DNA of 63,986 bases, filler included, from Folioceros fuciformis (GCA_049999805.1; 4 parts of 4 records of this genome joined end to end with filler, not necessarily neighbours in it); one strand, 5' to 3'. Shown: positions 1 through 63,986, counted from the first letter of the whole stretch. The notes: generated by a model not told the origin, from the sequence alone. A program made the numbers and translations.

Positions 1-320
1 AGTTCATCCTCTTTTTTCTCTAGGGTAGAAAAAGGGTTGCGTCACGATGTGCTCATTAGGTAGACATATGAGGCTGGTATTCATTTGGGCTAGACCCTTT
101 TTTACTTTCGGTTTGTGGGCGGCTAGTTCCCTTTTCTTTTGGCCCTCTCTGCTCTCTTCCCCCTCTTATTTGAGGTCGCCAGCTCGCTCTTCGCTTTTCA
201 TTTAGAATATGCAAATCCTCTTTCTCACTTTCTCATAATGAAGTTTACATGCCCCGAGGCCCTGCCTAACAAGGAGACGTGAGTCAACTTCCTTGCGTCA
301 CCAGGGACGTGACCCGCACG

Positions 321-360
321 TTAACGTTGTGTTAGGGCAGTTGCCCTAACACAACGTTAA
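321..360. repeat. Perfect 19-bp inverted repeat with 2-nt spacer
   Basis: TTAACGTTGTGTTAGGGCA (321-339), GT, TGCCCTAACACAACGTTAA (342-360). Confidence 0.95.
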
Positions 361-421
361 TTAAAAAACGTTAAATTAATATTAATTAATAGTACATAGC
401 ATTTCCAATCGATAGTGCCAA

Positions 422-493
422 GGTCCTATGGTCTAGTGGTTAGGACACTGGACTTTGAATCCAGTAACCCGAGTTCAAATCTCGGTGGGACCT
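422..493 (+). tRNA. tRNA-Gln(TTG)
   Basis: 72-nt cloverleaf: acceptor GGTCCTA/TGGGACC, A-box TGGTCTAGTGG, anticodon arm CTGGA-CTTTGAA-TCCAG, T-loop GTTCAAAT, downstream T-runs (Pol III terminator) at ~516-527. Confidence 0.97.
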
Positions 494-722
494 TCCGACC
501 GACGCTGTGATTATCTTTTCGTTTTTTGAAAAACCGACACCCTCACGAAAGGAAGAACTGAAGAGATGTAACATGTCCTTCGCATTGTCACCTTTGACTC
601 TCGCCTCGTCCCAATACCTTAGTGCTCACGTCAAGCCCCCGGAGTTGGCCTTGTAGGACGCTCCGTTTCTTCATAGCAGCTTGCTCTCTTCATAGCTGCC
701 TCCTCTCTGTGCCGCCAGCGAC

Positions 723-1270
723 ATGGTGAGCTTGTCAATTCACGGTTCCTCAAAGGTCATGCATTTGGTGATGCCAGGGTTTTGCTGACTGATGCTCTTC
801 ATCTGCTCTGCAGGCTTTGGCACCGTTGATTGCTGGCGTGGCTGTGGCTGCGGCGGCCATGGCTGGGAAGTACGGCATAGAAGCCTGGCATGCTTTTAAG
901 ACAAGACCTGCGGCACCTCGGCTCCGCAGATTCTATGACGGAGGGTTTCAGCCGGTTATGACGAGAAGGGAAGCTGCCCTGATCCTTGGCGTAAGGTGAG
1001 AGATCTGTGATTCTTTCCTGCCGCAGTCACGTTGGGAGTGCAATCCGCTTGAAGCGAATGCCGTCTCACATGTTGCCGGTGGCTTGGGACTGCCTGATCG
1101 CTGTGTGCGGCAGGGTAAGCGTGGCTCAGGAAAAGGTCAAAGAAGCGCACAGACGTGTGATTGCCGCCAATCATCCGGATGCTGGCGGAAGCCATTACTT
1201 GGCTTCGAAAATAAATGAGGCCAAGGACCATCTTCTAGGACAAACGAAAGGCAGTGGATCGGCTTTCTAG
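723..1270 (+). CDS. PAM18: Mitochondrial import J-protein TIM14/PAM18; exons 723-725 (ATG only), 814-995, 1114-1270
   Basis: Spliced GT-AG product MALAPLIAG...[22 protein letters not shown]...[24 protein letters not shown]-domain motif. Confidence 0.93.
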
Positions 1271-1399
1271 CGGGCTTGCTGTGAAGGAGTTCCAAAGTCG
1301 CCGGTTCTTCTAGCTCTTGGGGGTATACTGGACCTACCACCTTACCTTGGTTTAACTTTGATTCAAAGTCTGCCCTTTACTTCAGTAGGGGTAAGCTGA

Positions 1400-2400
1400 C
1401 AAGCATTACTGTGCCGAATTGTGCCTTCCAGAACTTCGTCACCGTATTATCTAAGTGCGACAAGCTGCATGGGACTGTTAGTTCATCCTGATTGAGCTGT
1501 AAGACTATTCTACTAGGCGTTGGAATTTCTTCACCCGCGTTCAGGAGGATGCGTATTCTTTTTTCATGTAAGAGGACTTCATCAGCTTGAGAAAGCTCAT
1601 CTTTTAAGTGATTCAATCTTGCTAGCAAATGCAAAGCTGAGGTTCAAGGCTTTCACAAGAGTTTCCTGTTCTATCCTCGTGTCTCTTCGATTGTAGCTGG
1701 GTTAGCATCCGTATGATCCTGTAGCTCGAGATTGTGTGTAGCCGTTGGCCAGTGGTTCAAATGTAGGTGGAAAGCGGTGCCCTAGGTGTCCAGAGATTGG
1801 ATGCAGATGCTGGTACGAGCAGGTCATGAGAGACGGAGGCTCTATGCAGTGTATCAATTGCTCGGATCCTTGAATGATCTCTAGTCGCTGCACTGCTGTC
1901 TCACTCATCAAGGACTGAGCCAGAAGGAAATTGAGGAGATCCTGCCAATTTTTTCATGGACGTCGATAAGATTGGCCGGATCCAAGTTTGAGTGACAAGA
2001 CTTTCTGGTGGGTTGCTTTCAACCCATCTACCTCTTACATGATGTGGTTGAAGACTTTAGGGTGGCCGGCATGGCACTCTCTGTGGGCTGGTATGGTACT
2101 TGCTGAATGTTGGCTGCCACTGTATTCTATGTTGGCCTCTACGGTATTTTGGCATTTATGGTGTGACTCTGAGGTCCAAGTTGTCGGCGGTGAGGACGTT
2201 TCTCGGGCTTTCATCCGTGGCGGTGCGCGCAAGGTTCGGATTGATGTCATGTAGAGCCAGCGCCATCTCACCTGAAGGAGTTTGGATGGCTAACGGAAGT
2301 CTTATATGCCGGACTATGGGACACTGTTTACGCGTCCTTATGGTGAGTCTCCGTTATCGGCCCCCTCGAGTTGCAACCACGTAAATACGTAGTTGAAATT
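1400..2400 (+). mobile_element. Possible degenerate non-LTR (LINE) ORF2 3' remnant
   Basis: Interrupted frames with a CPRCP fragment (~1778) and Trp-rich STVFWHLW (~2140), reminiscent of LINE ORF2 C-termini. No intact ORF; boundaries approximate. Confidence 0.25.
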
Positions 2401-2677
2401 ATCATCAATTCAGGGCGAGAGGTTGTTATTTTTAGTAACTGAAAAGTTACTGTATCTTCAGAGTTGTGCTTTTTTGTCAAACATTGTTCAGCAGTCTTCG
2501 TCACGGCATTTCTTGAACTTGGCAGGACAATCGTTGCATTGACGCCGTCCATTATGTGCCGTCACAAAAACATTTGGAAGAGCACCACCCCTCTGCGTAT
2601 TCCTAACAATTTCTTTTGCACACGACATTACCTGCATCATACGGAACAAGTATCTTTAGACACTTTAGTTCTCTATC

Positions 2678-4534
2678 CTATTTCTCGATGGCCTCAATGC
2701 ACGCGGTGACACTAGCTTTTTGCGCCATTGCCTCCATCAATCCTTCGTAAGCCTTCGTGTTGGTCTTGAGAAGCGTCGCCGCATACAGGACCTGCACAAA
2801 AATGCGCTTTCAGAGTCAGGGAATCCGCCCCACGTTTCACGCCTAGCCAAATTTCCATGGCACATACAGGCTAACTTACAGCCCATCGCGTTAGATTTTG
2901 CTGCTGATCATTGCTGAGCTTTGGCTTACTCCTGTTTATGAGCCTCTGCAAATGTACACGGGAATCAGGATCGGCCCTGGAGCAATGTATCTCAGGTTCC
3001 GCGGAAACAACTGAACCTCTCACCTGTAGCGAAAAGAGATCAGCAGATTGACCCACTACTTTATCATACTTGAGGCCTTCAGCAGCTAATCCAGCCATTG
3101 ACACAACTGCTAACCTGCCCACCACACAAGCAGCATATCAGCCGCGAAGCATAAGATGTAACGGGAGTTGTGTCGAACTTGGCCAGGTATACTTCACCTA
3201 TCGAGCTCACTGCTTTCCACCCCACTTGTGTAGATGCGCTTTTGCAGCTTTTCATCCACAAGATTGACGTGCTCCTTTCCAAGGTCCAAGGAGTATCCCA
3301 GAATGGGCAATCCCACCAGATATGCAACTGCAGGCACAAGAAGGGACAAGAATGTGAGAGGAAGAGGGTGTCACTTCTCTCTCGATGGCTCAAGCAGCTG
3401 GGGTGACCCGTGCAAGGAAACACTCAGCCATTACCCAGGAAGTGAGCTGCTTCGTGCCTTAAAACCCGCTCCTGATAATCGGAGAACACGGAAGAGAATG
3501 CATCAGTCGCAGCTTGCAACAGTCTGTTGACAAGCAGGTGTTAGAAGATGGATTGCAATGCGAGGAGCTCAAAGTATACTGCATAACAGATTGAAACGAC
3601 TCACCCTGGTGCAATGCTTCCGACAGCCAGGACCACCAAGGAGATGCCTCCCACCAAGTACGGCACGAAGAAGCCCCAGTCCTGCAACAGTCTACCGTGA
3701 GGAGGGGCAAGCAGGAATTGCATTTCCAAACGAAAGAGACATGGTAATCGCAAGCTACCTTACCCCAGGCAGCTGACCGGCGAGCACGGCAACAACGCTA
3801 GTGACTCCCACCACAGTGGCCAAGAATGCTGCCTGAAACAAAAATGCACAGGAAAATGGCTCGGGGCACATGAATCTCCAAGCTCTTTGAGCTGAGCAAC
3901 GACAGCATGCAGCTTACATCGTTCCGCACGCTGGGGACGGCCAGGGTTTCGGGATTCTTGATCCCGATGCTGCTCAGCTCCCGGATGAATGTCTGCATTT
4001 CACAGGGCCACCACACATTTGAGTTGCGAGGCCTCGTCCAGGAACATATCAATGTGTGTCAGACGAAGACACGTGAGAAACAAATTACCGTGCGACGTGA
4101 GATATTAGGCATAGATCCCCACAGTTTGGCCAAGCCTTCCCGGCTCAATTGATCCAGCGCGCTCTTGACAGACTCTGCATCTTTCTGCATTGCGTTTCTT
4201 TCATCAGGGCCTACACCAGTCTTGAAAGTAGACCTGAGGTGATTCCGGACACAATTCAGGATCTGGCAAGGAAATGTACCGCAGCCACAGCGTCATTCAG
4301 GGCTTTGAAGCTCCCTCCCACTTCGCCCGCTACCGCTGCCACACCCTCTCCTGCTGAAGCTCGAAAATGCGGCTCAACTCGCCTTCTTGTCCCATTGGCC
4401 TGCAATCTCACTTTCCGGAGCACAAGACACGATTTTCTAGCCGCACGCCACCGGCCTGGATTGCTCTTGGAGCAGAAGGAGAATACCAAGACAGGCGAAC
4501 CCAGCGCTTTCACGTTCGCACACGCAGCTTCCAT
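2678..4534 (-). CDS. Chloroplast membrane protein with FtsH/M41-like HExxH domain (At2g21960-like), multi-exon
   Basis: Exons encode VPSVRND-AAFLATVVG, HEAAHFL, LGLPILGYSLDLGKEHVNL, LAVVSMAGLAAEGLKYDKVVGQSADLFSLQ, QQQNLTRWA. Transit-peptide-like N-terminus from ATG 4534; stop at 2678-2680. Confidence 0.85.
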
Positions 4535-4975
4535 AGCCACAGCCGCACAACTACTTCGGCCGTCTTTGGGGAACGTATGGATTACATTCCACACGTTGAA
4601 ACGCTGAGGCGTTTCATTCCTAGTTGGCGAATCAACATGCAGCTGTGTACCTCCTCTTGCATGATTCTGGGTGTCTTTAAATTGGATTCAATCCTTAAGG
4701 AGGTTCATACAGGGATAAAACTGACATCAATTAATACGTCCAGATTACAGAATGGGATATGGAGGCCCAGTGATTCTGGATGCTCCATCCATGTGGGTTG
4801 TAAGAAGGCTGAGCTGAGACGTTTCAGATTCAAGGGTTGGGTTTCGTTCGGAGAGCAGGCGTTGACGTCCTATGTGCTGACACCGATTACTTGAACAGCA
4901 AGCTATAAACAAGTTCCACACAGGTATGACATCCATATATGTACAGGTAGCAGAATGCTCGCCCACTATCACACG

Positions 4976-6056
4976 TTAGAAATCCTTTACAGAGAGGTTG
5001 ATGGAATTCCAGTTGAGCAAGTTGCTAGCCAGGAGATCGTCGGCTTTGATGTTACTCGTAAGGGCATCTTCATGATCTGTTGCTTCAAGGTTCATGGGTT
5101 CGTCACCTGAACGATATGCAAGTATTAGCTAAATGATTCCCCTGTCTTCCGGAAGTGACTAGCCCTCCTGAAGATGCCTTAAGCAGCTGAAGCATTCAAA
5201 CACAGCAGTTCATCGGAGGACGAAAGAGAGATTGGTTCAACTCTTCCACGACACGTGCTGGGCCAACCTAGAAAACTGGGGAAATGGGGCTTCGCAAACC
5301 TGCAGGACTGAAGAGCAACCGGTCGTCGACAGGGTCGGGCTGAAGAGGTTCCGCTGAGTTTGCAAATTTCTGGCGTATACCAGCGCATTATCAAGCACCC
5401 GTCAGTAACACAAAGTCATGACAACGGTCGTCGGTAACCAAGATGAGAGAAAAGGCAGCCAAACGTACTGGTTCCGCAGGAAGGTGCCACAGCCGCGGGA
5501 GATCTGTTCTGTACGCAAGAACCTTTGCAACACGCTTCTCTATCTCTGTGAATCAAGAAAGCTGGCGTGAGAAACTGTTGAAGCACAAACAAAACAGAAG
5601 AGACATTCAGATCTGTTTCCACACTCACCTTCATCTTCCATCTTCCGCCTCAACGCCTCCATGTCCGCCGCCGTAAAGTGAACTTTCTCAATTCCCTCTT
5701 CGGCCCAGCGCTGCACCTTCGCACTCACGTCCTCCCCGGCAATGTGAGCCCTGGAAACCGCGTTTCCAGATCCTGGTTCAGCCGGAAGCTGAGAGGGCTT
5801 CTGCTTCCCAAGCTTAGCCCCGGCGTCCGAAGGGCCCCTCAACTGGCTCCCGCTGTTGGTGATGTTCCGGAGCGGGGCACGAGGGAGACCCTTGCCTCCA
5901 TCCCTGGCAACCGCATTCTCGCTTCCACCGAGCGCTGCTTTGACAGCGGCAGGCTTGGTGTTGTCGACTTTGGAAACAGAGTAAGGCTGCACGTTTTTCA
6001 CATTTGTGATGTCTGCCAGCATCCGCCGCGGCTTGTCCACCGAGTTAGGCTGCTGA

Positions 6057-6098
<42 letters not shown>

Positions 6099-6205
6099 AA
6101 GCCTTTCCCTCTCACTCCCGCTTTGCCACCAAGCTTCCCCAGGGCATCCGCATTCTCATCCCGAGGCAGTGACTGTCCTGCCAGCCTGTTCCTCACTGCC
6201 GCCAT
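4976..6205 (-). CDS. PATRONUS/RSS1-like (plant securin-like) APC/C substrate, 4 exons
   Basis: N-terminal DENA (KEN/DEN box), two D-boxes (RRMLADITN, RAPLRNITN), poly-Q. In-frame splicing ends in WNSINLSVKDF*, resembling the PANS1 C-terminus. Confidence 0.6.
6050..6097 (-). repeat. CAG/CAA microsatellite encoding poly-Q
   Basis: (ctg)n run on + strand inside exon 1 of the PATRONUS-like gene. Confidence 0.95.
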
Positions 6206-6415
6206 CACTGACCTCTCCAAGGGGACACCAGAATGGAAGATAGAAAATGAGCTTCGTCAGACCAAAGCCGCTCAATGCCGCAATCACTCTCAGCACAGCA
6301 GCAGAATGGCAGCTGCTGATGCCGGCACAGAGATACCGCTGATCGCGATCCACAAAAAGAGTCAGGGGAAGATCGAACTGCTCGTGTGCGAGTTACAGAT
6401 CAAATGATCAAATGA

Positions 6416-6476
6416 CCGTTGGTGCTAGGCGGGAATGTGTTTCAGCCGGGAAGACGTTCCCCATCTGTTTTCGCCG
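6416..6476 (-). promoter_or_regulatory. MSA element plus two E2F-consensus sites upstream of the PATRONUS-like gene
   Basis: CCAACGG on - strand (6416-6422), ATTCCCGCC on - strand (6428-6436), TTTCGCCG on + strand (6469-6476). Short motifs, so chance matches are possible. Confidence 0.5.
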
Positions 6477-7257
6477 CTGAACCAACACTGAAACGCCTAA
6501 TCGGAGGGCTGCGTGTGGGAACGTGAGGTGGGTTTTTCAATGTAGATAAATCTCTAAAGGGTAAAATCTCTAAATTCTCAAGAAAAACAGTAAAGGAAAT
6601 GACGCATCAGGCTAAGTTCGGTTCCTGCAACGTTTGTCATTTATTTTCAATTTTTATCAATGGATAATTTTGCGCCGAAGACCTCACCCTCGAACATCCC
6701 CATGGAAACATCCTTTCTGAGATCTGTTCTGTTCTCGCTTGGGTCGTCCCTTCTTCGACGCGGAGACTGTGACTAACTACTGCACTGCCAAGAGAGACTG
6801 CTCTACACACTGAGGAGTATGCTCGTGGTTTAAGTTAACAGGTTCCATTTTTTCTCTTCCACCGAGGGCCTGTAAGGCCATAGAACACTTTTGAGACCAT
6901 GCATTCTGAGAACCCCAACAGACGCTGAGGACAAAGGAACTTCGTTTAGACCATGCAATTTGACAGCTCCTAGAGGTTCTGGGCCTGACTCCTTTCCACC
7001 TCTGTGCGTGAACCTACTGGACAAAACGCAGCGACCATTTTGTGAAAGCTACTGAACACTCAGTGCTGGTCTCCAGGAATAAATCGTGTCTACAAGTAGT
7101 CGACACGGAAAATCTTGCAAGCTAAGTCCACTTGAAAAGGAACGTGCAGAAACAAGTTCTGTAGACCTCGGCGGGTGGATTCTGGCCACCCTTTCAGATC
7201 TGTAGAGAGCAGTTCACATCTACAAAGTTGAAATGCAAACGCTACACAAACGATATC

Positions 7258-8901
7258 TTAGAATCGAGCCTTCCTCTTCCGCCCTGTGTACTTCGTGTCA
7301 GCAGGAACGTTCTCAACTCCCTTTCTCCTTCTCCGCTCTTTCTTCTTCAGAACCCAAACCCTGCCTGTTACCTTTTGTTTGGCATTCACTCGCTTATTTG
7401 GTCTCTGCCTTTTGGCAACCCTCACCTGTCATCAAAACAAAGTACAGTGTGGTGTTACTGCACTTGCAGCACATATCGAGCGAGGGTGACATGGGGACTG
7501 GCTTGCTTGCTTACTGTTCCGCTCTCGTCACTGTCACTGCCACTCTCATCGCTGCCACTACCACCATCCTCGCCCTTGCCTTTTGGGAGCAGACTCTTCA
7601 TACTTGGTGGACCACAGAGCAAGCAGAGGAAGTACTTCTTTGCGCGAGTGCTGCCACGTTGGAAGACAATAAGCTATGTCAGGACAGATGAACCTGGTCA
7701 TGCCAAGTTCTTGCTGATGAGTGTAGTCTGGGAAGGAAGGCTGCATCACCTGTGAGGGTAATCTACGACTAGACCGCCAGAAAAGCCTACTCGCATTGCT
7801 GCTGACGTGATCATCTCTAGCTGTTCTCGACTCTCTGGATAGAGTTGCAGAATTGCCCTTGAACCCCTGACCAAGCACCTGTACAGGGAAGAGAAGAAGG
7901 CCCTGGAATACAATACAAATTAGGTCAAGGACTGGTGAACGTGTGTAAATCAATACTGCGACGGTAACCAGCGGAGACGGAAGGAGGAGCTACTTGAGTC
8001 GAAGCCGAGGATTGTTGCAGGACTTGTCTGCATTGCAAAGCCACTGATCACCAAAACATGAAGCCACAAACATGGGGTTAGGTTTCCACATCGTCCCAAA
8101 AAGAAGCCCAACCTGCAAGCCTCCACAGCAAATGCAATTCAACAGGACCTACACCAAAGTGCAGTGAAACTGGCAGCTACCTGAACAGCAGAGATGCTTA
8201 TGGCACCATCTATAGTGCCGTCCCGCAAGCCCAGTCCCTGCTCCAGCATGACGGACATCAATTCACTGACCTTGCACCCTAGACCTTGATGATCAACACC
8301 AAGAAGAAAAGGAGGAAAGCAGACCTGGCCAATGTCAGAGAGAACAAGATCACCACCCACCTCTCGTTCCACCGCAATGTCTGCAGGACAAACAAACAGA
8401 AATTTTGATTCTATTATCCGTTCAGTCCTCCATCAACCTCGTCCAGAAGATGTCAGTCGGTCACCTACCCAGCATGGCTTCGGAGATATCCAGTCCAATC
8501 CAGTGATGCCCATTTTCTGTCAACGTTTCTCCACTGAGACCTGACCCACATCCTACACAGACCAAAACCTTGAGCAACATAGAGGGCAGGTGGCAAAACC
8601 CAAAACCCGACTCTCAAGCAGGCACTGAGATCTCACCGATGTCCAGAAGTACTCTCGGCACACCGTCATCCGGCAAGGCGAGAAGCTCCAAAGCCCTCTC
8701 GCTGAGCTTAGCCTGCAATACCCTCCAGAACAGCGCGATCAGCAAAACAGCGACAATGGACACACTTCCACAAGCATCCACACGATATACACGCAGGAAT
8801 ACCTGGATTTCTATAATTCTAGATGACGTCGTGTACTTCCGGGCCTCCGCTTCATTGTAGAAGACTTCAGGCGGATTCTGACGCTCCGGGCGGAGCGACA
8901 T
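7258..8901 (-). CDS. BUD23: 18S rRNA m7G methyltransferase BUD23/WBSCR22 (RID2), multi-exon
   Basis: [48 protein letters not shown]-terminus [13 protein letters not shown]. Confidence 0.93.
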
Positions 8902-9681
8902 CGTGACACCCAAAATCTAGCAACACAAGTTGGGATCGTTGCTCTACTCTGGATGCTTGTCTACATATGTACGTACGTCATACAGTGGTAACACTTCCAA
9001 ATTTTGGAAACTTTCTAAATATATCGGCCCATGTTCGAAAGCGGGGTCCAAGCTTTCACTCGCTTGCCTTCAACCTGTTTTCCTTGGCCTATTGGGTGAA
9101 CTGTGACTTTGAGGAAGATGGTGGCGTCCGAAGAGCGGTTGTGGTGATCACCAAACTGGTATCCTGAGGCCCCTGAGGACATGATTGACTGCTGGGTCCT
9201 CGAGAGCTATGGTCTCTCGAATTTCACTGCAGAATACTGGGCGATGGGACCGTGCCAAGCATCGCCGTGGTCCCATCGAGCAAGTCGGGACATCAGGCTG
9301 AACAAGGTGAGGTTTTGTTCCTTTGATGGCTCCTGAAGAAGGAGCTCTGAGCTAGCTGGAAGGGTCAAGACGTGGCCTTGCGGTTCAAACATTGGCTGCT
9401 TCCTGTGCAGGATGGTTTACTGTATCCTCATTTTAGACGCAAGAGAGTACCTCATTGCTGCCGCACAGCTTGGATGGAACCACTACTGCCCACTTTGCTA
9501 GACGCCTGTCCACCGCTGAGTAAGCCACAAGGTTTTGATACGGAAGCTTGGAGCCGGGAGACTCTTGGGTAATTATCCCACTTTGATCATTTGGAGAGGA
9601 AACGGAGGTCTCTGTACACTGCTGCGACTTTGGTATGCAAGCATTCGACTAAGGGTGACTGAGAGCTTTGGTCCTCGTTCT

Positions 9682-12663
9682 ATGGCATTCATCCGCAGGG
9701 TATATGGTGACTCTGGCATCAGCCGTGAGTTGAAAAGGTTGTGTAAGGAAGGACGGCTGAAGAAGGCATTAGATGTTCTGGTTTTCATGGGTCAGCAGGG
9801 GGTTGTGCCTTCCGTCAAGGCCTTTCGGAATCTTTTACACGCATGCATGAGGAAGAAGGCTTGGACAGAGGCCAAGGCAGTGCATTCGCATATTGCCAAA
9901 TATGGGTTGGAAGCCAACATGGTTTTGGGGGAGTTGTTGGTGGACGTGCTTGTGAAGTCTGGGAGCCTTTCAGATGCATACCGGTTGTTCAGCAAGTTGT
10001 TACATCGGACTGCTCGTTCCTGGACAGCAGTAATTACAGGATACAGTATTAGTGAGCAGGCCGAGAAAGCTTTTAGGCTGTATTGGGCTATGCAAGAACA
10101 AGGTATACAAGCTAATGAGTATACCTTTATCAGTGTCCTCAAAGCATGTGGTAGGTTAGCAAACCTGAACGAGGGTAAACGGATACACGCTGAGGTTGTC
10201 AGATATGGATTTGACTGTAACATTTTTGTTTGCACGGCTGTTCTTGACATGTATACAAGGTGTGGGAGCATGGGGGATGCAAGACAAGTATTCGACTCAT
10301 TTGGGGAGCATGATGTAGCATCGTGGAATGCCATGATCAAAGGTTACTCTCACGCAGGTCAGAATGTGATTGCTTTGCAGCTCTATTTTGATATGCAAGA
10401 GGATGGTTTGCGACCAGATGATAGGACATTTGTCAGTGTGTTAAAGGCTTGTGCCGACCTTGCGGGCTTGGAACGAGTCACCGTTTTAAATGGGCAACAA
10501 TTTAAGATTGCTTCACTGCAAAGAGCAAAGATCGTCCATGCTGAGGTCGCTCAGACGGGTTATGCTTCAGATGTATTTGTGCAAAATGCACTAATCGATT
10601 TGTACGCTAAGTGCAGAAATGTGGAGGATGCTCGGCACGTCTTTTACTGCTTGGCCAGCCATGATGTGGTGTCATGGACTGCAATAATATCAGGCTATGT
10701 CCACGAAGCACAGCCCCTGCTGGCTTTGCAGCTGTATGCTCAGATGCAAGAAGAAGGGGTCAGGCCAGATTATAGGACGATAGTCAGCACACTCATGGCT
10801 TGTTCTAGTCTTAGCTCTTTGGACAGAGAGCAAATGATCAGTGGACGATCTGTCAAAATCTTCTCTCTTCAGCAGGGTCAGAAAATTCATGCTGATGCTG
10901 TTATTCTCGGCCTTGAGACAAATGGGTTTGTCGAAAGTGCTCTTGTCCATATGTATTCTTCCTGTGGGAGCATGGGGCATGCGAGGCAAGTGTTTGACCG
11001 CCTCTCCAAAGCGGATGTGGTGACATGGACTGCATTGATGTCAGGATATGTGCAGCAAGGACAGGCTGAAGCAGCACTGCATTTCTATGTCAAAATGCAA
11101 GAGGAAGGTGTGAGTCCAGATGATCGAACCCTTGTCATCGTGCTAACTGCATGCACCAGCCTGGCTAGAGTGGAGGCAGATAGAGAGATTGACAGTGAAT
11201 CGATGGGAGCACTGTCTTTGAAGCAGGGAAGGGCCATTCACAGCGAAGTTCTGAAGCAGGGCTTGGAGTTGGACGTATTTGTTGGGAGTGCGCTCATCCA
11301 CATGTACTCAGCATGTGGGAGCATAGGAGATGCATGGGAAGTATTTGACAGCATGATGCAGCGCGATGTGGCCATTTGGAATGCGATGCTTGCAGGATAT
11401 GTTCAGTCCAGGAATCCTGAAGAGGCGCTAAATCTGTACAAGCGAATGCTGGAGGATGGGGTGAGCCCAGATGACCGTACCTTTGTCACTTTGCTCGCAG
11501 CATGTGCCACTTTAGCTGAGACAGAGGTGGCAATTCTGGATAACGGACACTGGGTGAAAACTAGTTCTATGCAGCAGGGGAGGGCAATTCATTTGCAAGT
11601 TCGAAATTCGGGACATGAACTGAACGCTTATGTCGGTAGCAGTCTCGTGCATATGTACATGAGTTGTGGGAGCATCCCGAATGCAGAGCAGCAGTTTGAC
11701 AGACTGCTGGACCGGGATGTTGTGGCATGGACAATGATGATTGCAGGCTATGCTCGGCAAGACCAGGGTGACAAGGCTTGGGAACTTTACACCCAAATGC
11801 AGGAGGATGGTGTACCTCCAAACGAGGTAACATATCTGTCCATTTTACACTCCTGCTCGAGCAACGGAGCCTTGAACAGGTGCAGGCAGGTCCACTCCGA
11901 CATTCTCAATTCTGGGGTGCACATCACATGCAGTGTGATAAATACTCTCGTACACGCTTACGGCAAGTGTGGCCACATGGTGGACGCTCGTGCTGTGTTC
12001 GACTCTGCTGCACAATGTGATGTAGTGACATGGAATGCATTGATATCTGGGTATGCACGAGAGGGACAATGGGCTGCAACCCTGCAGTGCTTTCAGGAAA
12101 TGAAGGCAAGCACGAAGCCGAACGGAGTCACGTTCGTCGCTCTCCTCTTGGCCTGCAGTCATACAGGCATGGTGGACGAGGGCCTGGAGTACTTCAAATC
12201 AATGGCCAGAGTATACGGGGTTGCCCCTTCCATGGAGCATTACGTCTGTGTGGTGGATCTCCTCGGCAGGGCCGGCCTCCTCAGCGAGGCCAAAGAGCTG
12301 CTCTTGACTATGCCAGTACAGCCTGATGCAGCTGCTTGGCTGTCTCTCCTAGCTGCCTGCAGGAAACACTTGGATGTTGGATTAGGACGACATGCGTTCG
12401 ACGCAGCTGTGCATCTGGACTCGAAGCAAGCAGCAGCCTACGGGCTCATGTCAAGTCTTTACGCGTACGCCCAGATGTGGGAGGAAGCGAACGAGATCGA
12501 GGAGCAAAGAGCAAAAGCAGGTGCCTGGAAAAGGCCTGCACACACTTGTATAGAGCACCAGCAGCAGATGCACATGTTTGTGGCAGGACAGCAAAGCCAC
12601 CTGCGTGATCCTACGCTGTTATCCACTCTTGAAGAACTTGGCTTACGAATCCAGTGCCTTTGA
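9682..12663 (+). CDS. PLS-class PPR protein with E domains and truncated, KP-like DYW N-terminus; single exon
   Basis: Tandem P-L-S triplets, E-domain motifs, ends WKRPAHTCIEHQQQMHMFVAG...CL*. No HxE or CxxC. First ATG at 9682. Confidence 0.92.
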   Translation: MAFIRRVYGDSGISRELKRLCKEGRLKKALDVLVFMGQQGVVPSVKAFRNLLHACMRKKAWTEAKAVHSHIAKYGLEANMVLGELLVDVLVKSGSLSDAYRLFSKLLHRTARSWTAVITGYSISEQAEKAFRLYWAMQEQGIQANEYTFISVLKACGRLANLNEGKRIHAEVVRYGFDCNIFVCTAVLDMYTRCGSMGDARQVFDSFGEHDVASWNAMIKGYSHAGQNVIALQLYFDMQEDGLRPDDRTFVSVLKACADLAGLERVTVLNGQQFKIASLQRAKIVHAEVAQTGYASDVFVQNALIDLYAKCRNVEDARHVFYCLASHDVVSWTAIISGYVHEAQPLLALQLYAQMQEEGVRPDYRTIVSTLMACSSLSSLDREQMISGRSVKIFSLQQGQKIHADAVILGLETNGFVESALVHMYSSCGSMGHARQVFDRLSKADVVTWTALMSGYVQQGQAEAALHFYVKMQEEGVSPDDRTLVIVLTACTSLARVEADREIDSESMGALSLKQGRAIHSEVLKQGLELDVFVGSALIHMYSACGSIGDAWEVFDSMMQRDVAIWNAMLAGYVQSRNPEEALNLYKRMLEDGVSPDDRTFVTLLAACATLAETEVAILDNGHWVKTSSMQQGRAIHLQVRNSGHELNAYVGSSLVHMYMSCGSIPNAEQQFDRLLDRDVVAWTMMIAGYARQDQGDKAWELYTQMQEDGVPPNEVTYLSILHSCSSNGALNRCRQVHSDILNSGVHITCSVINTLVHAYGKCGHMVDARAVFDSAAQCDVVTWNALISGYAREGQWAATLQCFQEMKASTKPNGVTFVALLLACSHTGMVDEGLEYFKSMARVYGVAPSMEHYVCVVDLLGRAGLLSEAKELLLTMPVQPDAAAWLSLLAACRKHLDVGLGRHAFDAAVHLDSKQAAAYGLMSSLYAYAQMWEEANEIEEQRAKAGAWKRPAHTCIEHQQQMHMFVAGQQSHLRDPTLLSTLEELGLRIQCL

Positions 12664-12919
12664 GGAAAGGATAGTTCTCCTCGCATGCCAGTGATGCGTT
12701 CCAAAGTCCAAAGGCATTGCAGCATTAATCTCAGCATTGCTTCCAATCTCATTAAAGAACCATCCAGATATGCATCGTCCTCCGGTGGGAGCCTGAACTA
12801 GATCTAGGATGTTCCAACTCCTTTTTAGTTCCTGTCCCCAAGGAGTATCGGTAGTGAGAGATCACTAGGGGAGAACCTTGAATTGTGTGCAAGTGAAAAG
12901 CAGGGATGGAGAAGGAGGG

Positions 12920-13150
12920 GAACGGAGTGAAGCCTCGGGGCTTGTTCCCTACCATGTGAGATGCGAGAGGAGGAAGTGTGGAGGAGAAGGAGAGCCCCCG
13001 GGGCTTGTGCGCTGGCACGAAAGATATGAGTGGCGTGAGTGTGGAGGACTGTGTGTCCCTGGAGCTCCCTCCTCGCCAGTACTTGCCACGGACGATTGCT
13101 CTGAGACGAAGAAATGTGGAGCACTGTGAGTCCCTGGGGCTCGGACCCTG
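12920..13150 (+). repeat. Degenerate tandem repeat, ~4 units of roughly 65-75 bp
   Basis: Recurrent GTGGAG...CCC(C/T)GG(G/A)GCT blocks near 12925, 12980, 13040 and 13115. Confidence 0.45.
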
Positions 13151-14508
13151 GAATGGAACAAACCCACACGCCGGGCTTTGGGAGAGAATCGCCTTCTACC
13201 CCCAAAGATTACGCTCGATGACGCACATTGAATGGCCTGCGGCGAGTTCAGGATGCGAGGACTATATATTCTAATCCATTTCGTGAAGAAGCTGCTTTCA
13301 TCTGTTCACACACACCATCACTAAAAGGAATCTAATGCACGCTGGCTGTATGCTATCCTTGATTCTTTTTGTGGACAAGTGAGAGAGCTCTCCGCGTCTC
13401 CTTGCCGTTCGTCGCCACAAGTTATGTGTTCCACGCAACAGCGGCGCTTTGATTGCTTGAAGACTGTACTTTGCTGTGCATCAACCGTGTTCCCGAGCTT
13501 GACATATGTCCGTGCTTCTCTGGCTAATAACTAAAAGCCCATCAGTTTCCACCAATCGTGGAACGAGAAGATAAATCTCCATCCTACGAGACGGTGCTTG
13601 AGTTGAAATCGGATGAGGCCCTGTGTCGAAGGAGCTGGGCCCAGCTATGTAGTATGTACAATATACATGGCAACAGAAAGGCGTGAGGTGGGATGTAGTG
13701 GACATCCCTTGCAGTCCAGAAACCGCCTTCGACTGCGAGAACTGGCTGACCGCACATTATTTGTGCCAGAACCAAAGTGGCATTGATAGCTAAGACTGCC
13801 CGGCGTGAGGGTTACTCGGAACATAGTGAGGACATATTATGCAGTGGTGTCAGAACGACGCAGAGGCGGATTGCTATCCTGCGTTAGTCAGACAGAACAG
13901 CAACTTTGTCCATGCTTGCAGTAAGTCGGGACAACGGGAGGTCGTGGTCGAGAGGAGGGCACCTTCACGAGTATAATCCGCATGCGAACAAAACAAGCAG
14001 AATTCCCGACTTACACAACGTGCACAACGTGTTATGGCGGAGAACCTCCAGGAAGCTCATCGCGTAGAGTGCGTACGGGAAGCGCGAACAGCTGGCGACG
14101 GGCTGGAGTAAGGAAAAGCATCCAGCACCTTGGACAGTGTCGGACGAAGAGGACAAGGTCTGGCAAGAGAAAATATTTGTACAAATCAGTGGCCTTGACG
14201 GCACATCTGAGCCTATCAAGCCTATCGTATGCCCTTGGGCAAGAAAACAGCCAATGAATAACAAGCCTCCGGGGTTATGCAATCCCAGCAGACACCCCTG
14301 CGGGGCGAGGCTGCTTTGCTGAACACTGCTTCACAATGCTAGCCATCTCAAAAAAGAATCATCCAGTGATGGAGATAGTAGAAAAACAGTCTGCATTGCG
14401 GGGAGCAGGAAAAACGTAAGCAGCAAGTGACAGCGCCTCCTCAGTCTGGCGTGATGCCAGGCAGAGAGCCCGACTCCTGCTGTAGCCACATGAGGCGGCC
14501 GAAGAGAA

Positions 14509-14859
14509 TCAGTTGACGCGCATCCGCTTCGAACTGTCAGAGCCTGAGCTGTCCCTGGAATCAGATTGCGGAACGCAACCCTTGTCGCCACTCATCCAAT
14601 CTTCTTCTGCACCCCCGTCCTCGACGTTCTCGAATGACTTCTGAAAAACGGCAGACATGTCGGAATACATACCAACTACTTTCAAGATGTTATGGTTGAG
14701 CTCCCTGATCAGCGTCACATTCCGCGTGAGCTGCTCGGGCGTCCTCGTCTCATGGTTGTGGTTGATCTCACTAATAAGCAGCCTATTGTGATCAAGCATG
14801 CACTCAACTTCCTTCACTCTGCGATGGAACGTCTCGAGGACACCAAATTTCTCATCCAT
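14509..14859 (-). CDS. ELF4-like (DUF1313) circadian clock protein
   Basis: LDHNRLLISEINHNHETRTPEQLTRNVTLIRELNHNILKVVGMYSDMS is the ELF4-family core. First in-frame ATG at 14859. Confidence 0.9.
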   Translation of the reverse strand: MDEKFGVLETFHRRVKEVECMLDHNRLLISEINHNHETRTPEQLTRNVTLIRELNHNILKVVGMYSDMSAVFQKSFENVEDGGAEEDWMSGDKGCVPQSDSRDSSGSDSSKRMRVN

Positions 14860-16254
14860 GGAGCACGCTCCCGCCTCCAACCTCTCCTTCCCCGCTTCCT
14901 CCCTTCCGTCTCCGTCTCCCACACACCAGGCTCCAGCGCCAGCAATTCTTCAACGCGCAGCAATCAAGCGACCATCCTCCTCGGCAGCCGCGCCACGTCC
15001 ATGGCATCAAGGTCGCTAGAAGAGAGACAGAAAGAAAACGCCGTGCGGACGCAAAATCCAACTACACAGCTGGTGGCTGTGGCTGGAAGAGAAGGCGACT
15101 TGTCGAATAGAAAAACCGACGGCACTTAATGTGGCCTTCTAGCAGAGCAGCGTGGACGGGAGCGATTCGAGAAGCTTGAAACACACTGCATCTTACGGGA
15201 CAGAGATGGAAGGAGGACAGCTCCTCTGACAGACTGACGGAGAGAGATTCGAGGAGGGAATCCGCGAGCTTCTGCACCAAGGCACTTGTGTTGTCAACAA
15301 CTCAGCAGCTTTGGCCATAACCCCAGCCACTAAATGTGATCCTCAGATTCATGCCACATTTTGATAAGCAGAGCCACAAGCTAGAAATCACACCGACGCA
15401 TCCCTCCATCCAGAAGCTGGCTTTCAGGACAATTATCTTCCAACATGTGTGAGCCCGCGTATGTCGCAAAGCCCGATAACCTACACCACATCTCTCTTAT
15501 CAACCTGTGTTGCAAAGAATTAACTATCTGTTAAGCTGGTTAACTACTTTATTCAGCTTTATGTAATATTCTTGTTGTGAAAGATGTACAGTACATCCAA
15601 TCGAAACAGGTTTTCTGTTAACCTAATACCGTAACTTCAGAGCAATGATTCTACACAAGCCTTCGTTGCATTAGCAAACCTTGGTTCTCTTGGTAGCTCT
15701 GGTGGGACAGATTACTTAGGGCTGGTTTCCATGGACAAATTTTCATCAACTTCTCATATTACTATATGTATACATTACGACAAAAACAAAGCGGGTTTAG
15801 GGGAAGTTTCAACAAACTCCCACGATAATCGGAGATGAGTGGATTAGTGAGTTTCACGGCAACTTAAACCGGGTACCAGAATCCACGGAGTCAAGCTACG
15901 ATTTTTCCCGTCTTACAACGCGGGCAATTGCAAGAACACAGGTGCTGGAAAAGGGCGGGAGGCAAGTGTGCACTCGATCATGAAGGCAGCCGCTTCGGCA
16001 AGAAGGGAAAGCAAGGGTACGAGCTAAAGCAATGGTGATGGCTGAAGGCTTGGGGCAGCCATCTCAAAGATGCAGCTTGCCATTAAGTGCTATGCCTTCG
16101 AGTTCTTTGCTCGCCAATTTTTCCATAAGTTCTACATTGCCTTTGGCTTTGATCATACCTTTCACTTCTCCGGCCAAGCCTGTCACCTCACAAATTGATA
16201 TACCCACAACAACAGTCATGAACTAGGGCACGTCCACACATCAGGGATTTAAGG

Positions 16255-17149
16255 CACCAAGGAAAGTGTGGACATTGCAGAAGCTTCACATTTTGCAAGC
16301 AACTAAGAAGATTGATCATGAATCCAGAGTGATAGGAGGTAATAGGGAAAAGAAGAGGAAGGGTACTGAACGATGAGAGGAAGTGGCACGGCACACTATT
16401 GATACATGAACGGTGTGGTGTGTACTGCTGGTCAAGCGAAAAGTAAGTGGGACAATCTTGCACAAGATTGGAAAAAAATTGATGACCATTGCCGGCATCT
16501 ATTAAGTGGACAAGATACATGCTGGCAAATGAGTGTGGAAGAGAAGAAGGCTCACAAATTGCCCCCTAGCTTTGAGCATAGCTTGTTTACAGCAATTAAT
16601 TTGTGGTTTACCGATTCACAAGCCGCTGCCACAGACTTTGTGCACTTGGGTGACACCAGCACCATGCCACTAGGCAATACCTTTTGCTTGCTCCTCCTAT
16701 CTACATTGATGACAACTCAAATGAATCTTATTACTTGCTGGCTTCTAATGTGTGCGATTTTTTGTAGACACACCTAATTCTTCAAGAGAGGTCTCACCTA
16801 GTGCTGCCCCTCCAGAACCTAGTGAGGAGTCTCCATCACCTGCCGAGTCTTTGAACACAAGCATGGAGTCTTGCAATTGATACTTTAAAGGGTAGCCGGA
16901 AAAAAAGGAAGGTGCTCACTTCTAAACGAGATGAAGAATTGTTCGTTTGTGCAACAATTAAGAGACACAGAAGCCAACAAAGACAAGCGACACAAAGCTC
17001 ATATGGATTTCCAAGAGAGAGTGCACCAGGACATTATGGAGCACAACCGTGCTCTTATGCAGTCACAAAACCAGATAGGTGAAGGTTTTGTGCATGGATT
17101 CATGAAGATAGGTGATGCCTTGAACAAGATAGAAGATAAAATGTCTTAG
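16255..17149 (+). pseudogene. Harbinger Myb/SANT (trihelix-like) DNA-binding ORF, disrupted
   Basis: RKVWT, QAKSKWDNLAQDWKKI, WQMSVEEKKAHKLPPSF, C-terminal coiled coil; broken frames. Confidence 0.75.
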
Positions 17150-17269
17150 AATCAGCCACTTTTGTCTTGCATTTCACAGTTGGACCATAAGAAAGTAGCT
17201 ATGTTGTTACGAAGTTGGTCACCATCTGCATCTATATGGTAACAAGGGATAGTTTAGTAGCCAGCATCA

Positions 17270-18550
17270 TGTGTTTGCTAGTCATCATTTTTTGTCATAG
17301 CCATTTCTCAACGGTTAATCAGCATGTTATGTAGGTAGCAGTAGCACATCAAGAGTGCCCACAATGTATCAATGTCAGTCTTCCAAATGGTTCTCCCTAA
17401 CATTCTCCACGTGCCTTTAAGCTTATCGAATGCTCATTCTACCACCATGCGAATAGAAGAATGCTTAAAATTGAAGTAGTCTTTCTTCACAGAAATATTT
17501 CTCCCCGAAAATGGTGTAAGGAGCCACGGCAGTGAGGGGTATCCCGCGTCTCCCGCAATGTACTCCCTGAAACTGAAGTTGCTCACATCAATGTGTTCAT
17601 AGTTCCCGATATCTCCTGCCATAGCTTTTCAATAGAGGCCTGAATTACTCAAGATCTTTGCATCATTTACAGAACCCGGGAACCTAGCAAACACATCTAT
17701 AAAACGCATATTCATGTCAACTACGTCTTGGATGCAGCGTTGTAATCATGATTACGATCCAAGTAATCAGTTGCCATTTCCCGGGACATTAGCTCCATTT
17801 TGATGTGTGTTACATCAATTGCGCCACAGTAGTTGACTAATCCTTGATACCTTTCAAATTTTGCCTTGCAGGTACCTAGAGCTTCTCTTTGTGGCCAAGC
17901 AATGTGGTGTCCCTCTTCTGATCATGGTGCTTATGAATCGCTATATAATTTTCGAAGCTGTAAATTCAGCTATACAAGAGAGTTTCCCCAATGGATTTGA
18001 GAGTATCCCTTGTGGCAAGTCTTCAATTGCTAGAGCCACTTGGATGTCAACCAATAGTTGCTTGTTTGGAATCCGTCGTAGAGCTAATGGTATCTTCCTA
18101 ATTAGATCCAAAGCCACCAAGCTACACACATACTCAAATGTGGCAGGTGTCATTCTAAAAAACTCTCTGAAACGCTTAGGATTAGCTGTCCATGTTGCTT
18201 CCTTAAAAAGGGACCACCAAGCCAACCTCCTGTGCTTGATGTATTGGTCACTAGGAGTACGTCGCTTGCCTGAAAAAACTGAAATGTGAGTGGAAGCAAG
18301 AAGGAACATCATGGAATAAATTGTGGTATGTGCACCTTCTTTAGTATTCAATTACCTTGCTTGCTTGCATGAAGAAAGCACTTTAGGTTGACGGTGAAGA
18401 TAATTTATTGCAGCAGGTAATGCAATTGCTGAAGCAAGACCTGAACACACAATGAGATTTCTATTCGAATCAATGTCGTGAGTGGCCGTGCGCTGAGCTG
18501 CATCACGGGCTTCCATCGGCATGCTCTCGAAATGAAGAATAAGCAATCGC
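17270..18550 (-). pseudogene. Harbinger DDE transposase (HARBI1-like), disrupted
   Basis: FREFFRMTPATFEYVC, GAIDVTH, FPGSVNDAKIL, IAGDAGYP, FNFKHSSIRMVVE; stops and frameshifts. Confidence 0.85.
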
Positions 18551-20296
18551 ACTCAAGTGACTTGCATGAGTGCAGAGCTTGGGATGAAAACGGACTGCAT
18601 CGGTGCTGAGTAGAAGGAATGCACATAGGTCCTGAGTAGGAGGAATGCACATAGCCAAGACATGGAAAGTGGCAATATCGGTCCAACTACAAGTTGAAAA
18701 AGCCACCGTAAATATCGGCCCTCATAAAAACCAGCCCTTAGATAAATAGTAATTTATGAGAACAATAAAATAATATCAGAATAAAGCTGGCCCCGGCGCG
18801 AATGCGTCTTAGGGCTCCATTATCTCCATCCTCATGTTGATAACCCCCTCGGAAAGAGACGGAGTTGTATGCACAATTGCGGCTGGTCATGCCCTAGGCC
18901 CCTCGACGATGGGGATAACACGATGCGTTCTTGCCCTAGCTGCGTTCGACGCAGGGACAGGATGATGGTTCATTGGAGGCTGCGCACGAAGCAGCCAATG
19001 CTCAGTGGAGCGACCTCGTCTCAGGCTTCAACGATCCAACACGAGGGTGAGGGCTTCGAGACGGCCGGAAATTGAGGGACCTAGCCTTGGAGGCGGCGTG
19101 CAAGCACATTGGCTTTGTTGCGCTAGATATGTATTCTGCTGTCGTTCTCTATGAGAACTTTGGCATGAGGTCTGACACAACGGACTGCTATTGATCCGAT
19201 GTTCTCGTGATGGCTAAGGGTTTTGCCATTGGATGAGGCTACCTGTGCTCTTGACGCACAAAGTGAAGGTTTGGTACAGCAGAGGATTTTCCGTGCTCTG
19301 GTCGGGAAGTGGATTATTCCAGTCTCCGCTTGCTCCTCGATGGGAGGACTGGAGAAGGACTGTAGAAGTCTGAGCAGGACTCGCTCGGGCTGCATGTCGC
19401 GCTTCCTCCGCAGCCTCCAATGAAAGCGTCGTGCCATCGGCAAATTCGGACCTGGAACAGTCTGCCGCGGCGAGGGTGGAGTGCTGGAGCTCGTGCTTCT
19501 CCACCTCGAATCGCAGGTCCGTGTCTGTGCTTAAGTGTTGCCTAGGTCCAGGTTTGCGTCCAGTCTCTCTCTCCAACAGTCTGGCCAGGACAGCCTCGAA
19601 GAAGTCCGGCAGGAGGCCAGCAGGTAAAGCACAAGGGCCGCATGGCTGCATGCCATACTTTATCTTCGTTTTGGTCTCTGTCATCTTTCACTCGCGGACA
19701 TCGGAAGTCAGTCTGCTCGTTCCGACACATTGCGACTCTCTTTTCATCTGTGGTGCAGAGCGGAGGCCCTTTCACCATTCCCTACCTTTCCTAATACAGC
19801 ATACACGACTCATGAACTGTGGTGAATGGTAATGGACAACTTGTGCATGCCTCACCTTAGCTAGGGGAGGGATGGCATCGGAATGCGTGCGCACGCTAGA
19901 GCTGTTGTTGATTCCGGAGCTGAGTCTGCTGCTTTCTGAAAACCCGCCGACGCATCTTGCTTCCATCAAGGTTCCAGAGTGCAGATTCAGTGTATGCCGG
20001 AAAAAGCTAGGATCATGTAGGGGACGTGCAGAATAGCCTGTGGATAGTGTCGGTCAGCCTAGGTGAATTGGAGGAGGAAAAGTTGGACGCAAGAGGTACA
20101 AAACACTGTGAGGACAGGCGAGGGTCCACCCTTGGGAATCCAAGGGAGCATACTCGGGGCGGGTAGAGTGGCGAGAGACGGCCGGCAGGGTGATAACCGT
20201 AAAATATAATAAAATATTCCCCGACGATGGTCTATGTATATCCTTTGCGTCAGTCTCCCTCGACGAGTAGTCCCCCGAAGCCTTTGCATGATCTAG

Positions 20297-22217
20297 ATGG
20301 ACTCCAGGATGCTGGTTTTCGCAGCATACGATCAGCTTTCGTTGCCGCTGCCTGCAGGTCGGTATGTGAGCACATTGCTCCAGAAAAGCTTGCCTTTGAG
20401 TTCCACCCGCTGTTACGTGAAGAGGGGGAGGCATACACAGAAGCAAACGTCCAGCGAAAGCGAAGCGGCGGAATGGGTGGCAAGAGTCATCAAAGATCCA
20501 ATGGTGGAGATAGACCCAGTCACGGTCCATCAGCACATCACGACAGAAAGAAGCGGCCCAGAGCCGGTGCAGGGAGGGACGCAGCAATCAAGCACCTTGT
20601 GGCAGGGAGACATTGTGCCATCTTCGGTTCCAGCTCCAAGAAATAACTCTACAACCCTTGCGGCTGGTGTGGCGGTTATCGCAGCTGCTGTGGTTGCTGT
20701 TGTGGGGATTATTCGGTCACAAAGTAGGAAGGGCATGCGAAACATGTCGGCACTGCCAATTTCTTCAGAGCAGTTGAAGGCATTCCCACTCGCATCTTTC
20801 GAACTGGAGCGGGTAGCAGTCTTTGAAGAAGTCTTGGAGGAGGATGAGAGGTCCCAGGAGGGAATCTTTGTAGCTGCTACTAGCTCTAACCACACCGAAA
20901 AGGCCGATGAAACCACTGTTTCCCGCGGCGCAAGTGCTTATGCTGAAGTTGTGCCGGAATTTGAGGCAACCGAGGGAACAGCTTGGGATGACGTGCAGGT
21001 TATCAGTGATGGACAATCCATCCCTCGTAACTACTGGGTTGTAGCAAAGTCAGCTCCTCCTGCTGGGGAGCTATGGGAGACAAGGGCTTATATCGGAGGT
21101 AGGCCACATGCCTCTGTTAACCTCCCTCCCAGTCTGGCCAGAAACCTGCAAGGTTATACAGGGATGCCAAGCCACTTCCGACAGGCTACACAAGTTACCG
21201 ATTCTGTTTGGAAGCCAGTTCCTGCCTACCGCGTAAATTTATCAAATCCTGAGCCTGAGGGCCTGTGGTCTCAAACAGGTTCCTCCTGCACTTACAATTG
21301 AATGGATTATGGATTTGTCTTGTAGCTCGCTATTGTTGCCAGCTTATTTCTTGAAGGTGTTGAGAGCTGCCACACTCCAGTTTTTGTAAGTAGTTCCTGT
21401 GAGCTGGCAGCTGATCTGGAACACAGGGCCCAGGAAGCGTTTCGGCCCCTCAGTTTTGAGTATTTAAGCCCTGGAGGGACAAGACCTCAAGATGAAACAA
21501 CAAAACAACTTCTCGTAGGTGTCAATACGAAGGTGAGGCTGCTTGTGATGTGGTTTGAGCTTTCCAGCTTCCTGTTGCTGGCAGTTGCAGAATATACTAC
21601 GAAGCAAGTCCAGATGCAGGCACTGAACCAGAGAAGAGACGGTTAATGATGTTTGAGTTTGTAGAGCGTCATGGTCAAGATATCAACTGAGATGTCCTTG
21701 CAAAATCCCCAGTTGTCCTTGCCTTTAGATTGAACTGGTCTGACCTGCAGGTAAAGGACAGACGCGAATCTCTTAATCAGTCACTTGAGGCAGCAATGCC
21801 CGTCATCGTAATAGGAGGGGGAGCAGGTGGCTTTGTTGCTGGAGGTATGTGGCATCCTGTATGTCACCCTTTTGCAGCTCTTTAATGGCGATTTGGGCTT
21901 ATTTCATGGCCTGTCGTGCTCTGACCCTTTTCACAGTCGACGGTGCTCTGGAGATGGTGGGCCTGATCGTCACTGTCAGCTTCATCTCTCACGAGCTTTT
22001 ATGGGCCAAGAAAAGGTGACAAGCCAATCTTGTTGGTCTGTTTTATTTCAAGTTCAGTTCTCCTATCTTGTTCCTGCACACCAGAGTTTGTAGTCTTTTT
22101 CCGACAGTGGAACTGAAGTCACGGATGTTATGCAGGCAGCAGCTGTGGGATGGAATTTCGGATATCTCAGACCACCAGACACTCACAAAATTCCTCAAAT
22201 CAAGGAACATAATTTGA
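20297..22217 (+). CDS. Putative plastid membrane protein with C-terminal CURT1/CAAD- or TROL-like hairpin, 5 exons
   Basis: Five GT-AG exons splice in frame. Transit-like N-terminus, one TM segment, C-terminus ...LEMVGLIVTVSFISHELLWAKKRQQLWDGI...RNII*. Confidence 0.6.
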
Positions 22218-22881
22218 AACGCTGGAAACCAGCGTGAAGCTACTTGGACAGGTTTTCCTCCTTGTGTATCGTATTCCCGACTCAGTTATCTGTGCAAAGA
22301 TGTGCAATTCTACTTGGACTGGTGTCAACATCGCCTAACCATTTGCCTGAGGCCCTAAGATGCTGAGAACGCACCTTGCCTTCGCTGGCTTCTAATTACA
22401 TTACTACATCGAAATTAAAGTCACTAACGGTGTTTACAATTTACGTGGCACCTTACTTCATGTCCACCTAACAAGGATCCTATCCAATTTAGTATATCTA
22501 TGTTTAGCAGATGCCAACCGCTACGTGTAGGTAGTGTCCCTCGTCTACCTCGATGTTGAGACGCACGGTTTCCAAAGCTTGTAGGCCCCACCACCAAGAC
22601 ATGCTGGTTGCACATGGAGCGCCTCATGCCTGACATGACGAGGCTTGTTTTATATCCCGTTTTGGAAAAATAGGGCTTGAGGGAAAGAAGCCCGCTTGTC
22701 TTGTCACATGACCGAATGCATATTGCATCGTGCTAAAGAGACGCTTTTCCTGATTTCTCGGACCGACCGAACTCTGGACTCGGAAGCCAACAAATCCTTG
22801 TGTTTAGCCCTAAGCTCATCCAAGGCGTCGACGCTGCCATTGCCAAGGGATCGAAAGCAGCAACCTTAGCTTTCATTAGAG

Positions 22882-23343
22882 ATGGCGCCGCCTGCGCAAG
22901 GTGTAGTGCAAGCGCTGAAGCGCAAATGGGACCAAGAGTTCGGAGATGAGGAGAAGCTGGCCGGGCATTTGGTAAGGATATTATTCGTGTTTGCGACCAT
23001 GCCGTGCTCGTGTTGTCTCCGGTTGTTGTGTCGAATTCTTCCGCAGAAATGGGAATCCGGATGGCGTAGTTCATGGCAGTGCGGGATGTTGTCTGGAAAT
23101 GCCAATTGGAATACTTTGATCCGGGGTTTGTCGGTTCAGGCATGGGGTTAGATGGATGTGCCACAAGAGCGTTGGACGGCGAAGTTTGTCTGTTTGGTTG
23201 TGCGGGAGCTTGGCAGATGAATCAATCTGCTCTGACTGACATTGCGCCGTGATTGTTTTTGCCAGAGGTTTCTCCGGGCAGCGACCCTTTTTGTAGGGTC
23301 TGTCCTTCTGATACGCAATTTTGGAGATCTCATGGCCGTCTAA
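22882..23343 (+). CDS. TOM5: Mitochondrial import receptor subunit TOM5; exons 22882-22971 and 23266-23343
   Basis: Spliced product MAPPAQGVVQALKRKWDQEFGDEEKLAGHLRFLRAATLFVGSVLLIRNFGDLMAV* matches the plant TOM5 pattern (W..E..DE.K....LRA..F.G.V.L.R..GDLM). The spliced product is absent from the ORF track. Confidence 0.9.
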
Positions 23344-23708
23344 GCGGATATGGGAAACCTGAAGAGGGACTGTCGTTCTATGTCTGCCCGTTGGACACTC
23401 ACGACTTCCTCTGTGTTTCATCCAAGGCGGTGCCATCAATTTTGTCGAGCATGTGTGAACCTCAGCTGCGTAGGGTTAGGTCTGATCCAGTTGCACAAGT
23501 TCTGAGGTGCAGTTGTTTTCGTGGACGTGAAGGATGCGGCTAGCTCTCATGTGTTCGGAGGGGTTTTGTGAGACTGAATTTAAAGAGATTTCTGTTACAC
23601 GTGAATTATCGAGACTGCAGCTTGCTTGTTGCATCCTCGAAAGCCGGCTGTGAAACACGCGATGACTCTTCGGTTTTGTCTGACGCCTCTCCTAGATAGT
23701 CGTCATTC

Positions 23709-24875
23709 ATGGATGGATTAAATGTAGTTGCTTCTCCAAGTTGTAGGGAGAATGTGGGGCAAAAGAGCAGTGAAGCAAATATGTACATGGATGAAAGACT
23801 CTGGGGTAATTTACCTGAAGATGTGATTGACCGGGTGTTGGCTTGGTTGCCGGTATCGAGCTTTTTGCGCTTGCAGACCGTGTGTAGAAGATGGAGCTCC
23901 TTGATGTATTCCAGCAGCTTCTTGGACCTGTGTTCTCACCTCCCGTCTCCTGCACCATATTTTTTCGTTCTGTCCAAAAGGGCAAGCTGGGTGTTTCCGG
24001 TTTACAACTCGGCATCCAATAAGTGGCATGGAATCCCCATCAATCCTCCACTCAGGCCCAGTGTCCCGGTAGCTGCAGCTGGGGGGCTGCTCTGCTACAT
24101 TGCTGGGTTCAGCGGCCACAAGATTATTGGATGTCTCAACGGTTATGACACCTTGCTCGTCTGCAACCCCATCACCAAGAGTTGGAGAGAATTGCCACCT
24201 ATGATCTGCAAGCGCAAGCCAACACTGGTGGGAATGGTCGTGGACAATCAAACGAAGGCTTACAAAGTAGTTGTTGCTGGAGACTACAGTTCTCATGGCA
24301 ACCGCCTCACCACAGAAGTGTACGACTCTAACACTGGTGCTTGGAAGTCAGGGGGCAGCATCCCCGCCGGAGAGGAAGCGTCACACAGAGTGGCTGTCTG
24401 CAACGGTCAAGTCTACTGTCTAGCGCGGGGTTCCAAAAGCTTGCTAGCATACAGTGTGGAGCGGGATGAATGGACAAAGGTTGCTACCAGCAGAATGCCC
24501 GGCTTCCCAGATTCGAGAAACTTGGTGGAATGGAGGGGAGACATTGTGCTGGTCGGGAAGGGCGTAATGCGGCAGATGCGAAGTGTTTACATCTGGTTGC
24601 TGGAGCAACCTTCCATGAAGTGGAAGGAAGTCGGCAAACTACCTCAGACCATTTCTGATGTGCTTCCGAAGAATAAGTCCGACTGCTTCTATTGCAGCGG
24701 CCATGGGGATCTCCTCTTCTTCTGCAGGAACAACAATGCTCAGGGCTTGTTGTACGATCTATCACAAAAATCCTGGAAATGGGTGGCTCGTTATCCTAGC
24801 TCCGGACCTTGTGGCATCCTAGCCTCCATGTTCGCCTTGTCCTCCTTTGAGCCCAGGTTAGATAGCTCCGTGTAA
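23709..24875 (+). CDS. F-box/kelch-repeat protein, single exon
   Basis: F-box LWGNLPEDVIDRVLAWLP...VCRRW, VCNPITKSWRELP, TEVYDS, C-terminal FEPRLD. Confidence 0.9.
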   Translation: MDGLNVVASPSCRENVGQKSSEANMYMDERLWGNLPEDVIDRVLAWLPVSSFLRLQTVCRRWSSLMYSSSFLDLCSHLPSPAPYFFVLSKRASWVFPVYNSASNKWHGIPINPPLRPSVPVAAAGGLLCYIAGFSGHKIIGCLNGYDTLLVCNPITKSWRELPPMICKRKPTLVGMVVDNQTKAYKVVVAGDYSSHGNRLTTEVYDSNTGAWKSGGSIPAGEEASHRVAVCNGQVYCLARGSKSLLAYSVERDEWTKVATSRMPGFPDSRNLVEWRGDIVLVGKGVMRQMRSVYIWLLEQPSMKWKEVGKLPQTISDVLPKNKSDCFYCSGHGDLLFFCRNNNAQGLLYDLSQKSWKWVARYPSSGPCGILASMFALSSFEPRLDSSV

Positions 24876-25253
24876 ATCTCATCCCAATGCCTTGAGGAGA
24901 CCACCGCCACCAACACTATTTTTAGATTCTCAGCAATTCATTCCTCCACCCCCGACTTCCTATGGGTAGTCCAAAGAACGGGCTTCCCAGGCCAGCGCAA
25001 GGAAAGCAAACCAAGGAAATGTTTTATTAGAGTTCTCTCGGGGACATGTCCGTTTAGTAGTACGATGAGGGATGCCATAGGCCCTAGGCTCAGATATCAT
25101 ACACCTACTGATCAACGCAATCTAACAAGAATGAGCATGTTACAAATACAAGGTCCGACATGAACTAGAACTTCTACACTGACTTGACTGTTCAACCGGT
25201 GCTACCTGGCATATTATTAGTTATATAAATATGGCACACACATGACTTGTCCT

Positions 25254-28200
25254 TTACCGTCTAAAGAGTATAGAATCAGTCCATGAAATCACCAGGTCTC
25301 TGGTAACAGCTGGTAATCCTGCAGAAAAACATAAGGTACCCGTGAGGAGACAGGAAACAGCTATTTCAACGAGAACTTGGTTCAGGCATATAGATAGCTC
25401 TCAAGACCGTAATCAGAAAGAACCGGGAACGTACCCTGTATGAGATCTGCAGCCATACTTCGCGGATTCAGGTCTCCTTCTACCAATCTGTATATGTCCA
25501 TCAGCTGCAAGGCATGCATGACATTGATGTTACACACGTCTGGGAAATGCCATTCAAATAACAGCAGAAATTTCGCCTCCAGGTCGGGGAGTACATGGAA
25601 TCTACCTCACTAAGATGTAGTCTTGAGTCCTCTGTTAATGCCATCAAAAGCTGTCGCCGCAACCTGGCATCGGTGGCAACCACACGAGCTCCATCCCTAA
25701 TAGTATCTGAAAGATCCAGTTTCCCACCAACAGCGTTTGCTTTTCTGGCTAATGTAGACCTGCAAAATCAGGTCGTTCCCACTCAGAATGTGAAGGTTGA
25801 GGCCAGAGACGACACGATCTTCTGCATATGTGATGTTTAGAGCATACCTAGACCTCGGAGCAAGAGTTTCTTGTAACGGTGAGTTTCTATTCATCATTTC
25901 TACCTGCTCTCTAGCAAGAACAATAAGGTTCTCCAGTCTTTTCCATTGAAACATTCCATCTTTGAAGAGCACCTACAGAAGATAGCCGCCAGAAGTCAAA
26001 GATCATGTTGGTGGTAACCACGCAATTTTGCATCCATTATGCAAGTAGGACGCTTCCTAGATCATTGCTCCTACCTGGAGAAGGCGCTCTCGTAAGGCAG
26101 GGTCTGGATCAGTCAGGAGTCGCTTCGCAACATAAGGATATGCAACCTAAAACAGTCATCCGCTATGTCTGTCAGTTTCTCTTGGAACAACTGCGGAGAA
26201 GACAAGACAACCCTAAACCAAGGGTACGACGGACTTTCACCTCAAGAAACTTGAAATCAGGCTGCAAACTGAGACAGATGCCCTCCTGTGTAAGCAGTGA
26301 TCGGATGACCAAAGAAAACCTTTCGGGAATGCGGACAGGATACTGGTACACAAGTTGATTGAACTTGCCTGCAAAGACGGCATGCAACGTTTTGGTCACC
26401 AACGTGGGATACAATCTTTCACGTTGACTGACGGAAACACTTCTTACCAGTGACAGACCGGAAGTTGAAGTCAGCCAAGCCCTTTCCAGTAGAGTTCTGC
26501 CAAATCGCTTCAAGGGCTGGTATAATAGGAGTCACATCAGTGCCAGGGGCCAAAAACCCTAGCCTTGTGAAATCTCCTGCCATCTCCGAATAATCTTCGT
26601 TCACAGCATGCACCACCGCATCGATCAAAATTTGCTTGTTTCTCTGTCAGAAAACGCTAACTCCCATCAGTAAAAAATTCTCGCTAGTGACTAGTCACTT
26701 TGTCCTGAAAATGAAGGTGTGAGGCTTGGAATTAGTACTTGACTGAGCTCTGCAACATTTCCGAAATCAACGTAGGCTATGCGACCATCTCGCATTGCAA
26801 AGATGTTGCCTGGATGAGGATCCCCGTGAAAGAGTCCAAACTCCAGAAGCTGTCTGAGAGCTGCACTAACACCCACCGTGATGAAGCCTTCAACGTTTAT
26901 GCCCGAATCACGGATGGCCTGTCACACATCAGCAGATACGAGTGAAGATGGTATCCCTTTACAACTGAAGAGCAGAAAAAGGACGGTTTATCACGGCACC
27001 TGGGGGTCTGTGCACCGAATGCCGTCGATCCACTCCATGACAAGAACACGCGACCCACTTAGATTCCTATAAACACGTGGAATTTTCACAGTTGGGTCGT
27101 TCTGAAAGTTCCTGTAGAAATCTTCAATGTTCCTCGCCTCCTGAGCACGTAAAAGGAAGCGAGAGCATGAACAGGAGTCAGACAACGACTGCCAGCTAAC
27201 AAGGAAAACGGAATTGAACTAACGCAGAAGGATACCAGAGAGTTCAGCATACATACAAGGGTGTAATCAAGTTCTTCAAGAAGCTTCTCCCCAAACTCGT
27301 CAACAATCAGCTCAGCATTACAGCCGAGCTTCTGTATGCTATACCCATTAAAAAGGGAAGCTAAAAATCTAAACAGGTATAGATCCTTGTAGATGATAGG
27401 CTCTATTCCTGGTCTCTGAACCTGCAGTCATGTACACAATCAGGACCAGAAAACCTGGGTGAAGGGTGTGTCCGCAGCTTCAGAATTGGGTGCTGCATGT
27501 ACCTTTACAGCCACCTCCTCATTCGTACCACGAAGGGTACCACGGTAAACTTGACCAAGACTAGCCGCGGCCACAGGTGAGGCAGAAAGTTTAGAGAAAA
27601 CTTGGTCAATGGGTGCACCAAGCTCCTGCTCAATTATATCGAAGGCAATCTGCAGGTAGAGAGGCCAGTGAATGAATCACACTACCTGGGTGTTCGGCAA
27701 TCTAAGGGAACAGGTTTGAATGGAAATGGCAGAGAGGTGCAAGTTCTAGAGCGTCTTTGTACACTCACATCGTTAGGAAAGGCTGGAACATCATCTTGCA
27801 GAATGCAGAGTTCATTCATGTAGTCTTCTCTTATAATATCAGGCCTGTTCGCCAAAACCTGGCACAGCGACCAATACCACACAGTGAGCAGTGGGCAACC
27901 AAATCCATAACCCCCTCACTACGACCCGTGCACCAATCCATTCAGTCTTGCCTGGCCAGCTTTAATAAACGAGGGCCCCAAGTTGCACAGGAGAGTGCGA
28001 AGTTGCTGTGCACGTAGCGGGACCATGTCATCTCCTCTTCCAACAAGACAGTCATACGACAGCTTGGCCCAGTACAGCCCAAGAGACCACAAGATCTCTG
28101 TCCCGCGACCGACAGCCGACAGCAGCGAACCCGGCGAGTCCAATACCTTCTGACGCACCTGCCGAGGCAACCAACCAGCACCTCAAACAACAATTCTCTA

Positions 28201-28674
28201 CATCCTGGAACCATAACTCTTCTCTACAAGTCCAATTAACCCAACCAGACACTGATCCATATCCCTCACCCCTTCCGGAGTGTATTTCCTGAACGGATTG
28301 CACACTCCACGCTCCAAGTCCAGCTCCTCCAAGGCGTCCGTAGCTAGGGCAGCCATCACCTGAGAATGCACCACATACAACGGATTGGAATAATTCGCAT
28401 CGCAACCTAAACCACCACAAGCGCATCACATATCTCCCCTCCCAGCTCACATCTTGCTCCAATTGCGAAAACTGGACCTCCAAACCCCTCCCGATCAACA
28501 CACACAGCGAGAAATGCAGAAGCAGAAATCCGCCATTACAGAACATACAGTAACAGCCTTCCGCCCTCCGTCCACCCGCACCCGGGTGCGCAGAGGCAGC
28601 CTGAAGGGAGCTGCGCCCCCGAGAGCCACCATCCCGCCGCTCCCCAGGGCCGCGCCCGCAGCTGCAGCCGCCAT
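25254..28674 (-). CDS. ABC1K1: Plastoglobule ABC1 kinase ABC1K1/PGR6, multi-exon with one GC-AG intron
   Basis: [73 protein letters not shown], C-terminus ISWTDSILFRR*. Confidence 0.92.
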
Positions 28675-28972
28675 GGCCGCCTCCCCACAAGCTGTGATGC
28701 CCGTAAGCTCCACGCGGACTGTGCGAGCTTGTGTGTCAAGGAAACGGCGGCCACAAGTCCGTGGCCAGCGACATCATCCTGACCACGAAAACCTGAGCAG
28801 CAGACGTCCCGGGCACCTAACCCGCGGTTCGAACCCTGGGTTCCGCTGTCCCCCCGCCCGGACAAGAGCCAAACAGAAAACGGCCGGTCGTCCTTGCTCG
28901 GCAAGAACCCAGCACCCACAACCACAAAATGTGCACGAGTCGACCGCAGATCGAGCGGAAGCAAGCCGGAAC

Positions 28973-30285
28973 ATGGAGGGGCGAGGGGACGCAGATGTGG
29001 AATCAGCGCCCTTGGCGTGCCATGATCCAAGCTCGGACCCGGACCCGGATCTGGATGTCGGCAACGAATTCGAAGCATGCAAGAAGAAACGGTGGGCAAG
29101 CGACATCCTGCTCGCCTTCTGGTCCGCTGCAGGACGCGGGGTGGGGGACAGGGAGGCGCATCCGAGCAGGAAGCGCACCTCCACGGCCTCCACGCTCCTC
29201 GCTCTCATGTTCGCCTGCAGCCTGCTGGTGCTGCACTGGAGCTTCTCCAGGACTGAGCTGATCCCCGGGCGGCGGCCGCGGAACCTACCTCCCGCCGCTC
29301 GCCCCCGGGGCCGGGGGGCGAGCGGGAACGCCACGGCCCGGGTGCTGGAGGAGCTGCGGAGGAACGGGAGCAGCGAGTGCCACAGGCAGCACACGAGAGG
29401 AAGCAGGCTGTTTCTGCAAAGCGAGGACGGGACATCCCGGGCCCTGAGTCCTCCCGACCTGGTGCGCCTCGCCTCCGACACGCTCCATGCGCTGGAGCTG
29501 GTGTCGGTGACGGAGGGCGGGCTCCCGCGCTGCGCCGGCGGGGACTTCTACGAAGTCGACCTGGTGAGCGATGGGTGGCATTCCCGGCCGCCCACCACCG
29601 ACCTGGGCAACGGGTCGTACCGCCTCCTCCTGCGCGTGGATTCCCGATTCGCCCACCAGGACTTCAACCTCTCCGTCACCCTGCTCTTCGACGCCTTCCA
29701 CGGCCTGGACCACGACTGCCAGCCCTGGCAGGTCGGCCTCCGCACCCTCTTGCTCCACCTCCAATTCTTCCTCCCCTTGACGCCGCCTCTGCTGCCGCCA
29801 TTCCGGTTGTCTTCTTGCGGAGAGGCTGCTGATTTGGACTTGCCGGAGTGGAGCGGGAGGTGGACGAGGGGCTGGGGGAATGTTTCCTGCTTGCCCGATC
29901 GGAGCGGGAGGTTTTCCGCCTGCCTGGACCCAACCCACGGAGCGTGCATGGACCATTTCTGCGAGGGCAGGGTGGCGCGGCTGGAGAGCAATGGGTGGGT
30001 GTATTCCGCGCACTGCGCGTTCCGGATCTACGAGGCTCAGGAGGCCTGGGATTGCCTGGCGGGAAGGTGGCTGCTCTTCTGGGGCGACTCTAATTTCCAG
30101 GACACGATTCGGAATTTGCTGCTCTTCGTGCTGGAATATCCAGTGCCGTATTGGAGCACGCTGGCTTCATGGCAGATTCCTAGAAGGTACGAGGAAGCTG
30201 TGGTGAATCCGGGAAGGCCGGATCAGTCCATTCGGATCAGCCTCGTCTTCAATGGCCATTTTCAGGTGGGGGAGGGTGGCCTGGG
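28973..30285 (+). CDS. Type II membrane NXPE/PC-esterase-like protein (At3g06150/At5g19060-like); 3' end lost in gap
   Basis: TM anchor, CAGGDFYEVDL, DLGNGSY, LESNGWVYSAHC, WLLFWGDSN...IRNLL (GDS motif). Confidence 0.8.
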
Positions 30286-31091
30286 NNNNNNNNNNNNNNN
30301 NNNNNNNNNNNNNNNNNNNNNNNNNNNNNTTAATTAATTAANNNNNNNNNNNNNNNNNNNNNNNNNNNNNNNNNNNNNNNNNNNNCGAGAGAATGCGCGA
30401 AAGACAAGACCAACGATGCATTGTTGGTCTTGTCACGTGGGAAGACAAGAACAACAATGGATTCAATTATGCCCACGCTACAATTCCAAGGAACACCTTT
30501 GTACTCCATAGCAAAAGTGGGAGAGACGGGCAAGGGAATAGTTAATGGTGATGTGGCGTGGGTGGGCTAGGGGGAACAGATCGTGGGCGAGGGAAAGGAC
30601 TACTTGCAAAATGAAGCCTGTCATACACCGACAGAGCGAATCCCCTTCGTGGATGATGACATACGGATGTGGCTTCGCCGGTGCACCCCACGCCAAAAAT
30701 TCCGATTCCTTCCAGGGACGGAAGGGCCTTATGGCGAGCATTTGAAGAAGACTCCTCTCTGGTGGTCAATTCATGCATACGGGTGTGGACAGGTGCATTG
30801 CCGGCACCTGCTTTTACAATCTTGACAATGTCAGGCCACATTGCCAGGGCAAATCAAAAGCCACAGCTCAAAGGTCATCGAGTCTGCCACACACCTGCTT
30901 GATCAAGACGTTCTTTTGGTTCACTCGCCCCACTCCCGATGAAATAAACCAGAACTAGACAGCAACACAGTCGGCTGACAACAACAGAATCCATCATCCT
31001 TCGCCTCGTCTCCTCCTACAGGCCTCCACCCTTGCCCTTTTGACAGCAGCAGCCCTGCAAGAAGGACTTCGGCAGCGGCCTACTGAGCAGC

Positions 31092-32077
31092 TTAAAGCAT
31101 GACATAACACCTAGAGCAAATCCTGATTCCAAGCAAATAAGCTACAGCGAAGAGTGAGGTCATCGCCAGGGGCTGGTCAGCAAAGATGGATAGTCGTGAA
31201 TGCAAACAGTCTGCGTTCGTCTCGAAGGGATGCCCGGCAGGCCTCCCTCCATCCCATCTCTGCCAACAGGAAGCGGCATCACATGAGGCATCTTGCATCC
31301 AGGTGACGATTGAGACCGTGGAAGTCCGTGCCACCGCCACTACCGACTTTCCGGTAACCGGCCCAGGCTTGGGGGAACCATCAGGGGCTCCCGGATGCCA
31401 GTCGGGCGCAGTGGACTGCACCTCCGGCAGCTGGAACATCGCGTCCGNNNNNNNNNNGACTGCACCTCCGGCAGCTGGAACATCGCGTCCGAGACCCTCC
31501 GCAGAGTGGGGAACTTTTCCATATCCACCTCGAACGATCGCGCATTGTAAACCTGTGGTATCAGCACCACATCCGCCAGGGTCACCTCATCCCCGAAGCA
31601 AAACCTCCCGGCACTTTCCTCGACCATGCGCTCCAGCGCGGCGAAGCCCTCGAGAACATAGCGCCTGGCCCAAGCGAGCCTAGCCTGGTCCCCCTCCCGA
31701 GCCGCGACCTCCAGCAGCAGCTTGCCGTTCTGGAAGGGCTGGATCCCGGACACCACGACGGCTACCGCAGCGCGCACCGCCGCGCGCTGCCGGAGGTCCA
31801 GGGGGAGGAGGGGGCGGCGGTCCGGGAAGCGCTCCTCCAGGTACTCCAGGCAGGCATTGGAGTCGGGGATGGCTGTGCCGTCCATGAACAGGACTGGCAC
31901 CTTACAGAAGGGGTTGAGGCGGGTGAAGCGGGGCGCAAACTGATGGTCTTTACGAAGATCCACCACTTCGATGCGGAAGGGAATGGCCTTCAGCGCCAGG
32001 GCCAGCCTCACACGCCAGGAGCAGGAGCTGTGCCGGTGCGAGAACAACACCACTTCTGCGCAGGCCTCCTCCGCCAT
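31092..32077 (-). CDS. GSTZ: Glutathione S-transferase zeta (maleylacetoacetate isomerase-like), intronless
   Basis: SSCSWRVR(L)AL, LNP..KVP, SGIQPFQN, GDEVTLADV. Collapsing the duplicated 34 bp around the N gap at 31448-31457 restores the frame to the stop at 31092. Confidence 0.85.
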
Positions 32078-32364
32078 GGAGACACGAGCGGTAGCTAGTT
32101 CTGCTCGTAAAGATGATTTCCTAGCAACTCGTATTGACGAATCTAGTTATTTCTGTGATATGACTTTTGGTGAATTGTTTGTTTCTGTTTTTATTTTTAT
32201 TTTTATTTTGGATGCAAAACATCAAATCCTTTTGCTCTAATGGATATCTTGATCACATAGTAAGAATTTCTCTCATACACTTCAGAACAGTTTAAATATA
32301 TAGGACAGTTGGGTACTACTTAATCTTAAAACTTATTAAAGATGTCTTCAAAATAGGAATCATG

Positions 32365-34474
32365 CTAATCGATAATATCTTCTGAAAGTGGGGAAATGGA
32401 CGAACCCATAAGATTTGCATTATAAGCTTCAACATGTGCAGCCAAACCTTCGCTCAAGATATAATCTAAAGTAGAAGCAAGTGGCTCGGTTCTCAGCTTG
32501 TCTAGAGTGCTAGTGCAAGATGCACTATCTTGTGACATACCGTCTTCTAAAACAGAAGGATCTAGCTGAGGTATATGAACTACTAAACCATCATTTTCTA
32601 ACTTAGAAGGATCTAGCTGAGGTATATGAACTGCTAAACCATCATTTTCTAACTTAGAATCATGGACTTCTTCACTTGCAGGAATAGGATATACTAAAGT
32701 TGAACCTGCACTCACTTGTAATTCTTGCACCCTCTTTGGAGAAGAATCACACAATTCACATGGTGGAATGGCAAAAAATGTCTTCAATGGCTTTGAAAGC
32801 AAATCACTCATTATATGCACATTATCATTTTGTGACATAGAATCATGGTCTTCTTCATTTGCATGACGAGGAAATCCTAAAGTTGAACCTGCATTTGCTT
32901 GTAATTCTAGCACCCTCTTTTGAGAAGAATCATACAATTCATATGATGGAATGGCAAGAAATGTCTTCATTCGCTCCAAAAACATATCATCCGTTGTAAG
33001 TACATCATCATTTTGTAACTTAGAATCATGGGCTTCTCCACTTGTATGAATAGGGTGTACCAAAGTTGAACATGTGCTTCCTTGTAACTCTTCTACCCAC
33101 TTTGGAGAAGAATCACACGATTCATCTTCTGGAACAGTAGGAAACATCCCCAAAGGCTCCAAAGGGATATGAGACATTGTCATAAGAATATTGTCATTGT
33201 CAACAAGATCTTGAGAAGCTGTATGTACTATATCATCGACTTCAATTGGTTCCAAATAAGCATCCAACTCAGAGTCAGGAATAGAAGGAAAGGTCTTCCA
33301 AGGGATTTCAGAATCAGGTCTTTCAAAATGTAACATAGAAAAGTCGTCATTCTGTAACTTGAAGTGATGGTGATGGTCTTCTTCATTTTTCCCATGAGAA
33401 TATTTTGAAGTTGAATCTATGTTGACTTCAACTTCTTTCATCCCTTGCAACGAAGAACCACACAACTGATGGTCAAATGTAGAAGGGAAGGTCTCCAAAG
33501 GCATATCAGATAAAGAAAAATGGGCATCTTGTGACTTGGAAACAGTGTTTCCTCCACTTGCTTCAATAGGATATTCGGAAGGTAAACATTTGTTGGCTTC
33601 AAATTCTACAGACAATACAATCCAAAATTGGAGGAAAACTTTATAAAGGCCTCATATGAGGGAAAATTACATCATCTTATAACTTAAAACCAAGAACTTC
33701 TTCTTCACCTGTACTAGAAGTGACTTGAATAGTGGAATCCTCGTTACAAGGAAGTTTTTCCAGATTTGTTTGGGATGCAGCAGTCCCTACACTGAGTTCT
33801 TCAGCTGTATTGATTAAAGCATATTGAAGTTACATTGAACTATCCTTAGCAGCACTCGCCTCTTCCGATGAACTATTCTCAAGTACTATATTAGAAGTGC
33901 TTGCAACAACAGACCTATTCTCAAGTACTATATTAGAAGTGCTTGCAATGGCAAACGAAAGAATAGTACCTCGGTTTGCAGCATTACAATGCCTCTTCTT
34001 AGCTTGCATAATCGCATTAGCTTGTGCCTGTGTCGAATGCCCAAAAAGGATGCAAGGGCGGTTGTAAGTTGCACTTGATACCACTTTTCCTTTATGGAAG
34101 ACTGGATGCGGAATTTTCCACTGAAAGGAGTTAATAAACTCATGAGGATACTGTATCTCCGGATAATGCTGCGCCACATAAGCTTTCAGTTGCGTCTTGG
34201 TAAGAAACTCTTGACGATGTTGCTCACATTTGAGAAACCCCATTGGTGCTATAAGAGGCGCTTGTGCAGCATCATAGTTCCCACTGTTTTCAACAATTCT
34301 ACTAGGTTTGTCACGCTGGCTTATAGTCCTCTTCCATACATCATTCTTTCCTGGAAATGGTTGCGGTGCATATGGGAACCCCTCCCACGATTCATTTGGG
34401 AACAATAGAGGCAATTCCTCCTTCGAAGAATCGAAACGAGGTCCAAATTGTCTATTCTTGCGTCGATTCCTCAT
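32365..34474 (-). pseudogene. DUF7081-like (MBD-like) domain fused to acidic repeats, with a premature stop
   Basis: GFPYAP..FP...W...F.TK..L..Y....YP....F..SF.WKIP. The frame continues past TAA (33830-33832) and splices in phase 1 (intron ~33607-33710) into the 416-aa acidic repeat ORF. Confidence 0.6.
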
Positions 34475-35129
34475 GATCAAAGTATAAGTACAACGATAGT
34501 CCTGCATATAACATACACCCACAAGACCATATTAGATTATGCCTCATCAAACACCTTAGGCATTCCAATTCACAAGTAAACATATGAAAACGAGATTAAA
34601 CAAACACTCCTATTTCTTCCAAAGTCTTCAAAAAAAAGACAATAGTCTAGAACTGATCAAATGTTAGCAATATAACCGAAGATAAATATGCATAGATCAT
34701 TCAATGAGAAAGATGCATACGATCAATCAACACACCAATACATCAATATACACTAAAGAAAATCCACTATCTACATCCTATATGTCATGCACAAAGAATA
34801 ATACCTTCCCAGGGCCTCAAACAGCTATCATACCTATAGTCTTGCACCACATATATAGAACAAAACACAACTTTTTTTCGACTACTAAGTATTAGAACCC
34901 GATCATCTTCTTCAAATAATCAAAAGTATATGAAAATATAAAATGAATTCGAACAATCAGTCATGACTTAATCAACATTATAATTGTATGATCATAATTC
35001 CATCTCTTGTATGTTAGAAAAACTACAAGCACTCCTCGAATGTAGGTTTCCAGACAAAGACTTATTAAAAGACATGATGGAAAAATCCGTATGCTCGAAA
35101 AAGACTAAATAGAATTATAAAGGCAAATG

Positions 35130-35375
35130 GGCAAAAGAGGACTAGCCTCCTCGCTACCAGACACAGGCGATCGTTACCAGACATGGACGAAAGAGGACTA
35201 GCCTCCTTGCTACCAGACATGGGCGAAAGAGGACTAGCCTCCTTGCTACCAGACACAAAACTAGCCTCCTCGCTACCAGACACAAAACTAGCCTCCTCGC
35301 TACGAGACAAAAAACTAGCCTCCTCGCTACCAGACACAAAACTAGCCTCCTCGCTACCATACACAAAACTACTGA
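35130..35375. repeat. Tandem array of ~30-36-bp units (ACTAGCCTCCTCGCTACCAGACACAAA core), ~7 copies
   Basis: Directly visible repeats. Confidence 0.9.
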
Positions 35376-35489
35376 TAGCTAGTGATCTAAGTTTTACTTA
35401 CCAGTAGAGTTCTTTTGATACGGCAATACCCTACTATTGATAGCTAGTAATCTAAGTTTTGCTTACCAGTAGAGTTCCTGACATGCAAT

Positions 35490-35570
35490 ATCCTTTGCAC
35501 TTGCACTTGCCTGCTCTTCCTTTGCACTTGCACTTGCCTGCTCTTCCTTTGCACTTGCACTTGCACTTGT
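35490..35570. repeat. 27-bp tandem repeat built on TTGCAC hexamers
   Basis: CCTTTGCACTTGCACTTGCCTGCTCTT twice plus a partial copy. Confidence 0.9.
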
Positions 35571-36745
35571 TTATGCAAAGAATGTTAGCATGTAGGCGTT
35601 CTCTAAACAATGTTTTCAACCTCTCACTATTCAAGTTATGTAAACATCATTTGCCATTGTCCTTTTCAAATAGCTAAAGACAACCACCGTCAAAAGGGGG
35701 CAACAATATGGGATAATAATTAGAACTTCATTACCTTCTTCTAATAATCACATGTGTATGAAAATATAAAATGAACTTAATTTTTCGATCATATCTTAAT
35801 TAACATTATAAATATCTCTCATATCATTGTTCTTTTGATAATGATGTTAAATCTCTAGATGAAATAGTTCACATATAACAAAGTAATATAATATGATGTC
35901 TAGAATGACTTTTGAAACGAGTTGAAAAGGTTAGCTACTGTTGCTTGTAGCCCATCTCCATACTTCTAGAAGGTCTAGAACCACATCTTATTTAAGTTAA
36001 TTAACAAATTATGATTATCTAATCTCTCGTAAGAATGAGCTATGGTGTACCAACCTTCTAAAGGTGGCTACTCTGGCGTCCATCCATATTGAGACCTTGA
36101 GGGTGGTTAAAAACAGGAGTTACTGTGAAGGACTTGTAATCTTCCTCAATAGGAGGTTAGCTTTGTGAAAATCCACAATGTCTCTCAACATGCCACTTCG
36201 GTACCAGAGATGGTTTCAGCGTGTGGAAATTTCAGATGGTGCGAGCACGTAGGATGTCTTTGCCCTTAGTCTGCCCTCCAGGATGGACTCTCCCGGGCAA
36301 TCCCAACTCACCCCAAAGGAAGGCAGTCACCAAGAAGTCATTCACAAAGGAAGCTACCTGTTGAGGGTACACCAGCGACCTCTGTCGTGAAGCACTGGGC
36401 CGGAATTCCGCAAAGTTTTGGCCCTGGCTCTGACAGAAACAACGGATGCTCTGCAGTTGGTCACAGTAGCACAACGGTGAACGCTTTGCTTTCATTACTT
36501 GGCCCAGTTCCTCACTGAGAAGGATACAGCTGGAGCATCCTGGACATTGTGTGTGTCCACAGAACCTTTTCAGACCTACTGCCTGGAGCATACCACGACA
36601 GGGCGATACCTATCATCACATAAAACGCTTGAAGTGGTGGATGGAGAACACCGGGCCAACAGATCTGCTCAATCGATGGAGAACAGGTGGCCCACAGATC
36701 TACCAATACTGCTTTCGACTTGCAAGCTTTCCTACGTAGTTTCTT

Positions 36746-39700
36746 TTAGCTTTCAGTAGGGTCGAATCCTGAATAGATGATTCTTGCAGGGACATCGACC
36801 GCTGGAAACGATTGCTTGGTGATGGTAAGAGTTGGTCGCAACGGGGTAGGAGGGCCAGGGTGTGGAGGCCTGGGAGGCCGACGAAGGGCTTTTTTTTTTT
36901 TTTTTTTTTTTTTTATAGGACCCGAGGACGTTATCGTCTTGGTTGCATCCGGTATCATGGGGGGACTTCGTGACGGGAGGCTGAACGCGCTTTCTGGACT
37001 GCAAACAGGAGCTGCGTTTGGGGACAGCTCCGGACTTCCTGTCCCGGCGCTTGACGTGGGAGATGAGGGGTTAGGCAACGCCAGGTTGCAAATGCCCAGT
37101 GCATTGCAAGTGGTCGGTGCAGTAGCATGCGTCCGAGTCGGTCGCTGGGTTTCCAACGTCTCCGGGCCTGCAGCTGAGTCCTCTGGGCTGCTGGTCGTGA
37201 GGCCTTCTTCGGGTACTTCGGGAATGGTGTTCTCTGATGGATTTTTGCGGGTCTTCACGAGCACGTTACCTGATCTAAGTTTCGCGGCTGCTCCATCAAT
37301 GAGGACCACACTTTGAGACTTGCCCATCCCACAGCTAAGGTTGGAGACCAGCGGGTTGTCGAAAGTTTCAGATTCAATGTCGAAGTCCAGGGATTGCCTC
37401 AGTCCGGAAAGGGATTGCACCAGCTGCTCCATCCAGGATGCCACTTGCCTCATTGTTGGCCTCTCCTTCTGTGACTCACGCACGCAGATCTCAGCAATAT
37501 TGGCCAGCTTGCAAATGGACTCCGTTTGCCGACGGTCTCCCTCCAGGATGCGGGGATCCAGAATTGCGGAATCCAGAATCTCGCCATCCTGTATTAAGGA
37601 TCTGGGATTTGAGCACCAACGGATGGAGCTGGTCAATCAGGACTCACCTCCAAGAGCAGGAGTAGGAAGAGGAGGGAGGCTTTGGCAATGGGAAGAGGTT
37701 CCTCACCTGCATCTGCTCACCAGGTTGGCGTCCCCATCCGGGTGCTGCTGCCTGTCAATGGCCTTCTGGCCTGTGAGCAACTCCAGCAAGACTACTCCGA
37801 ACCCGTACACATCGCTCTTGAGGGACAGATGGTAGGTGCGGAAGTACTCTGGATCCCAATAGCCTGGCGTGCCCTTAGGATCGGTGAAGACATGTGTCTG
37901 CTGGTCGTGCGGCCCCAGCCGAGAGATGCCGAAGTCAGACAGCTTGGCGTTCCACTCCATGTCCAGAAGGATGTTGGAGGATTTCACATCCCGATGGATC
38001 ACCGGCGGGACCATGCAGTGTAAGTACTCCAATCCCTTGGCAGTTTGTGCTGCGCGAGCAAGGGATCACAGCATCCAAGTTACAGTACAGTGGTTGCAAA
38101 CGGGCTCATCTACCAGGGCGGAGCGCACATGTCGCGAGATGAGTTTCAGGGTTTGAACACACACCTGCCACCCGCAACCGCACAGACCAGGAGGACACCA
38201 GCTGGCTCAGATGCTGCACTGTGCTGCTCTCTAGAGTGTCACCCTTGCCATGCAGATGGTCGTATAGAGTGCCATTCTCCACGTAGTCGAAGACAAGCAA
38301 CCGCCGGTCCTGAATGATTCCCCGCTCCTGTTTCTCAAGACTTCCTTCCGAGCCGGGGAGGGCTGTCGCATGGTGCTGTGCGTACTTGTAGCTGCTCCAG
38401 GGAACCAGGCATGCTTCCAAACTTCAGTCAGATGCATGCAAGTCGAGGCAAACGTAACTCGCAAGGAAAAAGGCAGGCTAAGTTGCAGACTGTCTTCCAG
38501 TATTACTGAGCCTCACCTGTGAATGGCATACTTGATGGCACAACGAATGCCGTGAGGCGACACCCTGAACTTCGCTTCCGGCCCTCTCTCATGGCAGAAC
38601 CCCACAAGATTGACCAGGTTGGGATGGTGCAGACGCGCCAGGAGCTTCAGCTCGCTGTCGAAATCCACAAATCGATTATGCATGGAGGTTGCGGGTTTGT
38701 GCTCCAGTCTCTTCACCGCAACCAGCCTTGTGACAGGGCAACGCACCATGCCCTTGAACACATGGCCGTAGCTGCCCTTGCCAACCAGATTTTTATCACA
38801 GAACCCTTCCGTGGCCATCTGTAACTGCCTGTATGTGAACTCTGTGACCTGCATTCCATATCACATGGCTTTGCGTCTAGATACCAATGCTTTGTTCACA
38901 ACGCTTAGTCTGACATAGGTACCTCAACAACCAAATCCAACAAACCTTCAAGTGTTCCTGCTCGTGGAAATGCTGAACAGAGCGGACCAATTTGTGGCCT
39001 TTGATTTCCAGTCGTGACAAGATGTAAATGAGCTGCAGCAGCACAAGTACGAACGTGACGCCGAGCAGACAAGCCAAGGTGCGAACCTTGCTCGTATCCT
39101 TGCCGTATTTTCGATCAGGGGATGCATCGTCCCCGCCCTTCTTGGACGTTTCATTGTTGCTTTCATGCTCACGGAAAATATGGCTGCTCGCATCGTCCGC
39201 ACAAGTTTCGCAGCTTATGCAGAGCCCCAGATTATTACTCCCGCAGGAGCCATCCTGGGGGTACCTGTCGGACCCGCATATCCGACATCTGGGCGCCCCC
39301 TCTCCCAAGCAGTAAGCCCTGAGAACGGAGTTGTCGCCTATCGTGTCGGCTACCACGCATACGAACGTGTCGCCAGTAGATGCAGCTCGGATTTCGTGAG
39401 CTGCGGGGATTGGGAACTGGAACCCCAGTCCCTCGACTTTCCGATCCGACCAGCACTGCAGCCTGCTGTCATTGTATCTGATCCCGCAGCTGAAATCCAT
39501 CCCTGTATAATGATTTCAAGCAAGACGGAACAACAGAGAGGGTCCAACTCTGTCAGTAGCTGCCTTGAGCAGACTGAAAGAGAAGTTGAAGTTGGGTTTT
39601 TCTTCCAACACACCTGAAACAAGCATCCTGAATCCAGCATCAGGTGGGTTGGGCAGGGGAAATGGGCTGGTGGTGACTGCTCCCCAGCACATCGGCTGCC

Positions 39701-40649
39701 GCGTGGGCTTGATACTGTCGCCTTCTTGGTACGAGTAGGCAAGGAGCACGCACACATGGGAATCCCCGGCGGATATGGCAGAGAAGGTGTAATCATGGAG
39801 CGTCTCTCGGAAATCGGATGTGAGGATGGTGCTCCCGCCTGCTGGATCCACGGCTTCAAAGCCAGCTGAACGTGAAATCTCCCGCGGGATTTCTCCCCAG
39901 CAAACCAGTGAGGTTTGGTTCAGGGCGGGGATTCCGCAGGTGAAGTTGTTCCCAACAGCAATGGTTGCGTAGGAACCCAGAGGATAGATGGGAGGAGGCT
40001 GAGCCTGCTTTGAAAGTGTCGTATAATTCAGCTCCGGAATCCAACACAGGACATTGCCGGTATGCCAAGGCTCTGCACCACCATCAACAAGCACCAAGAT
40101 TAAAACCGGAGTAAAGCTTGCTAAGGAGTTGAAGCTTCAAGGTGCACCACGCGTGCAAAGCAACATCTCACCGCTGGAGTTGGAGACGCGGACGATTCCG
40201 CAAACGTGAGAAGCCCCAGCGGCCAGAGTAGAGAACGCGACGTTTCTGTATTCTGTCGGCAAGGGAATCTCGAGAGAGACATTTTCGGCACTCCAGCAAG
40301 CAACAACTCTTGTGAGGCTAGACGTAGCTTCGCTGGAATTGCTCCACAGACCACAGAAAAAGGAAGCACCCGCTACAAGTTCAAAGGAGGGGCCGTATTG
40401 AACACCTGGTACTGTGACCAGACTCGAATCCTGCCCCCAACATTGCACAGATTGGTGTCCGTCAGCAGCTGCTACTGCACAAGCTACCCCTGTGGCGTAC
40501 GAAGATGCTATTGTGGATATGGGAGGCTGGGCTGATTGGCTGTGAATGGTTCGGAGCAGGAAGATGGCAAAAAGCAGGCATCCATGTTGAGATTGTCCAG
40601 GCAGAATGCGGTTGAGCTTTACACTGTATACGTAAGAAGATGGGACCAT
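36746..40649 (-). CDS. CRINKLY4/CCR-like receptor kinase (crinkly/RCC1-like repeats, TNFR-like Cys region, TM, RD kinase), multi-exon
   Basis: Repeated (A/S)G..(F/H).CG...CW units; CRICGSDRYPQDGSC...CISCETC; TM LACLLGVTFVLVLLQLIYIL; GKGSYG, VAVK, HRDVKSSN, SDFG, GTPGYWDPEY. Confidence 0.85.
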
Positions 40650-43221
40650 GGCGATGATCTACAGGCAAACAGAACGAGAGTTACTGACTTGTTCGGAACT
40701 CCATAACCAGTTTGATCCATTCAGAACACTAGGCAGAACCTGTCGTCTAGGCCCGCTTGAGATTGGGTGAACTTCTGCTGAGGACAAGGAACTCGCGTCA
40801 ACCGTAACCAACAAGGACTCAGCTGCTCTTCTAGTATATGCACGTGCATCAAAATGATTGAGAATGAGCTGCCTCAACTATCCACCTCGTCTTCAGAATC
40901 TAGCCACTTCCAGTACACCCCGGCTAGCACGACCGGCATGAACGCTCTCGCCCTCCTAGGAACACGTCAAGAGACAGAAATGTATTGAAAGCTGCAGTAG
41001 AGATGTTCTTCATGATACAGATCAACGAAACGAGGGACAGACGGTGTGTATCAAATTTTGGAATCCAAAAGGTTGCAGAGTTTCAAATATGTGCATCTGT
41101 GCCAGATGCAGGCGCAGGTCCCACATACCCTCGCCCGCAAAAGGCGAAATAATATCCGGCAAAGCTGCTGCAAACGGCCATCACGGTGGGTAGTCACTCC
41201 ATGTCTCCAACCTGGCTCACACAGTAATCTGCATACTTGGTCAGCGAAAGGACAAACCGAGGCCGGCAAAACTTGGCGATGCATGCATCAGGTAGAGTTA
41301 AAAGAGACCAAGTTCACCTCCCTTGCCCAGGTCGCAGACGCTCTTGGTCTTAGGCAACAAAGCCGTTACACTCGTGGAGAAACACGCAGGGGAGGATCAA
41401 GGCCTGTTGCATGCACAAATACCGCTTTCAGCACTTCACAATTCGCAGGAACGCGTTGGAAGTATCGAGCACTTCCTTCCAATGGAGCTCCGCTTATCCA
41501 AAGAAGACGGCCAGCTTATCCATCCCATCTTCCTGAGAAGCATAAGCTGCCCTTTGTTCAATTGTGGCTGTTCTGGCTGGCATACTCCTGAGCTCTGACT
41601 TCAATACACAGCGTTCGGCTCTTCAGGAAATTTAAAGCAGCCTGGCTGATTCCACAGAACAGACTGAAAACTGTCCAGAAGTCGTGAGGTTGCAAGTCGC
41701 TACCTCCAGACTGGCCGATTCCGCTGCTCCTGCTGTCGGTGAGAGGCGATCAGAATTCTAACAGTGTTGCGTCGTGTCGTGATTCTTCTCCGCCGTAGTT
41801 CAAATCACAGATCTAGATCAACCGACATTTAACACAGGAATAGACTACACTCAAGGGCCTTCCGTGGCAAATGACACCCGCTACCAGAAGATGCAGCAGG
41901 CAAGGCACGGAGATCGACTTGTTTCCATATCGAGAACAGAAGTGGTTGCCTGACTTCACTTTCCCGCTGAAAGTTTAACTGTCGCTAATAACTACATCAA
42001 TCGTAATATCAAATATGAGAACGCTTCCTGACACCTTCAGCGACTTACGCTTTGTATCAGGAGCGATGAACACTCACGCAATGCATTTGCGCCAGGCTCA
42101 TGAACGGCCTGGAGAAGAAAGGTGATCAATTTAGTGTTGCATTCTGCAATGTCAGGCTCAGCCTGTTGAAGCATCCCGTCAATACCAGACAAAAATCATT
42201 CCTGAACCAGAGGCCAAGCCGCAGCAGCTACACATTTTAGCTGCCTTTATGTTTCACTTAGTGACTCCACAAGCATGCACTCCATCCGTCTTAATTCACG
42301 ATGTTGGCCTCGAGCTGAAACCCGTTTCGTATTGTAGTCCTTTGCACAATGGAAAGGCTTATTCCACAACACGCAAAGCGCCTTGTGATGCCTGCCTTGT
42401 GATGATCTTCAAGCTCTCCACCACTCCCCTTCACTACCTGAAAACACAAAGACGTGTGAAAGGAAGCTGCAGAACTCGAAGGTGCTAACGTTTGCCGATC
42501 TAAGCAGCATCTTTCGGATTAAGCAACATCTTGCACTCAGATCCATACTTAGATGGGTTACCTAAGTAGAAGAAGGCCCTTTTTGAGCAAATAGCTGGAT
42601 AATTCTATGATGGAAGTTGTTAAATACCTAATCCATTCAAGTACCTAGTACCAAGTCCCATGTTAAGTACGGAGTCCAATGACTAGAAATATTTGTCTTT
42701 AGTGGAATAAAATTAAATTCTTCATTGTTTTTGAACTCCCGAAGTCCAACCACCTGGTTTTTCTCGTTTTATGCCATTGTTCCAACCCTCCGAGGTTCCG
42801 AAGCAAGGTTGTGCGTGGCCGGCAAGTGCTTTGAGAGGCTGAAGTCATGATGTTCATTATGTACGTATTTTTGTTGTACGGAGTAGCGGCTAAATTCCAC
42901 AGAAACTGTTGGATGTGTAGACAGTGCGCCTTGAGAAGCGCAGGTGCCGCCACTTGGAGGCCTCCTGGGCGATGGCAATGGCGTGCCCGAAGTTTGGCAG
43001 AGGGTGCTGCTGGCTACAGATCTCCTCGCTCGCAATTGCCGCCGCGATTCCCTGGCCTCCTCTAGGGACCCAGCGCCGGCGCTGTGCATTAGCGAAAGGA
43101 AGCCTGCCCCCTGGGCCTCACCGGCTCCACTGGAAGCATCCTTTCTTGGCCTGCGTCTCTCGGGACGCGCTTTGCATGCAGGAAGCATTCTCATGGAAGG
43201 CAAGATAGGTGGATGTGGGAG

Positions 43222-46200
43222 ATGGCTGCCTCGCTCATCGTCCTCCTGTTGCTCGCCTCGTTCGCTCTCCCGGCGCGCAGTGTCCATGGGAGCGTTGATG
43301 CATCGCCACTGCAACGCCGATTCGCCCGACTCCCGGTCCGCAGACATGATGAACACGATCATGGAGGAGGGATGCCCCTGGGGCGTGCCCATTTCCTGGA
43401 CACCGGAACTGCCTACGCCATCTCACAAGAGGGGGCGAGCGTGAGGACGCGGCGGCAGCGAGTGCTTGTGGACGACGGTGGTTCTGGATCCGGTTCTCCG
43501 GGCAGTACCAATTTCTCCTTCAGACGAGGAGTAGAAGGGAGGGTCATGGGGACACCCATCACCGTCTACCTCATCTGGTACGGGACGTGGGAGGAGCCCA
43601 GCAAAGCAGTCGTCAGAACTGCCTTCCGATCCCTGACCCCAGACAGTGTCACCCAGAATCACACGTCCGGGCCTGACGCAGATCTCCCGACGCTGGAGAG
43701 GTGGTGGGAGATCGTTCGGCAGTACCAGGGTCCTGACCACGTGCCTGTAACAAACAACGTGACGCTGGGTGCGGAGTGCGTGTACAACGAGAGTGGAAGT
43801 GGGGGCAACGTCACCGATGCCAATGTGACCGCCGTGGTTGCCCTGGCATTCCAGAGCCCCGGCAGCCTCAACTGCACTCTGCCTCAGCAGGAGGATGCTG
43901 TCTACTACATCGTGTTCAGCCGAGATATGCAGTTCGCGTACGACGCCCTGGGGGGTGCTCTTTCCTGCTCCTGCTCCGGGGCGTACACGTTGTGGCTGGA
44001 CCAGGGCCCGCGGCTCAGGCTGCTGTGGAGCAAGATGCCGGCGGTGGGCGATTTCTGCAACTTTTGGAGCCAGTGGCAAGCGCTGCTGAGTCCGCCCAAT
44101 GCGGATTCGGGGCTGGACACTCTCGTGTCGAGCATGTTGGGACAGCTGGCCGAGACGGCAACAGCCTTCGACGGGGAAGGATGGCTCACCCAGGACAATC
44201 GCACTATCCGTCAGGTGTGCCCCTGGCCCATCATCAACCCGGACCCGAGCTCACGCCCCGTGGTGGATGACAACCAGGTGAGCTTCAATCTGGTGGGCAT
44301 CCACGGATCCCGCTTCCTGGTGCAGCAGCTGTGGAGCGTGGAACACGGGAATTGCATGCTGCAGATGCTTCCAGGTAGTCGATTCATCGAGAAGGTTGGT
44401 TGGAGAGAGTGCTTGAAATGATGAATCATGTTGTTGCAGTGCAGAGGTGTTATGGATGTCACCAGGCTACCAGATTGTGGTGCTAGTAAGCGCGTTCATG
44501 TGAGACCCTGACGGAGGTATGTTGGGATTAATTCAGATGCGTGCGACGGGACGGTGATCGTAACAGACGCTCAGAGAACCATCCAGAAAGGGCTCATCGT
44601 GGCCGGCAAGTTCGGCCTCCAGCCTTACAGCCCCAACCTCAGGTGCAGCTGGATCGTCAACGTGACCCAAGCCAAATTCATCCACTTCTGGTTGGACTTC
44701 CTTGCGGTGCCGCCCGATAACCCTGTGAACATCCTTTCGGATACTGCCTCCTGCTCGGACAACCCCAACAACTTGGGTCACCGTGAGGCAAATTTGCTGT
44801 CCAACGCGGCCTCGTGGACGGCAGGACAGCATTCAAGGAAGCTGCTTGCTTTTGCTGATCAACTGAATGCAACATCACCATTCGCAAGCGGTTGCTCCTC
44901 CCAGTTTGGGGGGTTTCTCTACGACCAACGTCCCGTGGATGCTGTGGTCGAAGACAACGCTATGCTCATCACTTTCAACAGCCGGAGCGTTGTGAGCCCC
45001 AGGGCCAACGGCTTCATCCTCAAGTATGAAGCTGGTAAAGAATGTTGTGGTCTACATTTCCGCTGCATGTAACCTGCTACTGCTCCATCATGTCCTAGTA
45101 CTTACACTATCACGAGCCATGATACATTTTGATGATAGGTTTCTGCCAAGGGCAAGAGGTCATCAACAGCAAAACAGGCAATATCTCCGACGGCAGCCCT
45201 GATGGACAAGTCTATGGCAGGGGGCTCTTCTGCAGCTGGCTACTTCTTGGCAAGCCACACACACCTGTGCTTCTGAGATTCAGCAGAATCAACACATCGA
45301 GCAGCAAGGACACTGTGGCTGTTTACAGTGGACGCGCCATCATCCCGTCTTCCACGCCCATCCAGACCTTCTCGGGCAACTTCACTAATCCGCCTCCTCA
45401 GGTCCGGCTCAGCCTTCAAATGTCGCTGCGCATGCTCCTTCCGACCATGGATGATGATGAATGGCTAGCCATGACCTCTGAGTGTGTGTGCATGTGCTGT
45501 GGCTACAGATCGCGACAGAGGGCCCCATGCTGGTGGTCTTCTCCACGAAAACAGGAGGCGGCTTAGGCTGGGAGGCAAGCTTCGTGATCTCCAGCCCTGA
45601 CAAACTCCCTGGAAGGCACCACACCAGCAGAGAAGCCCTGATTGCAGGCATAACGGCATCCATCTTGGGCGTGGCCTTTGTGCTGGTTGTGGGGACGGTG
45701 CTGTGCTGCTCCAACCGAAGGATACAACAGAGGGGCCATGTCAAGTGTTCAGTGGGACGGTTGGGCATAGGCAGAGAAACACTCTTCCTGCTCAACCGCA
45801 ACAAGAGGAGCGTTTTCCCTGTGGCCGAGATCTCTAGGGCTACTGGCGGATTCAACCAGGCCAACCTGTTGTCCCGCGGGCGTGCTGGGCAGATGTACAG
45901 GGGCGTGTTGGCAGATGGCAGACTGGTGACGGTGAAACAGTCGCCGTCCATGGACTTCAATTCCGCCAACCGGGAGCTGGAAGTTCTGGCGGGCTTGAAG
46001 CACAGCAACGTGGTGCAGCTGGTGGGATACTCCCCGGACCCCATTGGCAGGCTCCTCGTGTTCCATCACCCGGAGAACGGGAGCTTGAGGGACGCTCTTA
46101 TCGGGCCCCTGAGTCAAAGAGAGCCCATCACCGGCTCTCAAGGCCGGAACTCCAAGTTGCTGCTCAGCTGGGAGCTGAGACTAAACATTGCCCTCGAGGT

Positions 46201-47134
46201 TGCAAGGTGAATGCAGATTTCCACACCTCCCGATCTCCAATTTCAAGAAGCAGCAGCCGAGTGGATTTATTGGAAGCATAACTTGCTGACAATGTGTGTG
46301 CAGAGGGCTCGAGTACTTGCACATCTTCGCGGATCCCTGCGTGATCCACCGGGACTTGAAATCCAGAAACATTCTGCTGGACAAATGCTGGGCTCCCCGC
46401 ATATCTGGATTCCACCTTGCCGTTTTCTGCGCCACCGGAGATCAGGTGGAGCTCTTTGCTGATCCAAGGTGGGTACCGACGTCGAACCACTTCCCTGGCT
46501 CTCCCTTGAGCCGAGGCCAGAGTACTGGCACCATTCAGGTGTCCAAGGCCGGCGACATCTTCGGGTTTGGGGTCATAGTGTTAGAGATTCTCACAGGCCG
46601 ACAACTTCTGGAGACGGGGACCTTCAATTCGGGCCACACGAGATCACATCTGGTGNNNNNNNNNNNNNNNNNNNNNNNNNNNNNNNNNNNNNNNNNNNNN
46701 NNNNNNNNNNNNNNNNNNNNNNNNNNNNNNNNNNNNNNNNNNNNNNNNNNNNNNNGCTGTGACTGTCTTCAATTGTATTCCTATGACCGGCCAGCGCAGG
46801 CTCATGTTGAAGAATCTGTGCATTTGACATGTTGTTGCTGCAGGTCGCACGAGCAGTGCCTCTGATCGAACACGGGCAAGGGCTGAGTATTTTGGATCCC
46901 CGGCTGCCAGTGCCCGAGAAACCAGAAGTTCTGCTGAAGCTTGCGGAGATGGCGGTGTGGTGCGTCAACCCCGCGACTACAGCCAGGCCGACAGTTGTTG
47001 AGGTTGTCAAGGCGCTGGAGCAACTGATGAAAATGTTTCATGCGGGCAAATCCATCACGCGAAACCCCAAGCTGGATCCCAACAGAGTCCACATGTCCAT
47101 CGCCTCACCTTACGACGGGCCACCCCGTCTCTGA
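43222..47134 (+). CDS. Receptor-like pseudokinase: signal peptide, EXORDIUM/PHI-1, CUB, CUB, TM, kinase; exons 43222-44374, 44537-45034, 45139-45401, 45509-46206, 46304-gap, 46844-47134
   Basis: EXO motifs VYLIWYGTW, WW...QY, PPNAD.G.D, FNLVG..G.RFLVQQLW. CUB motifs PYSPNLRCSWIV and G.ISDGS...Y...LFCSWLL...L.F. Kinase HRDLKSRN with DFG replaced by GFH. The junctions upstream of the N gap are GT-AG and in frame. Confidence 0.85.
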
Positions 47135-47806
47135 CCTTTCTTGTCCCCATTCCTCTCACACAGATTCTGCGAGATACATGCGTAAGTACATACACTAGCA
47201 TTTCTTGCAATGGTGCCAAATGTACCGATGCCATTCACGGACAGGGCCATCCTCCTAAGCAATTGGTTGATAAACGTGCCGAACCGATACCCAAAATTTA
47301 CAACGTGTCATGATAAGCCCTGCACTCTCGCCGCCACAAGCTCTGTGCGAAAAATGTTGGGAGCTCAGGCGAGAGATGCCAAATCAGATGCTTCATCATG
47401 TGGACAGGCTTATGCGACTGCTAGACGCGCAGACAAAAGATAAGCAGCCCGTGCAACCATTTAGTACCAAGATCAAACTATTCCTTAATTCAGGCTCATG
47501 CTCGACTGATACCTGTGGACTGATATCTGCAGAGTAGGTGCTTGCTGAAGCATTCGCTGGGTAATACACTTTCATCGGCAACATGGTCACACAACCTAGT
47601 TCATGATGATGGAGGCCCCAGGTGTCGCGGAGTATACCACGTCATCGTCTCCACATCCACACCTATGAGACTGTCTCAGAGCCAACGTACTTAGGCTTTT
47701 ATGCGCACAGCGTAGGTCTCATGGATGCAGGAAGTTCCCCGTCTTCATCTCCGCCGGCATTCTGATCAGGGGAGACCAGCCTTGTAAGAGGTTATTGTTT
47801 ACAAAG

Positions 47807-50800
47807 ATGCGGAAACAAGCACGGCACAAACAATGGGCTCAGCTCAGGATATTGGGCCGGCCTCTCTTGACGGGAATCGCTCTAGGACCCACCCCGCTGT
47901 TGTGGGTTGCCTGCCGAGCCTCGCCCCGTCTGGTTCACGTGTTTCAGGACGGCGTCCTCCAGGTTAGCTTGCTGAGGGATCCTTCGTGAACATTAAGCAG
48001 GGTGCTAATTCCACTGTGTCCTCTTGTTGGCTGCGCAGGCAATTTTTAGATTTCAATTCGATCCTTCCTTTCTACTGCTCGGAGACCTCAATGAGGAAAA
48101 CGGGGTTGACACTGCAGAAGAGGGGAAACAGAGTAGTACACGGAGTGCCTCCTTGCTGGTCATCACTGCAGACGGATCTGTTTTCCTCATCAAGATGGCG
48201 AGCAAGGGCCCTCCCAGCTGTAGGTCTGGTGTTAACTTTTTCATCGTTTTCAGAAAGCCGCTGTTGATCCACATATTCCATGTTCCATATGCATCCACCT
48301 TGATGAAACTGGCTTTCCTTGCAGATGTAGGACTTCAGCAACGGGTCTAAATTTAGTACGAAACCCAAGCAAGCATGCCAAGCTTGGTGACCATTCCAAG
48401 CTCCCCTTCGAGGAATGGCAGCTCTTTGAGGATAACGATGTCTACGATGAATGTATCTGCCCCGTGGTGGAAAATGTGCATAAGCAAAATCTCGCCAAGG
48501 GCATGGAAGCTGGAGAGTCATGGAACGCAAACCAGAAGGCCATCTCACGTCTGCTATGGACCAACTTGAATGTCTCTGAATATTCAAGGAACATGCAGTT
48601 TCTGACACCAACTTCAGTCTCTGCAGAGGCATTTCTGGGGTCTCTGCAGGCTGCAACCGTTGGCCTGTTCAGTACAAGTACATCAGTAAGTTCTTGGCTC
48701 ATTGGCAGGTTCGCTTCCATTTTAGCTGTTCGGCACTGAATATTGACCGGAGTATCTCCTTATACTTGAGGTTATATGTCGTTCAAGGTGATTATCATGG
48801 AACAAGCAGGATCCCCAGTTCTTCTTCAAGCAGGTTCCACAGATGCGCAGTACCCTGACCAGCTGTCAACTGGTCTCAGGCAAACAGTCGACATGAACAG
48901 TGAACCGACTTGTTTACTTTTTGCGTCATGCGCAAGAACAAGCCATTCCGACGGATGTAAAAACGTGGCCACGTTGCTCTCTGAGGCACTCTTTACTTGT
49001 CTCGTCGGGAAAGGAGTGGGAATGATGCCGCGCCATCTACTTATTCAAGGTAGCCCATTTTTTCTTTTTCACTGTTGGTTAAGGAGTCAACTTTGGCTTA
49101 CTTTGTCTCCTAATATTTTTCTCCTTTGGGAGTTTAGGTGACGACCATGGCAAGGTATCCATTTATGCCGTGCCTAACTTAAGGCTGACAGGAATGACGA
49201 AAAGAGTCCTGCTTGACATCCATGAACCGATTGTAGCCCTTCTCCCTCTCTCCTCTGATTCTCAAGATGGCCAATGTGCAGAGCTTATTGGACCAGACAT
49301 TATGCTAATTGTTGGACAGTCGGGTACAGTTCTTGCACTTACTTCTATAGGTCAAGATTCAAGTGACAGCCCATTTATACCTTGCAAAGATGCAGGGAGC
49401 GAGCTGGCGATTCAGGTGACCGCTGATGTGGGGGTTCTCAAGTGGTCCGTCAAGTCACCAGTTTCATCAGCTTGCATGCTTGGATCACGGCACTTATGTT
49501 ACAGAGTTGGAGCTGAAGTTTTTGTGGCTGAACTATTTGAGCGTGGTCCATCATCCACTACTTTATCTCAAACTTGCACATTCGGGAAGCAGTTGAGGCA
49601 CAGGCTCCTACACAAAGCAGTACCTATAGCAGATCGTATTTGTGCTGTGGCAGGCAATCCTGGTGCTGGAAGGGCATTAAATGGCAGGCCACTCGTTGTA
49701 CTAACAACACGCGGACGACTCATTGGACTGGAGGTCCTCGATGAGCCTGCTTCAAATGCGGTTGGTGATAAAGGACTTAATGTTGAGCGTTCAAATAGCT
49801 GGGCTATGTCGCAGGCACGGACACAAGAGAAAGTAAAGGTAAGCCAGAGTTCTTGGTTATGGATTGCGGGTCTATTCCTTACGTGTTTGTTCAGATGGAA
49901 AACTCTTGTGACAAAGCGGTTCTTGTGCTACAGAACCTCCTGCAAGCGGTGGCAGACACTGCCAGACACACAGATGCTATCAGGAATCGTAGTCGTGCTA
50001 TAAACTTGGCCATCAATGAGCTCGCTGCATCTTTGTTTCTTACGTATGACTTGTCCATCAGAAACGTTAGATCCGTGTATCTGTCACCAAACACCCTACA
50101 AGGAGGTGAGCCATCAAACAAGACTGCGAACACGGGCGGGAAAGGCTTTAGTTGTACCTTGCAGGTAAATCAATTCCCCTCAGTGATCGTCCCTCCAGAG
50201 CAGTTGGTGTTTGCCGCAACTCCCACCTCAAAAGGGACAGCTATCTGTCTGTCAAATTCTCCTTCCATTCAAGTTTGTGTTGATCTTCAGAATCTCAGTG
50301 ACTACGCCCTGTCCTCTTATTGGACACTCATTCTTAAATTTGAATGCGTGGGATCAAGCCGCAAATCCGTGGTTAGGTGGGTGTCTATAGTCATCAATCA
50401 CGGTGAAGGGTTGCAGGCTGGTTCCCATTTCAGTCATGACCTTCAGGTTGAACTCCCTGGAAGTTATCTCTCACCAGTAACTGTCTCCGTCTTCTTATGT
50501 CACCTCCAAGATTACCATGAACTCCTTGTGTCCAATCCAACTCAAAATGGCAACGCTGGCTGCTGCACCAGTGTTGGAACCACGTTCTCCAGCGGTGCAA
50601 CAGTACCAGCACGGTTGGATAGTAGGAACATCGCAGAAGGGAGAGGGCTTCTTCCTAAAAGTGGTGAAGATGGGACAAGTCAGTTTCCTGGAGCCGTAAG
50701 TTTCTTATTGTGTCAATATCGTGTTGACATTCTGTCCTTCTTGAGAGCTCCGTCAGTTGGGACTTCTCTGTCTTCAACCTCCACAACAATGTGGAATTTC

Positions 50801-51696
50801 CCATCTGAGGCAACTACAGATGACCTAAGACAGGATACAGATGGCGGCACTAATTCCACTTCATCGGGGAGTTTCTGTCTGGATGGCTTTCACCTAGGAA
50901 ATATGTCAGATGTCGAGGTGCAAAACTGTTGGCAGCAGTTGAATCTCGGGGATCTGGAACAAAAGGGACTTGTCTCCAAGGTTAGTGTCGTTGTGTATCA
51001 GTATTATGTACCCCAGACCTGGCATCTTAGTTCCAACCCCATTGCATTTTTTAGTGCTCCTACTTTGGTCATCTGACGTCCCTATTTATCACACTAGGCT
51101 GGTTATCAGATTACTCTCATGGCTCCTCATAAGGAGATGCTCTCACTTTTAATGCGAAAGCCGCAAGTAGCAGACGACAGCCAGAAGCCCCCGTCTCTTT
51201 TCTATCAAGCCACGTCTTCATGGCTTTGCTACCTTCTGCGGGAAGCTCTGCTTTGGCGCTTGACGCAATGCAAGAGGGAACATAAGCCAGAAAATAGTCC
51301 TCCTATTGATCAGAAGAGGCTGAAAATGAAAGGAGGTAAGCTAGTCGGAGTGCTTCCAGGAACTGCAGCAGAGCAACGAGGACTTGATCCGAAGCTGGAG
51401 CAGAGAAAAAATCTGGTTGACATCCTTGGTGATCGGGCTCAAGCGGTTGCAACACAATGGAAGAAGATTTTTGTCGACAATACACCAGAGAGTGCAGGTG
51501 CCCTCCACTTTGAAAATCACGTCGCAATACTCTGCTCATCTTACAGCCTCTGCCCAATGTTTCTCACCACTGTTTGTCTGCAGATCTGGTGACACCTGTG
51601 TTGATACAAACTCAGGAAATTGTTAAAGACCTGGTGAGAACTCACAAGGAGCATCGTGAAGATCCTGCCTCGAATCCCTTTGGTTACGATCACTGA
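47807..51696 (+). CDS. Fanconi anaemia core complex-associated protein 100 (FAAP100)-like, multi-exon; 5' end uncertain
   Basis: Colinear motif matches to my recollection of vertebrate FAAP100: LSEALF, DIHEPIV, LVVLTTRGRL, QEKVKNLLQAV, LQNLSDYALSSYWTL, SPVTVSVFL, YRVDILSFLR. Confidence 0.7.
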
Positions 51697-51865
51697 ACTC
51701 TTGATAGCCATACGTCCTGCAAACCCTTTCTCCTTTACTGATCTTCAGGGGGATCCCACCTCTAGCTGGTGAATCTGCAGGAAGAAACCATCACTTGTGA
51801 CCACATACTGGTAGGTACGTGTGGTTCTACTTTCATATTTCAAAACAGGCTACTTATGGCCCTGC

Positions 51866-54847
51866 TTAAGTCCCGGTGTGCTTCTTACTGACAACCAGAA
51901 AACTATGCACACGTCCGTCAAAGTCTGTCCACCAGCTCTGACCTGGCTGCTTCCTAGCCCCCAGTGTTTTTCTAATGTTCTGCATCTCCTTTGCCTGTTC
52001 CCACATTTGGGCACCAGCATAGATGTTAGACATCAAGACATATGCTGCAGCATCCTTGTTGTCCAGCTTCACAGCTTCATCGAATGCTTGACGTCCCACA
52101 TCCACGTTGTTCCACTTACTGCAAGCACCCAGCAAAGTACTCCAAACTGCGCCATCGCGCATCACAGGCATTGCCTTTATCAAATCTAATGCCTCGTGCA
52201 GCTCTCCTGCCCTACCTAGGATATCCACCATGCATGTGAGGTGGTCTGCAGTGGGAGTGATGCCATGATGCTTACTCATACCCTCAAAGTACTCTCGCCC
52301 CTTGTTCAAGAGACCCGCATGACTGCATGCTGTTAGTATACTAACGAATGTAATGCCAACTGGCTGTGTACCATCCTCTCGCATTCTTTCGACGAGGTCA
52401 AACACAGCATCACTGTCCCCTTGACAAGTATAGCCTGCAATCAGCGCGTTCCAGGCGACAACATCTCTATCCGGCAACGCGTCGAACACTTGCTGTGCAT
52501 CGACCATGCTCCCGGACTTTCCGTACATGGTTATCAGACTGTGGGCAAGAACCACATCCGTTTGAAATCCATGTTCAACAATCTGTGCGTGTAATTGCCT
52601 TCCTAGATTCAAGGCTGCCACATTCGCACATGCCTGAATGAGGGATACGAATGTCACAGAATTCGGTACTGTGCTGCCGTCTTTCTGCATCGCTTTGTAA
52701 AGGCCAAGGGCTTCCTGCCCCATGCCCTGCTGGGAATATCCCGTTATCATGGAGTTCCAAGTCACAATGTCCTTTTCACCCATCCCGTCGAACACACTCT
52801 GAGCATCTTCCAAGCTGCCACACTTTGCATACATGTTCACCAAACTGCTGCCTATAAACACATCAGATTCGTGTCCTCCCTCCCTAATCTGCTTATGAAT
52901 CTGCCTCCCTTCCTCCAAAGCATCGGTGCCTATACTTGCACATGCCTGCAGAAGGCAGACAAATGTCCCAGAATTGGGTTCACCTGTACCATCTTCTAGC
53001 ATAGCACTATATAAACACAAAGCTTCCTGCCCCCTGCCCTGCTGGGAATATCCTGCTATCAAGGTGTTCCATGTGACCACATCCTTTTGATCAAGCCCGT
53101 CAAACACCATCTGAGCATCTTCCAAGCAGCCGCACTTGGCATACATGTTCACCAAACTACTCCCAACAAACACATCAGCCTGATGTCCTTGTCCTCTTAC
53201 CAGCGTATGCAGCTGCTTCCCTAGCTCCAAGGCTGGGGTGCCCACATGGGAACATGCCTGCAGGAGGCACGCAAATGTCACGGAGTTGGGTATAGCGATG
53301 CCCTCCTGCTGCATAGCACTGTACAGTCGGAGGGCTTCCTGCCCCATGCCCTGTTGAGAGTACCCCGATATTAGAGCAGTCCATGTCACCACCTCTTTTT
53401 GACAAAGTCCATCGAATACTCTCTGAGCATCTTCCATGCTGCCACACTTTGCATACATATTCACCAAACTGCTAGCAACAAACGCATCAGCTTCATGCCC
53501 ACGTTCTCTTATTTGAGAATGGAGTTGCTTCCCTGTTTCCATAGATGGGATGCCAACACTCGCACATGCCTGCAGGAGGCAGGCAAATGTCACAGAATTG
53601 GGTACAGCAATGCCCTCTTCTTGCATAACCTTGTAAAGACTAAGCGCTTCCTTGCCCATGCCCTGCCGGGAATACCCTGCAATTAGAGCAGTCCATGTCA
53701 CCACCCCTTTTCGATCCAGTCCATCAAACACTTTTTGAGCATCGGCCAAGCTGCCACACTTTGCATACATATTCACCAAACTGCCACCTACAAACACATC
53801 GGCTTGACATCCTTGTTTTCTGATTTGCGCATGAAGCTGCCTTCCCTTCTCTAACGCGGGGGTACCAACTCTTGAACATGCCTGTAGGAGGCACACAAAC
53901 GTCACAGTATCAGGCACAGCGCTACCTTCTTCTTGCATAGCACTGTAAAGAGAAAGAGCTTCCTGCCCCATACCCTGCTGGGAATACCCAGCTATCATGG
54001 CATTCCACGTCACAGCATCTTTTCGCTCAAGTCCGTCAAACACCCTCTGGGCATCTTCCAAGCTTCCACATTTGGCGTACATGTTCACCAAACTATTACA
54101 AACAAACAAATCAGGCTCAACGCCGCTGGCCAATATGTCAGCATGCACTTGCTGCCCTGTTTTCAAGTCTAAGCCCCTAGCACAAGCCTGAAGCGCTGCC
54201 ACAAATACATGGCCGTCCGGTTTCACCTTCGACATGCACATCCGATGATACAGGCGTATGGCATCTCGGTCTTGTCCATGTTTGATATGCGCAGTTATGA
54301 TGGCAGACCAAGTAAACGCATCTGGTTTGCAAATCACGTCAAACACATCCATCGCGTCTTGCAACCTGCCTTGAGATGCATACATCCGCAAGATGTGGAA
54401 GCCCAGGAACGTATCTGACTCGTACCTCTTCTTCACCGTCACAGCATGAACCCGACGACCCAGAACCAGATCCTTCTTCACCACACATTTATTCAGGACA
54501 CTGTAAAGGAGAGATTTGGAAATGGACCCCTCTGTCTGCAGCAGAACTCCCAATGCCTCAACAGCCTCACTCACATAACCCTGTTCACATAGCTTGCTCA
54601 CGGTTTCAGCAGTTAAGGCTTTATCGTGACCTACAGGCTTGGCTTCGCTGGAGGATGTCTTCCGGGCACTAGTGGTGCACTTGGCAACTTCAATGTTTGC
54701 TAACGCTTGCGTCCTTGAAGTCGGGCGAGCGGATCCGCTCCCCAGAACACTAGTTAAGCCAGCAATCTGTTGGGTCCACGAAGCCTGTCTCCCCAACGGA
54801 TCCTTTTGCCCTTTGAATGACTCAATCGCCCCACTACAGACAGCCAT
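51866..54847 (-). CDS. PLS-class PPR protein with E domains and truncated DYW:WW-type N-terminus
   Basis: About five highly similar ~104-aa PLS triplets; ends KQPGQSWWTDFDGRVHSFLVV...*. ATG at 54847. Confidence 0.92.
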   Translation of the reverse strand: MAVCSGAIESFKGQKDPLGRQASWTQQIAGLTSVLGSGSARPTSRTQALANIEVAKCTTSARKTSSSEAKPVGHDKALTAETVSKLCEQGYVSEAVEALGVLLQTEGSISKSLLYSVLNKCVVKKDLVLGRRVHAVTVKKRYESDTFLGFHILRMYASQGRLQDAMDVFDVICKPDAFTWSAIITAHIKHGQDRDAIRLYHRMCMSKVKPDGHVFVAALQACARGLDLKTGQQVHADILASGVEPDLFVCNSLVNMYAKCGSLEDAQRVFDGLERKDAVTWNAMIAGYSQQGMGQEALSLYSAMQEEGSAVPDTVTFVCLLQACSRVGTPALEKGRQLHAQIRKQGCQADVFVGGSLVNMYAKCGSLADAQKVFDGLDRKGVVTWTALIAGYSRQGMGKEALSLYKVMQEEGIAVPNSVTFACLLQACASVGIPSMETGKQLHSQIRERGHEADAFVASSLVNMYAKCGSMEDAQRVFDGLCQKEVVTWTALISGYSQQGMGQEALRLYSAMQQEGIAIPNSVTFACLLQACSHVGTPALELGKQLHTLVRGQGHQADVFVGSSLVNMYAKCGCLEDAQMVFDGLDQKDVVTWNTLIAGYSQQGRGQEALCLYSAMLEDGTGEPNSGTFVCLLQACASIGTDALEEGRQIHKQIREGGHESDVFIGSSLVNMYAKCGSLEDAQSVFDGMGEKDIVTWNSMITGYSQQGMGQEALGLYKAMQKDGSTVPNSVTFVSLIQACANVAALNLGRQLHAQIVEHGFQTDVVLAHSLITMYGKSGSMVDAQQVFDALPDRDVVAWNALIAGYTCQGDSDAVFDLVERMREDGTQPVGITFVSILTACSHAGLLNKGREYFEGMSKHHGITPTADHLTCMVDILGRAGELHEALDLIKAMPVMRDGAVWSTLLGACSKWNNVDVGRQAFDEAVKLDNKDAAAYVLMSNIYAGAQMWEQAKEMQNIRKTLGARKQPGQSWWTDFDGRVHSFLVVSKKHTGT

Positions 54848-55789
54848 TGCTTGTATGAGCACGAGCTGAGCCTACGAAGCAACAGTCAAGCCACCCACTC
54901 GTTTCCTCCAAATCTGCCCTCAGAAGAAAGCGACGAGGGATCCATCAGTGAACAACAGAAGGAAAATAAGGAAGCCTCACTCACATTGCATACATAGCTT
55001 GTTTGTAGACTGGTATGGCGCAACTTCTCCCAAGCTACTGGTAAGACACTCAAAGGCCCCTAATGGGCTACATTATTCAGTCTATCATACCTGAAATCAC
55101 CTTCGTTTGGGTATAAGCTCAGGTGAGCTCTTATCATATTCCAAATCACAGCTGGCTTACCGACATGATTACACATTTATCGATGCCCGAGAAACATGTA
55201 CAAAGGTCAGAGCCTGCGAAGCGGATGTGTGCAGCCTGAACATGAGCAAACTGTCTTAGATATCGTCTGGGAAACGCAAAAGGAGGGAACGTGCCGAGAC
55301 ATGTTCTCATTTGTGAGCAGCTCGGAGGCCTATATCAACCTCGAGCAGCCCTGCTGCATAGTGCCTGTGGATCCCTGGAGAAAGCACGTGCGGCTTTCTA
55401 CGGACTGCCAGTTAAGTGCAGAGTCTGAGTCTTGTCATGTCTCATGTCATGTACTTGAATCTTGAGAGGCTGTGAATGAAGATGCTGGCGATGCCCTTCA
55501 ACGTTCCTAATGCCCAAGGAGGTTCTATCCTAGCGAACCGATTTGTAATCTGTATCCTTCAACTCTCGTCTAGCATCATATAGCTGCCCGAGCTTTAGGA
55601 AAGCAGATTCATGTTTAGCTTATCGTAGGCAGACATCGGTGTGATGGGACGGTGCTAGCTATGCAGTTATCATGTCTTTCAAGAGTGGGGGACTTTTGAG
55701 GTTGCAACCACGATATTGACAACAGGCAAATAAATGGTAGCAGATTCAGTATCCTGGACAAATGGACACTGTGGTTACAGGCCGGTGTC

Positions 55790-58750
55790 GCACTATATAG
55801 ACAAATCGACTGTGCCCCCTAACCCCCTCGGACTAGGGTTCCGTCGATGGGGCTGCACCGTGTGCCCATGTGCACAACGCATGGTGGTAACTGTCAATGA
55901 CATGAAGTGCTTTGGGCATTGGATCCCGTGTGGGCTTTGGTGCGCGGTTCCTTTTCTTTTGTGGTAGATGAATTTTTTTCATCTTTTCTTCTTCAATAGT
56001 ATATTTTTAAATTAAATGCTCCCGTGATATGATTATATATTTTTCCCAATTTTAAAAAAAATTATTGCTCTCATTATATGAATTACTTTTGATTATATGT
56101 TTTTTCCAATTCTAATAAATTTTTAAATTCATTGCTCTCATTATATGAATCACTTTTGATTACATATTTTTCCTCTTCCTTTTCCCCATTGTGGTGTTGT
56201 TGTTGCAAAAGATTACCACATCACTTATTATGGGTCCTCAACCACTACTTTCATCGAAAATAACCTTTGTGAAAAGCTATAGTGCTCTACTTCACAAGGA
56301 CTTCAATCAAAGATCGTGGGGGGCTCAGCCTCAAAGTTTGGGCACGTAAAGCCACTACGGACCCTTTAAATTTGGGCACAGAGGGCCACTACGCACCCTT
56401 TTAGTGTCTTCGCAATGGCTTCATGAATAAGTGGACCACCTTTTGGGCATATATGTGGGCCATTTTAGTCACTCCCTTTAAGAGACCTGAAGCTGCATAT
56501 GCATTTCAACTAATCTTTCCAAGCACAAACTATTTAAGTGGATAAATAGTGTTCGAGAATAGAATGCCTTGCACACAATAACATCCTCCTACTTGAATAC
56601 TTCGTACGACATGTTTGATTTATGTACTTAAGTATTGAATAAATGGAAAGCTTCTTCACAGGAGCTTGCTTATTTGCTAAAGATGTCTTCAAATGTTTGT
56701 GAAAAGTATATGTATATGAATATATTCTTTATATATTGTTTGATGATAGATCGTCGTTGTCAATTTATTTGCTCTGATAATTGAACAATGATCTTTGCTA
56801 ATAAAACGTAAAAATATTTAAATTAAATACAATGCCATAAGTTTTGTATGTACATGAAATATAATACCAAAAAAATTTATATGTACATTTTTGCTACTTA
56901 GTGAACCAGAATGTGCACCCCTACACATAATAATGGTATGCAACATAGTAATTTGACAAAATAAGAAATAAACAGTATTGAAGGCTATTAATATCATCTT
57001 AATAAAAAAAACATATTATGATATCATCGCTCTTGGTTTGTTTGGTTTTTCTTGGAGAAAAGGCTACATCTTGACCAACACTAATTGGAAAGTAGCCTCT
57101 TCCTCGTTTATGATGATTTTATGAGACAACATTTGTAGGGTTGTGTTGTTTCCTCTTGCATAGGTCAACGTGAAGATGTTGCATGTCGAAACTAGTCAGC
57201 AGTAAGAGAAAGTCAAAGTGTTGTAAAAAAGGATTGGTGAACCTATCGTGCATTTTTGTTGCATAGGTGTCATGGGAAGTTCCCATCAACAGGATCATGT
57301 TTTCTACACTAGCTATGTTTGGCTCTTACTTCCGGTCCACAATTAATCAAACCCCTAAGGATGTTTGTGATTACGATGTTTATCATTATCAATTCTAAAA
57401 ACCGCTAGGATATGTATGATCGCTCATCATAAGTGAACATCAAGAAATCCAATCCACATATGCTTCCTACAACTCCCTTTAACTGGTGGGTGTTGTTGTC
57501 TTGTCTTAAAAGCCACCTCTCGGATCTCGCGAATCCATCTTGCCTTTGAGCTCGCTTAACTACCCCTTATCCTATACAGCACGTCGTGTTACTGTCTTTT
57601 ACCAGCACCCTATGACCAGCTCATGTGCTTATGCTCGTCATTTGCATGCCCATCATGTGCAAGCAACCATTTCCACACACACACCTTATTGCTTTTACTT
57701 ACAACTTTATGCCACGACAAACCCCACAATTCGAATGTATGTACGTACATTTGTGATGTATTGGATGCGTACTCTAACTTGTGCAACGGCTTCCAAGTGA
57801 CATGACATAGGAGTTGGAGACTTGGAGGTAAAGGACAACGCAATGACTGTGTTGGTGAATTCACACTTAGCAGAAAGTGAGCTCTTTATTCGATTAAGGC
57901 AACGTGGAAAATGTACAATTGTTGGAGTTCCTGCGCTGGTGCGGGCCATATCCTTGACCACAGCCGCTGCTACCATCTACTCAGCCACCATGAACATCCA
58001 TTGCAATTGTGTGGAACCCCTATGGCCCTAAAACAACCTATTGATCGGATACCCTATTTAGGTGCTCATATAAAAGTGCAATCGGGTTGCTTTTGACCTA
58101 ATAAGTACAATGGCGTTGTTGTTGACACTAGCCAACGATCCAATGGTGTGCTGGACCTTCACCTTGCCTTCATCAGCACCTATGAGGGATCACAGGCCTG
58201 GATTTTTGGTTTCAGAGGTAAGGTGGATCGAGGTGCCAAGCTAGGTGCAAACTAAAAGATGACCAACTAGTAAGAACAACAAGAGGCATTACCAAGAGGG
58301 ATTGCAAGGCCAAGTACCTGTTGAGTCATGGCGTTGGTGTTAGGTGGAGACAAGGGGACCTGAGCCAGCAATGGAGCTAGGCATTCCATGCACTTGTGTG
58401 TTTATATGTTGGGCAAAGAGAGGTGTATCAGTCTAATTTCGTGGTTAATGGCATGGACAGTTTGTGTGCCAGCTAGCCTTGCCACCACAATAATGTTGGT
58501 GGGCTTGCGTGTGTTGAGAAATCAACGGGTTCATTCATGCAGCTGTGTCTAAGAGCCATAGGCATCTTTTCAGTTTAGCATTACAAAAAGCCTTTTAGGC
58601 GGCTAAGATTATGGGTCGTCAAAGACATTGTCGGCGTGCAACAATAAGTGTGCTGTAAGGGTCACCTTGGTAATCACTATGTGCCCGCTCACGCAAGTAT
58701 GGACAGTATTTGTCAGCTCATTGATTCGTGTTCACTAAATAGTGATATAC
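55790..58750. mobile_element. AT-rich degenerate transposon-derived region, possibly CACTA-like
   Basis: AT-rich, no intact ORF. CACTATATAG at 55791 and CTAAATAGTG at ~58735-58744 are imperfect termini, with no matching TSD. Confidence 0.25.
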
Positions 58751-61700
58751 ATACATACCCATACATGGTATATATGTATGTATGTATGTGTATATATACA
58801 AGCCATTTGGCTTGCCAATTGCCTCTTATGAGGACTCACACACTCATTAACCTTGGCTTATGTATGAGATGAGAGGGAGACCTTGGATCACGTAGAGTGC
58901 TAGTATCAGAGCACTCATAAAGCTATAATTCACATTCATGGAGTTACAAACATGGGCTTGGTGTGGCTACAGGCACTCACCCAATATCAAAAATTCAGCC
59001 CGTAGATCTTGTCATAGCACTGTTAATTTTCTTGCTCATCATCAAGTTATNNNNNNNNNNAGATCTTGTCATAGCACTGTTAATTTTCTTGCTCATCATC
59101 AAGTTATCAGCAATACACGAATCAATGCATCACATTAGAACAATTAGCAGGAATGTCCCAAGCACACCAAGCAAGTGGACATCCTGGCTTGCTGTACACA
59201 CTCAGGGCAAGCTACTGGTGGGGCAGCCCCTCNNNNNNNNNNNNNNNNNNNNNNNNNNNNNNNNNNNNNNNNNNNNTTAATTAATTAANNNNNNNNNNNN
59301 NNNNNNNNNNNNNNNNNNNNNNNNNNNNNNNNTATAACGACATGAGTACTGCCGTTGAATGCCCTGTTCTGATAAGAATTTGCTGAACTCTCTGGAGAAG
59401 TACTCTCCCCCTCCATCAGATCTTAGGCATTTGATGTGCCTACCTGTCTGCTTCTCAACCATCGCCTTGAAAGTATGAAAATGAGTGATCATTTCACTTT
59501 TTTCTTTCATGAAATAGACCCACACCTTCCTTGTGTGGTCGTCAATGAAGGTCACATAGTACTTGCAACCTCCGATTGATGCAGTCTGTGTAGGATCCTA
59601 TACATCTGAATGCACAACATCCAACACATATCTGCTGACATGTTTGTCATGGGGGAACGCATTCCTAGGCTGTTTCCCAAGTTGACATGCTTCACATATA
59701 CCTTGCAGTCCATTTTTTGTAAGCTTGGGTATGCCTGTGACAACCTTCTGATGCTGCATGGACTTCAACTTCTGCACATTTACATGTCCAATGCGTTTGT
59801 GCCACATCTCTAGGTCTGTCACTACCCTTGTACCCTTCGCAAACATGGCTGACTTCAGCTTAGGAACCTCCACGTTCAAGGTGAACATCCGTCCAACCTT
59901 CTGTCCTTGAGCAATCAGGCGACCGCCTTTCTTGCACTCTTCAACAAAGAGTCCTGCAGGTGTAAATCTAACCTGCAGTCCTTGCTCAACCATCTGCCCA
60001 ACTGACACCAAGTTCTTTGTGATGTTGGGTACGTGAAGAACATCTACCAGGCACTTCACTTTGCCATCCTGCATCTTCAGAGGTACAGTTCCTGTATGCA
60101 CAATTGCATGTGTTGTGTCATCTCCAGTTTCTACATATCCAGGTTTGTCAAGCACTTGCATTTCTTTGAACCACTCCCCATGGCATGTCATGTGGTTCGA
60201 AGCTCCTGAGTCCACATACCACACAATCTCACCATTGTTGGATCCATTAGCAGACACAGAGTTAAGCATATGCTGCATGACAAACAAGTTTTCTGAGTCA
60301 TTCTGACTGCTGCTAGAGGCATAATTGTTCTGCTGCCTCCTGTTGCCTTGATTTCTCCTTGGACAGTCTCTTTCGAAGTGGTCTAACCTACCACAAGTCC
60401 AGCAACCACTATTGTCTGCATTTGCATCATTTTGTTGTTGATTTCCACGTCCTCTTTGACTCCCCCAGCCTCGAGAATTTTCTCCTCTTCCACGTGTACT
60501 CTTGTACTGGGACTCCTGATTCTGTTGTTGATTTTGGTAGGGATTCCAACCTCTACCACCTCTTTGCCCTCTGCCACCTTGGGCTCTACCTCTGCCTCTG
60601 CCAGAGTAGAAGGCCTGCTCAGAGTTTTCCTTAGGCTTAGAGGATGATTCCTCGCCTAGGTTTTTCTCCTCTATGATCAACATAGAAATCAGGTCTGAGA
60701 AATTGGGAATGTTTTCCCGAGTCTGTATGGAAGTCTTGAACTGCTTGTAGGCAGGTGTTAACCCGCGCAAGCAAACTTCGACCTTGTCATCATCTTCCAC
60801 ACTGACACCAATGGACGCAAGGGATTCCACTATCCCTTTGATCTTTAACGCGTACTCATTGATTGATAAGTTCTTCTTCATAACTGTGTTGAAGTCATTC
60901 TTCAACTGCAGTTTTCTCGCCTTCGTGTTAGTCTCATAGAGTTTTACCAACTCATCCCATGCTTCTTTGGGCGACTCTGCATCCTGTATGTGCCCAATCA
61001 TGGTGTCATGAATGCTGATTGACAGCCAATACATGACCTTCCGAGATCCTTGACTCAAATCCTTCAGTGCCTTAATCTGCTCCGCTGTTGCATTCCGTTC
61101 AAGTACTACAGGGGGTTTTTCATGCTCCCCCTCACTGTAGTCCCAATAACCCTTTCCCATAAGAAAGTTTGTAAAACGAAACTTCCAGGCATGGAAGTTG
61201 TTTTTGTCCAGCTTCTCCTGTACGATCTGGTTAATACTGTCACTGGCCATTCTTGCCACCACTCAAGGTTGACACTCAATCCTTTCTTGAGTACTCACAC
61301 CTGATAAATGTCTGAAAGAACCAGACTGCTTCTGACTGGAGTTTTACTCACAAGACCTTAAGTCTCTTCTTCCTAAGAGCAATCTGGTGCGGAATCACGC
61401 TGCCTTGCGTGAACCAGATTGTCTCATGCTCCGTGTCCTTACAGACTCTTGACTGTCTGCCCACAAAGCTCCTGTGAGATTTCCTGTCATTTCCTTCCCT
61501 GCTGCCAAGCTAGGGTTAGCACACTTTCTTGCAGCTGCTGAGGCTATTGCAGCTGTTGCCTCCACTTGTCAGCCCTTCCACAGAGCTCTGGGGATCAACA
61601 GCTAGTCCAGTAAGTTGACAGGGCCTTGTCGCCCTTCTTCTCACTTCCTGCACACACCGATATGAGAGTTAGCTGCCGGGACGCTTGCTGCCGATCTCCC

Positions 61701-61800
61701 TCCAAGCTGCTCCAACTTCTCGTAGCTGCTCTAGCTTCTGGTGTGCACTCTTGCTGCCTCTTGCAGCACCTCCTACGCCGATCTTGCACCGCCTGCACCG

Positions 61801-61813
61801 GGCTCTGATACCA
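61801..61813 (-). other. Primer-binding site (tRNA-iMet)
   Basis: TGGTATCAGAGCC directly after the LTR end TGACA on the - strand. Confidence 0.92.
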
Positions 61814-62106
61814 TGTCAATAGGATCGACTCCAATCTACGTGCAAGTGTAGGAGAGGAGAGGAGAGAAGAGAGGGTGGTATTGGTGATCACAACCATGAA
61901 AACAATACACATCACCACTGTCTTACTATGGAGGTCCGAGGTCTCCATTTAAGTAGTACATTTAGGGCTACACAACTTCCAGGTTCAATATGGGATAATC
62001 TACACTATCCTAAGTTCACTAATAACTAGAACTAGTCTAGTATGAACCCAACTGGGATAACTAACACCACATGAGTTTAGCTCATATAGAGCTCGATAAC
62101 TCAACA
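61814..62106 (-). repeat. 5' LTR of the Copia element (293 bp, TG...CA)
   Basis: Minus strand TGTTG...TGACA, bounded by the PBS and by interruption of a second Copia ORF. Confidence 0.85.
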
Positions 62107-62653
62107 TGAGGATCCATTGTCGAACTTCAACTCCACATCACCAACGCCTGCAATCTCGCATGCGTAGTTATTTCCAAGTCGTACACATCCTTTTCTAGTA
62201 GCATCATATGTGCTAAACCACTCTCTATGCGGAATAACATGGAAAGATGCTCCAGAGTCAATTATCCAATTAGAGAATAAGTGACTCTCCACGGCTGTCA
62301 GTTGTGCAGAATCGAAGGAAGAAGAGATAAGTACATCTCCATCGTCAACAGAATTCACCTCGTTAGGCTTGATACTCAGACTTGTTTTGTTGTCGCTTTG
62401 CTTCTTCTCCTTTCCTTTGTCCTTCTTGAACTTCTCGCAGTCCTTCCTAATGTGCCCCTTCTTGTGACAATGGTAACACTCAACATTGTTACGACTACGA
62501 GATTTACTACGGGAAGAACTTCGCTCCTTGTACTTCCCTTTTGAAGTGGACCTTCCTCTCACCATGAGGGCATTGGAACCTTTCGAAGGTTCCATATTCT
62601 TCCTGTTCACCTCCTCTGTTAACAGGCTACCTTCGACATTTACAATGGTAAGA
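62107..62653 (-). mobile_element. Fragment of an older Tnt1-like Copia gag-protease, interrupted on both sides
   Basis: ALMVRGRS, CYHCHKKGHIRKDC, WIIDSGASFH. Confidence 0.88.
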
Positions 62654-63986
62654 TGTGGAGGCAAAACCCCGGGCACGGATTGCCGACGGGTTCCACCTTT
62701 AGTGGCCACACTTATCCCACTGTCGTTGAGACATTGGGTTTCGTTCCCACGAAGGAGCGATGGGGTTCCTTGCTGCTGTGGATGGAGGGTCGGACTTGAT
62801 CGACTCGATGACGGATTCGAGGGCTCCCCTCCAGCTCCGATCAGGCGTAGGACAGGCCTCGCTGTCCGGCGGTNNNNNNNNNNNNNNNNNNNNNNNNNNN
62901 NNNNNNNNNNNNNNNNNTTAATTAATTAANNNNNNNNNNNNNNNNNNNNNNNNNNNNNNNNNNNNNNNNNNNNAAAAATCAACTTAACTATCCTACTTTA
63001 ACCATCCATCATCCACTCGCTTGGATCTTCCTCCTTTGGCGTGCTCAGTCTAACAGCTGTCCTGTTGGCTACCATTAAAGGTAGGGCTAGCTGCTGAAGG
63101 TGGTGATAGTGACCGGCCCTTTGGCGACTACGGATCTCCGGCAACGGCGGTCGCTGGGAACTCCTCGCCTCCACATGGGAATGGGGAGGTTCGCAAAACC
63201 TTCCTGTGGCCCCATCTGAACTAGCTAGACAGAAGGGGATCGGTTGAGGTCACCTTCGATCCAAGGTGACCATCATGGGTTTGAGGCCCTTGACTCCACG
63301 GCCACAATGGGCAGGGCGAGAGGTGGGCTAGCGAGTCCTCCATGCCACATAATGAGCTCCATGACCCTTGTGGTTTCTTGCAGGATGCAAACGATGTCTT
63401 CGTGATAGAAGGCAAAGTTGTCGTCTAATGCTGAATGACATCCATCACCATTCTTTGTAGTGCCCTATACTCCTGCCTCCACTGAGCTTTGGGGAGGCTA
63501 GCATGTTGCGTCGTGGCCCCCTCCACATATCTCCACAACTCGTTGAGGGCGTCGAAGGTAGCTCATCCTCCTTCTCATAACTTAAGATTGGTGGCTGCTT
63601 AAACTTGCATCTTTAGCAATCCTAGCTCCAATTCGTAGCTCCATCCTTCCAACTCCCGCATGGTCGCACAGAGTTACGGTTGTCTTGTTGAGTTTGAGGA
63701 CCCATTCATCCAAGCCCTTCCGCTTCGCTTCCCACGGGCTCGTGTGCTTTTAATGTTTCTCTCATGAGTGTGATTTCAGACCTTAGGGTCCAAATCTCGT
63801 GTAGGGACAATCTTTCTGCCGCCTATAAGTTGTGGAATTGCGCTAGCTCCTCCTCCACGTGTTTGGTGAGCTCTGTCACCCATTGGTAGAGGTGTGGACT
63901 CCACATGCTGAATAGACCCCTGGGAAAGGATAGGTTTTCTTTTTTTGGATTTGTGAGGGAGTGTTGTAGAGGAAAGGTGGGGGGAT

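What the first reader, a model, noticed from the sequence alone, without database searches (positions are those of the whole stretch)
36746..47134. Head-to-head receptor pair: CRINKLY4-like active kinase facing the EXO-CUB pseudokinase
Seen: the two RLK genes are divergent, with ATGs ~2.6 kb apart (40649 and 43222). One kinase has all catalytic motifs; the other lacks the DFG Asp. Both share an unusual F(T/A)DP(K/R) activation-segment motif. Known: divergent sensor/executor pairs occur among plant NLRs and some RLKs. Inference: a co-regulated two-part receptor system, with kinase domains from a local duplication followed by ectodomain swapping.
Basis: partly seen in the sequence, partly recalled or inferred. 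Interest (0 to 1): 0.78.

Follow-up and report, generated by a model that had tools for sequence, protein, structure and literature searches.

The report
Adjacent CRINKLY4-type kinase and EXORDIUM-CUB pseudokinase
Two neighbouring plant receptor-kinase genes that face away from each other carry related CRINKLY4-type kinase domains, one intact and one apparently dead and joined to an EXORDIUM-CUB sensor part, but nothing yet shows that they work as a pair.

Summary
Gene A (40649-36746, minus strand, 7 predicted exons) encodes a CRINKLY4-family receptor kinase with seven crinkly repeats, a 6-Cys module, a TM helix and all catalytic motifs. Gene B (43213-47134, plus strand, 6 exons) encodes signal peptide, Phi_1/EXORDIUM, two CUB-like modules, TM helix and a kinase with DFG changed to GFH. 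One spliced RNA contig confirms 5 of 5 gene B introns.

Both kinase domains fall in one clade with CCR-type CRINKLY4-family kinases (support 92/93). That they are sisters is only weakly supported (83/31). They share about 36-41% identity, and their intron positions differ, so any duplication is old.

The shared F(T/A)DP(K/R) string is rare (0 of 125 RLKs). Its positional equivalence is ambiguous, because MAFFT aligns B's ADPRW with A's WDPEY.

The CUB/Phi_1 ectodomain combination is already catalogued in metaRLK, so gene B's architecture is not new.

Co-regulation, interaction and conserved adjacency could not be tested. CRINKLY4-type kinases with degenerate neighbouring paralogues also turn up in other plant contigs.

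Verdict: a new member of known kinds. The pairing idea is plausible but unproven.

The parts
40172..40649 (-). Gene A exon 1: start codon, hydrophobic N-terminus, crinkly repeats 1-3 (start of repeat 3)
   Evidence: ORF and splice reading; C..CW motifs
39614..40072 (-). Gene A exon 2: crinkly repeats 3-5
   Evidence: Best PDB match is the ACR4 ectodomain 7a0j (E 2e-7), then 7a0k (5.5e-4); repeats
38946..39502 (-). Gene A exon 3: crinkly repeats 6-7, 6-Cys module (CRICG...), TM helix, juxtamembrane segment
   Evidence: the CRICG module resembles that of CCR-type L019
38564..38848 (-). Gene A exon 4: kinase N-lobe (GKGSYG, VAVK). The donor is uncertain; alternatives are 38571 or 38517
   Evidence: Pfam Pkinase hit; three in-frame models; no RNA evidence
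38165..38309 (-). Gene A exon 5: beta5 to alphaE with a long alphaD-alphaE loop. The acceptor is uncertain; alternatives are 38327 or 38391
37707..38049 (-). Gene A exon 6: catalytic loop HRDVKSSN, DFG (37936-37928), FTDPK (37888-37874), DPEY
   Evidence: Pfam Pkinase 80.1 bits
36746..37601 (-). Gene A exon 7: kinase C-lobe end and a ~220-aa low-complexity tail. Contains a run of about 25 A (36890-36914) that reads as a lysine run
   Evidence: reads are cut at 36881-36923
40650..43212 (.). Spacer between the two start codons. No recognisable gene or RNA family
   Evidence: 0 Pfam families in 10 of its 31 stop-to-stop ORFs of 50 aa or more and in the 181-aa ORF; 0 Rfam matches; no kinase-like relics by tblastn
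43063..43212 (+). Gene B 5' UTR as far as the RNA contig reaches. Two out-of-frame upstream ATGs (43176, 43193)
43213..44374 (+). Gene B exon 1: signal peptide and Phi_1/EXORDIUM domain (about 43534-44358)
   Evidence: Pfam Phi_1 87.1 bits against a cut-off of 25, profile positions 5-274 of 276; 28 of 30 nearest Atlas clusters are Phi_1-only; intron confirmed
44537..45034 (+). Gene B exon 2: first CUB-like module, with an insertion
   Evidence: Pfam CUB 21.1 bits against a cut-off of 21.4; best PDB hit is cubilin (E 0.048); introns confirmed
45139..45401 (+). Gene B exon 3: most of the second CUB-like module
   Evidence: Pfam CUB 20.1 bits; all 9 weak PDB hits are CUB proteins; introns confirmed
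45509..46206 (+). Gene B exon 4: end of CUB2, TM helix (45635-45712), juxtamembrane segment, kinase N-lobe (SRGRAG, VTVK), long alphaD-alphaE loop
46304..46652 (+). Gene B exon 5: HRDLKSRN, GFH in place of DFG (46407-46415), FADPR (46455-46469), degenerate P+1/APE region
46844..47134 (+). Gene B exon 6: kinase C-lobe end (AVPLI, RPTV) and stop codon

Best explanation
This is a land-plant locus with two neighbouring, divergently transcribed receptor-kinase genes. Both kinase domains belong to the CRINKLY4-like (CR4L) subfamily.

Gene A is a CCR-type CRINKLY4-family receptor. It has a seven-bladed crinkly-repeat propeller, one short Cys-rich module, a TM helix and an RD kinase with every catalytic motif. 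I therefore infer it is an active kinase.

Gene B belongs to the rare but already catalogued CUB/Phi_1 class of RLKs. It has an EXORDIUM-type domain plus two CUB-like modules outside the cell. Inside, it has a CR4L-type kinase fold that has lost the Mg-binding DFG Asp, the first glycine of the G-loop and a clear APE motif. I therefore infer a pseudokinase that signals as a scaffold or a substrate.

The adjacency is most simply a remnant of an old local duplication within the CR4L family. That family readily forms local arrays with degenerate copies. Gene B's ectodomain is of separate origin.

Shown: the gene structures, the domains, the motif states, transcription and splicing of gene B, and same-subfamily membership.

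Inferred: activity of A, inactivity of B, and the duplication history.

Not shown: any functional coupling.
For: Gene models and motifs:
-.
- All 5 of 5 gene B introns are bridged by one spliced contig at depth 47.

Gene A ectodomain:
- 7 repeats of the form C-x(10-20)-C[WL][GSI].
- Best solved-structure matches are ACR4 7a0j (E 2e-7) and 7a0k (5.5e-4).
- The CRICG Cys module is like that of L019.

Gene B ectodomain:
- Phi_1 at 87.1 bits.
- Two CUB hits at 21.1 and 20.1 bits.
- The weak PDB hits are almost all CUB proteins (10 of 11).

Kinase relationship:
- B's best hit among 125 RLKs is A (162 bits against 146 for the next).
- A's and B's best hit among the 80 plant loci is the CCR-type L019 (251 and 158 bits).
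- L074 was verified as CR4-family (7a0k 4.3e-21, 7a0j 5.9e-21).
- In the tree of 53 rows with activation-segment columns removed, A, B and 8 CCR-type kinases form a clade at 92/93.
- A and B have the two longest genuine alphaD-alphaE loops (21 and 23 residues). The loop is 15 residues in 5 of the 8 CCR-type rows and at most 13 in 42 of the 43 rows outside the clade that I count (L001 has 15; L048 set aside).

Local arrays of CR4L-type kinases with degenerate motifs elsewhere:
- L074 has a tandem kinase-only copy with HGD/NFG and a shortened activation loop.
- L051/L052 carry four copies in about 15 kb, one with HRN and GFG.
- L055/L056 are also clusters.

CUB/Phi_1 is a catalogued multi-domain RLK ectodomain:
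- Preprint 10.1101/2023.12.21.572927, section 7 read.
- metaRLK 2.0 supplement passages give Phi_1 in 48 RLKs and CUB in 50 by sequence, as I read the columns.
Against: - A+B as sisters has only 83/31 support once CR4-family references are in the tree. The 99/93 seen earlier came from a sample without them.
- B is a long branch (1.37-1.62 substitutions per site), so its placement is uncertain.
- My sample has no ACR4/CCR1/CCR2-type kinases, no other CUB/Phi_1 RLKs and no other RLKs of this genome.
- Kinase intron positions differ between A and B. A's are predictions only, since no RNA contig covers A.
- The CUB assignments are below Pfam's gathering score per exon, and the AF2 model was unusable (pLDDT 33).
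- Pseudokinase status is inferred from motifs alone.
Confidence: 0.62

Rival explanations
1. One reading: A and B are a co-regulated two-part receptor. The EXO-CUB pseudokinase B senses a ligand and signals through the active CR4-type kinase A. The two are expressed from a shared divergent promoter region.
For: - Head-to-head layout with complementary active and dead kinase states.
- Same kinase subfamily.
- Precedent inside the CR4 family: CCR1 and CCR2 are likely inactive, and ACR4 and CCRs interact through the juxtamembrane segment (PMC4617170, section 11 read).
- Gene B is transcribed.
Against: - There are no data on co-expression, interaction or conserved adjacency.
- The spacer is about 2.4-2.6 kb, which is not a compact bidirectional promoter.
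- The KD/ESAF juxtamembrane motif is not present in either protein on my reading. The paper also finds it undetectable in moss and lycophyte members.
- CUB/Phi_1 RLKs exist as a class in many genomes, which argues that B is not a locus-specific invention tied to A.
Confidence: 0.15
2. Chance neighbours. Both genes are CR4L-subfamily members, but they diverged long ago elsewhere in the genome and came to lie side by side through rearrangement. There was no local duplication and there is no functional link.
For: - Deep divergence: 35.6% by blastp, 38% over 294 aligned positions, path about 2 substitutions per site.
- Different intron positions.
- No relics of duplication in the spacer.
- Weak sister support.
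Against: - The maximum-likelihood tree still joins them.
- They share the two longest alphaD-alphaE loops.
- CR4L-type kinases form local arrays in other plants.
Confidence: 0.2
3. Gene B is a decaying, non-functional gene.
For: Loss of the DFG Asp, the first G-loop glycine and the APE motif; a long branch.
Against: - An intact 1086-codon frame across 6 exons.
- Correct splicing at 5 of 5 introns, in a contig of depth 47.
- Retention of the VAIK Lys, alpha-C Glu, HRD, the catalytic-loop Asn, the alpha-F Asp and RPT.
Confidence: 0.03

Closest known systems
CRINKLY4 family, CCR-type members (CCR3/CCR4-like), as described in PMC4617170 and represented here by L019 and L074
   Same: For gene A:
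- Seven crinkly repeats, a short Cys-rich module starting CRICG, a single TM helix and an RD kinase.
- Its kinase is the best match to L019 (43.9% identity over the domain, 251 bits).
- It groups with CCR-type kinases.
   Different: - Only 3 of 7 repeats keep the exact CWG. The others are CWS, CWI and CLG.
- There are 6 predicted introns, whereas L019 and L074 read as single open frames.
- The alphaD-alphaE loop is longer.
- The activation segment has FTDPK where relatives have xxKAAGT.
- There is a long low-complexity C-terminal tail.
- Gene A falls outside the tight CCR-type clade.
CUB/Phi_1 receptor-like kinases catalogued in metaRLK (10.1101/2023.12.21.572927; PMC13174206 supplements)
   Same: Gene B has Phi_1 followed by CUB modules in the ectodomain of an RLK. 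This combination is the only one of Pfam domains new to RLKs that ranks among the top 20 multi-domain ectodomains.
   Different: I could not see the member list, its taxa or their kinase families, because bioRxiv supplements are closed. So I do not know whether other members also carry CR4L-type pseudokinases or sit next to a CR4-type gene. No functional study of the class turned up in the six full-text searches.
ACR4 with the inactive CCR1/CCR2 (CRR1/CRR2) of Arabidopsis
   Same: An active CR4-family kinase together with CR4-family members whose kinase is likely inactive. Interaction between family members is reported (PMC4617170, section 11).
   Different: Those partners share the crinkly/TNFR ectodomain. 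Gene B has an unrelated EXO-CUB ectodomain, and interaction here is untested. My memory that ACR4 phosphorylates CRR2 and that CRR1/2 lack part of the activation loop is recalled, not checked.
Head-to-head sensor/helper NLR pairs
   Same: Divergent orientation of two related receptor genes, one with degenerate catalytic or signalling motifs.
   Different: A different protein class. No integrated decoy, no shown genetic interdependence, and a larger spacer.

Membership tests
CRINKLY4 family (gene A) | Seven crinkly repeats with C(X~10)CWG (PMC4617170, sections 11 and 13) | tested here: met
   There are 7 repeats C-x(10-20)-C[WL][GSI] at aa 57-379. Three have exact CWG. The best PDB matches are the ACR4 and 7a0k ectodomains.
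CRINKLY4 family (gene A) | TNFR-like Cys-rich domain (seven Cys in ACR4 orthologues) | tested here: inconclusive
   There is one module of about 30 aa with 6 Cys. It resembles the 6-Cys module of CCR-type L019 and L074. There is no Pfam TNFR hit.
CRINKLY4 family (gene A) | Signal peptide, single TM helix, intracellular kinase | tested here: met
   By inspection of the translation and Pfam Pkinase. No signal-peptide predictor was run.
CRINKLY4 family (gene A) | KD/ESAF juxtamembrane motif | tested here: not met
   Not present in the juxtamembrane segment. The source paper also fails to find it in moss and lycophyte members, so the failure carries little weight.
CR4L kinase subfamily (genes A and B) | Kinase domain groups with CR4-family kinases in a tree | tested here: met
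   The clade of A, B and 8 CCR-type kinases has support 92/93 in a 53-row tree. The reference L074 was verified by its ectodomain. The sample lacks ACR4/CCR1/2-type kinases.
Phi_1 / EXORDIUM (gene B) | Match to Pfam PF04674 above the gathering score | tested here: met
   87.1 bits against a cut-off of 25, covering profile positions 5-274 of 276.
CUB domain (gene B, two modules) | Match to Pfam PF00431 above the gathering score, or a CUB fold | tested here: inconclusive
   21.1 and 20.1 bits against a cut-off of 21.4, scanned exon by exon. Weak PDB hits are to CUB proteins only, apart from one haloalkane dehalogenase at E 0.61. The AF2 model has pLDDT 33. The second module is split by an intron and could not be scanned whole.
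CUB/Phi_1 RLK class (metaRLK) | Phi_1 and CUB together in the ectodomain of a TM kinase | tested here: met
   Domain order is Phi_1, CUB, CUB, TM, kinase in one spliced transcript. The class is named.
Pseudokinase (gene B) | Loss of at least one of VAIK Lys, HRD Asp or DFG Asp | tested here: met
   DFG is replaced by GFH. The Lys and HRD are kept.
Pseudokinase (gene B) | No phosphotransfer activity | not testable with these tools
   Needs an in vitro kinase assay.
Paired receptor genes (sensor/executor) | Conserved adjacency, co-expression, physical and genetic interdependence | not testable with these tools
   No genome is held. Only one RNA run was found, as contigs. Spliced proteins could not be handed to the complex predictor.

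The most novel reading that the evidence does not exclude
A and B form a genetically linked receptor module. A CR4-family pseudokinase that has acquired an EXORDIUM-CUB ectodomain feeds a different extracellular cue, such as a cell-wall or carbon-status signal, into the active CRINKLY4-type kinase next door. This would extend the ACR4-CCR active/inactive heteromer principle to partners with unrelated sensor domains. It would also give the uncharacterised CUB/Phi_1 RLK class a signalling partner.
Probability: 0.15. Interest if true: 0.7.

Novelty: new member of a known kind. Interest (0 to 1): 0.35.

Why it matters
CUB/Phi_1 receptor kinases are catalogued but unstudied. This locus gives one such gene an RNA-confirmed structure. 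It shows that its kinase is a CRINKLY4-type pseudokinase and that it sits beside an intact CRINKLY4-type receptor.

If adjacency and co-expression prove conserved, the locus offers a concrete partner for EXORDIUM-type extracellular domains, whose receptors are unknown. It would also be a case of a receptor family recruiting a foreign ectodomain onto a dead kinase. If they are not conserved, this is an ordinary pair of old paralogues.

Tried and rejected
- Whole genome and earlier findings: not available.
- RNA: no RNA holder was listed apart from the guessed run X1. In X1, gene A's exons have no cover, and only a 208-nt contig at 36539-36746 lies beside its stop. I draw nothing from this.
- Word-index search for long relatives of B's EXO exon: none of 8000 candidates. 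This was a false blank, given.
- Same search with B's exon 4: 5 hits among 4850 candidates, the best at 39% identity (a USP-type kinase, P0121). No B-like protein was found.
- Same search with A's exon 6: the list was dominated by multi-kinase fusion proteins and was uninformative for subfamily.
- Full-library search with A's exon 2 gave 1161 hits at E<=1e-3.
  - 0 of the top 150 carry a kinase.
  - 16 of 16 scanned are RCC1_2 repeat proteins.
  - It therefore yielded no CR4 references.
- Atlas with A's exon 6: generic kinase clusters only.
- Metagenome scan with B's EXO exon: none.
- AF2 on the first CUB exon without an alignment: pLDDT 33. No fold search was run on it.
- Spacer: no Pfam, Rfam or kinase relics.
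- Complex prediction and whole-domain folds were not run. The tools take only unspliced window sequence, and the kinase and propeller domains are split by introns.
- The idea that FTDPK/FADPR is a secure shared derived character is rejected as unproven.
Full report
**Context**

The window is nuclear DNA of a land plant. Its large ORFs include two intronless PLS-type PPR genes with E motifs, an F-box/Kelch gene, a GST and copia-type gag/pol pieces.

**Gene A (minus strand)**

From six-frame reading and GT..AG sites I built a 7-exon model:
- 40649-40172
- 40072-39614
- 39502-38946
- 38848-38564
- 38309-38165
- 38049-37707
- 37601-36746

The predicted introns are 97-115 nt, apart from the 254-nt one at the uncertain exon 4/5 junction, and every junction keeps the frame. 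The exon 4/5 junction has three in-frame alternatives. All of them insert extra residues between beta4 and beta5. No RNA contig covers the gene, so the model is a prediction.

The protein is about 1040 aa. It has:
- a hydrophobic N-terminus;
- seven C-x(10-20)-C[WL][GSI] repeats, three with exact CWG;
- a 6-Cys module beginning CRICG;
- a TM helix;
- a kinase with GKGSYG, VAVK, HRDVKSSN, DFG, DPEY and RPTM.

Exon by exon, Pfam sees only the kinase. The best solved-structure matches of exon 2 are the ACR4 ectodomain 7a0j (E 2e-7) and 7a0k (5.5e-4). The other 14 of 16 listed hits have E of 0.067 or more and are unrelated. These features match those that PMC4617170 (sections 11, 13 and 15 read) gives as defining the CRINKLY4 family. 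The exceptions are the shorter Cys-rich module and the absent KD/ESAF motif, which that paper also fails to find in moss and lycophyte members.

**Gene B (plus strand)**

The 6-exon model is 43213-44374, 44537-45034, 45139-45401, 45509-46206, 46304-46652 and 46844-47134. One 6796-nt contig of run X1 (depth 47.2) starts at 43063 and skips exactly these five introns, 5 of 5 with GT..AG. The gene is therefore transcribed and spliced as predicted. The 100-N gap lies within intron 5.

The 1086-aa protein has these parts:
- A signal peptide.
- A Phi_1/EXORDIUM domain (87.1 bits against a cut-off of 25).
- Two CUB-like modules. They score 21.1 and 20.1 bits against a cut-off of 21.4 when scanned exon by exon. 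Their weak PDB matches are spermadhesin, PCPE-1, cubilin and neuropilin.
- A TM helix.
- A kinase.

The kinase keeps VTVK, the alpha-C Glu, HRDLKSRN, the alpha-F Asp and RPT. It has SRGRAG for the G-loop, GFH for DFG, and no clear APE. I infer a pseudokinase.

A single-sequence AF2 model of the first CUB exon was useless (pLDDT 33).

**The spacer**

The spacer shows no Pfam family in 10 of its 31 stop-to-stop ORFs of at least 50 aa, nor in the 181-aa ORF. It has no Rfam family and no kinase-like relic.

**Are the kinases related?**

Direct comparison:
- The C-lobe exons are 38% identical.
- The whole domains are 35.6% identical by blastp, 38% over 294 aligned positions, and 41% over 255 kept columns.
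- Against 125 RLKs fetched with A's exon 6 and B's exon 4, B's best hit is A (162 bits; the next is 146). B ranks only 113th of 127 for A. That is the pattern expected for a fast-evolving relative.

First tree. A 53-row tree without CR4 references, with the activation segment removed, joined A and B at 99/93.

Getting CR4-family references. A metagenome scan with A's exon 6 gave 80 plant RLK loci (369 relatives among 610 pattern matches).
- 4 of the 80 (L019, L074, L075, L077) carry an A-like propeller.
- 0 of the 80 carry a B-like ectodomain.
- L019 (837 aa) and L074 (808 aa) read as single open frames.
- L074's ectodomain matches 7a0k and 7a0j at about 5e-21.

Both A and B score best against L019 (251 and 158 bits).

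Second tree. With these references, A, B and 8 CCR-type kinases form a clade at 92/93. A+B drops to 83/31. A quick tree left the A/B fork unresolved.

Support for a closer tie: A and B have the two longest genuine alphaD-alphaE loops of the 53 rows, at 21 and 23 residues. The loop is 15 residues in 5 of 8 CCR-type rows. Outside the clade it is 13 or fewer in all rows but L001, which has 15. I set L048 aside because it contains unspliced intron. The loop sequences themselves are not alike.

Against a recent duplication:
- The path length between A and B is about 2 substitutions per site.
- Neither of B's 2 confirmed kinase introns coincides with any of A's 4 predicted ones. The two nearest pairs are offset by 13 and 14 nt in my alignment.

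**The shared motif**

F[TA]DP[KR] occurs in 0 of 125 RLKs. In 141 activation segments from 102 of those proteins, Phe at A's position occurs 2 times, Pro 1 time and Asp-Pro 0 times. Pairwise BLAST aligns FTDPK with FADPR. MAFFT instead places B's ADPRW opposite A's WDPEY, which implies a deleted activation loop. The segment alignment score is reached by 268 of 2000 shuffles. CR4-type paralogues with shortened activation loops exist (L074's second gene), so the second alignment is plausible. The motif is real as a string, but it is not secure evidence of common descent.

**Context from other plants**

CR4L-type kinases form local arrays with degenerate copies:
- In L074 a CCR-type receptor is followed about 2.5 kb downstream, on the same strand, by a kinase-only gene with HGD, NFG and a short activation loop.
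- L051/L052 hold four kinase copies in about 15 kb. One of these has HRN and GFG, the same Asp-to-Gly change as in B.
- L055/L056 hold further copies, two of them convergent.

**Is gene B's architecture new?**

My own searches found no fused relative, and 28 of the 30 nearest Atlas clusters are Phi_1-only. Six full-text searches gave no functional paper:
- EXORDIUM with RLK terms;
- CUB domain with RLK;
- head-to-head RLK pairs;
- PF04674 with kinase;
- novel RLK domains in hornworts.

However, the metaRLK preprint (10.1101/2023.12.21.572927, section 7 read) states that CUB/Phi_1 is the one combination of previously unreported Pfam domains among the 20 most populated multi-domain RLK ectodomains. 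Passages of the metaRLK 2.0 supplements (PMC13174206) list Phi_1 in 48 RLKs and CUB in 50 by sequence, as I read the columns. The class is therefore catalogued. The member lists were not visible to me, because bioRxiv supplements are closed.

**Verdict**

The two kinases are same-subfamily paralogues, and an old local duplication is plausible but unproven. The functional pairing has a precedent in the CR4 family, where CCR1 and CCR2 are likely inactive and interact with ACR4. It remains untested here. The finding is a new member of known kinds and of moderate interest.

Noticed in passing
L074:1252-3678 and L074:6201-7529 (also L075, L077, L073): In a plant contig from a metagenome, an intronless CCR-type CRINKLY4-family receptor kinase is followed on the same strand by a kinase-only paralogue. 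That paralogue has HGD for HRD, NFG for DFG and an activation loop about 14 residues shorter. It is an active/degenerate neighbour pair within the same family.
   Followed up: partly
L051/L052 (four kinase copies at about 1322-14868) and L055/L056: These are local arrays of CCR-type kinase genes without a recognisable crinkly ectodomain. One copy has HRN and GFG, another HGD. Two copies in L055/L056 are convergent.
   Followed up: partly
window 47135-48069 and beyond: The gene B RNA contig runs about 830 nt past the stop. It then leaves the window sequence at 47963 and resumes at 48040, a skip of about 76 nt, and continues for about 2.5 kb more. This is either a 3'-UTR intron or an assembly that merges B with the next plus-strand ORFs (49170-51076, no Pfam family).
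   Followed up: partly
window 36890-36914: A run of about 25 A (on the gene strand) inside gene A's last exon reads as a lysine run. The read-laying tool skipped it as a repeat, so the length of the tract and the reading frame of the tail after it are unsure.
   Followed up: no
window 43176 and 43193: There are two out-of-frame upstream ATGs in gene B's transcribed 5' leader.
   Followed up: no
window 9535-12663 (+) and 51866-54862 (-): Two intronless PLS-class PPR genes of about 1000 aa with E motifs flank the region. The window also holds an F-box/Kelch gene (23709-24875), a GST (31340-32077, minus strand) and copia-type gag/pol pieces (59598-62709, minus strand).
   Followed up: no
P0033 (764 aa) and P0048: These database proteins are fusions of two kinase domains. 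The C-terminal one is CCR-type and groups with L019 and L074. They are probably merged gene models of neighbouring genes.
   Followed up: partly
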